Source: Azolla caroliniana (taxonomy: Eukaryota; Plantae; Polypodiophyta). From it: a DNA stretch of 64,000 nucleotides. Under the pieces are notes generated by a model. That model made no database searches. It worked only from the letters and a program-made list of their open reading frames with translations, and had not been told where the DNA came from. Where the stretch lies: assembly GCA_043228905.1 (NCBI GenBank), contig JBHGNT010000015.1, forward strand, positions 9,486,001-9,550,000, read 5' to 3'. Numbering within the stretch: position 1 is the first letter of the stretch; each line of letters opens with the position of its first letter. Positions 1 to 64,000 of this stretch are shown piece after piece. The translations under genes and the position numbers were made by a program.

Positions 1-389
1 TTTTTCCGAATCAGCACGCTTCTTCCAACACTCACTCTCCTTGTGGCCCTTCTTGCCACAATACGAGCATTCTGTGTCGGCCTTTGCTTGTCGGTTTCCG
101 GCGTTCCCTTGACTCCCCCCCGCTTGTGGAGGGTCCATAACTATTGTCGTCACCAACTCTATGCCTTCTTTCCTGCTATTGTCGGCCACCTCCATTGTGT
201 GTCGATCCACCTCGTCCGCCCCACCCATGGGGCCGATCCACCTCTGTGTACCGCATCCGGCTGTTCGATTTATGGTCCTCGACCCACTGGTGTGGTTTTC
301 TTCGACCATCAGCATCGATTGCAAGTCGAATAAGGACAGGAGCTTCTCCAGGGTGCATATCGTTGTCTGGATTGGCCCACACCTCTATG
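1..389 (-). mobile_element. Ty1/copia gag C-terminal fragment (continues off the window)
   Basis: Diverged paralog of 1060-1380 (shared CCTTGACTCCCC..TTGTGGAGGGTCCA and GGGGCCGATCC blocks). Reads ..LFDLQSMLMVEENH.. on the minus strand. Confidence 0.75.
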
Positions 390-1554
390 TTAACCAAACA
401 CTACTTGTTTTGTTTGCAGTTCTTGAAGCCTTTGATAGCTGACGTGGCCGATCTTCTTGTGCCACAAGTCGATGTCTGATTTGACTTTTTGTCCCTTAGC
501 GAACAATGTAGTGTTGACGTCGTTTGTGTCGAGGATAAACATCCTCCCTTCCCAGCACCCTTGCGCGATGATTTGACCCTCTTCTTCGATGAAGCACCCA
601 AGGTGGGTGAACTGGACGTGCATCCCTTGGTCGATGATCTGTCCGACTGACACCAAGTTCTTCGTGATAGTTGGGAGGTGCAATACGTTCTTAAGTCTTC
701 CATTCTGTCGTACATGACTCAGGAGAACTTCGCCGACATGTTCGATGGGATGCACAAGGTTGTTCCGGTTTCTCCAAGTATGAAAACCACTCTTCTTGGC
801 TCGTCATATGATTCGACGCTCCGGGGTCGACGTACCACACCTCGTTCGGTTTCGAGGTGTTATTCTTCATCGGATTTGCCTTGTGCTTCATCACGAAGGC
901 TGGGGCCTTTCCGGTTTTGGATCCTTCTGATCCTTCAGCATAGTGCAATCATTGCCAATTTCTGTGTTCGGCTTTCCACAATCTGGATTTGTCTGAATTG
1001 GCACGCTTCTTCCAACACTTGCTCTCCCGGTGACCTTTCCGGCCACAGTACCAACATTCCGTTTCGGCCATTGCTTGCTAGTTTCCTGCACTGCCTTGAC
1101 TCCCCATACTTGTGGAGGGTCCAGAACTGCTGTGAGCACCACCTCTGTGCCTTCTTTCCTGCTCTTGTCGGCTACCACCATTGCATGCCGATCCACCTCG
1201 TTCGCCACAACCACGGGGCCGATCCGCCTCTATGTACAACATCTGGTTGTTGCATTGCATGTTCCTTGACACAACCGCGTGGTTTTCTTCGACTAGAAGC
1301 ATTGATTGCAAGTCAAAGAATGACGGTGGCTTCTCCTGTGTACATATTGCGGTCTAGATTGTCTCGTACCTCTATGCTAGACCACCAAGACAAATCTAGA
1401 CCATTTCGTCCTCGTCCATCATGACATTGATGGACCCCAATGCGTCACATATCTCCTTGATCTTTGTGGTGTAGTCCGTGACCGTCATATCTCTCCGTCG
1501 GATATTGTTGAGCTCTTGCAAGAGCTACAATTTACGGACCGTGAAACTTGTCGT
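390..1554 (-). mobile_element. Degenerate Ty1/copia gag-protease-GAG-pre-integrase fragment
   Basis: QELNNIRRRDMTVTDYTTKIKEICDALGS (gag), WYVDPGASNHMT (protease) and LWHKKIGH (pre-integrase); broken by frameshifts and stops. Confidence 0.9.
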
Positions 1555-1690
1555 TGTCTTAGTGTATTTCGTACACTATGTGAAAAATGTATACAGTACT
1601 AGATTCAATAAATATGAAAAAATAGAAGAAAATATAAAAATATATATTACATGCATAGGGCAAGATTCAAACCTTGTACACTTCTCGGAC
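1555..1690 (+). mobile_element. 5' fragment of an LTR of the same family as solo LTR 16954-17846
   Basis: TGTCTTAGTGTATTTCGTACACTATGTGAAAAAT matches the reverse complement of 17812-17846, and 1610-1685 matches the reverse complement of about 17478-17550, including the B-box-like hairpin. Confidence 0.8.
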
Positions 1691-1699
1691 GAATTTACG

Positions 1700-3105
1700 A
1701 CGTATCTCTAAAAGGAAGGAATTCGACGAGAATTCTCATGCTAGCACACACCTTAGCAAAACAGCATAGCCGAGCAGAAAAATAGACACATAGTAGAGGT
1801 TGCACGGGCGATGATGAACGAAAAGAACCAGCTGAAATTGTACTGGGCAAAAGCGGCTAACACAACCATATACCTCATGAATAGGTGTACAAACTCAGGG
1901 GTACACGACGTAACCCCATATGAGATGTTTTTCAGAATGAAGCCAGAGTTATCATATGTGCGTATTATCGGCTCGATCGCCTATGTGCATATTCCCGACG
2001 AGACACGACAAAAGCTCGACCCGAAGTCGAAGAAATGTATCCTCGTAGGATACTCACTAGAGCAAAAGGGTTACATGTGCTATAAGCCCTCGACTCTAAA
2101 AGCTTGACTAAGTCAAGACGTCGTTTTCAACGAATCCGCATCCTAGTACGCACTAGAGACAACTTCGACTCTGATTCTGCTCGACCCAAAACCTACCAAA
2201 ATGGAGATAGAAGACAAAGATCGGCTCACGTGCATGTTCGAAGAAAGCCCGATTATGACAAGGCTTAGTGGGGCACAAGAGATTCTGAACGATCAAAGCA
2301 CATCTCGGCTGAGTCTGAAGCTGGACAAAGGGAAGGTGAAAATGCCTGAATATGAAGACCTGATGGACAATGAGTCAACTCACAGTGAGTTCGAAGGCCT
2401 CGACATTCAGATAAATGGAGTGAAGAAAGCAATTGCGGCTACAAACGAAAAACTCTGTCGGTCCACCCGTGTAAAGAACCCTGTAAGCTGATATGGTGAC
2501 GATGAGTACATGGCGTACCATTACGCCTTTATGATGAAGGTTGCTACTGTACAGGAGCCGGAAACCTTTTCCGAAGCCGCCAAGGACCTGCGATGGGTCA
2601 ACACGATGAATGAAGAAATGCAAGCCTTATGCAAAAACGAGACATGGGATCTCGTTTCTCAATCTCCGCACAAGACAGAGATTGGCTAGAGATGGATTTA
2701 CAAAGTGAAACACAATGCCGACAACTCCATAAATCGTTTCAAAGCACGACTCGTAGCGAAAGGATACACACAAACACATGGAGTCGACTACGAAGAGAGC
2801 TTTGCCCTAGTGTCAAAGATGATAACTGTGCGGATTGTGATCGCACTCGCAACAGCGAAAGGGTGGCACCTCCACCAGATGAACGTCAAGAATGCCTTTC
2901 TTCAAGGCGAATTGGAAGAGGCGGTGTACATGGTTCAGCCACCCGGCTTTGAATCGCGTACTCATCCAAAAGTCGTGTGCCGGCTCAAGAAGCCGATCTA
3001 CGGTCTTAAGCAAGCACCGCGTGCTTGGCATTCGAAGATCATGCAGATTTCGAATGACGAACTCGGACAACTCCTTGTACATCCGAAACAAGTCGAACAA
3101 CCCGA
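1700..3105 (+). mobile_element. Ty1/copia integrase C-terminus plus 3'-truncated RT
   Basis: YWAKAANTTIYLMNR, KLDPKSKKCILVGYS, RFKARLVAKGYTQ, HQMNVKNAFLQG, YGLKQAPRAW. Confidence 0.92.
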
Positions 3106-3332
3106 TTAATTAAATATCCCTTTTACATTCTGGACTCTAACCGGCCCTTCTTGCCTTGCCAGCCAACAAGATGGATCATCATCGTGATTCAGTCTCATAT
3201 TCCCAACACTTGCCTCTCCAATACATACATTCACCATGTGCAGTGTGCTGCAGTAGTTGTGTCCTCTTTGTTTGTGTGATGATGTGAGGCAGAAGAAGAA
3301 GAAGCAGAAGATGGGTGAGGGGGACTGTGTAG

Positions 3333-4934
3333 ATGGCAAAGAAGCTTTTTGTGGAGGATGTGGTGTCCAGTTTGCAGGCCTGCAAGAGAGAGCGGAATCT
3401 AGGAACTGCACGGGCTGTCCAGAAGCTGATTCGTGAGAATGGGCTGGAAAGCGATCGGGCCATCGGGAATCACCTCGTCCCTGCATTCATTGAATGTGGG
3501 AGCCTGCTGGAGGCCCAGAATGCCTTTGACAAGCTTGTGTATCCCAACGTCTGCTCCTGGACCTACCTCATCCAGGGTTATGTTCATGCCGGCCACTTCC
3601 ACCATGCTCTCCACTTGTTCTGGCAGATGATGCAGCAGCACATACACTTCTTACATCCTAATCGCTTTACCATCCTGGCTGTGCTCAAGGCCTGCACTAA
3701 GTTGAAGTGCCTCGTAAGGGGCCGCCAAGTCCATTCTGAGGTTGTTTACCATGGATTAGAAGATGATGATTTCATCGGAAATAGCCTGGTGGACATGTAT
3801 GCAAAATACGGGTCCTTGGGAGAAGCTCACAAAGTGCTTGATCGTCTGCCTGTGAGAGATGTGATTTCGTGGACTGCATTGATTGCTGGGTATGCCGAGC
3901 ATGGGCTTCCCAAGGACGCATTGCGATGTTTGGAATGGATGAAAGCCGGGGGTGTGGAACCAAATGCCATCACATACTTGTACTCCTTGAAAGCTTGTGC
4001 AGCTTTGAGGGCCATAGACAGAGGACGCGAGATACATGCTGAATTGGTCAAAGACGGGTTTGAATGTGACGAATTATCAGGGAGCACGCTCATGGACTTG
4101 TATGCAAAATGTGGTTTGACGGAAGAGGCTCATGAAGTGTTGCTGGAACTGCCAGTTCAGAATGCTGTGCTGTGGACAACATTGATTGCAGGGTATGCCG
4201 AGCAGGGGTTGGGTGAGGATGCACTGGCATGCCTAGAGCAAATGCAGCTCTCTGGTGTGACGCCAGATGAGGTGACATTTATTTGTAGCTTGAAAGCGTG
4301 TGGAACCCTAGGATTAGTGGACAAGGGACAAGAACTGCATGCTGAGATGATCAAAGAGGAGCATGAGAGGAACCCTTTGATTGGAAGCACAGTAGTTGAT
4401 ATGTATGGCAAGTGTGGTCTGCTTTTGGAAATGAGAGAAATTTTTGAAGAGCTGGCACTGCGAGATGTAGTAACATGGACAGCTCTGATAGCAGGCTATG
4501 CATCTCAAGGAAAGAGTGAACTTGTCTTTTACCACTTTGAGCAGATGTGCAAGGAGGGCATTGAACCAAATGAAACGACTTTTTTGGTTCTTTTCACTAC
4601 ATGCAATCATGCAGGCCTGGTGTGGAAAGGTGTAGAGTTATATGAAAGCATGATTAGAGAGCATGCAATGGCTCCCACGATCAAGCATCTGAACTGTATG
4701 GTTGACCTTGTGGGTCGAGCAGGGCAGCTGGATGAGGCTTCAGGAATGCTTCAACAGATGCCGATTCAACCGAATGTCGTAACATGGGAAACAATTCTGG
4801 GTTCATGTCGGAAGTGGGGCAATGTTGCACTTGCTAGGCATGCCTTTGAGAGTGCAGTGAGATTGGATGAACAGCACCATGGTGTGCTGGTATTGATGTC
4901 CAATATATATGCTAATGATGACTATGATCATTAA
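3333..4934 (+). CDS. PLS-class pentatricopeptide repeat protein with E1 and truncated E2, no DYW domain (organellar RNA-editing specificity factor type)
   Basis: Intact, intronless 533-aa ORF with about 14 alternating L/S/P motifs (GNSLVDMYAK, DVISWTALIAGYA, HLNCMVDLVGRAG), E1 (PNVVTWETILGSCRKWG) and a C-terminus LMSNIYANDDYDH*. Confidence 0.93.
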   Translation: MAKKLFVEDVVSSLQACKRERNLGTARAVQKLIRENGLESDRAIGNHLVPAFIECGSLLEAQNAFDKLVYPNVCSWTYLIQGYVHAGHFHHALHLFWQMMQQHIHFLHPNRFTILAVLKACTKLKCLVRGRQVHSEVVYHGLEDDDFIGNSLVDMYAKYGSLGEAHKVLDRLPVRDVISWTALIAGYAEHGLPKDALRCLEWMKAGGVEPNAITYLYSLKACAALRAIDRGREIHAELVKDGFECDELSGSTLMDLYAKCGLTEEAHEVLLELPVQNAVLWTTLIAGYAEQGLGEDALACLEQMQLSGVTPDEVTFICSLKACGTLGLVDKGQELHAEMIKEEHERNPLIGSTVVDMYGKCGLLLEMREIFEELALRDVVTWTALIAGYASQGKSELVFYHFEQMCKEGIEPNETTFLVLFTTCNHAGLVWKGVELYESMIREHAMAPTIKHLNCMVDLVGRAGQLDEASGMLQQMPIQPNVVTWETILGSCRKWGNVALARHAFESAVRLDEQHHGVLVLMSNIYANDDYDH

Positions 4935-5029
4935 AGTTGAGGAAGTAAATAGTCAAAAGATATCAATCATCCATACATCCTATGTGTATAGTAGTTGTAC
5001 CAACCTTATTTGTACAGCACTCTCTTCCC

Positions 5030-5352
5030 CTGATTTCGAGCACATGTGGAAGGAAGGCATTGAACCAAATGATACAACTTTTTTGGTTCGTTCTGCTACA
5101 TGGTCTAGGTGGAAAGATGTAGTCGCATGGTATCATGATTAGAGAATGTCTGATGGCTCCATGATCAAGATTCAGATCAAATGTCATTACATGGGTTCAT
5201 GTCAGAGGTGGGGCACGCATTTGAGAGTGCAGTGAAGTTGGATGAACAGAACCATGGCATACCTGGTATTGATGGCCAATATATATGCTGATTATGACTA
5301 ATGATCATTTAAGTTGATGAAGTAAAATGGCAAAAAGATACTATGTGTATAA
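5030..5352 (+). pseudogene. Degenerate tandem duplicate of the PPR gene 3' end and 3' UTR
   Basis: FEHMWKEGIEPNDTTFLV matches FEQMCKEGIEPNETTFLV. The blocks TTTGAGAGTGCAGTGA and CCAATATATATGCT recur, with multiple internal deletions relative to 4535-4990. Confidence 0.85.
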
Positions 5353-6371
5353 CGGTTGTGACGAGTGAATTTGTATGTCACACTCTTTTTCTGATCTGTA
5401 CGTCGTTTTCCTCCCCTGAGACTTTACCATGCGTTTGTGGAAAGTCTGCAAATGTCACATGGAGCACAAAATTCATGCTGCACAAAGTAGAATGGGCAAT
5501 GGTCCTATAGACATTTCACAACTACAACAACGTTTGCAGATTTTTCAACCAAACAAACATTTTTCGAAATGCCCTAGGTCACGCCCTTATGGAAAATCTT
5601 TTCATTAGATTTAGCATTAATAAGTGCCAAAATGATATACTTGTCTGTAAGAAGGTATGCAACTAAAACTTAAGAGGCCGATGAAGATTGAAAAGATGGC
5701 ATGAAGCTAGAAGATATATTTACAGTATGGAGAAGGGCATCACACTATGGTTATGGACAAAGAACTTCCAATAAAATTTGCAAGGTTATGTCGGAATAAA
5801 AAAAGTAAGATGGACCATAGATGAGGGATTCTTCACCACAACTCTTCCAATTATACTACTTTTAGAATGATCCCTCCTTCCTCTTTGTATACGGTCGGTG
5901 AGAATGGGAAATTGAGGTACAGCGTAAGGTCTAGGGTCCTGGGTGACCTGGGTTGTTGAAGTACCTATTTATCAAGGTGATGATTTATATATTTATTCCA
6001 CACATTTTTTAGGGCACGAAAGATGATAAACCTGCATTCCAAGATCTTTCCCTGCACAGCGGTAAATTTTATTCATTTTCTAAATGAAACTTGTGTACTT
6101 AAGTCATTGAAATTAATTGATGATCCAAAATAAAAAAAGGAATTGCAATTACTTTGATTTGTTGACTAAACAAATGAAAACATTTGAAACTTATTAATAT
6201 AAATAAAATGACAAAGTTTTACACCAATAGCACAAAATGAGAGGAAACACTACATTCAATGGAAGTGGAAAACATAAATAGTAATTACTAACAACTAATG
6301 ACACTAAATTTCCCTACCGGGAAACCCCCCTTGAGGATCATAACTTCCTTAAATAGAGTTTTATTGGAAGC

Positions 6372-6870
6372 CCAAACGTTCGTGAGATGAAACATTTGTG
6401 CTTCCAAGATTTATTTTAATAATCTATTCTTTTATTTTATGTAATTGTAACGGTCGTAACACTCTCCCGCTAGTCGAGAGAGTTTCGACCTCGAAACTAT
6501 TGCATAGAGGTTTCTAAGTTTGGGGCCCTGGTTGTCGTAGTGGCTCAAGTAGCCATTCAAACCCTGCTTGTAGCAACACTTCTTCAATTACCTATGACAC
6601 TTCAAATAGGCAGTTTCCCTCTCCACTTGATGAAATAATGTCTTCTCCCTCTATGGACCCGTGTCTTCAAAAGTGCTTTAGGTTGACATCTACTAGTTGG
6701 CTCATGACCCCATGTTTCATTTGGGTGGAAACATTTTAGCAAGCTAACATGAAAAACATCATGCAACTTGGATGCCTCCGGGAGTTGTAATTTGTAGGAT
6801 ACGTTGTTGAGTTGTTTGACCACCTTGTACAGTCTGTAGAACCTATGATTAAACTTGGGCGTGAGGCCCT
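6372..6870 (-). mobile_element. Chromovirus (Ty3/gypsy) 3' remnant: integrase C-terminus, chromodomain, PPT and start of 3' LTR
   Basis: YKLQLPEASKLHDVFHVSLLK and RRHYFIKWRG; minus-strand AGCGGGAGAG followed by TGTTACG at 6461. Confidence 0.8.
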
Positions 6871-6914
6871 GAGATAACGACCAACGAGTGAACTACCACA
6901 AAAGAAGTCCTTTT

Positions 6915-9900
6915 AACTTTAGAACATACTTTCTCATCCCAACTTGCGAATAAAAATGAAGGCATTCCACATATTCCAATTAAACCATAGCCCGATACAT
7001 CAAGAACTCAAAAATAATTTAAAAATGAGGCATTGGCTCATTGTTCTCCATATGTGCAAAAACCCAACTGAAGGAAGATAGAATTACTTTAGTTAGAGAC
7101 ATCCACACTAAACTGATACAACTCCAAACCACCCTTGCCATCGGGCATTAAATAAATCGATGCCTACTATGTTCCAATTCCACCGAACAAAAGAAGCGTG
7201 ATCCTTTAATAATGTTTCTTTTTTTTAATGCATCACCCAATGGTAAAGCTCCAACCATAACTCTCCAAATAAATACCTTGGCTCGTAGCATCAATCGAGA
7301 ACACCAACCTGTAATGGGCTTATGAAAACCCCATATCTTTATAACCCTTTTGTGTAACCACATATGTTTGTCAATCAACTTGCCATAGTCAATCTCTTAT
7401 TTCCAACAAACCTCCAATCAATCTCTTCATATCGCCCATCTAAATTAGGAATTGGCTCATAGGAAGATAGTTTTTGTTGCAACTCATCCCAATATAAAGG
7501 TATAACCTTTTGGAATACGAAATTTTGATCTTATTGTTCGAAAAGCCACACCAACATAGCATCCTTAGTTGTTATAAAACCCAATCTAGCAATCCGATTA
7601 AATTGAAGGTTAAGAATTTGTTTGCCTTCCCACCTCAACAACCTTGATGTCGCCAAAACCTCCATTTGTAATGAATTGGCACATCCCCTTTCTTGTGGAG
7701 GATGGCATTCCACAAAATCCAACATACTTTCCCAAGATGTCAACAAATGATTAACTATCATAAGACCTTGCACATTTGACATCCCTGTCAGAATTATTAC
7801 ATTCCACCAATTCACTTCAACCTTCATGTTTCCAAGCTTAAATCTATTCTTCTCTATAAAGTATGCCACCATTTCTGTCCAAGGTTGTACACCTTCAAAC
7901 ATAAATCGAATGAAAGTAAATCGACGAGCCACCATATGCTCATATAAATTCAATATTGATGCCCCACCAAGACGCTTCGGAGTACAAACATGATCCCATG
8001 CCAACACGACAAGGCACTTTTCCCTTTTCTTTTCCATAACAACATTCGCATTGAATGTGACAACATTTCAAAAGCTTTCTTTGACCATGGGAGCAAAGGA
8101 AGATAATAAGATACCACAGAGACCATAATCGATTGGACCACCTTAAGTCATACATGAAAAAGCCAAAATTGAGACCTCCAATACATAAATTTATCCTCCA
8201 ACCTTTTGGATACCCACTCAATAAGTTTCACATGAGAAACTTCCACCCCAATTCGATATCCAAGGTGACAACAAATCATACCACGATGTACTATCCTTCT
8301 TGACCACCCCAACCCTAACACATCTTGTTATGTACATGAAATGAGGACAGATTTATGCATATTAATTCTCAATCCTAAAGCATTTGAAAACACATCTCGT
8401 CTTATTAATATTTTCTTCATTAGGTGCCAAAAACATAATATGGTCATCTGCGAGAGCTTCAACAATACATGGATTCCCTGATGACAACCTTAGTCTAAGC
8501 AATTCATCCTCCATAGCCATATTGTGTAACTTAACAAGAATAGGATGTGTCACAATAGTGAATAGTAAAGGACTTACTGGGCATCCGTGTCTAACTAACC
8601 TCCAAATAGAAATTGGTTGTGTTAATCCTCCATTAAACATCACATGTGAAACCGAACCCTCCCCTAACATGTATATCAATTGAGACATACGGTCACTAAA
8701 ACCCATATGAGACATCAACTGATTTATAAATGACCAATCCACATTATCATAGGCTTTCTCGATATCCAATTGTAGCAACACTAATTCTTGTTTAAATTCC
8801 TTTGCATAGTCAATTGTCATTTGAACGTTAAAAATATTATGTAAAATGTCTCTTTTTGCTAAGAACCCATATTGAGCATTATGAATAATAGAAGGTAAAA
8901 CCTTATGCAACCTATTGGCCATCACTTTTGCAGAAATCTTGTACATTCCCCCCCATCAATGAAATAGGCCTCCATTGAGCAAAGGAAGATGGAGATGGCA
9001 CCTTCGGCAAAAGCTTTATCAAACCAATCTTCAAAGAATGAGGCATTTCTCCTAATGTCCACACCTTCTAAAATAAAACTATAAAAGGCCCCTTTAACCT
9101 AATTACATATTTCTTAAAGAGTTCATGACATGTCAATCCATCCCACCCAAGACCCTTATCATTAGCAAGATGTGACATGACATGTTCCGCCTCATCCTCT
9201 GAAATATTCGCATCTAATGATTGTGCCACATCATGCGATACATGATTTTTCTCTCTATTAAAAAATACACCTCTATCACTTTTAACATTATCATCAATAC
9301 ACACATGTACATCCAACAATTGTGTGTAATATTCTATGCGTTTCTTCACAATTTCTTGAGGATCGGAACACATGATACCATTTTCCTCTAACCTTACCAC
9401 ATTATGTTTTGCATGTGATTCATGAAGGTCTTGAAAATTTTTATGTGATTGACAATTAACATCCTCCACTTCTTGTCTTAGACGATGTAGTCTAACATGT
9501 TGATAATTTGTTGTCGTAAGATCATGCATCACAAAAATTAATACCTCTTGATATCCCGTTAACTCTACATCCGTTGGCCAATAAGTTAACAATGAGTTGC
9601 ATTTATCAAGCAAATTAACTAGGAGACTTAATTTCTTTCTCCTTTTAAAAGCATGGTGAATTCCATAATACCTAGTTAATCTCTGACCATTTGCAACAAA
9701 TACTTCCCATGCTTCATACCCATTAAATTGAACATGATAGGCAAATGCATCAATCAATTCACACATATAGGCATGGAAGACCCCATGATCCAAAACTGAT
9801 GAATTAAAAATCGACGACGGTTTTCCTAAAAACTCATGAAAAGCTCTAATTGAGTGGTGAGTGAATTCAAAATTTAATAGGAAATGATCTGATATAATTG

Positions 9901-10565
9901 ACCCATAAGATACTGAAATATCCAAAATGTCTGGTAAAAATCCTTCGGTATGCATTACATACATTTGATCCAAGCTACTCCAAGTATCCTTATATTGAGC
10001 CGATTGAAAGGTATAACCAGGTTCCATCTCCCATCCATTTCCATACATCCCTTAACATGACTTCAGTCTCAAAATCTCCCCATTCTTGAGCCTCTAGTCC
10101 ATCCACAATAGAGTGGATAGATGTTGATTGATCTGTCTCACAACAAATATTAAAATCTCCCATCAATAAACCCGGTCTACCATTATCAAGCACTGAGTTT
10201 ACAAATCTCCATAACAACTTTCGTTCTTGTGAAACATCGATGCGTACACACCAACTATAGTAACCAAAGAACTTGCCCTTCAGAACATATCTCTACTGTG
10301 ATAAATCTTCCAAATTAATCTGAAACAATTACTTTTGGGTGAAATTTATTTCTTATGAACATGACAATCCTAGAATAATCCCCATGAACATTGCCAGCAT
10401 AACATAATTATAACCCTTAGCATAACTAATTAATCCAACATTACGATGATCTTTATTCTCTATTGCACATAAAACATCTCATTGCTCACTTAACACAATC
10501 CTCCAAGCCTCATGCATTCTAAATCTAGGACACAATCCCCTCACATTCCATGTGGTGATCTTCAT
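6915..10565 (-). mobile_element. Degenerate L1-clade LINE ORF2 (APE endonuclease, RT, zf-RVT)
   Basis: Starts MKITTWNVRGLC at 10565; LLMGDFN; LDIEKAYDNVDWSF; VRHGCPVSPLLF; ALADD; KVFIWRVMVGALP. ORF1 remnant probably at 10570-11030. Confidence 0.92.
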
Positions 10566-11184
10566 ACTTTATTTTTTCCTTTTATTCGAGAATTCTCCTT
10601 CTCCTTCACTGCTAATGTTTCTGCCATATCTTGAAATAAATCCCCTACGATTGCATACAAAATTACTATGGGAATACAAAACTCCAGACCCTAGTGGCTC
10701 CTCATGTGAATGAGGCACTGATTTCCGTTTATTCCAAGGAACATATAATTTACCTTTATTATCAAAAGATAATTTCTTTGGATAGTCCTCTTGACAAGCC
10801 CATGGTTTATTCCGCATGCGATTTGTTTGTTGAATCAATGTGACCTTCTCCATAGATACATTATGCCCAACATTCTTATTAAACTTCTTCATCTTTCCAA
10901 AAACTATTGACCATTGCCCTTCATCCTCTAGAGTCTTTATATCCTTGTCCCTCACAATCTCAAAAATACAACAAATAAAATACGATTTTAAAGGAAACGA
11001 ACATCGTGGCAAGACGATACATCAAAAATAGTGTTTGTCCTTCTCCAACATCTCTCTCTCTTAGCTTACCCCATTGGTAAGTTGTTACCCTACAAGCCAC
11101 TATGTCTTGGGTTTGAAACCCAATTTCACTCACCTCTCTATTATTATATACTTCATACATATCTCTTAGTTCACGAGATGCCAT

Positions 11185-11312
11185 TGTGGAATGTAGGGGT
11201 TGAACCCATGACCTCCTGGTCTCCAAACATTTGTGAGATGAAACGTTTGTGCTTCCAAGATTTATTTTAATAATGTATTCTTTTATTTTATGTAATTGTA
11301 ATGATCATAACA
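11185..11312 (-). mobile_element. LTR 5'-end related to the chromovirus LTR at 6372-6461, with an adjacent tRNA-like T-arm
   Basis: 11223-11312 is a ~90-bp direct repeat of 6372-6461 (TGTTATGATCATTACA vs TGTTACGACCGTTACA on minus). The minus strand continues GGAGGTCATGGGTTCAACCCCTAC. Confidence 0.65.
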
Positions 11313-12771
11313 AAAAGAGAATTGCAAATGCTTTGATTTGTGTAGCACATGTTTTTTCATCAATTTGGACGTTGTTTGGATCAATTTCTGATAGCTTAAG
11401 ATTTTTCTTTTTATGACCTTGGTTGAGTCAAGTATACAAAACAAGCTGATGGCACCCACTAACACATGGTGAATTGTAATAATAAGAATGCTAGCAAGAT
11501 TACACAACTCATTGACTTCGTTTCAATATGAATATCAAGCTGTCACCCATTGTCACAGGGTGAATATCAAGATGATGTCACCCACTGACACAGGGTGAAT
11601 CGTTATTATGAGAATGATAGGACAATTACATATACAAGGATACAAGTTCATACATTATATACAAGGACACAAGTTCATAGATTATTGAGTTCATATCAAT
11701 ATGAATAACAAGCTGTCCCAATTACAGTATTAAGATTCCTGCATGAACCATTTATGTCTAGAAAACTCAGTTGAGGTAGATCAAGTCTAATACCTATATC
11801 ATGTGATGATGGAGAAGAAGATATACATAAAAAAAAAACAATTGCTGCTTTAAGTACCAAAGAACATTAGCGTGGCATTGCCAAGGCTTATCTCATGATG
11901 ACTAAAATGTAATATGATAGAGAGAACTACTGGACTTTTGCAACAATAGTATTATATCAACTGAGTGCAGAGTGATGAATTACTGGACTTGAACAGCATA
12001 AACTGTGTACAAGGTAAGCAATAACAATGCTGGAGAACATACTCAGGATCAAAAAGTTTTTAATGCTGCTTTCATTTATGCCTCGTTCAGACACATCTAC
12101 TGAGATTTGAATTATCTCTTTACATTTATTTTTGGTAGTGAGATGCATAATCGTTTACCAACAGCATGATGAGTAGATCTAACATGTTGACAAATATATT
12201 GTATCAAAATAGATCATGATTCAACCAACTCATCACAAAAACGTTCTTCCAAAGTCATCCCCTTAGATTAGAGGTTCTGATATGAGATTTTGAAGAAATA
12301 CCAAAAGATACAACGAAAAAAGATCATCTGCAAGGTCAGCTAAAATTGTATAAAGAACCAAATTTTGTGTAAACAAGAAGGCAAACAATACATGTTATGT
12401 TCTGCACTCTTGTAACTTCAATCGCTTGAGAATACATCATTAAGCAACTGTCTCTAGAGATTGTTATCCTCCACTCTAAATTGCTATAAATCAACCACCC
12501 CCAACCACCAACAAAACAAGAGACGCCATATGCTACATTTATATTCACACAAAGATATGCAGTTACAACAACGATAAGACAGATTATCTGAAACTATTTG
12601 AAACGGCAACTTAAATCCTCAAAACGCCAACAAAACTCCCAAAGTAACAATATGGTCTGACCAAAATTTCAGGATCTATTCTTGCATAATCCTTGTTTAA
12701 ATTGGAAGGGTCTTCAATAAACCTCATTGGATTAGAGTATCGCAACTGTCAACAACTGCTCCACCATAGCT

Positions 12772-13616
12772 TCATCCACCATAGCTTCCATATCCACTTG
12801 GTCTATTGTCAACTGCAAAATTGACCCGTAGAATTTTCCCATTTAAATCCTGCTCAACAAACAGGGGAGAGGTATTACATAAGGTTGGAGGATATTCATT
12901 GCATCAGTCTGTACACGAGGAAATATTACCCTGCCATCCATGACTTTGATGGCGGCGTCAGCATCCTTGTTGGACGCGAAACTCACAAAACCAAAGCCTT
13001 TGGATCTCCCTGTCTCACGATCCATAATGATCCTAGCTGCTTAGTTCCGCATGATTACGGCAACAACATCAGCAAACCATGCACATTCCATGTCTCCATC
13101 TAAAAAACTCATTTCTAAAAGAAACATACTACCAACGTGCCATTACCAAACGCCAAACATTGTCATCCGTGGGGAGAATAAGACACATACCATCAATGAC
13201 TTGTCCAAACGAGGCAAATGCATCTTTCAATAGCTCCTCGTCTACTTGGCCTGACAGACCTGCAATCAAGCCATGGATAGACGGGCAGAAACAGAGCAGT
13301 ATTAAGGCAATCGGGTGCTAATTGAAGACGATAGTAAACTTCTTAAACTCTCGGGGATTTACACAGACAACCAATATGAAGAAGAGAGAAAGCGAGAAAG
13401 CAGATATCTTTACATCTAGGCTATAAGTATATGCATCCATTGACAAAGGAATCGATTGATTGTGTATATAGCATACAACTAGTTAGGGTAATGAGAATGA
13501 CCTCCAACAAAAACTCTGCAGGATTGTCCAGCAGCAGCAGAATTAAGCGAGCGAGAGAGGAGGCCACGTGTGTTGGAGGGGAGGAGGCAAAAGAGGAGAG
13601 AGCGAGGAGATGCCAT
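12772..13616 (-). CDS. Organelle-targeted single-RRM protein (GR-RBP/ORRM-like), 122 aa, 4 exons: 13616-13502, 13259-13191, 13036-12930, 12849-12772
   Basis: Manual splicing with GT..AG introns gives [122 protein letters not shown]. It has RNP2 VFVGGL, RNP1 KGFGFVSF and an acid-free S/R/L-rich presequence. Confidence 0.9.
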
Positions 13617-13677
13617 GATCGATCGATCGATTCACCTGCGACAGTGTCGACCGACTGAGTGAGTGAGTCCTCCTTCT

Positions 13678-13771
13678 TATATATATATATATATATATAT
13701 ATTAGGGTAAAATTTGTATTTCTGTATTTGCCTGCCCCTACCGGTGGCTACCTCCTCCTCTCTACTCTATT

Positions 13772-13805
<34 letters not shown>
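13678..13805. repeat. (TA)n and (CA)n microsatellites upstream of the RRM gene
   Basis: TATATA run at ~13678-13701 and ACACAC run at ~13776-13805. Confidence 0.95.
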
Positions 13806-13807
<2 letters not shown>

Positions 13808-13879
13808 GAAGAAGAAAACAAAGCTATGCATAATTTATGTATTGAAACGTATTTTAAGAGGGCCAAGACGCATATAAGA

Positions 13880-15290
13880 CCAACAACATTCTTCACAATC
13901 ACGTAATCGATGTTTAAGAATATCGCACCACATGCATCGAGGTCGAAATGGTTCCCTTGACCTCGAAGTCTGACCATTCTCAAGCTTTGCCACTTTAATT
14001 GTTAGATCTTTCATACTTTGAACTAAATCATCAAGCAGAACATAGATATCAACGTTTAATGGAAAGCTTGAATACAGTATGCGATAGAGACAGAGAGGGT
14101 AGAAGAACAGTAAACTCAATTTCAAAATTACGAAAAGACTCTATACATACAACTATGCTTTACAACACTATTTATACAAGTTCTTAAAGGACTGACTAAA
14201 GTATTGACAAGTACTTTAATGCTCGTATAGAGCATCAGACACTGACTACCAAAAAATATGCCTACGTACTAGGCAAGAGTCGTAGGCTTCTAACAGCCTA
14301 TAGGTTTCAATCGAATCCATATTATGATTTGGATCCTGGTTCCGGATACTGATCCAGACATTGATCATGTTCTTCGTTCCGGACTCCGATCCGGTTCTGG
14401 CTTATTCTGCCGATCCGTATTTGGTTGAGCTTGTCCGCTCAACAGTAAACTATGTGGAAGTTGACACACAGTCGGCTTAGCCGAACAAACAAACCACAGT
14501 ATTGGAAACATAGAGATAGAATCAGAAACAGAGATGGAGATGAAGACAGTAATACAGAGATATATATAACACCAAACCAGAAGACTATATTCTCATAAGC
14601 AAAACAATCAATCACTTTTATATAAGGGTCAGTTTCCTTTCATAAAGGAAAGGGCTGACAATACGGCTCATCTCATAAAGTAGGACTGTCAATTCGGGTC
14701 ATCATTCATGAGCACTCAATTCGAGCCCGATTTAATGATTGACAATCACTCATTACTGTCCTAGTTGAGCTTGTCATCTCAACACTCCCCCTCAGCTTAA
14801 GTATTTGTAGCATTGTGCCATTCCTTTGCATTCTCTTCATAAACTTATTACAAGCATTTGTTACCTCATTGCAATCCGCAGTTATACCATCCTTGGTATT
14901 TGGTACCTCAAGCATAAGTTCCAACTCTTTTCTATATCTCTTATTAACTGCCTGCTAAAATAAAGCAACCTTTTGCCAAGACAAAGAATTTCTTTCTTCT
15001 GGCTTTAAGTGTCCATACAATCAATCAAACTCTTTTTTTGTGTCAGCCACAAATAATCCTTTATCTTCTTTTAAGATCCACTCACAGAATGACTGCATAG
15101 TAACTCGAGAGAAATCTCCACGTGAATATTCAGACACAAGTGCTTCTTTGAATGCATTCCAATCCAAACTATGCAATGTTTGTACTTCACGAATTCTATC
15201 TCTTAATTCCATGTCCACTAATTTACAAACATTTGCTATCATATTGACATCATTCACACCAGACATTTCCATTTCATCTCCATGGCCTTC
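13880..15290 (-). mobile_element. Ty3/gypsy gag remnant related to the gag at 43357-44172, split by an LTR piece
   Basis: DWNAFKEALVSEY..SRVTMQSFCEWI..KGLFV aligns with DWVVFRQALLDEY..TRMSKKSFLEW..KGLSV; C-terminal CMWCD..H...DC knuckle at ~13900. Confidence 0.75.
14035..14800 (-). mobile_element. Copia-type LTR piece with upstream PPT
   Basis: Minus-strand GAGGGGGAG followed by TGTTGAGA at ~14785; 14035-14488 is a close copy of ~30904-31356. Confidence 0.8.
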
Positions 15291-15731
15291 TGCATGTTCA
15301 GATCCTTGGCCGCATCTAGGTAATTCTCAAGCTCATGCATTGTTGCCACCTTTGCCATATATGCATAATGATGCGTCATATACTCGTTATACCCATACCG
15401 AACTATTGGGTGTCTTTGGCGGGTGGATCATCGCAATTTCTGCTCTACTGATTTGCTGGCCCTCTTGACTGACTCTGACCTCTTCTACGAAGGTCCATCT
15501 TCTTGCTTTCCCGAGTCGGATTTGCTCCGCTATGACTCGGCCTTGTCCATGCCATACTCCAACATCTTCTTCTTCCCTTTCTCTTTGCGTGTGAACCGTA
15601 TCCTCAGTTCCTTGTGCAGGGAGAGCACGGTCGAGTCTTCGCTGCTCGACAATTCGTCATCCGGTTGACCTCTACGGCTCGACCAGTTCGGATTCGGTCC
15701 ACTGATTCAGAGGGAAGTCTGACTATCCGGT

Positions 15732-16949
15732 TGTTAGCCGGCCAGCAAGGGAAGTCCAGAATGGGAAAAGGGGGATAATTAATAATCGGGAGCTAATTAG
15801 TTATAATATAGAATTATTGTTTTGAGAAGTGAACGGACGAACCCGGAATCGGTATGTCGATCCGGATTCGGACCGGTTTGTAGCCGATTGCCGGTTGGCA
15901 TTGGTTTGTACCTAAAGCCGGAGACCTATAAAAGGGCCCGGTTAGATTGTAATCAGGAGCGGATAATTAATAGAGTGTTGTTGTTCTGTATCTTAATCAT
16001 TGTTAATTACCATTTTGTGCTAATTATAATTTATCCTACGCGTGTATTGTGACTAATGATCTTGCTGCTTAGTAACCAATTAGGGTTCCATTAATAGTCG
16101 GCCTAACTTTATCTCACCGCAACACCCCTTTGGTGAAGTGTCTCAAAGGGACACCCTGTGTTAGGCCATTGTCCAACCCTAGCGATAACACAGTTTTTGG
16201 CGACCATGATTCCTGCACAAACGCAACGAACAACGACGGGCATGGATGACTAGACCAACAAACGACCCGGTTACGGAACGAGCAAGAAGACTTGTCGAAC
16301 GATTGCGAAAGCGAGAGGATTTCGAACAGGTGGCAGAAGAGCTCCATGCGGATCGGTCATTTTCCAAAGTAATCCGGCGAGTGGCCGCGGAGTCACTACG
16401 CGGGCAGCAGAATTCCCAACCGGATGAAGGAAGCAGCTTGAGCAGTCTTCGGGACACGGAATCCATTCTGCAGGCACTAGCGACAGGGGGAGGCGATTAG
16501 GAACCGTTCTCAGCCTTCGAATCGGATTCAGACGGCGAATGCAGCGCCCATTCGAATTACCATAGCAGCCACGATACCCCAGCAGACCGGAGGACGAGCA
16601 GTCGGATACCTTGCCGACACTAGAACCAGAGTTAACGGAACTGGAAGCCCCAGATCGACAAGTGGCGGATCAACTTCCGACATCGCCACGTGAGACATCG
16701 AAAGAATAGGAGGAAAGACCTCCGACAACGAAAGAAGAGGAGGGGAGACCTTCGACACTAGACGACGACATGCCGTTCCAATATCCCAAGTACCGGGATG
16801 ATCCGGACGTAGAAGCTCATGTCTATGCATTTTTGCAAACATGGGAAGCAAACCATGTGTTGCAACGCTTGACCGCCGTCAAAGCAGAAGACTCGAAGAT
16901 TGCAGAGTTCGGCATGACCTTGGAAGGACCAGCCGCACGATGGCGCTTG
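15732..16949 (+). mobile_element. 5' LTR (15732-~16190), PBS and gag N-terminus of a non-chromoviral Ty3/gypsy element
   Basis: TGTTAG...GATAACA with TATA box CCTATAAAAG; PBS TGGCGACCA at 16198; YPKYRDDPDVEAHVYAFLQTWEANH is homologous to YSKFCEGVDAEVHVRDFLTTWEINH at 54830. Confidence 0.8.
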
Positions 16950-16953
16950 ACGC

Positions 16954-17846
16954 TGTCGTGCCTTACGGCTCCGGATCGTTGCGTGAGTCGGGTGGGAACC
17001 GCTGGGGTTTTGGACTAGGAGGAAAGAAAATTCTAAGGCAATTAAGAATATGAAATAAATTGTAAGAAAGAAAGATATGAAAAACTCGTGAATCCCACGA
17101 GTATAGTGTATTAGTGAGTACTCAAATTAAGAGAGAAAAATAGTTAGGAAACTCGTGGATCCCACGATTATATTATATTAATCAACCCTTGTAAAATAAT
17201 CAACAACCTCTATACATCTTTCTCTCTTCCTTATATAGTGTTGGAAGAGTCTAAGTTTATCCCATGCAAGCATCATGCTTTTCCTATCTTTAGTTTTCAT
17301 GCACACTGCATGTGCATGATTAGCTTTCTATCTCATCTTTTCTTTTAACTCGAGTGTCTATGCATGAATAACTTTTTGTACCATGCATGTCTAGAAATTT
17401 TACATGGGATAAAGTTTAGTATAACTTTAAAATTCATAATACGCTAGTATAATGATAAGGCTTAACATTATTAACATGGAGGTGCAAGGTTTGATTCTTG
17501 CCCTATGCATGTAATATATAATTTTATACTTTCTTCTATTTATAAATATGTCTCTTCATCTGGTGAGAGACTCTCACCGGCCTTCTTCATCCGGCTCTTG
17601 CCAGTTCTGCTTCATCCGGTTCTCGCTGGTTTTCTTTATCCGGTTCTTACCGGATCCTTCTTACCGGTCCTCTTCGTCCGTTTCTTACCGACTCTCACCG
17701 GCCTTCTTCATCCGGCTCTTGCCGGTCTCCTTACCGGTTTCGGTCCTCACCGGTTCTTCCTTCCGATTCTCACTGGGTACTCCATATCCTATCCGGAGAA
17801 AGCAAAAATGTAATTTTTCACGTAGTGTGCGAATTACACTACGACA
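16954..17846 (-). mobile_element. Solo LTR (893 bp) with 4-bp TSD ACGC
   Basis: TGTCGT...ACGACA termini; ACGC at 16950-16953 and 17847-17850; minus-strand CTATATAAG; CCGG-rich imperfect tandem repeats at 17560-17790; tRNA-like module at 17443-17505. Confidence 0.88.
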
Positions 17847-17922
17847 ACGCAGACTCTCGGCACCATCACCATCCTGGCAACAGATATGTTATAGTCACCA
17901 CCGATTATTGCACACTCCCGGC

Positions 17923-17994
17923 ACCTCTGCTCCGGATACGTGATTTCCATAGACGAACCATAACACTCGGTAAAAAACAAGAAGGGAAGAATGG
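17923..17994 (+). repeat. 72-bp inverted repeat, copy of 29076-29147
   Basis: ACCTCTGCTCCGGATACG...GAAGGGAAGAATGG; one mismatch to the reverse complement of 29076-29147. Confidence 0.95.
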
Positions 17995-20900
17995 GTTGTT
18001 CTGTCGTCTGTTGTTGTTGTTCCTCCTCCTCCTGTTCCTGCGGCTGTGGCTGCTCTTCTTGCCGCTCCGGCTCTAGCTGTGGCTGCTACTGGTTGACGTC
18101 CGTTGCTTGCGGCTCTATCAGTCTGACTGGCTCTGTCTCCATTTCCGGCGCTACCGGTTTTGGCATCTCCTGGTTCTGCTGTCCGGCGTGCACCGGTTCC
18201 TACGGACGACCTTCCTTTAGCGGCTCCTCCTGAGTACTATCTGGTTGGCTTCCCCCGGCTTTAACCGGCGTTTGTTCTGAAGATGGCTCTTCGTAACTAA
18301 TGCTAATCGTCATAGTTTTCTTGGCCACTTCTTGTCGTCGTTGTTCCCGTTCGTACTTTTTGAAACGGAGTTGGTTGTCCAGCTGGTCATCATCTAGTTG
18401 TGCCACCAACTAGCGTACCGCCACCCTCTGCTCATCAGCCAAGGATATGAAATCATCCGACAGTTCATCTTTTATTGTTTCAATGCTTTCTTTATCCAGG
18501 ATGTAAACTTCGTCGCCCTCTTTATGCCGGTTTTCCGCATCTGCTCGCAGCAACTGTAGCTCTGCTGCTTGCTTAGCCCACTTCGACCACCACTGTACTG
18601 AGCTTTCTTCCCCCAATTTCTTTGTTCGATTCCTCCATGCCAGTACGATGTCCTGGATCCATCCCAGCCCCATCTTCGAGTTGTTTTCCGCGGCCTATTT
18701 TTCATCCTTCAATTGTTTGATCAAGCTTGCGGTTGCCACTTCTTGGCTTCTGTAGTGCATGAGTTGGGTCTGATATGTCGTCTGAACTCTGTTCAGAGTC
18801 ATTGTAGGGCGCTCTGTTTCCGAATGGTGCTACACTTGCAACTCCAGTCGCTCTTTCGCTGCTGCCGCCAGTTGTTTCGCTACTTCGGCTCCCTTCGACT
18901 GCTCTTCCATCAATGCCGCCATCAACCGGTTAATTTCCTCCCGGAGTTCCTAGCACTTTTCCTACTGCCGGTCACTTTCGGTAGTCAATTTCTTATGATC
19001 GGCATCCAAATGCTTATAATCTCGGTGTAGTCGGTTTTCTGTTTGAGCTTTTGATTGATAAACCAATGAGTGTGGTCCTCATGGTCTTTTTGTTGCCAAA
19101 GCTCTTCTTTGAGGTGCTCAATCTCCACTTCTGCCATCCTCCGGAGTTTCTCTTTTTCTTGCAAGAGTTTGTCTTTCTCTTCTTTCAGCCGGTCATAGGC
19201 TTGATGACCTCTTCTCAAGCTTTCCTCTGTTCGGAGTTCCTTGCACTTTTCCTGCTGCCGATCACTTTCGGTAGTCAATTTCTTATGGTCGGCATCCAAA
19301 TGCTTATAATCTCGGTGCAGTCGGTCGAAGTCGTCAGTTTTCTGTTTCAGCTTTTGATTGATAAGCCAACGAGCGCGGTCTTCACAGTCTTTTTGTTGCC
19401 GGAGCTCTTCTTTGAGGCACTCAATCTCCACTTCTACCATCCTCCGGAGTTTCTCTTTTTCTTGCAAGAGTTTGTCTTTCTCTTCTTTCAGCCGGTCATA
19501 CGCTTGATGACCTCTTCTCAAGCTTTCCTTTGTTCGGCGGAGGCTGTCGGCCGTTCTCCTTTGTTCCTCCTCCGCCGCTTTTTTCAATTCTCATTCCCTG
19601 GCTCGTAAGTCTTTCCTTAATGTGGCGAGCTCCTGTGCTAACGATTTATGAGTATCTGGGCCTGCCGCTTTCATCGGGGTTTGATCGTTCTGTAGAGTTA
19701 CCGGGGCCACCGGTTCCGATTGTTGTGGTCCTTCAATGACCAACTTGGCCATTTCTGTTCTGGCCCTCTCTATGTCTTCCTCCATGCTCCGGATTCTTGA
19801 CCGGGCCTTCTCTAATTCCTCGGTTGTGGCTAGCAACCAGTCTTCATGCGCTTTCTCTTCCACTTCTAACTGGCAGACGACCCCAATCACTTGTTCTGCT
19901 ACCCATCAGAGCCATTGACTGTCGGTGCCTTGTTGTCGTGTTGGTTCTGGTCATGGGATGGCGTTTTCATTGGTCACGAGCCTACTATTGACGGTTACGT
20001 CAAGCGGCCACTCCAGTTCTGGCTGTTGTTGCTGCGGCGGCCATGCCGGCAATTCAATGACCGATTCTTGATCCACCGGTACTGCCGTGTCCTGGACTGC
20101 GGGTTACGCGATGTCCTACCGTAGCACTTGCTTCGTCCCCGATTCTTGTTGAGCCAATTCTGCCGCCTTCCTAGACTGCGGCTCCTCAGGGAGGGCTTCC
20201 AGTATAATATCCTCCATTGGCCTTGATGTTCCCCCTTCGTGGCCCTTTTCACTTGTCTGGCGACGACGTAACAACGCCTCCGTCGGCTCGTCTTCCTATT
20301 GTTCTTCCTCTAGGGTCTTGTTGTTGATTAACGCTGCCAAGGGGTCCCGCCCTGCGTTTTCTCCAGTTGCTATTCTGCTTGTTGTTCTGAAAGGTGCAAC
20401 TTGATTTTCAACGGTCTCCTTGAGGTGTCCACCGATGCGTCCTTCTCTGCCAGCCGCTTCCGATTAGGCCGTTCCTTCGCCCGAGTAGCCACGAGTTGCT
20501 GCCGTTTTGAAGCTGTTTTGGGGGTCGATTTTGTCGGTCTTCCCCTCTTTCTTTGTTTCATGGGCTCCACCGGCGGTGCTAATAAAGCGAGCCATTGTGC
20601 CACTGTTGTCCACATCTTTTTGCCATCTTTTATTGAGATGATGACAACGCTCAGGCCGTCGGCGATCATTATTGGCCAATCTGTTACCCCGTACAAGATG
20701 TACGGAGAGTCAAGTGTGATGAGCGAGGGTCGAATGTTATCATGATGTTGTTGTGTATGTGTAGGGGGCATAAATGTAATTGTGAGTCTATACGTATGTG
20801 AACACATGCACACGTGTGTGCATGTGGATGGATACGAGGAGGTGTGAGTGAGTGTCCAGTATGAATGCTCGAGGGGGCTTACACCCCTATGTATCTACCC

Positions 20901-23900
20901 CCTCTTGTACTATTTAACCCCTTATGGGGAATGAATGAAACATGAATAACCATTTCTCTCTCTCTCAATCTCTCTCTTGTCATCTCTCTCTTTTATCTCC
21001 CCTTACGTTGAGCCCCCTTGGGAGGGGGGTGGAGCCATTCTAGGCACCATCCCCCACTCCACAATGCTTCTCTATGCTTCTCTATATGATCTCTCTCACA
21101 ATCATACTCTCCATCACTATGTCTATCTTCATTACCAATCATCATAATTATGACCAATAATCAATCATGATTATCATTAACCCTAACCCTAAAATCATAC
21201 AACACCTTTTGGCGACCACTAAGGTGACCCCCCTTTGAAGACGGAGTCGAAGAATGATACATGGATGGGCAAGCCATAGCGACTAAGTGCAAGAAATGGC
21301 GGAAACGTGCAAATGACGATGACAATGTTCGGCGAAAGTATGTTTTGTGCAAGTCAATGTGTCAATGTGCGTGGTTCCGAAAGCGGTTAGCGACAATGTG
21401 TGTGTTTCGAATGCGTGGTGCAAGATGCACAGTTGGACAAACAGCGACGCAGAGGGAACCGACGCCATCACGACCGGAAAGAGAAGCCCACCCGGAGACT
21501 GCAGTGGAAGACGTGGTGTGTGGAGCGGAGGCCGGCAAAATGTGCTGAGAATGCACGAGAGATGGTTCCAAACGAAGCAACAAAGAGTCGGAACCGGAAT
21601 CGGAACCAGACCCAAAGTTGGTTAACATAGAAGGGCCAATGTAGACAGAGAAGGAGACGCTGTCGTTGACGAGACATTGACGGCCAGAAAAACTGACAAC
21701 GCCCAAAAGACATGGACGACTGACTACACAATATCAAAACAAAACGAGGCAACCAGACAAGCTAGACTGCACAAGCACAGATAGAGACGAATGGACGGGC
21801 GAAAAGGAAGCATACAGACTCAAGCGACTCAAGCGAAAACGAGTAGGAAAGAACCGGACAGATGACCGAGAAGACGGACCAGACGCACAACCAAAAGACA
21901 ATGGACAGACATCCGGATGAGTGGCCAGAATGCACAAAAGTGGCCAATGTGGCCGCACAGCTGTAAAAGAGAAGCCGGTGTGGCCGGATAGGAGCGGAAG
22001 AACGGTTGATAACAACCAGAATGGCGACACGGGACAGAGATGGAGAAGCGGCCGGAGTGTCCAGACAGGCCCGAACAAAGACGGATGAGCAACGGCTATA
22101 GACACATTGAAATGGGCCAAATAGGACTACCGGATCGGAAAACGAAGAGCGGTCAAACTGGTCGGATAACAGTCAGAGCGGCCAAACTAACTGGACAAAC
22201 AGTCGGAGCAGCCCGAGAAGCGGTTGGACAACAACCAGAATGGCGACACCACACCGAAAAGCGACAAGAATGGTCGGATAGCCGATGGCTGGAACGGCGA
22301 TGATGTTGAAACGACAGGTCGGACAACCGAACAATGGCTGGAGGGCTGGACAAACAATAACAACCAGATCTGACTGACTGACCGGATGGAGTCGGAGACA
22401 CAGATAGACAGCCAGAAACAACGGACGGGCCGAACATCATCGACCGGAGCAGCCGGATGATGCGGTAGCAAGCAGAAGGATAGGAAGCAACAACAATGGC
22501 GGTGGTAGAAGAAGAAGAAGACAGAAAGGAACGGAACATAAAGATGAATTAGAAACAAGAAGAAATCACAAAGAAAAGAAAGAAGAGAAACGATGAAACA
22601 AAGAGAAAGAGAAGCAGTGGTACCATAACAGAGAAGAAAAAGAAGAAGCGGCAAAAGGAAGAAGAAAGCACGCGAGAAGAAGAAGAAGAAAATAGGAAAC
22701 AACACAAAAGAGGAAAAGGAACCAAAAGAGGAGACGAAGATGCAAGAAAGCGCAGAAGAAGGGAAAAAAAAAAACCTAAAATAAAATTGAAAATAGAGGG
22801 AAAAAGAAAAGAAAAACATAGGGGCATGTGAAGAATTTCGGAAACATGAGTGTAGACCAACAAATTTTAAAAACAAGAGGGCACCACCAAAATTTTGAAA
22901 ATCCCCAAGACTACTCACACACACTCAAAACAAAGGAAGAACATACATATACATGACATGATTTTGGACCCATGACGAAGTTCGTAAGTCGACAGAACGA
23001 GAATGTTCGTGTCGCGGAAGATTTGCTGACCGACAAAGATGTTTGAGTCAAGCACTCCGATCGAGGGAGTCGATCAATGAAAGGACCGATGGAAGTTCCC
23101 GTCGAAGAAATATCATCATCAAGGCATGTGGGATTTGATGTACAAGGTACTATCCCACGGGCGTGCCATATTTTGTTACCCCGTACGAGATGTACAGAGA
23201 GTCAAGTGTGATGAGCGAGGGTCGAATGTTATCATGATGTTGTTGTGTATGTGTAGGGGGCATAAATGTAATTGTGAGTCTATACGTATGTGAACACATG
23301 CACACGTGTGTGCATGTGGATGGATACGAGGAAGTGTGAGTGAGTGTCCAGTATGAATGCTCGAGGGGGCTTACACCCCTATGTATCTACCCCCTCTTGT
23401 ACTATTTAACCCCTTATGGGGAATGAATGAAACATGAATAACCATTTATCTCTCTCTCAATCTCTCTCTTGTCATCTCTCTCTTTTATCTCCCCTTACGT
23501 TGAACCCCCTTGGGAGGGGGGTGGAGCCATTCTAGGCACCACCCCCCACCCCACAATGCTTCTCTATGCTTCTCTATATGATCTCTCTCACCATCATACT
23601 CTCCATCACCATGTCTATCTTCATTACCAATCATCATAATTATCACCAATAATCAATCATGATTATCATTAACCCTAACCCTAAAATCATACAACACAAT
23701 CCACCTGTACTCCCTCGTAGGTAGCTATGATAAAACTGACACTATTCCTGGGCATCGCTGGTGGTCGGGAGTATACATGACCATACTCGTGGAGTACCCG
23801 AGCAATTTCTCGAAACAATAGGTCTTCATCGCCTTGCGTGCGGTACGCCTTGCTGCCTATGGAGTATTCACCGAAATACCTCGTCAACAGCTCTTGTGAA

Positions 23901-24286
23901 GGGTTGTCGATCGAGTATATTCCCCCTTCCGGTAAGCTGGTCAGGGCTTGAATGGCTTCCTCGGTGATGACCTCCGTGTCGATGTCCTTAACGACATTTT
24001 CCGCATCTCCGTGCGGCGGTGCTTCGACTATCCTCAAGAATCCCTCTAGACCGTGTTGCTTCAGCCATTTCTTAGCTGCTTCTGAGAGTACCATGCATTC
24101 CATGTCGTCGTCGGAGTCGGTAGGTTGTGGTAAGATTAGTGCGCTTGTGTGTTCTGCGTGCTCTCGCCTGATCACTCGTAATCGCCTGTGTGCGTTGAGA
24201 TCTCTGTGTTCATGAAATGAAAGGGACTTTGCGCGACGAAGGTTTTCTTTCTCCATGCATGGCGCCTTTTCTTGATTCCTGCGCAT
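17995..24286 (-). pseudogene. Extra ORF (ORF3) of the inverted gypsy element, interrupted by the 20682-23696 insertion, stops and a ~290-bp tandem duplication
   Basis: The frame continues across the insertion (..IIATYEGVQVD|WPIMIADGL..). Long coiled coil, then WSKWAKQAAELQLLRA. Homologous to 59937-62619. Confidence 0.85.
20682..23696 (+). mobile_element. Intact non-autonomous LTR retroelement (~3.0 kb; LTRs 20682-21204 and 23174-23696)
   Basis: Two 523-bp TG..CA LTRs with ~10 differences by eye; 5-bp TSD CAATC; PBS TGGCGACCAC at 21210; no recognisable gag/pol inside; no PPT next to the 3' LTR. Confidence 0.95.
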
Positions 24287-24433
24287 GCACGTCCTGTACT
24301 AATATAGCAGTCGGTTGACACGTGGTGCACCTTTTTTAAAGGGCTTTAATTAGCCACCCACCACACCTTTTCAAAGTGACTTTTCTTTTTCTTTTTCTTT
24401 TTTTTCTTTTTCTCTTTTCAAATTGAGTTTTAG

Positions 24434-27400
24434 TTAACCGGAAGAACCAGGTCCGTATCCCGGTTTTCCCCCATATTCACGTTTGCCAGCCACCCGTTTG
24501 TTGTTATCCGGTAACGCCGGCTCCGTCTGACTATCAGGTACTTTTTGTTGTATCAGCCTCCGTCTGCTCGAACGGATTCTGTGGCATAGGTCCACAATAT
24601 GGTTTGAGTCGGAACCCATTGACCCATTTGCCCATTATCTCACCGGCGAGCGTTCCGAGCTGGTATGAATTGTTGAATTCCTGCGTTATCCAATACGATC
24701 CGGTCCATCAGAACCGTAGCTTTCCCAGCATCTGACCCATCTGGGTCTGGAACACCAATACCGGCTTGCCGATCCTGAACATCTTCTCATTGCCCTTCCG
24801 GTGCCGATCAACAAATGCCTTCCTTCGTCGCTGCTCCAGTTCCAACTGCATGAGACTTGCTATACAATGCTCCTCGAGTTCACATAATGCAGCTAACTAG
24901 ATTTTTTCCGATTCCTTTTCACTTAGTCGCTCTCTAACCTGTATCTGCAAACTCGGAACCTGAAATTCGATCAGCATTACTGCTTCTAGCCCAAATGCTA
25001 ACCGGAATGGTGTTGACCGGATACTCGTTTTGTATGTCGTCCGGTATGCCCATAGTGCACTATGCAGCTTGGTGTCCCAATCGGTCCGGTTTTCATTGAC
25101 GATCTTCCGCAAGATGTTTTGGAGCGTTTTGTTTGTGGATTCGGCTAGTCCATTGGCCTGTGGATAATACGGGGTATTGCGCTTGTGTACCATTGCATAA
25201 AATGTTGTTAAGCTCTCCACTACTTGACCGAGAAAATGTCCGCCTTGGTCGCTAATTAACTCGATCGGGCATCCATACCGGCACCAGATGTTCTCATATA
25301 AGAACTTTGCCATTGAAGCCGCAATATTGTCCCGCAACGCCTTAGCTTCTACCCACTTGGTGCAATAATCAGTGGCGACTATGACATATCTGTTGCCGGT
25401 TCTCATTGCCGGAGGTTTAAATGGCCCAACGAAATCCAACCCCCATTTTTGAAATGGTTCGAAGGGTAGCACCGGCTGGTGAGGCATCCTTGCCTGTTCT
25501 GTTGGTTAGCCCATCTGTTGACATAAATCACAGACTTTTGCGTATCGAACCGAGTCCTTCACTGTCGTCGGCCACCATAGCCCGTTGTGCCATATCTATC
25601 TTGCCGTAGCGTCCCCGGCATAGTGCCCTCCGGCAAAGGCACAATGCGCTTCTTGTAATATTGTGTCCTTTTTGTTGCTTCGCATTGCTCGCCGCCATAT
25701 GTCATCCGTGCCTTTCTGGTACAGGGTGTCTTGTAGTAGACAAAAATGTTGGCTTTGTACCACTAACCGCTTCTACTCATCCCGGTTCATCTCCTTTGGT
25801 GGAAGTCCCGTGCTTAGGAATTGATGCATGTTGTTTAGCCACTTGTCTTTGTCGACTACTGTGCTATCGGCTATTACTTTAAACAACTCAGCATCCGGAA
25901 ACTCATCCGGGACTCCATCGCCGGTCTCACCGGAGTCTAACCGGCTTAGATAATCGGCAACAACATGCTGTATTCCCGGCCGGTGATATATTTCGAACTC
26001 AAACTCTTGTAGCAACAATGTCCATCGGGCCAGCTTGCCGGTGAGTGATGCCTTTGAGACCAAATATAACAGCGCTGAGTGGTCGACATGAAATGAAAAT
26101 TTCCTTCCCAATAAATAGTGTTAGAACTTGGTAACACTGTAAATCATCCCTAAGGCTTCTCTTTCCATTGCTGAATAATTTCGTTCTGCTTGGGATAGCT
26201 TCTTGCTAGCATAATAAATCGGTCGGTACCATTTCGGTTCGGTCAGTTGCATTAGTGCGCTGCCGATTGCTATGTCGGACGCATCAACGAACACGTGGAA
26301 TTCTATTGACCAGTCTGGTGGTTGCACCACCGGTGCTTGTGATAGCAGTACTTTCAATGCCCGGTAAGCCTCATCCTCCGTATTTGTCCATTGAAACGGT
26401 GTTCGGTGAACCGCGACATGCAACGGTGTAGCAAGATCGGCCAAATACCGGAGCATCCGACTATGCCACTGGATTTGTCTTAGAAACCGACTCAAAGCCT
26501 TGGCCATGGATGGTGTCGATGCCTCTAAGATTTCTTTGACCTTATCGGGGTCTACTGCGATCCCGTCCTTGTTGACAAGATGGCCCAGCAATGCACCGCT
26601 TGTTACTCCGAACACACACTTTGCTGGATTCAGGTGTAACCGATAACTCCTGCATTTCTCAAGACACAACTGGAGGTGTTGGAGATGCTCTCCTTCTCGA
26701 CTATACATGGCGAAGTCATCCAGGAATACCTACATGAATGCCGGAATTTACTCGCCAAATATTTCCATGATTATTCGTTGGAAGGTCGCCGACGCGGTCT
26801 TGAGCCCGAACATCATTACCACTGCGATGAAAACTCCCCATTCGGTGATGAACGTCGTCTTGTCTTGGTTGTTGGGGTGCATCCTTATTTGATTGTAGTC
26901 GCTGAAACCATCTAGAAAGCCTTACACTTCATGACCAACTACTGCGTCCACGACTCCATCCGTAAATGGAAGTGGAAAGGCGTTGGTCACTGTTGCCGCA
27001 TTAAGTTTCCAGTAATCGACGCACACCCGGATCTTATCGTTCTTTTTTGGCACGACGACTATGGGACTTAACCATGTAGCTTTTTTCACAGGTCGGATAA
27101 AACCGACTCGTAGCAACTTGTCAATTTCCTCTTTGACCTTGGCCGCATAGTTGGGGTTCATTCGGTAACGCCATTGTGCTACCGGTTTGGCATCCTTACT
27201 GAGATGTATCTAGTGTTGGTACAACCGAGGATCCAGCTCCCGCATGTCTTCATATGACCAGGCGAATACGTCCCGGAATTCCTTTAATAAAGTGATCATC
27301 GCCGTCTTGTTGTCCGGTGACATTTCCTTAGCAATATGTACCGGTCTTGTGTCGTCGCCGGTTCCTAAGTTCACTTCCTCTAACTGGGATGCTTTCACGC

Positions 27401-29075
27401 GTTGGGATACCGCCATCTCCCTCTCTAGGGCTTCCTATTCTTGCCGTAATTCTCTGATAGCTTCCCGGTTCGGTTCCTCGTCGACATCATCCGATTGCGT
27501 TATATATGGTGACACCGCTTCTGCCACATCGATTTCAAATAGGGGTACAATTTTTGGGTTTTCTTCTAAGTATTGGTCGACCTCTTCGTCTACAAGCCCC
27601 TCGAGCATGTTTACACCTTCCGCATATAGCGGTGTCAGCTCCTTGGCGGTGCTTGCTTGAGGGTGGGTAGGTACCCTTACTTTAGTCTTTCCTCGCCGGA
27701 AGGTAATCATGTTTTTCCACTAGTTTTGTTTTATATGCGCTGTTTTTAGCCATGGGCGGCCCAACAACAATGGGTAAGCCCCTTGCGCATTGAGCTGGAG
27801 AACCACCGCCGAAATGCAGAATGTGTGTCCTCTGATAGTTACGTCTAGATCCCGTATCAAACCGTTAGGTCTTATCGAACTTGTATCCGCCATCCGGACC
27901 CAAAACGGGCAAGGCTCCCATTCCTGGATTCCTAGGGTATTACAAGTCTGTAGACTGATCATGTTCACGCCCGATCCTCCATCCACAATTGTCCCTGGTA
28001 GTTCTCATCCTTTGACGATGGCGGTGATTGCCGGATTGTTCGTGTCCACCTCTGCTAGCCCTTCTTCTGGATTTGAGAAGAATGTAGGAGCCGGCAACGG
28101 AATTGATGTGGTCATTCCTAATTTCAGCCCTTCCATAAACCGGGGAACTAGCTGTAATAACCGACCCAATGGCAGCGTAATTTGACATTCTTGTAACACT
28201 TGCCATGTTGGGTCTTCTGGCTGAATCGTGTTGGTGGCCTCTTCCGGTTTTTCCTTTTGTTGTTCAAGCTTAGCCACATTGTGCTCATTTGCCTTCTTCA
28301 CCCACTCGGTGGCTTGCTTTCGGATTGCCTCCTGTGTTTCCCACTCCGTTGTTTTGCCTTTTGCCCTGATGGTGACTTGTTGTATGTCGGCGACTTCTGC
28401 TACCACCATATTTACGACTAGTCTTTTCTCGTAGCTTTTAACCGGACATTGATTACTGTAATGTCCTTCTTGCCGGCAATAGTAGCAGTACACTTTCCGG
28501 GTGTTGCTGGATTCGACGTTTGCTCCGGTACCCGATTGAGGTCCTATTGGTGGACAGTTGGGTGCTTGGCCTTGGTCCGGTTTTCATAATTGCCTTGATC
28601 CTCCCTCCGTTGGTTGTAACCGGGGGAGTGATCCCGATTGTATCGCTCATATCGTTCACCGTTGTAATCCCGGTAGCTATCCTGCCGGTCTTGGTCGTGA
28701 TAATCCTTTCTGTCGTTGTTCCAGATATCTTGCGTTGGCCGGTAACGCTCATCTCGCCGCCAACGTTCTTATTCCTCCTCTCGGTTGCTGCGGGGTTCGA
28801 TTTGCCTTATCGGTGCGGCTTGCCAGTTCAGCAAGTTATATTCGCATCGGTCCATTGTGTGCGTCCTGGAATGACATAACATGCACTGTGTCGGCATGGT
28901 ACATTCTATTGTCGAGTGCCCGGCATTGAGACAAGTCGTACATTGTATAGCTTGCCAAAAACGTAGGTCGTCTTCTGTTGGTAATGTACGCTGGAGTGTC
29001 CCCATTGTTAGACACGAGCTTGTTTTCTCCATCTCCCTGACCCGTTCTATGACTTGGTCGATGGAATTCCTCTGT
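24434..29075 (-). mobile_element. gag C-terminus and pol (PR-RT-RH-INT) of a non-chromoviral Ty3/gypsy element, degenerate
   Basis: CTTCLNAGHSTIEC, VDGGSGVNMI, WLSPIVVVPKK, VFLDDF, VDASDIAIG, WGLDFVGPF, YPQANGLAE; no chromodomain or extra RNase H seen. Confidence 0.95.
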
Positions 29076-29162
29076 CCATTCTTCCCTTCTTGTTTTTTAC
29101 CGAGTGTTAGGGTTCGTCTATGGAAATCACGTATCCGGAGCAGAGGTTCTGAACTCTCACGT

Positions 29163-30836
29163 TGTCGTGGCGTGACTTGCCTAGAAGCGTAGCATTGCGT
29201 AGACAGAAGATAACGTGAAAGTGAGGAAGGAATCGTTGGGATTTTGGACGAAAGAGATGAAATAGATAAATAGTGATCAAGAAGATATGACAAGATAGGA
29301 TATAGAATGGTATTTGAAGCAATGAAAGAGATTCATAATTATTTGATGAAAGAGTTACAAAATGGGCGTGAGTATCATTCAATTCGAACTATGTCTCACA
29401 AGGTAATCGCTCTTCTATTTCTTGGTAATAAGCCACACCAATCTTCACTTCAATATTTCGATGAAGATAAGAATCGAACCGCTGCCCTTTCGTTTTGAGT
29501 TGAGCACCACAACCGCCAAGCAACCGCCAAGCAAGCTCTTCTCTTATCTTTTTTTTTCTCTTGCTCTTTCTATCTTATGATATCTGTTATGTAATATAAT
29601 TCTATTTGATTATCTTGATATATCACACAATATAGTTCTTTGATTTCAATTCCTTCGTTATCCTTGTGACTATACTCCCTTCTCCTTTTATAGGAAGGGG
29701 ATGGTTTTGCATGTGGGCCATATGTTACACATGTAGAGAGGTCTCTTACATGTGTGTTATATGGTGCACATGTAGTATATCACAAGGTTTAGACCATAGT
29801 ACGTAAAATTCGTGTTCGTCTAGCATAACATTCGCCAAGCAAGCTCTTCTCTTATCTTTTTTTTTCTCTTGCTCTTTCTATCTTATGATATCTGTTATGT
29901 AATATAATTCTATTTGATTATCTTGATATATCACACAATATAGTTCTTTGATTTCAATTCCTTCGCTATCCTTGTGACTATACTCCCTTCTCCTTTTATA
30001 GGAAGGGGATGGTTTTGCATGTGGGCCATATGTTACACATGTAGAGAGGTCTCTTACATGTATGTTATATGGTGCACATGTAGTATATCACAAGGTTTAG
30101 ACCATAGTACGTAAAATTCGTGTTCGTCTAGCATAACATTCGTTTTCCTACATTGGAAAACAAATGTGAATGGTATTCAAACATTCTTGTGTTTTTTTTT
30201 TGTTTTTACCCCATTTTTTAATGTTTTTAATGTTTTCTATTCTATGTTTTAGGCTTATTTACCTCATAATAAATAGTTAATCCAAAAGTACGGTATTTAT
30301 CATTCTTTGAGGGTGTTTTAATTTCACGAATGTGAATGTGCGTATGGTACATATGGTTCATACTATGGTTTTTTAGACTATGTATTATCAATTCAAATAA
30401 TATAAATGGATATAAATCATGGATGTTGGTAAATGGTAAGGTTCGAGACTTGTAAGGTAGATGTTGTTGGTTCAAGTCCTCTCTTGCCAATGTAATATGC
30501 TATATGGTGCACACATAGTACATTATATGGTTTATAGTTTAAACCATACAATACTACTTCAAATAAAACAACACACATAGTTATAGATATACATACATAT
30601 ATATATTATAAGTATAGGGTAAATGGTAAGGTTTGAGAGTCATAAGGTAGGGGTTATTGGTTCAAGTCCTCTCTTGTCCATGCAATGTAATATATATATA
30701 TATATATATATTTGTATTTGCTTGTACATATAAGTATAATATTTTATGTATAAAACATTATCAAGATTTATTTTATTTTAGTTATGTATTTATCTTATTG
30801 TAGACTTTTAATGTGAAACTTTCCCACTTGATGACA
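29163..30836 (-). mobile_element. Solo LTR with an internal ~310-bp tandem duplication, inserted at the end of a copia PBS
   Basis: TGTCGT...ATGACA termini; flanks ACGT/ACGC; ~29524-29834 repeated at ~29833-30142; two tRNA-like modules at 30420-30490 and 30610-30680. Confidence 0.75.
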
Positions 30837-31356
30837 ACGCTCTGATACCATATAAAATTGAAATGTGCAGAAGCGTAGACAAAATCGGTTGAACCGGATA
30901 ACAACAGAACATAGATATCAAGGTTTAATGGAAAGCTTCAATATAATATGCGGGAGAGACAAAGAGAGCAGAACGGTAAACTCAATTTCAAAATTATGAC
31001 AAGACTCTATACATACAACTATGCTTTACAACACTATTTATACAAGTTCTTACAGGACTAACTAAAGTATTGACAAGTACTTTAATGCTCATACAGAGCA
31101 TTAGACACTGACTACTAAAAAATATGCCTACATACTAGGCTAGAGTCATAGGCTTCTAACGGCCTACAAGTTTCAATCGGATCCGGATTATGATCGGGCT
31201 CTTGGTTCTGGAAACTGATCCAGACATTGATCATGTTCCTCGTTCCGGACTCTGATCCGGCTTTGGCTCATTCAGCCGATCAGTATTCGGCTGAGCTTGT
31301 CCGCTCAACAGTAAACTATGCGGAAGTTGACACACACAATCGGCTTAGTCGAACAG
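30837..31356 (-). mobile_element. Copia 5' LTR portion with tRNA-iMet PBS
   Basis: Minus-strand TGGTATCAGAGCGT at 30850-30837. The leader resumes at 29162-29076 up to an ATG. Same family as 14035-14800. Confidence 0.8.
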
Positions 31357-31409
31357 AACTAAGGACTTCGGCCTTTCGGCCCTTAGCTTTTTAGCTGTCG
31401 ACAACACAA

Positions 31410-31720
31410 CCCATTTTGTCTCATCGAACTCGTACATTCAGCTCTCCCCTTCACTCATTCGGCTCCTCTCCATTGTTTTTCTCCTCTCCTGTTCTCCCCC
31501 TCAAGCAAGGCAAGTCGAGATGCGACAAAACAAGCATCTTCGAAAATTACCGCAACTTGTCCAGTCCTAGCGTTTTGGTAAAGATGTCGGCCGCTTGCAA
31601 GTCAATCTGAATGAATCGTTATTCGACTTCATCGGTAAGGACCCGCTGACATAGAAATGGTAATGTACCTCAATGTGCTTTGTGCGAGCATGGAAAACAA
31701 GGTTCTTGTTACCGTATGAG
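31410..31720 (-). mobile_element. Copia RNase H C-terminal remnant
   Basis: NLVFHARTKHIEVHYHF and ADIFTK; purine tract GAGGGGGAG. Confidence 0.8.
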
Positions 31721-31847
31721 ATGCGTGGAAATATATAAGTGTTATGAGTGAGGTAAGGAGAATTCGACAACTAAAAAATGAAAGTAACGGTTGTCTTTGC
31801 GACTGACACTGCCTGTGATCGGTATTAGATCAACGGTGAAAGACTAG

Positions 31848-32190
31848 AGTGTTGTTGTGTGAATGTGTAATGTGCACGAGAACGAGTGAAAGTGTGGGTG
31901 TGAGTATATGTGTATGTGAACACATTGACATGTCTGTGCATGTGTACAGATAGAAAAGGGTATGAGTGAATTATGCGTGTCACAGTGGATGGCTTGAGGG
32001 ACATGCACCCCTATGTATCTAACCCTCATTCTATTACCATACGAGATGTACAGAGAGTTTAGTGTGATGAGCGAGGGTGAAGAGACTTAATGTTGTTGTA
32101 TATACGATTATAACTGTGAGTGTGAGTGTGAGTAGATACATATGTGAACACATGTCGATGAGAAGGGAGGATGTTTATGCTCGAGACAAA
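31848..32190 (+). mobile_element. Rearranged fragments related to the 20682/23174 LTR
   Basis: ACGAGATGTACAGAGAG..GTGTGATGAGCGAGGGT and CACCCCTATGTATCTA are shared with that LTR. Confidence 0.65.
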
Positions 32191-32299
32191 TGACGTAGGT
32201 GCCGATATGTTCGCCAAAAGGCAAAAGCTCGAGTTAGATATCAACCTATGGCACAAGAGATTCGGCATTTTCAACTTCCCCCAGCTTCAAGAGACGCAG

Positions 32300-33385
32300 T
32301 TTAGTTTATAGACCCACTTGCATGGAAGGGCACACCGATTTTTCGATAGTTCAACCAGGTCCCAAGTCTTGTTTTGCTGAATGGAATTCATCTCTGACTC
32401 CATCGCCAGATGCCATGTGACCAAATTAGTTGATGCAGATGCTTCTTCGAATGACGTCGGTTCGCCGACGTCTGTGAAGAAGATTCCAGGAGAGTGCCTC
32501 TATGGAGGATGCGATAGTCTTTCAGATCTTCTAGGTATGACTGAGCTGGCCTGATCAGGTGTCTAGGTTGGATAGTTTGGAGCCGAAATATTCGGTTGTT
32601 CCAAATCAACTGGAGTCCACTCGGTGCTAGAGGATTCAGCTACCCGCGAAGCCGACCTCGTATTACGGGATGAGCCGTCATGAAGAGCAAGCACTTCGGA
32701 AAAGGTTACCCTTCGGACTTCGATAGGCCTTTCGGCCATCTTATGCATAGCCGACTCGTTGAACACTACGTTGGAACTTCGGACGGTTTGTCTTGCTCGG
32801 GGTCCCTGCGTCAGTATCTGATCTCGCCGTTTGGTCCATAGCCAAGGAAAATGCATTTCCTGGACCTCGGTTCGAGTTTTCGGCGATTTTCTTCGGTATG
32901 AGGGCGTATGCCTTACATCTGAAAATCCTGAGGTTATCGTAATTCGTCTTACTACCGGTCCATAATTCCTAAGGTATTCGAAGTCCTAGAGGCCTACCCG
33001 ATGACATATTGATTATGTGTATTGTCATAAGTAGGGCCTCTCCCCAAAAGGCATCCAATAATCCGGAGTGCTGGAGCATAAACACTATTCGTTCCTAAAT
33101 TGTCTGATTCATACGTTTGGCAATTCCATTTCGCTCCAAATTATGTGGTGCTGCGTATTCATGTTTGATTTTGCGCTGCCAACAAAATTTGACGAATTCT
33201 TCAGACTTAAACTCTCCCCATTGTCGGTTCGACGACATTTCAGCTTTTGACCGATCTGATTCTCTACCATGGCAAGCCATTCCTGGAAGATCGATAAGGC
33301 TCAATCTTTGGTTCTGGCTAGGTATGCCCACACCTTGCGAGTCGAATCGTCGATGAAGCTGACAAAGTACAAGCACCACCAAGAC
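32300..33385 (-). mobile_element. Copia integrase remnant
   Basis: GEFKSEEFVKFC..NGIAKRMNQTI and KLEPRSRKCIFLGYG. Confidence 0.85.
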
Positions 33386-36174
33386 ACTTGTTAAAAATTA
33401 GGTAATTAACTAGGGTTATTTAGTATCTAATTATGTGAGTAGTTGATAACGTAATGGAAGATTATGTGATATGTGTGTGGAAGTTACACTTATGAACAAT
33501 AAATGGGGGTTGATTAACAAGAGTGTAGCTAGATAACCTTTCTCTGTATTAATACGCATCAAAATACAACGATATCCTCAATGAGGTGTATATACATCTC
33601 ATGTGCAAGGGGGTGCACATGTGTGAGGATAATATAGGTACAAATATGTAAGTCCTATGAACATGTGAGTGGAGTATCTAGAATGTATCCCACTCAAGTA
33701 CAAAATCCTATTTAAGGCTCTAAGGTCAACACACTAACTAGATTCTATCTAGGTAACTACTAAGTTACGTGGTTAACTAAATGGCTAAACTAAGTTGAGC
33801 TTGATATCTCAACATGCCCCCTTAAGCTCAAGTGTGAGGCGTCCAACATCCTTGTTGGGCTTTCGGCTTCGTCGGTTTCCGTCCGCCTCTTGGCTTTCTT
33901 CAACCTTTCCACGACAGTTTCAGTTCCTCCCCCTCAAGTCGGTGACGAAGGCTTGTAGTGTGAAATGGGTGAAGGCCGATTGCTTCCACCCATCGTGGGT
34001 CACAAGACACTTCTGTAGAGATCTCGGGCTCTTGTTCGGCCGCTACCTTCATCACGAAGGCATAATGATGGGCCATATACTCGTTGTGGCTGAGCCGAGT
34101 GACAGGATTCTTGTCTCTGGATGAGCGTCGAAGTTTTTCACTTGCCAATGTGAGTGCCTTCTTTACTCCGGGTGTACGCATGATATGTACACCAAACTCA
34201 CTATTTAGTGAGGGAGCCAACACATCCAAATCACTGTCCTCGGGTTGGTTGATTTAGTATTCGGGCATCTTACCTTTGCCTTTGTCCAATTTCGGACTTG
34301 GCCGTGATGTGCTTTGGTTGTGTGAATGCTCATGTGGGCCACTTAGCCCAGTAGAGCTTGGATTGTCCTTTGGTAATAGACTTGGTTGAATATCATCCTC
34401 CCAATTGACGTTCAACTCTTCCTTGGTCGGGTCGGATGGAGCCGAATCAAGCTTATACCATGATGCCGATTCGTCGAAAACTACATCTCAACTCACCCGA
34501 ACTGCTCGGGTCGAAGGGTTATAGCACTTGTATGCCTTTTGCTTGGATGAGTATCCTATGAGGATACATTTCTCCAACTTTGCTTCGAACTTCTGTCAAT
34601 GTTCGTTCCGGATGTGTACATTCGCAATGTCCAAACACTTTGATGTGTGACAGGATTGGTTTCCTTCCGACAAGGAGCTCGTATGGAGTTAGCTCATGCA
34701 CTCCATTAGTGGTGCACCGACTCATGAGATAAACGGCCGTGGATGCCGCTTTGGCCCAATAGAAGTTCGACATGTGCTTCTCATGTATCATTGTGTAGTG
34801 CTACCTCGAGTATGTGCCGATTCCTTCTTTCGGTGTGCGTTGGCATGAGAATTCTCTCTAGACGCCTTCACCTTGGAGCTAGGAGATGAATTCGTCGGAG
34901 AATTACTCCTTGCCTCCATCCGACCGTAGACATCGAATGTGCCAACCGATTTCATTTTCAACTTGTCTCTTGAGCTTTGAAAGTGGGAGAGCACTTCACT
35001 CTTCTTCTTCATTAGGAAGATCCATGTGTAGCGGGAGTAGTCATCAATGAAGGTGACGTAGTATTGTCATCCGCCGATCGTCGGCATTTGAGCCGGTCCC
35101 CATACATCCGAATAGATGATGTCGAGGAGGCCTTTGCTTACGTAGCTCTCCTTCGGGAATGGGAGTCGATGTTGTTTGTAGAGTTGGCATGCTTCACATA
35201 CTCGGTGGACTTGTTTCAACTCAAATGCCGGAAGTCCGATGAAGACTCCCTTTGGTTGCATCACTAGAAGCCGTTGGAGTTTATGTGGCCGATTCTCTTG
35301 TGCCACATCTCGATGTTCGTCTAAGTTTTGAGACCTTTGGCATACATAGCCGATTTCACCTCGTTTGAATCGAGAATGAACATTCGATCACCTCTCCGTC
35401 CCCTAGTTTTGAGTTGGCCATCTTTCTCAATGAAGCATCCTTCGTTGTTGAAACGAACTTGCATGCCTTGCTCCATGATTTGGCCGACCTAGACCAAAGT
35501 CTTTGTTATTGTCCGTACATGCAAGATATTCTTGATGCAATTGTTTTGTCCGTCGTTGTTGATGTGCCAAATGGGATGTGTGATGTCTCTATGTAACCGG
35601 GTCCTTAGGTCACGAAACCACTTTTGGTGTGACGTCATATGATGTGAGGTGTCAGAGTCGACAAACCACACGTCTTCCGAGTTGGAGGTGCTTGTGGAGT
35701 CGAAGGCCGTCATAGAGTTCGCTCTATGTCTCATTACGAATAGCCCACCATAGTCTTCATATTCGGAGTTGGTGGCATAATTTGTGAGGTGTCAGCTTGT
35801 CGAAGCCGACTCACATCTCTTCTTTCGGCACTCCTCTTCGTGGTGGCCGATTTTGCCGCAATAGTTGCAAGTAGCGGGCCTCGTTTGCCGACCTTGTTTG
35901 GCATGGAAGCTCCCCCTTCTTCTGAAGGTTCCTTGATGGCTTCCATCTTGTTGTCGAAGGTTTAAGTTCCCTTTGTGAGATGGGTCGACTCGACCTCTTC
36001 TACCGCCTCGACCTCGTCCTCGGCCACAGTCCGAATTCGAGAAGAACATTTGTCCTTCTGACATCTTGGTCTTGGTTCGGACATGGTTCTCTTCGACCAA
36101 TAACATTGATTGGAGGTCGAAGAATGAAGTAGGGTTTTCTCTCACTAAGATAGTTGTCATTATGGGGTTGAACC

Positions 36175-38956
36175 TAGGGATCAACAATGGCTCGACTCAA
36201 GCCTAAACCAGTTTAAACCATCTTAGCGGCTCGTCTCGGCTCAAGCTTGAGCTTCACTAAACGGTTTGAGCTCGGTTTGGCTTGGCTTGAGCCTTGCCAA
36301 ACCGGTTACGTCGTTTAAGTTGTTTATGTGGTTTACTAGTTAGGTTGAAGAAAAACTTCAAAGTTAAAAATTAGTTAGAAACTTGAGAGAGAGAGAGAGA
36401 GACTACACAAACAAGGAGGGATAGATAGATAGATAGATAGATAGATTATATTATCGTCTTTGGAGGTCAAATACGACCTATGAGACCAAAAATATTACAT
36501 TTCACATGATACGTGTGAAAGTGAGTAGTGACTCTCGATGTTCAAGAACTTTACCAATTAGTGTTGAAATCGAGATTGCACATAATGGTTGTGAGAGGAA
36601 TTCATGCAAAGATTGGGCTCGGTCGAAGAGATGTGGAAAGCATGGTCGAAGATGATCAAAGGCAAAGCATTGTATCAAAGTGTGATACTCAAACTTGCGA
36701 ACTTGTTTAGGCCAAAGTGTGCATAACCGACCACTCTCATCACTTGTGCCCCAATGCCCTGTTTCACATCGCAATGCATGTGAGCTAAGTCGCATGGAAG
36801 CAATGGTTCGAATGGCAGATAACAGTATGGGCTCTAACATGTATCGATGTGTACGATTTCCGCGTTCCGCAAAGAATATGGTTTTGTAGTTAGGTGCAAC
36901 ATGTGTAGTATAATGTGTGATGCGCGAGCCTCCACATTTTTCTCATGTCATGATACATTGGCATTGCAAAAGGGCCTCATTTACAGAGGAATCTAATGAT
37001 GCATCATGAAGCAAGTGTCTCGCATCCCATCTACCAAACCATTTTTCTATATCTTGCATCCAACCGGAACACAAAAATTTGCTTTGCGTCTTTTTAGATC
37101 TTTTTGCTTGCTTCCCAAGCAATTCTAGGAAGTCGATGTGAGGGACTTTTTTGAACCTTAAGCATGTATTCAACAACCCTTTCCATGGCCATGATCTCAA
37201 TGGGAAGCAATCCCGTCTCAAGGAGGAGGAGGGTGTAGGGCGTTTGTTTCTTAACTTGTAGAAACTTTGTAAGAAAATGTTTTTGGACATTTTCAAACTC
37301 TTTCCACATAGATTTAGGGATGCTACCACCCCATACTTCCACCCCATAGAGAAGAACCGGTGTCACCAAAGTGTCGAAAAGATATTTCTTGAGGATCCAA
37401 CACTTAATATCTCCAAGATTGCATGTGTTCTCAAATGCATAGTATGCTCGCTTACCCGCCCCTAAGCGGCATGTAGCACATTCATTCAATCTATGATTTG
37501 AAGGAACTTCAAGGCCAAGATATTTGAAGCTTTCCACACATTCAAGTGGGTCATTGTTGTACATAATGCATGGTTTATCTCTTTTTTGGCTCTTCACAAG
37601 CATAATCTTTGTTTTAGAGCTATTGACACTTAATTTAGTATGCATGCAAAAAATTTCCAATGCCTTCATAAGCTTTTGTGCATCTCCTAAAGTATTTGCA
37701 AAAAGCACTACATCATCTGCATATAGCAAAAGCATAATCACAACATTCCCAATGGCAACTTCGTCAACACATTCTTCCTTTGCAAACTTGGTAACCATTT
37801 CTTCCAATTCATCAATGCATAGAACAAATAGTGTTGGTGAGAGTAGGCATCCTTGCTTAACACCAATAGTGCTTTTGAAAAAATCTGAAAGTTTATCTCT
37901 CATGCGCACACAACAATATAACCTTCTCATAAATTCGGGAAATTGCAAGCATATATTCACTTGGCACCTCAAGTTCTTCCATTCGCCTCCAAAGATGCTC
38001 ACGAGGTACCATATCAAAAGCTTTCTTGAAGTCTACAAAGCAACAATATAAACCTTTACCTCTCAGGCGACTTTCCTCCATTACTACTCGAAGGGTGATA
38101 AGGTGATCAATGGTGCTATGGTGTTTCCGAAAACCAGCTTGTCCATAAGATCTCTTACCTTTTTTTTCAGCCCATACACTTATCTTTGATTCCATTATAC
38201 ATCCAAATAGTTTTGCCATTAATGAGCCAACCATGATGGTTCGATAGTTGTTTACATTATTTATATCTCCACCTTTATGTAAAGGTTTGATCAAATTTGT
38301 AATCCAATCGTACGACATACCATCTTGCAATGCATAATTAAACATATCGCTTATCCATATATGTGCTTCCTTTCCCGTCCATTTGAGCATTTCAGTCTTT
38401 ATACATTGAAGATCACTTGCCTTTCAAGAGGCCAATTTCCTAAGTCCTATGCATATATCTTCAATTGTAAAGAAGGGAGGCATATGTGAAAGAGAACCAT
38501 AACACATCATCTTTCCGGCAAGAGATAACTCATATAACCTCTTACAATGCATAGACAAGTTGTGAAGAGTTAAGTCACCATAACTCTCAACACGTTTCCC
38601 CTTTAGATTTCCCCAAAATTTAGCACATGCATGTGCTTTCTCTTGCGTTTGAATAAATTGTTGAGTAACTTCCCATATTCTTCTCTTTCTTTGAATACTA
38701 CATAGTGGATCATCTGAGAGGGAGTGAGAGAGAGAGGGAGGTAGGGAGGGAGAGAGGGAGGGAGGGAGGTTTCCTAACCGGTTTCAAAGTCAGTTCCCAA
38801 ACTGGTTCACAAACCGGTTTAGGCCAAACCAGTGTAGGGATCGGTTTGGTTTGGTTTGGTTTAGGTTTGAGAACCCCAAAACAATTTAGGCTAAACCGGT
38901 TTGGTTTGGATAAGTCCAAACCGGTTAAGCCTATACCGAACCATTGTCGATCCCTA
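36175..38956. mobile_element. Non-autonomous hAT DNA transposon
   Basis: 16-bp TIRs TAGGGATCAACAATGG / CCATTGTCGATCCCTA; 8-bp TSD GTTGAACC/GTCGAACC; many subterminal AAACC(G/A) motifs. Confidence 0.92.
36420..38712 (-). mobile_element. 5'-truncated non-L1 LINE (RTE/RTEX-like) with (ATCT)n tail, inside the hAT element
   Basis: CFVDFKKAFD, GVKQGCLLSPTLF, LLYADD, FKYLG; C-terminal RLSSHALRCETGHW..RLCTL..EYHTLIQC; (ATAG)n at 36421-36445; (GA)-rich flanks on both sides. Confidence 0.88.
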
Positions 38957-39138
38957 GTCGAACCAATGTGCGAGGCCGCCCAAGCATAATTGAACCATCT
39001 CGTCTTCGTCGTTGATTGAGCCAAGTGAGTCGCAAATGCTCTTGATCTTGGCGGTTTAGTCCGACATGAGCATATTTTTTTGTTGTATGTTGTTCAACTC
39101 TTGCCAGAGTTGAAGGTTGCAGGATGTCGTGTTGGCGG

Positions 39139-42100
39139 TGTCAAGAAGATTGTGGTTGTGTGTCGCAACCGCCGGGGTTCTGTGACTCGGGGATGATCGG
39201 GGTGAAAACGCATAATCGCAGATGGTGCAATGACAAGAAGCAGAGAAGGCAAGATAAATGTGACGTTGTCGCGAAAAGAATTTTATTTGTAAAACAACCA
39301 CTTACAATATTTATTTGCCAAAAGTTACCTGGCAAGACTTGAACTTGCAAACTCTATTTTGAGAAGAAACGTTTGTGATAGACCACTTCAATCTCTTTGG
39401 TTTCTATTTAATTGTCTTCTCTTTCACTTTATATATACTAAATTTATATTACAAAATTTGATTACCAAAAGAAGTTATTCTAAGAGGATTCAAACTCACA
39501 ACCTTTTGTTTACAAGGAGACATTTGAGATATAATTTTGTTCTACTTCTTTTCTTTTCTTTAAATCTTGTCTTGATTTCTGCAGGCCACCATCTTCTTTG
39601 GCGAGCTTTGCATCTTACACCCACACGAGTTTGTTGACTCACTTTTCCTTTCTCCTCTTCTTCCTCTTCTCCTCCTTTGCCCCATTCTCTTTAGCCACCA
39701 TAGGTGTGGCTTATATAGGGTGGTCAACCGCCCTACCACCCTCTTGAGGCGGTTGTATTTTTATTTATTTCTTTTCTTTATTTATTATTTATTTATTTAT
39801 TGATGCTACAATTCAATTTTATAGTTCTATATTTGAGAAATTATAGAAATAGCCCTCATTTAATTTTGACATAATTACATTTGTGTCCAAGTAACATTAA
39901 TCCTTCCGAAGCTTGTATCTTGGGCTTCTGAACTCCAATTCACGAACCAAAAATTCATTCATGCTCCTTGTCATAAGCTCCTGATGGGAAATGTACTTCT
40001 ATAGATTTTTGACATTGTTTTCACATCGTGAAGTGTCAACTTCACGACACCCACCCCCTCTAAACTTGCACACCTATGGGCGAGTTCACACCACTTCATT
40101 TTGATCCTCTTCGAAAAATTCTTCATCCTCATTTACTATGAAACTAGGTTCGGTGTCTTCTCTTCTTTGAAAAATCTTTATTCTTTTTCCCGCAATCGGC
40201 GTCTGTATCTCAGTCCCATCCAACTCGTTCAGGTAGTAGGTAGCCTTATCAGTCACCTTCCATACTTCGTAAGGCCCAAACCACCGTTTTGCGAACTTCC
40301 TCATTGTACTATACTGGTTCTCGAGGCTACTATCCAGTACCAACACCCAGTCTCCTTCTTGAATCTTTCGTGGTCTTAATTTGTTTACTTTGTCAAATCT
40401 TGCTTTGTTCTTTATCCGAGCTTCCTTCAATTTCTCAGCAGCCTTTTCTACATCTTCTGCTTGACATTGTAGTTGTCGGATATGGACTGCTAGCAAGTCT
40501 TCTCTACTCATCTCTGACTCCCATGGTAGCATTGCCCATGTAGCAATCTTCTCTTCAATCAACATCATCGGCCTTTGTCTTGTCATGAGCTCTATCGGCA
40601 TATATCCTGTCACCGAATTGTGTGTGGTCCTATCTACCCACAATGCATATGGCAAGACCTTCGGCCAATTACCTACTTTGCCTTTACATGCTTTTGCAAG
40701 TGCTTTAACTATCGGGCTATGACCTCTTTCTATCTTTCTATTTGCCTCAAGATTATATGCAGTTGTCAATGATAACCGAACCAATTCTATCAAAGAACTC
40801 TCTTGCTTCATCAGAATTGAGCTCACTTCTCTCAGTCACTATCTTCCCTATACACCCATACCTACATATTATATCCTCTAATATGAATTGACATACTGCC
40901 GATGTGGTCTTCAATCTTAGTGCTCTTCCTTCAACTTGATTTGTAAGGTCTTCTCTAGCAAGTACCAAGAACTTCTTTTGACTGGCCCCCATTGGCATTG
41001 CCACTATATCAACCATCCACTTGTAATGTATAGCAGGCGAATAGGTCAGGTGCAACTCATCTATATGCTTAATGTTGGAGTAGATTTGACAGGTTGGGCA
41101 TGTCTCGACATACCTCTTGATTTTGTTGTAGAATCCTGGCCACCAATATCTTTCCTTTATTTTACTAAACGTTGCCTAGACTCCACGGTGTCCAGCCCAC
41201 TCCCTATCATGTAATTCCTTTAATATCTGCTCCCGCTGCACTTGGTCACAGATAACCCGTTGTGGATTTCCCATTTTATAATTTGGGTGCTTCCAAAGGT
41301 AACTTTTGTGCAAGAAAAATCAGTGTGCCTTCTTTCAGAAATTTGAGAAGTTTCTCCCACTCCAAGTTCCTTCCTTCCATGGTGCTTGTAGATACTTCCC
41401 GATTTCCTTAAACTCTTCATTTACTCTTCTTCTTTAAACTCATGTTCTTCATGTGGATCACCCCCTCTAATTGCATTTATGACCAAAGTTGATTCTTCTT
41501 CGTCGCTATCTGATTCTGCCACTTCCTCTTTTTCATATTTTGCTCTGGATAACATATCAGCCATTGCATTCTTCTGAATCTATCATACCTCCACCTTGTA
41601 ATTCTTTTTCTATTTTTTGGAATTTCTTTCCTTTGAAATCTTCTATTATAGTTGCGCCATCTACCGACGCAACATATAATTTACCTTTATCTTCAATGTT
41701 ATGAAGGGCCTGCTCTAGAAATCCTGTACGAAATCCCCCACATCTCGTAGTGGATGATCTCATAGATTCTCCTTATTCCTCTCATGATTTGGTCGAACAG
41801 TAAGGAACTATACCGACCTCTTCCCATCTTGGCTTTGAATCCTAGCAAAAGCCGCTCCATTATCAATGACTTTAGTCTCCATACGCACTGCTATGATGTA
41901 TGTTTGCCCTAGGATTACTGAATAAAATGACCTCTCTTGGACGAAGAAGTTTTGATCTATTGACACGTCCCCAAATGTAACTTTAATATTTGGGCATGCG
42001 CCACATAAATCCTCCACGATCTCAGTCATTGCTCTCACCTTCCAACCATGGTTCCTTTCTATTGGCCATCTCCCACGATTGTAAAAATCAGACGATATGA

Positions 42101-45100
42101 TATTTATCTCGAAGCCATGGTCGATGAGTGCCACACATGGTTCCATCTGATCTCCAATTTTGACTGGAGCCTCGGTTGTCACCCGGGCCCAGTGTGTGTG
42201 TGTGTGTAATGGCTTCGTTCCTCTTCATGACTACATTGTGTGTCACCACTCCGTACCCCGGCTAACAATGTAGTCTCCATATCTCGGAGCCATGGTCGAT
42301 GAGTGCCACACATGGTTCCATCTGATCTCCAATTTTGACTGGAGCCTCGGTTGTCACCCGGGCCCAGTGTGTGTGTGTGTAATGGCTTCGTTCCTCTTCA
42401 TGACTACATTGTGTGTCACCACTCCGTACCCCGGCTAACAATGTAGTCTCCATATCTTCATCTTCCTCTTGTATCATGACGGTATTTACTCCACCCGTTT
42501 CTTCAACCACTTGTCTTTTCCTCTGAATCACATCAATGATCACTTCATGAAATTCCTTCTTCGCGATCCCTAGTACTTCTCGGAGTGTTAACTCAACTTT
42601 ACTATCGAGAATCCTTGATTCAAGCACATGCTTTAGGTCAGTGGATGTTTCGATGTCAGAGGCGAGTTTGAATGACGGGGCTATCTTTTGATTACCTTTG
42701 TCTTCTTTCATCGTCTCCGCAGCAACTCGTTCAGTTTCTCGTCTTTTTTGTTCTCGGGTCTCAGGTTTTCTAGAAGGTCCCGCTTCTTTAGTTCTCCTTC
42801 GTTTTTCTTCGACTGTCACCTCGTGGGCATTCACCCCTGCTATCTTGGCGATCGCAATGAGTGAATCTACTGGGTCATTCCACCCAGTACTACTCCTTAT
42901 CTCGTCACCAACCTTTCGTAAGTCATGTGGCTGGACTCTTTTGTCAATAGCGGACTTTATCACTTTTCCCCAAAATCTTGATCCAATCTAGGGATCATCG
43001 ATCTTCAATCCGGAAGTAATCGAAAAGTACATTGCCTCAACATTCTTTGACTCTTCGTCCTCCATCACTTTCTTCATCCCACCTTTGCTGAAGTTGGTTT
43101 TTAGGGGTTGTCGGGTCTCCGAGGAGTGGATTCTCCCATTTTGATAGAAGATAAGATTTCTTTCTAATGCTTCCATATGGCTCTGACAATCCCTTTTTTG
43201 GTGCTCCACGCTATTGCACCATATGCATCAGCGGACGAATTCACCCTTTTCTCCTTCATTGGGCTTTTGACGAACACCTGAGCTTTCACCCTTCTCAAGT
43301 TTTGTGAACTTGAGTTGTAGATCCCGCATTCCCTTTATCAGTTCATCAATCGCAGATTATGGCTCCTTCCCTTTGCTATCATCCGTTCGAGTTCCTGATT
43401 CTTGTTTTGGATGTTCTCTGGCTGTTGTCTTTATTCTATTGTCATAGCCATCCTCTATCCTTAGCGCCCTCCTTCTTAGTACTCGACAAGCCTCGAGTAC
43501 TTCCGCCCAATCGGACACCAAACCGGTTGTGCTTGTCCAGTCTTCAAGAAGGATGGTCATATATTTTCTAAAAGATTTATCTACCGCTCGGACGAATAAA
43601 TCCACCTTCTCTAATTGTAGTAGTTCTCGGTCTCTTACCGAGAGCTCATTATATCTTTTCTCAAACTCTCTCAGCAATTCTGAAACTGAGAGTCCTTTAC
43701 CCCCTTTCTCGGTCCATTCGAGAAAGCTCTTCTTTGACATTCGGGTCCGGTCGTCTAACATGTATTCATCAAGCAATGCTTGACGGAACACAACCCAATC
43801 TTCACGGAATCTCTCCGATAATTCCGTTACCCTAGCTCGGACATCAAGTGTGCATACCCGATTGATGTGCGAGACCATTTGTTCTCCGATTGCCCCTCTA
43901 TTAACCATCTCGTATTCGTAGACCTCAAGGAACTGAGTGACGTCCTCACCATTAAATTTGCTTATCCTCTCGATGACTGTTTGTATGGTGAGCGTTAACT
44001 CACTTTCCATCCGGTTCATTGCACTTTGCTCTTGAAGCATCTGATTCATCATCATCATCATGAAACTTGCCATCTCTTCATTGAAGCCCTTGTTTGCCAT
44101 CTCTGTGTTGGCACCTTTATCCACCATTTTCTTTGATTTTCCGACCTTCTCTTTGTAACACTTTAACTCCAAAACTCCCCTTGTCGATGAAACTTCATGT
44201 TGGGTTCACTAAATTTGTGTCGAGAAGATTGTGGTTGTGTGTCGTAGCCGTTGGGGTTCTGTGACTTGGGGATGATCGGGGTGAAAACGCGTAATCGCAG
44301 ATGGTGCGATGACAAGAAGCCGAGAAGGCAAGATAAATGTGAAAAGAATTTTATTTGTAAAACAACCACTTACAATATTTATTTGCCAAAAGTTACTTGG
44401 CAAGACTTGAACTCGTAAACTCTATTTTAGAAGAAGCGTTTGAGATAGACCACTTCAATCTCTTTGGTTTCCATTTATTTGTCTTCTCTTTCACTTCATA
44501 TATACTAAATTTATATTACAAAATTTGATTACCAAAAGAAGTTATTCTAAGAGGATTTGAACTCACGACCTTTTGTTTACAAAGAGGCGTTTGAAATATA
44601 CCACTTCAACTTCTTTCTTTCATGCTACCTCTTTTCTTTTCTTTAAATGTTGTCTTGATTTCTGCAGGCCACCATCTTCTTTGGCGAGCTCTGCATCTTA
44701 CACCCACGCGAGTTTCTTCACTTACCTTTCCTTTCTCTTCTTCTTCCTCTTCTCCTCCTTTTCCCCCTTCTCTTTAGCCACCATAGGCGTGGCTTATATA
44801 GGGTGGTCAACCGCCCTACCACCCTCTTGAGGTGGTTGTATTTTTATTTTTTTATTTTCTTTATTTATTATTTATTTATTTATTGATGCTACAATGCAAT
44901 TTTATAGTTCTATATTTGAGAAATTATAGAAATAGCCCTCATTTAATTTTGACTCCCCCTTTTGACATAATTACATTTGTGTCCCAAGTAACATTAATCC
45001 TTCCGAAGCTTGTACCTTGGGCTTCTGAACTCCAATTCACGAATCGAAAATTCATTCATGCTCCTTGTCATAAGCTCTAGATGGGAAATGTACTTCTATA

Positions 45101-45146
45101 GATTTTTGACATTGTTTTCACATCGTGAAGTGTCAACTTTACGACA
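39139..45146 (-). mobile_element. Ty3/gypsy element with both LTRs (39139-40049, 44218-45146), gag-PR-INT, RT/RNase H deleted
   Basis: TGTC..CGACA LTRs; 4-bp TSD GCGG/GCGA; PPT GAGGGGGTGGG; PBS TAGTGAACCCAACATGAA (decayed tRNA-Trp type, from memory); gag ISKFNGEDVTQFL; protease ALIDHGSEI (in a ~172-bp tandem duplication); integrase WMVDIVAMP and RWFGPYEV. Confidence 0.92.
44400..44610 (-). other. Two tandem tRNA-like (A-box/B-box) modules inside the LTR; also at 39333-39532
   Basis: Minus strand GTTGAAGTGGTA...TTTGTAAACAAAAGGTCGTGAGTTCAAATCCTC and ATTGAAGTGGTC...TACGAGTTCAAGTCTTG; no intact acceptor stem. Confidence 0.6.
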
Positions 45147-45619
45147 GCGATGAAAATTTTCTTTAAGTTCACCCACGCTTCTTTAGGCGTCTTGGCGTCT
45201 CGAATGTGGCTAAGCAATTCATTGATCCCAATTCCCATTCAATTCTTCACTACACACAGATAGCGGATTTACTCTATGCTATCTGTATTTCTTTTTGCAG
45301 AGTAAATGCCCTTTGGGAAATGATCCTCTTCCCTACGGGCCCTCCCTCTCATCACACAATACATTACCCAGCTCGCTCCTTGCTCCCATGTTGGGTAGTT
45401 GGCGTTTGTGAAGTTGGGTTTGGTTTCGAGTGCGTTGTTGATGTAGCTCCAATACCCTTCACCAACTAGGTATTGGTTCATCTTGTACTCCCAAGATGAA
45501 TAATTGCTCTGGTCTAGCTTTTCCCTAGGGAGCGAGCTACATATTTTTGCGTTCATGTTGATGTAGTGTCTTCCTTCTTGGCTTTTCTTCCTTTGGTCAT
45601 GTACACGTGCTACGTAGGG

Positions 45620-46252
45620 TGTCGCGAAGATTCGCACGTGCATGTGCTACTCGAGCGACCACCGGGGTCTTGGAATGGGGAGGACGTTCGCGGAATTATC
45701 AAAGAGATGACGATCAATGTAAGATTGGATGAAATTTGTTCACTTGAGAAGAAGAAAGATTGTACACTTGAGAAGTAGAAAACTATGAAGAAGATAAAGA
45801 CGAATATAATTATATTGATAATAGTGGTGTTGGTGATATCACATATTGAGCCCCCCTTTACACAAGCTCCACTAGGGTTTTTATAGCTCTCTTCATGCAC
45901 AAAACCATGGGTTTAGAACCATGGTTTTGGGGACACGGTTTTGCTTATGACATGCACAATCCATGGGTTTAGAACCATGGTTTTGTGCACATGGTTTTCT
46001 ATGGTTGTTTCGTCTATATTTCGTATATGAAAAGGAAATACATAAGTCTACATTATATCATAGTTATTCTAGTGGTAAGGCAAACATCTTGTATCTTAGA
46101 GGTGCAAGGTTCAAACCTTGCTTGCACCCCTCTATATGAACTCAAGTGCCACTAGGCCTTAGGCTTATTTGCTAAGTGAATGTGCAATGTTGCACATCCT
46201 TGGTTTATTCGTCTCACTCGGTTTCACATCGTAGCCGAAAATTGTCATGACA
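45620..46252 (-). mobile_element. Probable solo LTR in the copia leader
   Basis: TGTCGC...ATGACA termini; minus-strand CTATAAAA; AACCATGG palindromic repeats at 45896-45990; tRNA-like module at 46060-46130. Flanks AGGG/GCGG match imperfectly. Confidence 0.7.
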
Positions 46253-46619
46253 GCGGCACTACGGTAGCCGATAGCCGGATTTGTAGTCGGCGTCTTGAAC
46301 ACACAATCACGAATAGTCAGGTGGGCTTAGAGGATGTGCTAAACCACACGCTCTAATACCATGTTAAAAATTAGGTATTTAACTAGGGTTAATTAGTATC
46401 TAATGATGGGAGTAGTTGATAACGCAACGGAAAATTATGCAAGAGTGTAATTAGATAACCTTTCTCTATATTAATACGCATCAAAATACAACGATATCCT
46501 CAATGAGGTATATATACATCTCATGTGCAAGGGTGCACATGTGTGAGGAGAATATAGGTACAAATGTGTTAAGTCCTATATTAAATGAACATGTGAGTGG
46601 AGGATAGATGAATGTATCA

Positions 46620-49600
46620 ACCGGATGTAAGTTGCTACTGAAGGATGTCTGACACGTTCCGGAGGTTCGATTGAACCTGATATCAGTTGGTCGGCTAGAA
46701 GATGAAGCCTACACGGGTAGCATCCGGAACAGAGTCATGAAGTTCTACAAAGGGAGCCTAATAGTGGCTCAAGCCCGGAAGGTCAGCACACTGTACTTGA
46801 TGAATGCCCGGATATGCCAAGAAGCAGTGAACGTAGGACAAAAGATATGCCGATGAACGTGCCCGGAGATGCCGGATATGTTGGTGAGCTGTGGCACAAA
46901 AGACTATTTCACATGAGTGAGAATGGGAATGAAGAGACTTTCCGAAGACAATCTCATTCCGGTGAAGGATGTGCAACTTGAGAAGTGCAATGATTGTCTT
47001 GCTAGCAAGCAAAACCGAACCTCCTTCCAGTCAAGACCACCGATGAGACGGAGTGCACCACTGGAGTTGGTGCATACCGATGTGTGTCAAGTGGACACGA
47101 AGTTACATGCCGGATCGCAATACTTCGTGACGTTCATAGATGACCACAACCGGAAATTGTGGGTCTCACCACTGAAGACGAAGGATCAAGTGTTATCCGT
47201 CTTCAACGAACTCCACGTGAGAGTGGAAAGAGAAACCGACTGGAAGCTGAAGGCGGTTCGAGCAGATAACAGAGGAGAATACCAGGGGTAGTTCGAGGAG
47301 TACTACCGATCGAAGGGAATCCGGCTCAAATTTATCGTGCCGAAGATATCAAAACTAAACGGCATGGCCAAATGGATGAACCAGACTGTGATGGAGAGAG
47401 TCCGGAGCATGTTGGCACCTGCAAAGTTACCCAAGACGTTTTGGGCTGAGGCGCTGATGACGGTGACCTATGTGATAAATAGATCACCCTCAGCACCCTT
47501 GGAAGGAGATCCACCATAAAAAGTATGAACCAGTAAAGATGTATCTTACCGCCATCTGAAGGTGTTCGGGTGTCTCGCATATGTGCATGTTGCAAAGGAC
47601 AAGAGAGCAAAGCTGGATCCGAAGTCCAAGCCATGCATATTCCTTGGATATGGTGATGATGAGTTCGGTTACCGGGTGTGGGATTTGGTTGACAAGAAGG
47701 TGTTCCGGAGTCGAAACATAGTCTTCATGGAAGACAGGACCATTGCCGATTGGGAGTCGGAGAAGAAGGTGACTAACTCCGGATCATCCAATGAAAACCG
47801 GCTTTAGGACACAAGGACTTACCCAGTTGGAAACCGGATGTTAGCCGGTAATCGGATGAAACTCGACGAACTGGCCGGATACGGACAAGAAACCGAACTG
47901 ACTGAAGAAGAGGAGGAAGAAGAAGACACCTGAACCGGACAAGATCCTGAATCAGACTCGGATGAGGAACAAACAGAGGAACCGGTAGTAAGAAATCAAG
48001 GACAAAGATATCCTCTCCGAGAGAGAAGAGCCCCCCAGAGATTTCCGGATGCAGAGCACATATTGTTGACTGATGAGAACCACACATACGAATTGACAGA
48101 GTTGCTGAAAGGGAAGAGAACACTCCAAAACAAGTGGGTGTACAAGTTGAAACCAGGAGATGCCAGAAACCCTCCGAGATACAATGCCCGACTTGTAGTG
48201 AAGGGTTTCCAGCAGAAGAAAGGAGTGGACTTCGATGTGATCTTTGCCCCAGTAGTAAAGATGACATCCATCCGGATGTTATTAAGCATAGTGGCAAGCA
48301 TGAACCTTGAGGTAGAGCAACTGGACGTCAAGAGGCATTCCTACATGGCGACCTCGACAAAGAGATCTACATGCATCAACCGGAAGGATTTGAGAAGAAA
48401 GGGAAGGAGCACCTGGTGTGCCATCTAAAGAAGAGCTTATATGGATTAAAGCAAGACCCCCAGTAATGGTACCGGAAGTTCAACTCCTTCATGACCGACC
48501 AAGGGTACCACAAGACGCAGGCCAATCACTGCGTGTTTGTGAAGAAATTTGACGGAGGATATTTGCTGATACTCCTCCTATATGTGGATGATATGTTGAT
48601 CGTCAGACGAGACCAAGGCAAGATTCGGATGCTGAAGAAGGCTCTGAATCAGACCTTCTCAATGAAGGAGTTGGGTCCGGCAAGACAGATATTGGGAATG
48701 CATATCATCCGGGACCGGTCGAAGAAGCTATTGTGGTTGTTAGAGGAGAAGTACGTGACAAAGGTGCTTCAACGGTTCAACATGTCGGAGACAAAGCCGG
48801 TTGGATCGACACTTCCGGCAAATTGCAAGCTATCCGGAAAACAAAGTCCGAGGACAAAGGTAGAGAAGACGGATATGACAAAGATACCATATTCCTCTAC
48901 TATTGGAAGCTTTTTGTACCTGGCCGGATATCGGATATGCAATTGGAGTGGTGAGCCGGTTCATGAGCAATCCCGGAAGAGAGCACTGGAACGCGGTCAA
49001 GTGGATACTCCAATATCTAAAAGGCACCTCGAGTATGTGCCTCCGGTTCGGCTCCGGTAATCCCCAACTTGACAGATTCATGAATTCGGACATGTCGGCT
49101 GATGCGGAAACTAGCCGGTCTACATCCGGATATATCATGACTTATGCAAGGGGAGCAGTATCGTGGTAGTCGAGGCTGTAGAAGACGGTTGCGTTGTCAA
49201 CCACAGAGGCAGAGTATATGGTAGTTGTGGAAGCCGGCAAGGAGATAATCTAGATGAAGGACTTCATCGGAAAGCTAGGGATCCAATAGGAGGAATATGA
49301 GCTCTACTCCAATAATCAAAGTGTCATCCACCCTGCAAAGAACGCTGCCTACCATTCCCGGACAAAACATATGCAGCGGAGGTACCACTGGATCTGGGCG
49401 AGAGTAGAAGATCAAGAGTTCATGCTAACGAAGATCCACACAGAGGAGAACAGGTCAGATATGCTGACCAAGGTGTTGACAACCAACAAATTGGAAGCGT
49501 GCCGAAAGCTGATCAGGCTGGTGAGACATCCCATGCTGAAGTGAAGGGGGAGATTGTTGGGAAATCGGTCCCTCCAGATGGGATCTGATTATGGATGAAG

Positions 49601-50066
49601 AGGACCTGGTGAGAACCGGAAGAGATCTGGAAACCGGATCGGATGGACCCGATGAGAACTGGAAGAGAAGACATATTTGTAAATATGTTTTGAACAAGTC
49701 TATTGAGGCTATATTTGTAAATAGACTTAATTTCATATAAGTATAAATATGACTTAGGGAAATCACTTTAGGTGTGTTGTTGTCATATTGTTGTCGATAT
49801 AACTGTTGTATAGAGAGAGAGGAGATACAGAGTTATACTCTGTTGTAACCACCGATTGGCGAAGATACAGAGCTCGAGGTTGTTGCCTCCGAGTCTCTGA
49901 TGTATCTTTCCTATATATAGTGATAGCTTGGAGTCTGTGGGCTCCCATGGTTTTTCCCATTAGGGGTTTCCACGTACACATTCTCCGTACTCTCTACTTC
50001 CCATTTCTGTGTTCCATTTCCATTTTTGTGATTCAAGACTTGGTTGTGGCCAAGAAATATTCCACA
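46620..50066 (+). mobile_element. 5'-truncated Ty1/copia (Tork/Tnt1-like) INT-RT-RH with 3' LTR 49555-50066
   Basis: LELVHTDVC, FWAEAL, ARLVVKGFQQ, LLLYVDDMLI, YHSRTKH; PPT GAAGGGGGAGAT followed by TGTTGG. Confidence 0.93.
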
Positions 50067-50129
50067 CTATTCTTTTCAGCATCAGACCCCAGATTTCTGA
50101 ATGGACCAAATCAGTTGTCTACCTTCGGG

Positions 50130-50600
50130 TGTGAAGCCGCGGCTTGCTTGCCATATTGGCAGTGCTCATAGAATCAGTGATCCAAGAAGGAGAGTTTGGG
50201 GATGTATCCAGCTCTAGATAAGTGCATGATGACGGCTTTGTTGAGGTGTCCAAGTCGACTGTGCCATAACGATGACATGGGAATATGTACTAGAAACAAG
50301 TCGCCCTATTTGAGTGTGACATATAGCGGGTACAATGCATGTACTTTCGGACCTCGAGCAAGCAGGAGGTTCCCCCCTATGGAGTGTCCACCTTCCTAAT
50401 TAGAAGCCAACACAAATTCTGTCTTTGTCAAGTTGTTCGACTAAGATTAGCGGTCATGAGAGCTCAAGTACATGTCAGACGTTATGTAGTACCAATGTAG
50501 AGCCTCATGGAAGGTTGAGCTCTACAATGTTGATTCCAATAATGGCACAATGTTGTGAGTTTCCTGTTGGCATAATGAGCCGATTTCTTCCACTTTGTAT
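50130..50600 (-). mobile_element. Copia GAG-pre-integrase remnant
   Basis: Minus strand LWHSRLGHLNK..EHCQYGKQ. Confidence 0.7.
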
Positions 50601-50609
50601 CCTATTGTG

Positions 50610-51714
50610 AACATGTCCAAAAAGTTAGGGCTTAATATATAAGCAATAACCTAACGTTGTAATGATGGGTTCTTGATCATTCTTGTATATATCTTGAATA
50701 TGAGAGAGAGAGAAAGAAATAGAGAAAGCTTCCATTTGAGCTCATATAATGTGTCTATGGTTCAATCATATCCCATATCACATTCTTTGTGTTGTTTGTT
50801 GTGCACATTCACCAATAGGTCCTCATTTTCTTCCGCGCATTATTTCCCACAAGTGGTATCAGAGTGATTTGCTGCTCGGCGCTAACAAAAGAAGCAGAGA
50901 AAGCTGAAAAAGAAAACAAGGTCAACAAAACCTCACTTTCGAAAAAGAATATGGCCTCGACGTCCAGAACAAGAGTTGAAATCTGAAAGTTTGATGGCAA
51001 AAATGTTGCCTTGTGGAAGGAGATGATGTAGGATGTGTTGATCATCAGGAGACAAGTCGAAGTTATTCGACATAGCGAAAAACCCGCTACGATGTCAGCC
51101 GAAGAGTGGAGATCACTAGACGAAATCGTGTGCTCCACCATCTGAAATGAATCTGTCCAAGAATGTCTATTTCAGCATGGCCAAGGAGACAACAACTTTC
51201 TCATTATGGGAGAAGTTGCAACTAGTGTACGAAAAGAAGTTCTCGTCGAAATTCATAATGATTCAACAACTGTTCAATATGAAGATGAGAGAGTCGGATC
51301 CTGCAACCTCCCACATCAACACCTTCACCCGGGTGTTGTCTCAACTCTCCTCCTAAGAGATTAATTTCGAAGAAGAAGTTAAAGCTCTTGCCCTCCTAAT
51401 GAGCTTGCCGGCGAGTTGGGAGGTATTCTGCACGAAATTCGCCAATAGCCGTTCGATCCTAAATCTAGATGAGATGATCAGCCAAGTCCTCACCAAGGAC
51501 ATTCATCGAAAATTGATGGGACTCAACATCGACGAATCGGCAGAAGCCCACCACTCGACTGAGACGATCAACTGACCGAGTCAATTTAGAGAACAAGGTG
51601 ATAGAACCGGTCAAAATCATAGTCGATCGAAACGAGGGGAGACCGACAACAGTCGAAGTCAAGAATAAATCGATCAAGCAAATTTTGCACCCACTACAAA
51701 AAACCCGGTCACAA
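50610..51714 (+). mobile_element. Copia 5' LTR end, iMet PBS and degenerate gag
   Basis: ..TTCCCACA then TGGTATCAGAG (50854); MASTSRTRVEI*KFDGKN..LWEKLQLVYEKK from 50951. Confidence 0.85.
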
Positions 51715-51974
51715 TGTGATAGAAATAGCGCTCGGCCACAACTGAGTTCCACAACACAAATGGGAGATTGAACAGAAAGTAACAATGCACTTACCAAGAT
51801 GAAAGAGATGACACCAAATGTTAACGTCGAAAACCCTGATTGGGAAAAACCACGGGAGCCCACAGACTCCAACTATCACTATGAGAGAAAGATATTACAA
51901 TGTGAGACTCTGAGGCAATGACCTCGAGCTCTGTCTTTGCAAACCGGCGATTACAACAGAAAATGCTTTATGTT

Positions 51975-52022
<48 letters not shown>

Positions 52023-54619
52023 TCTCTCTCTCTCTCTCTCTCTCTCTGTACAACAATAAAAGAATCACAACAACAATATTACCCTAGTCATATATATACT
52101 TATATAACTTAGGGGATATTTACAAATATGTCCTCAATGGCACATAGGAACATATTTACCAATATGTCCCTTCTCATGGTTCACAACATATCCGGTCAGA
52201 CCCCTTCTGGGTCCATCCGATCCATCTCCTTGCTTCGGCTCGTCCTACCCCATCCGGAGGGACCGGATTCCCAAGAAACTCCCCCTTCACTCCGGCATGG
52301 GGTTCCTTGTCAATCTGATCCGTCTCTAACACTCCTCCAGTTCGTCGGCTAACAACACCTTGGTCAGGATATCCGATCCGTTCTCCTCCGTGTGGATCTT
52401 CACTAGAGTGAAGTCTTGATCTTCTACTCTCTCCCAAAGCCAGTGGTATCTACCTTGGATGTGCTTCGTCCTGGAGTGGTAGGTTGTGTTCTTTGCAAGG
52501 TGGATGACACTTTGGTTGTCGTAGTAGAGCTGGTATTCCACCTGTCAGATCCCCAATTCTCCAATGATGTCCCTCATCTAGATTGCTTCCTTGTTGGCTT
52601 CCACGACCGCCATGTACTCCGCTTCCATTGTCAACAATGCAAGAGACTTATGCAGCCTCGACTGCTAGGATACGGCTCCCCCTGCATATGTCATGACGTA
52701 TCCGAATGTAGACCGATCGACTAGTGTCCGCATCAGGCTACATGTCTAAATCGGTGAATCCTTCAAGTTGGGGTTTACCTAAGCCAAATCGGAGACACAA
52801 GCTCGAGGTGGCTTTTAGGCACTAGAGTATCCCCTTGACGACGACCCAATGTTCTCTTCCCGGATTGCTCATGAACCGGCTGACCACTCTGACTGCATAT
52901 CCGATGTCCGGTCATGTACACACCATTGCGTACATGAGGCTTCCGACTGCAGAGGCATATAGTATCTTCATCATTTCTAACTTCTCTGCCTTTGTCTTCC
53001 GGCTCTGCTTTCCGGACAGTTTGCAATTTGCTAGAAGTGTCGACCCGACCGACTTAGCATCCGACATGCTAAACCTTTGAAGCACTTTTGTCACGTACTT
53101 CTCTTATGACAACCACAATTGTTTCTTCAACCGGTCCTAGATTATGTGCATCCCCAAAATCTGTCTTCCCTAACCCATATCTTTCATTGTGAATGACCGG
53201 CTCAAGGCCTTCTTCAGCATCCCGATTTTGATACAGTTCCGTCTGACGATCAACATGTCGTCCACATACAACAACAGTATCAAGAAGTCTCCTCCGTCAA
53301 ACTTCTTCACAGCAGTATCAGCAGTGGTAGGCATGCATCTTGTGGTATCCTTCATCAGTCATGAAGGAGTCGAACTTCCGATACCATTGCCGGGGGACTT
53401 GCTTCAGTCCGTATAAGCTCTTCTTCAACCGACACACCAAGTTCTCCTTCTCTTTCTTGATGAATCCCTCTGATTGCTGCATGTAGATCTCTTCCTCGAG
53501 ATCACCGTGTAGGAACGTCGTCTTGACGTCTAGTTGTTCGACCTCAAATTCCATGCTTGCCGCTATGCTCGGCACTACCCGGATGGATGTCATTTGATTA
53601 CTGGGGCAAAGATATCGTCGAAATCCACTCCTTACTTCTGCTAGAATCCCTTCACCACAATCCGGGCTTTGTATCTTGCTGGATTTCTTGCATCTCCCGG
53701 TTTCAACTTGTACACCTACTTGTTTTGGAGCGCTCTCTTTCCGTTCAGAAGCTCTGTCAGTTCATATGTATGGTTCTCATGCAGGGAATTCATTTCGTCC
53801 TGCATGGCACTCAACCATTTTCGGTTGTGGGCATCCCTCGTTGATTCTTCAAAGCTTTTCGGCTCCCTTGTCGGTTAGCAAAACATTCTCATCTTCCGGA
53901 AATCTATAGGGGGCTCTTCCCTCTCTGAGAGGATATCTCCATCCTTAGTTTTCGACAACTGGTTCCTATGTATGTTCTTCATCCGAATCCAATTCGGGGT
54001 CTTGTCCGGTTCTAGTGTCCGATTCTTCTTCTTTGGTCGGTTCGGTTTCCTGTCCGACTCCGGCCGGTTCATCAAGTGTCATCTTGTTACCCGGACAAGT
54101 GGGGAAGTGTCGGAGTCGAAAATGTAGAAGGTTCGGAGTCGGAATCAGAGTCGGAATTAGAGTCGGATCAGTATAGAGGATCGATGAGTTAGCATTTGCC
54201 GTAGTAAATCCAAAACCGAAATTATAGTTAGTTAGAGATTTTGTAGTTCTTGCCTTTTTGGCAATATGTTTTCTTGATGAGGAAGTTCTTCCAAAGGAAC
54301 CGAAGGTAGTGTAAAGAGACATCGTTTTATTTAGTAATATAAAGTTAGTTTAGGAAATCTCTATGTACGAAACACTCTGTCAATCTATTTCCTTTCTGTC
54401 ATAACTTATTACGTAAATAGCGATCTCGATGTCTATTTAAACATCAATAAGTTTACAACCATTTTAGTATCCATTCGTCTAAACCACAATTCATTGGTAG
54501 AATGTTTGGTGAGCAACGTTCAACTTATACTGTGTCGGCAATAGTTATTGTCGACCAAACAACATAGTATAATTTTGGCATGCCCGGTTACATCTGGAGC
54601 TAGCAGAGAACAAGTCGAA

Positions 54620-57600
54620 TGGATGTCGTCTGGTCCAGATACACCAGTCAGTTGTAAACGTCCTCGTACACGTTCGATTACAAAGACACTAGCAAAAGAT
54701 TCAGCTGCAGCATTACAACCAGAAACAAGTAGAAGGTGGTCTGCGCTCCCCGATTTAACTGATAGTCAGTCGGACGAAAATCAGGAGATATCATTTTACG
54801 ATATCTGGAGTGAAGACAATATGCCTTACCCGTATTCTAAATTTTGCGAAGGTGTTGATGCAGAAGTGCATGTTAGGGATTTCTTGACAACATGGGAAAT
54901 TAACCATGGAGCTCAGAGGTTATCGGCAGTAGCCGAAGACAAATCTAAAATTGTTGAGTTTGTTTTGTCATTAGATGGTCAGTCTGCTAATTGGTTTGCA
55001 CAAAATGGTTTCCGTACGTTCGAAACATTTGAACAATTAAACACCAAATTTCAGCAATTATTTGATCGTCAGATTCCTCGGAAGGATCTGATAGCGCAAT
55101 TTTATGTGTTATATGAGGAGCCGCATGAAACGGTATCTCAATTTGTCATCCGTTTTCAGAATTTACAACTCCAAATTTCCAGGCCTATTCCGGACAATGA
55201 ATTGAAGGATGTATTCCTTGAAGCAATTCCTGAACCATTACGAACAACATTAGCAGTGTTCGATTTCCGGAATCAGACGATCGAACAACTAATTGATAAG
55301 GCAATCGCTATGGGCCGGAATCCGAAAAATGTAAGGAGTATGGATATGTCGGCATTACATCATACGTTGCCAACATGGGAGGAGTTGTAGTTTCGGCAAG
55401 TAGTGCAATGTACGACTTGTTTGAATATTGCGCATTCTGCAATAGAATGTAGTTTACGAACACATTGCACAATATGTCATTCTAAACTTCATTCGGTCAA
55501 GCAATGTGAATATAATCTTTTTAACAAAACAACGACGCCGGTACGGCAAATTTTTCCGGAAAATGGATACCAAGAAACCGCTCGACAAAATAATTATCAA
55601 CAAAATCAAGATTTTTCGGCGGCACAAGATAACAACTATCAACAACACAATGGAGGTCAGTTTAAACAAAATCATTATAAGAATAAAAAATTCTATAAGC
55701 AAAAAGCGTCACGACAATTTCAACAACCCCTAGATTCTAATGAAGATGGAAATCATCAGTTTGCGCAAGGTGAAGGGAGTGGAACATTTGTTCCTACCTG
55801 CTATATTTGCCGACAAGAGACATTATGCAAATCAATGACCGTCTAATGGAAAAGGAAAAACACCGGTTATGCACATGGTCATGCCGGAAATTCAGCAAGT
55901 GACCACCAGAAGTAAAAGTAAACAATCAGAGTGGGAAATTCAGGAAGTTGTTCAGAAAGCAGCCAAGGAATGGGTAGAAGAAGCAAATAAAAACAATGTG
56001 TCCCGAATGCTCCAAGACAATGAGATCAATCAAGCCAATGAATTGCCCAGAGTTATGGCCGTACCGGAACAAGAAGAAACTTGGAAAATTTTGGCGGATT
56101 GCCAGGTATCATTACCTTTGATGGGATTACTCAAATTAGTTCTTAGGTTCACAGAGAAAGTGGCAACATTAATTGCCCAAAAAGGGACGGAACAGGCACC
56201 CGTTCATTATAATTAGCCAAGTAATAATCCTTCAATTATGGATGAGCAAAATCCTTCTATTAAAGTAATAATCCATGGGCAAGAAATAGAAGGTGCTATT
56301 GTCGATGGAGGCTCAGGCATGAATGTAATTAATAGAACTACTTGTGATAGGCTTGGCATTACCAAATGGGAAGCATGTCCATTTTGGCTAAGGATGGCTG
56401 ATACCAGTACAGTATGACCAATCGGTTTACTACGGCAGTTGGATGTCGTATTAGGAGGTCACACTTTTCAAATATCAGTAGTGGTGCTTCATTTGCAAGC
56501 TCCTGGGGCATATCCTTTGCTATTAGGTCGTCTATGGTTAAAACCTTCTAATATCAAGCAAAATTGGAATCAAAATTTATTAACATTTCGAAAAGGCAAG
56601 ACGAAAATCTGGGTGTCTACTCAGAATAAGATTACGATGAGCAAACAATGTTTGCCAATTCATGCAGAGGCCGTAAATATGATGGAAGGACTAGATGAGG
56701 TCGAAGAGAATCATTATTTTAATGATAACCCAAAAATTATCCCTTTGTTCGAAGTAGACATATTACAAGCCCTGACACCGTACATGGATTCACAAGAGGA
56801 ATTACCATTAGATAAGCAAACAATGAAAGAAATCCGAATGCAGCAGGAACCTACCGAAAGAGAAATGAAGGTATCTCAACGGGTTCAGGCTTTGGGATTG
56901 GAGGAAGTAAATTTGGAAGAAGATGATGAGGGGTTTGAACCGAAAATAGTGTTGATGGCTAAAGATATGAGACCAGCGGATAAGCAAAGGTTACTTGGGT
57001 TACTAAAGCAATATAAGGATGTTTTTGCTTGGTCTTTTGAAGATAGGAAAGGGCTAGATCCGGCTTTCTGCCAACACCAAATTAACTTGCATAAAGATGC
57101 GAAACCAGTTCAACAACGCAAGTATCATTTAAATCCTAATTATGCAATTAAAGTTAAAGAGGAAATAGATAAACTCCTGAAGGTAGGGTTTATTTGACCA
57201 GTAAAAAAAGCTACATGGCTGAGTCCAATTGTAGTTGTCCCGAAAAAGAAGGGGAAAATTTGAGTATGCGTCGACTACCGGAAACTAAATGCAGCAACAG
57301 TAACAGACGCATTTCCATTACCATTTACGGATGGGATATTGGATGCAGTCGCTGGTCATGAAATGTATAGTTTCCTGAATGGATTTAGTGGATATAATCA
57401 AGTAAGGATGCATCCAGAGGATCAAGAAAAGACAGCCTTTGTTACGGAATGGGGAGTATTTGTGGCAGTAGTAATGATGTTCAGATTAAAAATAGCTCCG
57501 GCCACATTTCAAAGGGTTATACAGGAAATCTTTGCGGAATACATTCCCTCATTTATGCAAGTTTTCCTGGATGATTTCGCCGTGTATAGTCGGAAATCGG

Positions 57601-59736
57601 AACATTTCGAACATTTACGACTATGTTTGGAGCAATGTCGGAAAGGTCGGCTCAGCTTGAATCCGGCAAAATGCGCGTTCGGAGTTACTAGTGGGGCATT
57701 GTTAGGCCATATTGTCGGCCAAGAAGGAATTGCAATTGACCCAGACAAGGTCAGGGCCATATTAGAAGCACCAACACCTACAAATGCTAAGGGCCTTAGT
57801 TGGTTCTTGGGGCAAATTAGATGGCATAGCATGATGATTAGATATCTTGTGGATGTTGCCATTCCTCTACACACAGCAGTGCATAAAGCACCTTTTCAAT
57901 GGACAAGTGTGGAACATGAAAATGTTATCTAAAGTTCTGGTGGTTCAACCACCAAACTGGAATAAACCTTTCCATGTGCTCGTTGATGCATCTGATATAG
58001 CAATTGGCAGTGCACTTATGCAGTTATCTGAACCAAACTGGTATAGACCAGTGTATTACACTAGTCGGAAACTCTCGACAGCGGAAAGAAATTATTCAAC
58101 AACTGAGAGGGAAGCGTTAGGAATGATTTATAGTATCAATAAATTTCGCCACTACCTTTTGGGCAAGAAATTTACATTCCATGTCGATCATTTTGCTCTT
58201 CTCTATTTGGTCTCTAAACAAGAATTAACTGGTAAGTTAGCACGATGGACATTACTACTGCAAGAATTCGAGTTTGACATTTTACATCGGCCAAGAGTAC
58301 AACATGCAATTCCTGATTATCTTAGCCGACTAGAGTCGGGAGAAGAAGGCATAGGTGTGCTAGACGATTTTCCGGATGGACAACTCTTTCGAGTGGAAGC
58401 AATACAGGTACAAGAAATAAATGAGGAAAGCAAGGATGCTTGGATCTCCGAGATGAAAATCTTTGTTACAACAGGGCTACCACCCAAGCATCTATCGGCG
58501 GATGAGAGGAAAAGGTTAGTTGTTCATAGTCAGAATTATTGTTTTTTGAACGATACTCTCTATCATAAAGGTGTAGACGCAATTTGGAGAAGGACAGTAC
58601 GACAATTTGAGAAATTGATAATTCTGCGAGAATCTCATTGTGGTATTGCAGGTGGTCATTATACCGGAGAAACTACAGCCCGAAAAATATGGAACAGTGG
58701 CTTATGGTGGCCGACAGTAATGAAGGATGTAGTGGACTATTGTCGAAAATGTGATTTATGTCAAAGATTGGGGCAACCCACAGAAAAGGACAGAATGCCT
58801 TTCCAACCTATTTTGCCTTTGGAGCCATTTCAAAAATGGGGATTGGATTTTGTCGGTTCATTTAAACCAGTAACCATACGCACAGGTAATCGTTACATCA
58901 TAGTCGCCACAGATTACTGTACAAAGTGGGTAGAAGCTAAACCTCTCAGGGATAGTACGGTAGCATCAACAACAAAAAATTTGTACAAAAATATATGGTG
59001 TCGATTTGGGTGTCCGATAGAATTGTTAAGCGATCAAGGTACACATCTTATTAATAAAATTGTACATGAGCTATCCACATATTACGCAGTGGTTCATAAG
59101 AAGAGGACTCCTTACTATCCACAAGCAAATGGATTAGCAGAATCGACAAATAAAACACTGCAGACAATACTCAAAAAGATAGTCAATGAAAATCGTACAG
59201 ATTGGGATCAAAAGCTTCAGAGTGCTTTATGGGCATATCGGACGTCTTATAAAACATCTATTAAATCAACTCCTTTCTGAACGGCTTTCGGATTAGAAGC
59301 CATAATGCCAGTAGAATTTCAGATTTCGACACTCCGAATACAGGCAACTAAAAAATTAAATGAACTGCAGTCAGAACAAATTCGGAAAGAAGCCTTATTG
59401 ATGCTAGAAGAAGAATGAATACATGCCATGCCAGCTTTAGAACACAAGCAAAGACAAACAAAGGCATTTGTAAATCGTCACAGACGTCAAAACGAATTGT
59501 AGTTTGGAATCGGCAAACCGGTACTAGTATTCCAAACTAAGATGGGGCCAATGCCGGGAAAATTATGATTTCGATGGATAGGACCAGTTTGGGTTGTGAA
59601 CAACAAGAATGGGGCGTATCAAGTTGGTACATTATTAGGTGAGATTTTACCAAAATGGGTAAATGGTTTACGGCTTAAACCATATCACGGGCTAATGCCG
59701 GAAAACCCATTTAAACTCGAAACTGATGCAAAGTGA
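54620..59736 (+). pseudogene. gag-pol of the 54085-63115 element (premature stops, a few frameshifts)
   Basis: Retrotransposon gag, CCHC knuckles, VDGGSGMNVI, VFLDDF, VDASDIAIG, HCGIAGGH..CDLCQR, WGLDFVG, FRWIGP. Confidence 0.93.
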
Positions 59737-59936
59737 TGTGGCATAGGTCACACAAAAAACAAAAAAAAAACTAACTATAGATAATCTTGGCAAAAGCACC
59801 TAACTGTCAAAAAGAAAATCTTGGAAAAGACTTAGACAGGCTATAAGTAAAGGCGCAGTGGAGTCATGCAACTAACACTCATTATTGTTATTCCTAACTT
59901 TTTCATTAATAGTATCGTTTCCATTCCCTAGGCATC

Positions 59937-62619
59937 ATGCAACACGTTATTTCCTTAAAACCTATTTCTGCAACGTCTATTTCACCACAGAGAGAAAAGT
60001 GTATCCGTGTTGAAAGTTTTTCTGCTCTGCCTCACCATAGCTTGAAGCTTTCTTCGCCTCCAAGACAGAACTTCGATTCATCAGACGATGACGACAATAT
60101 GGCGATTTATGTTTCTGACAACTTGCAACAATGGCTCATCAACAAAAACCTACAAGGTTTCATCAAAGTTGCAGAGGCAAAACCTCACCCTCGTGCTGCA
60201 AAGATCCTGCTGCAAATCGACGTATCCAAAATCATCAATAAAAAGGTACGTTCTATTTTGGAATTCAAAAGAGAAGGTTTCGATGTTATCTAGATAATGG
60301 ACAAGGATGTGCTCAGGTCATATTTCGAGGAATATTCTCCCTCTGCGAAGGCTTTTCAAACGCAAGGAGGCGCCGATGAATTTTTTCATGAAGTCGCCAG
60401 ATTTTTGTTGGAAGTAGGGTTTGTAAGTCCCTGGTTTTATTGTATGCCCAAGAAACGGGCCGGATTCATAATCTCCACATACGAGGGTGAAATTTTTGAT
60501 TGGGGATTGCTGTTAGCAAACGCTCTACGAGAGCAATTGTATGGGGTGCAGCAAGGGAAACCAATGAAACCAATATTTGCTCGTTGGTTGTCAGTATTGT
60601 TTCTGTCTTAGAGATTAGAAAACCAACCGAAAGAACAAAGGCCGCCACAACTACAAGCGCCCCGACCCCGAAGACAAGTGCAATAGGAAGAGTGGTAGGA
60701 AGAAGAATCGACGCATGTCAACACCACTCAATCAGAACCCGAAAAGCAACCGGCCTCACCACAACCACAACCTCAAAAACAACCCGCCACGCAGCCAGAA
60801 TCTCGACAACAACCGGACCCCAAGACCACTACACCACTGCAGTCACAAACACAACAAAAATCGACACCTGTCGGAACTGAACACACAACGGCCGCGAAGG
60901 ATGAAACAAAGATCCCAATGATTTTCTCAAACTTAGTAGGAGGAGCTTGCGCAGAAGAAACAAAGAATCAACAATAAAGCCACACATAGTGCACAAATAC
61001 CTCGCGTCAATCCTAATGATACGACCAAAGTTCAAAAAGGGCAGTCGTCAATAACAACGGCAAGAGAAGTAGTAGGCTTTGCCGACATTCCTCCAACAGC
61101 ACTTGAACTGGCAGCTATTCTACAATTCGGAACATCGTATGAGCTAGTAGAATGGTTAGCACGAAAATTACAGGAGGTATCGGAAAGAATGGCACAGGAA
61201 CAAAAGGATCAAATAATGATCCAAAAGTCATTGAGTGGAGCTGTTGAGCCGCGAGAACAACATGAATTAGATCAAATCGGCCAACATTGTAGTGCGAGAA
61301 ACAAGGGCGAGGCTATACAGATGCCACCATTACATGAGGCTCTGGTGGAAGTACATTGAGAATATGAAAAGGCCAGCCGAGCAGCCAAAGATATGGCTGA
61401 TTTATACAAAAAATCATCAGCGGCATCAGAAGTGCTAAATGCACAATGTACAAACATGAAAATGGAAAACCTGCAGTTGACGGAACAACTCTTACAAGTA
61501 GAAGAGCAACTGCAGAAAACAAGGGATGAACTATTGCAGAAGGAGTCAAGCAGACCTTTGGAGGCTGATCAAGAATTGCAACAAAAGCTACAACAAGTAG
61601 AAGCAGCATTCAAGGCGGCGGAAGCTAGAGCTGAAAAAGCTAAAACCCGATCCAAGAAACTAGAGGATCGGATACAACTAGCAAAGACGGAAATCGTAAA
61701 ATGGCTCAATGCAAAGGATGAATTGATTCAACAGCTGCGCCGAAAGTTAGCACAGCAACAGGAAGCCACGCGCCAAAACGTTGAGCAAGTGGAGGAGCTT
61801 GAAGACTATGTAAATGTACAAACAGAATATTTTGCAAAAGAGATGGTCGGAAAAGACACCTTGCTAAATGAAATCGACGAAAAATATAATAAATAGCAGG
61901 AAGAATGGGAAGTAGCTAGGGCAACTCTGGAAAAACGGTGTTCAGAAGTGGAAGTTATGTATGAAAAAAGGCGAGTTGACCTATTACTCACACAAAACAA
62001 GTTGTTGCAAACAGAAGCAGAAAATAATGCTCGAATTGATGATTTACGAAGAACATTGGCAGCAGCGCAGTTTCAGGCAAGTATAACCGAGGAAAAAATT
62101 CGAGCTATCCCAAAACGCCATAAGCTTAACACCTTGAAAATGGTGAATGAGTCCATCGATAAGGGCTGGAAAACTTGGTCGGCACAAGCAGCCAAACTTC
62201 AGTTGTTACGGGCCGGCAGGGACAATAGGAAGGCTCACGGCGAAGGTTTCTTCAAAATGACAGAAGAGGCAATATCAACTGTTCAAGAGGATATTGCTAA
62301 AGACTTGTATGAGATAGTAGCTTGCCACCGAGAAGAAGTTAGTCGAATTATGCAAGAATTCGACAAACAAGATGTCGACACAGCTGTCCAGCTAGATAAC
62401 CTTGAATCTGAAAGGCGTAACCAAACCCCAAGACTTGGAGCACCGGAAACAAAGAAACCAAGGCCATCGACCGAAGATACAAACACGTTTACAGAAACCG
62501 AAGACGAAGACGAAGACGAAGAAGACATGCCCCAACCAGAACCTTCATTGCTCGATATTCTGCAGGATGACGTGGACGACGATTTAGACGAGGACCTTCC
62601 GTCAGAACTACAGGAGTAG
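59937..62619 (+). pseudogene. Extra sense ORF3 (~890 codons reconstructed): globular N-domain, P/Q linker, long coiled coil, conserved C-domain, acidic tail
   Basis: ORF pieces 59937-60293, 60297-60611, 61393-61896 and 61948-62619 are collinear and homologous to 24286-17995. Confidence 0.85.
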
Positions 62620-62623
62620 AAGG

Positions 62624-62669
62624 GGTACTGTGGGTTCGTCGGGCAAGACCCTGGCCCACGGGTGTGCCA
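62624..62669 (+). other. tRNA-3'-end-like hairpin ending in CCA at the position of the PPT; equivalent at 23123-23168
   Basis: GGTACTGTGGGTTCGTCGGGCAAGACCCTGGCCCACGGGTGTGCCA, 2 nt before the 3' LTR. Confidence 0.75.
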
Positions 62670-63616
62670 AGTGTTACCAAAACAAGTGGGAAAGTGTCGA
62701 AGTCAGAAATGTCGAAGGTTTGAAGTCGGAATCGGAGTCGGATCGGTATAGAGGATCGATGAGTCAGCATTTGCCGTAGAAATTATAGTTAGTTAGAGAT
62801 TTTGTAGTTGTTGCCTTTTTGGCAATATGTTTTCTTGATGAGGAAGCCCTTCCGGTTGCCTATAAAAGGAATCGAAGGCAGTGTAAAGAGACATCGTTTT
62901 ATTTAGTAATATAAAGTTAGTTTAGGAAATCTCTGTGTACGAAACACTCTGTCAATCTATTTCCTTTCTGTCATAACTTAATACGTAAATAGCGATCTCG
63001 ATGTTTACAGCCATTTTAGTATCTATTCGTCTAAACCACAATTCATTGGTAGAACGTTCGATGAGCAACGTTCGACTTATACTGTGTCAGCAATAGTTAT
63101 TGTCGACCGAACACACATCCGATTTCCATCCAGATGGGTCCTTGTATCTTTCAATCGATCTTTTTCGGTCATCCTGGAGTCCGTTGTCTTCTTCTCCGAC
63201 TCCCAATCAGCAATGGCCTTGTCTTCCATGAAGACTATGTCTCGACTCCGAAAGACCTTCTTGTCTACCAAGTCCCACACTCGATAACTAAACTCATCAT
63301 CGCCGTATCCAAGGAATATGCACGATCGGGATTTCGGCTCCAGTTTCCCTGTCTTGTCCTTTGCTACATGCACGTGAGCGAGTCAACCGAACACCTTCAG
63401 ATGTTGGTAAGACACGTCTTTATCAGTCCATACTCTATGTGGTGTATCTCCTTCCAAGGGTGCTGAGGGTGATCTATTTATCACAAATGTCGTTGTCATT
63501 AGCGCCTCCGCCCAAAACTTCTTGGGCAGCTTAGCATGTGGTAAGATGCTTTGGACTCTCTCCATCATCGTTCGGTTCATCCTTTTGGCCAATCCGTTCA
63601 GCTCTAGTGTCTTCGA

Positions 63617-64000
63617 TGTTGAGAAGCAAGCTCAACAAAGGTATGTGATGCTTATTGAGAAATAAGCTATAGTAGCTATTAGCTAATTACCTACTTGTGG
63701 ACATAAAGGTGAAACAACTATTTAGCTATGCACAATTATTTAGCTATTGGCAGCTAATTAGCTGCATATATAAGTCACTTATATACTTAGGTAAAAAGTA
63801 AGTGTAGTATTTAGTAGAGTAGTGAGAGTAGAGAGTTGTAAGAACAGAAAACTGACGAGAGCAAGTTGAGCTTTGCGTGTAATGGAATAGAAGCTTTTGT
63901 TTTGCTACAGAGGTAAGTCTCCTTCCCCTTCTTTTTTGTCTTGAGCACTAAACAATCCAACACATCACGATCCGTTGTGCACACAGAAGAGCCGTAGTGC
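63617..64000. mobile_element. Probable LTR of another element inserted in the copia integrase, running off the window
   Basis: Abrupt switch at TGTTGAGAAG to AT-rich sequence with TAGCTA repeats and TATATAA. Confidence 0.6.

Follow-up and report, generated by a model that had tools for sequence, protein, structure and literature searches.

The window (the whole 64,000-nucleotide stretch analysed) contains two LTR retrotransposons that carry the same kind of short motif, resembling the 3' part of a tRNA, immediately upstream of the 3' LTR (Table 1). The first, on the plus strand at 20682-23696, is non-autonomous and non-coding and is referred to here as the 2.5-kb element; the second is a coding Gypsy element at 54085-63115. 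The letters quoted in the preliminary description at 23123-23168, the 5-nt spacer and the LTR start TG at 23174 are all present. The two LTRs of the 2.5-kb element are identical at 513 of 523 positions, with 10 substitutions and no gaps, and lie between identical CAATC target-site duplications (TSD), in agreement with the earlier estimate of about 98% identity and a perfect TSD. As in canonical LTR elements, a primer-binding site (PBS) follows the 5' LTR. This site, TGGCGACCAC (21210-21219), we take to be of tRNA-Arg(UCG) type, and its complementarity to the 3' motif ends after TGGC.

The internal region of the 2.5-kb element gave no tblastn match with the six ORFs of the coding element, and on 20600-23800 Rfam returned sub-threshold matches only. 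The final ~150 nt of the internal region (21220-23127) are high-copy and common to sister families, as seen in the contigs of four sequencing runs. The LTRs of the two elements, described before as dissimilar, gave a best blastn E of 2.4 and have only the TGTTACC start in common; the 2.5-kb element is tied to the Ty3/gypsy lineage through the motif and the LTR termini only. It sits nested inside another decayed Gypsy element on the minus strand, and a 72-bp inverted repeat (98.6%; 17923-17994 and 29076-29147) brackets this minus-strand gag-pol-eORF host. Neither an LTR nor a motif was found for the host element. A telomere-like TAACCCTAACCCTAAA lies near the U5 end of the non-autonomous LTRs (21178-21194 and 23670-23686), and a rearranged, 74-76% identical copy of part of this LTR lies at 31890-32154.

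Table 1. Coordinates of the two motif-bearing elements (positions in the window)
Feature	Position	Strand	Remark
Non-autonomous element
TSD, left, CAATC	20677..20681	+	5 bp, perfect match to right copy
5' LTR, TG...CA	20682..21204	+	523 bp
5' PBS TGGCGACCAC	21210..21219	+	5 nt past LTR
Non-coding internal region	21220..23127	+
tRNA-Arg(TCT)-derived motif	23128..23168	+	41 nt, CCA end; inverted PBS when the minus strand is read
T-stem 5' arm, GTGGG	23128-23132	+	followed by T-loop remnant
Inserted apical hairpin, GTAC-AAG-GTAC	23140-23150	+	within motif 23128-23168
T-stem 3' arm, CCCAC	23154-23158	+	followed by tail ending CCA
Spacer between CCA and 3' LTR	23169..23173	+	5 nt
3' LTR	23174..23696	+	TG start at 23174
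TSD, right, CAATC	23697..23701	+
Coding Gypsy element
5' LTR	54085..54564	+	TSD CATCT/CATCC
5' PBS	54576..54587	+	complementary to tRNA-Arg(TCT) 3' end
Decayed gag-(pro)-RT-RNaseH-integrase	54545..59736	+	Ty3/gypsy order; Pfam matches
Extra 3' ORF region (eORF), sense	59913..62619	+	stops 10 nt short of motif
Purine-rich 13-mer around eORF stop	62613..62625	+	46 nt from LTR, away from LTR boundary
Second motif copy, CCA end	62630..62669	+	2 nt upstream of 3' LTR
3' LTR	62672..63115	+

The coding element and its lineage

The coding element shows gag, the RT-RNaseH-integrase order, LTRs and a TSD, as expected of Ty3/gypsy. Because gag-pol and the eORF lie on the plus strand upstream of the motif, the motif stands at the 3' end of this element beyond doubt. 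The nearest named relatives of its integrase, at ~37-53% identity, come from Riccia, Adiantum, Taxus, Gossypium and Marchantia, which places the host among the land plants.

In the coding-element ORFs scanned, Pfam found no chromodomain (the integrase tail at 59281-59736 was judged by eye) and no second, archaeal RNase H. Going by the part of PMC6317226 available, the missing chromodomain match, the extra 3' ORF, the 5-bp TSD and the length of ~9 kb are shared with the non-chromovirus OTA elements (Athila, Tat), and the absence of an archaeal RNase H match with Athila, whereas Tat is distinguished by that domain. The PBSs point elsewhere: those listed for Athila in the same text are Asp, Asn and Ala, as against tRNA-Arg(TCT)-type or TGGCGACCAC here, while TatIII, Ogre and some Retand elements use a tRNA-Arg PBS, as here. 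In its predicted domain make-up the coding element thus resembles Athila but its PBS types do not, and we do not assign it to Athila from domain make-up alone. In that portion of PMC6317226 a PPT is the usual 3' feature of the OTA clade, and an inverted PBS is not mentioned.

The coding element interrupts a sequence (47341-63615) that is also present inverted at 47341-49982 and that looks Copia-like by eye. A third element of the lineage begins in 15732-16950, with an LTR end at 16190, the PBS TGGCGACCA at 16198 and a gag fragment at 16761. A 47-nt patch of its LTR recurs in the motif-carrying locus L072, and its 3' end lies outside the window.

Absence of a purine tract and mismatch of the PBS

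The second (plus) DNA strand of LTR retrotransposons normally starts at a polypurine tract (PPT). A purine tract adjoined the 3' LTR in 0 of 67 copies, the longest purine run in the last 15 nt being at most 4, and the earlier statement that the non-coding element lacks a PPT holds in that no such tract adjoins its LTR. As a positive control, the LTR element at 39138-45146 (minus strand) of the same window has an ordinary PPT at 40050-40061. In two other families, 27 of 39 copies have purine-rich 13-mers (12-13 purines) farther upstream and at no fixed distance; in the family of the 2.5-kb element, 13-mers with at least 12 purines were found in the 100 nt before the LTR in 0 of 28 copies.

The difference between 5' PBS and 3' motif noted in the window element recurs in its LTR family, where the PBS is TGGCGAC-type in 8 of 9 junctions and the motif always of TCT type. 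PBS and motif lie on one internal region in four cases (window, L066, L069, L085); the others are of motif-LTR-PBS order, possibly collapsed by short-read assembly. No TGGCGAC-type tail with a hairpin was found, though the scan pattern described below allowed such a tail. The predicted duplex between motif and own PBS amounts to -13.7 kcal/mol in the non-autonomous element vs -32.8 in the coding element. Since the PBS type differs from the motif in 8 of 9 junctions, pairing with the element's own PBS is not required.

The 5' PBSs of the window element (21210-21235), L016, L019, L066 and L069 match a tRNA over 10-12 nt only. A C-run ~8 nt past these PBSs could pair with the G-rich strand of the T-arm, giving a possible split PBS.

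Conservation of the motif in sister copies

Conservation was assessed in two ways. In a pattern-free check, contigs from four runs, covering three organism labels and three studies, were aligned to 22950-23350. Among the variants listed, none reached at least 5% in the T-stem arms or the tail, while the apical part varied and A23142G was paired with T23148C, one base pair swapped for another. The loose ends of these contigs lead into other LTR families after the same tail.

Metagenome contigs were also scanned with a pattern that combined the 3' arm with a degenerate tail and the LTR start and left the 5' arm and hairpin free; as the pattern fixed most of the tail, tail conservation in the scanned loci is partly built in. 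The scan yielded 118 stretches, 114 loci and 119 matches. The core tail was present in 73 scan matches and the two window copies, and 70 had enough upstream sequence. Although the 5' arm was absent from the pattern, 68 of these 70 share a single architecture, in which GTGGG is followed by a 4-nt bulge, pairing segments of 2 and 4 nt, a 3-nt loop, the partner of the 4-nt segment, a bulged T, the partner of the 2-nt segment and CCCAC. Sister copies thus retain motif and spacing, as the preliminary description had implied. The remaining 46 scan matches are without the hairpin architecture; in two of them, L026 and L036, RT lies on the other strand and the match is a normal PBS seen in reverse. 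All hairpin loci belong to one assembly series and represent many families from probably one or a few related hosts.

The distance from CCA to the LTR is 2, 4, 5 and 8 nt in 44, 2, 26 and 1 matches, respectively. The last base of the spacer, preceding the TG of the LTR, is G in 72 of 73 matches, the exception being the window copy at 23169-23173, and the base after the LTR CA is C in 21 of 22 LTR-PBS junctions (two spurious rows dropped). An eORF match lies upstream of the motif in sense in 14 of the 15 loci that have one, which together with consistent LTR polarity bears out the plus orientation proposed for the 2.5-kb element. In L037 an eORF homolog lies antisense just upstream of the motif, probably through an inversion or a chimeric contig. 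The order motif-LTR-PBS in L016, L023, L029, L041 and L066 corresponds to head-to-tail elements sharing one LTR; some units in such contigs have diverged (79-86%), and others may reflect assembly collapse.

Within the window, the 15-nt tail occurs exactly twice, once upstream of each 3' LTR, where 0.13 occurrences would be expected with two mismatches allowed, and the covariance model found no third copy of the motif. Nor did the model match any non-plant-type locus among the 80 of 114 loci scanned. Viral contigs gave 9 pattern matches, none with a hairpin or tRNA; prokaryotic genome contigs gave 20 hairpin-pattern matches, none followed by an LTR start.

Structure and covariation

Before alignment, L014 and L027 (hairpin-less, with unrelated flanks) and five matches with less than 45 nt upstream were dropped; trimming at CCA and removal of L014 turned 49 distinct strings into 46 alignment rows. 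The compensatory changes noted earlier in the inner (apical) stem are borne out by these rows. All six apical pairs changed on both sides, in 45 cells vs 13.9 after shuffling; none of 500 shuffles reached this value and slid controls gave 1-11, although relatedness among the rows inflates the statistic. Counted by family group, about eight separate double changes remain in the apical stem, and one apical pair went from G-C to A-T in all three family groups.

The T-stem is 93.5% paired and invariant, and so provides no evidence from covariation. In 45 of 46 rows a pyrimidine precedes it and lies opposite a G. The preliminary description had proposed a three-tier stem, of which the T-stem and apical stem are general; the outer tier, GGCAT/GTGCC, has all five pairs in 14 of 46 rows, all from the family of the non-autonomous element, and does not covary; 4 of 37 rows exceed shuffles in any register. 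As family-specific and without covariation, the outer tier was rejected as a general feature. A lower-stem extension did not rise above shuffles either.

Folding of single sequences gave a z of -1.96 for the copy at 23128-23168 (marginal) and -0.45 for the coding-element copy (not significant), and RNAalifold returned three apical pairs only, plus two unsupported pairs. With folding alone this weak, the structural support is comparative. Apical wobble and mismatch counts did not discriminate plus RNA from minus DNA, since most of these changes look like methylation decay. The hairpin is predicted at -17.5 as plus RNA and -7.9 as minus DNA, in parameter sets that are not comparable.

Origin of the motif from tRNA-Arg(TCT)

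Sixty of 68 motif copies match the last 11 nt of the tRNA-Arg(TCT) found at locus L051 without a break, after which one C is missing. Upstream, GTGGG-T-CG is 90-100% identical to the 5' side of the T-arm of this tRNA, and the hairpin interrupts the T-loop near position 58. Fixed departures from the tRNA comprise the C missing after 11 nt, T54 to A in 24 of 68 copies and A58 to C in 15 of 68. Judged by its sequence, the motif is a retro-copied 3' part of tRNA-Arg(TCT) that lacks one C and has an extra hairpin in its T-loop. The term 'tRNA mimic' used in the preliminary description does not apply in a structural sense, as neither the acceptor stem nor the T-loop fold is retained. Neither Rfam nor ARAGORN detected a tRNA in the window motif; the L051 copies do match.

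L051 (1-2055) is a tandem array of ~550-bp units, 87-94% alike, each consisting of an LTR (TGTTACC...AACA polarity), two bases, a whole tRNA-Arg(TCT) with CCA, a 5-nt spacer and the next LTR. Its five tRNA-Arg(TCT) copies, with Rfam scores of up to 69 bits, each have a CCA-type end (one decayed), the spacer and an LTR start. In the best-kept unit the 5' end of the tRNA, with TG before it, reads like a PBS. By these features, L051 is a TRIM-sized tandem element with an internal region that consists of one tRNA. When the four runs were aligned to L051, all of them contained contigs in which a near-whole tRNA is joined to an LTR start, three had a second LTR family after the tRNA (9, 15 and 14 contigs), and other contigs leave the tRNA at the gene end without CCA. 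L051-like junctions and tandem tRNA copies are present in runs X1, X2, X3 and X12. Plant tRNAs gain CCA post-transcriptionally, according to the part of PMC6317226 at hand, so the slot at the U3 end was filled from a mature tRNA.

Tandem L051 units recall the Helenus and Cassandra TRIMs in being non-autonomous LTR elements with tRNA-derived sequence (PMC10886601, available part). In Helenus, as presented there, the tRNA-derived segment sits within the LTRs and functions as a Pol III promoter, the elements retain both PBS and PPT, and a priming role was ruled out by the author; in the elements described here the tRNA sequence lies between the LTRs with its CCA at the PPT slot, mostly without an A box. 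With its tRNA outside the LTRs and no PPT, L051 is therefore not a Helenus.

Discussion

In the sequences compared, the motif is a real and conserved feature, undescribed in the literature searched, and it is from its position and make-up that we infer a mechanism. That literature, with subscription papers mostly and Repbase outside it, yielded no account of a tRNA or inverted PBS replacing the PPT. A Drosophila gypsy study reportedly dealt with two tRNA-Lys sites. The 'two PBSs' of PMC3212995 are, in the text available, different PBSs among copies, and PMC10085805, likewise seen in part, describes ordinary PPTs. For Ty3, the accessible portion of PMC5371799 gives a layout much like that found here (TG...CA LTRs, a 5-bp TSD, a tRNA PBS after the 5' LTR and gag-RT-RNaseH-integrase), with a plus-strand signal expected just upstream of U3 and a bipartite PBS reaching the RNA 3' end. 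In the elements described here, by contrast, what precedes U3 is not a purine tract but a tRNA copy in sense orientation with CCA at its end; and whereas the 3' PBS segments of Ty3 pair with the tRNA and lie in U3 (same source, same portion), the present motif has the sequence of the tRNA itself and is located outside the LTR.

The reading we prefer, at about even chances, is that plus-strand synthesis starts from host tRNA-Arg(UCU) annealed to the inverted PBS of the minus-strand DNA. The preliminary description, too, favoured plus-strand priming and held the hairpin likely to be required for replication; both are inferences. A tRNA would first prime minus-strand DNA at the 10-12-nt 5' PBS. 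After strand transfer, RT would copy U3, spacer and motif, and RNase H would clear the RNA, leaving minus-strand DNA that reads CA-spacer-TGGCACGCCCG, with 11 nt complementary to the 3' end of the tRNA. The hairpin may bound this site, or may loop out so that the T-arm part also pairs. The annealed tRNA-Arg(UCU) would then be extended through spacer and LTR, whereupon RNase H would remove the tRNA and integrase would trim both ends at CA. If the attached primer were copied now and then, the LTR-tRNA mini-elements of L051 would result. The wider picture, which we regard as evenly poised between right and wrong, would be of a plant Gypsy lineage with two host tRNA primers and no PPT, its inverted PBS captured from the primer, spawning mini-elements in which a single-tRNA interior supplies both the PBS at its 5' end and the plus-strand site at its 3' end.

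Priming of the plus strand by tRNA would account for the position of the motif, the perfect match over 11 nt, the comparable length of the 5' PBS, the symmetric ends and the whole-tRNA mini-elements. The G before TG (72/73) and the C after CA (21/22) would be expected of a spacer that belongs to the cDNA end before processing; a single integrase that trims two similar ends would select for such symmetry, which places the plus-strand start at or before the spacer. Several observations count against this mechanism. The C deletion and the departures at T54 and A58 cost pairing with the 3' end of the tRNA, while the missing C improves pairing of the motif with the tRNA 5' end (-21.7 to -25.1 vs -17.9 kcal/mol). 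RNase H accepts an 11-bp tRNA:DNA hybrid as substrate, and HIV-1 suppresses non-PPT RNA primers, as stated in the available part of PMC2665208. The hairpin is also predicted to be stabler as plus RNA than as minus DNA, with the reservation about parameter sets made above, and the whole-tRNA families could stem from one old capture by template switching, without tRNA priming.

The departures just listed bear on a second possibility, unlikely in our view but deserving serious weight, namely that the plus-strand primer is the element's own RNA. The hairpin would limit the RNA:DNA hybrid, the GC-rich tail with its CCA end would thereby escape RNase H and be cut at the spacer, and the whole would act as a structured PPT resembling a T-arm to RT. 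A structure that is conserved, covarying and fixed in length, with a pyrimidine facing G before the T-stem in 45 of 46 rows, fits this well. Such a structure can bear the loss of tRNA identity at T54, at A58 and at the missing C, and the fold and the fixed departures are better accounted for than by the tRNA-primed model. The canonical logic of an element-encoded primer, as laid out in the accessible text of PMC5371799, would moreover be kept. What an own-RNA primer gives no reason for is exact identity to the last 11 nt of the tRNA across all families; the T-stem never covaries, the tail is left without a conserved pairing partner, and for the whole-tRNA versions that occupy this slot an attached tRNA primer is the simpler explanation.

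We find it decidedly unlikely that the motif functions within the RNA, during initiation or transfer of the minus strand or during packaging. Here the freed 5' end of the PBS-bound tRNA would pair with the motif and bridge the RNA ends, or the motif would pair with the PBS, and the plus strand would start elsewhere, e.g. at upstream purine tracts. The motif does pair over 10-12 bp with nt 1-12 of the tRNA, better than the natural 3' strand, and in the coding element it forms the -32.8 kcal/mol duplex with its own PBS; the PBS of Ty3 is likewise split between RNA ends (PMC5371799, in the part available), and the purine-rich 13-mers in 27 of 39 copies of two families would provide a start. However, a very high-copy non-autonomous family keeps the motif despite a different PBS (8/9 junctions) and a duplex of only -13.7, and with no such 13-mer in the 100 nt before the LTR (0/28) its plus strand would be left primerless. 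Purine tracts at variable distance would in any case not yield the observed LTR boundary, and the retention of CCA 2-5 nt from the LTR would go unexplained.

It is very improbable that the motif serves as a normal PBS, either for an antisense RNA or in an element that lies on the minus strand. The minus strand does read CA-spacer-TGG, PBS-like, and reverse readings exist, with RT opposite in L026 and L036 and an eORF antisense to the motif in L037; against this stand gag-pol and eORF on the motif strand upstream, in the window element and 14 of 15 loci, the TGTTACC...AACA polarity common to both elements and the third element, whose PBS precedes gag, and the far end of the element, which carries a PBS and not a PPT. 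That the motif has no function and has simply been inherited from an old tRNA capture is barely credible: all hairpin loci are related and from one assembly series and the single-copy fold is weak, but flanks and LTRs are unrelated between families while motif length is kept, double changes affect all six apical pairs (45 cells, as against 13.9 after shuffling), and the elements have no PPT that could take over the function.

Annotation tools that depend on a PPT would overlook elements of this kind or give them the wrong orientation, and the whole-tRNA versions would inflate tRNA gene counts. Because the two sites match different tRNAs, minus- and plus-strand priming should be separable by withholding one tRNA, and the 2.5-kb non-coding element offers a clean substrate for such a test. 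The PPT-less elements are a natural system for studying how RT and RNase H choose the plus-strand primer. That a PPT-less lineage is successful and recently active shows that the start of the plus strand can be rewired, under either of the two priming models.
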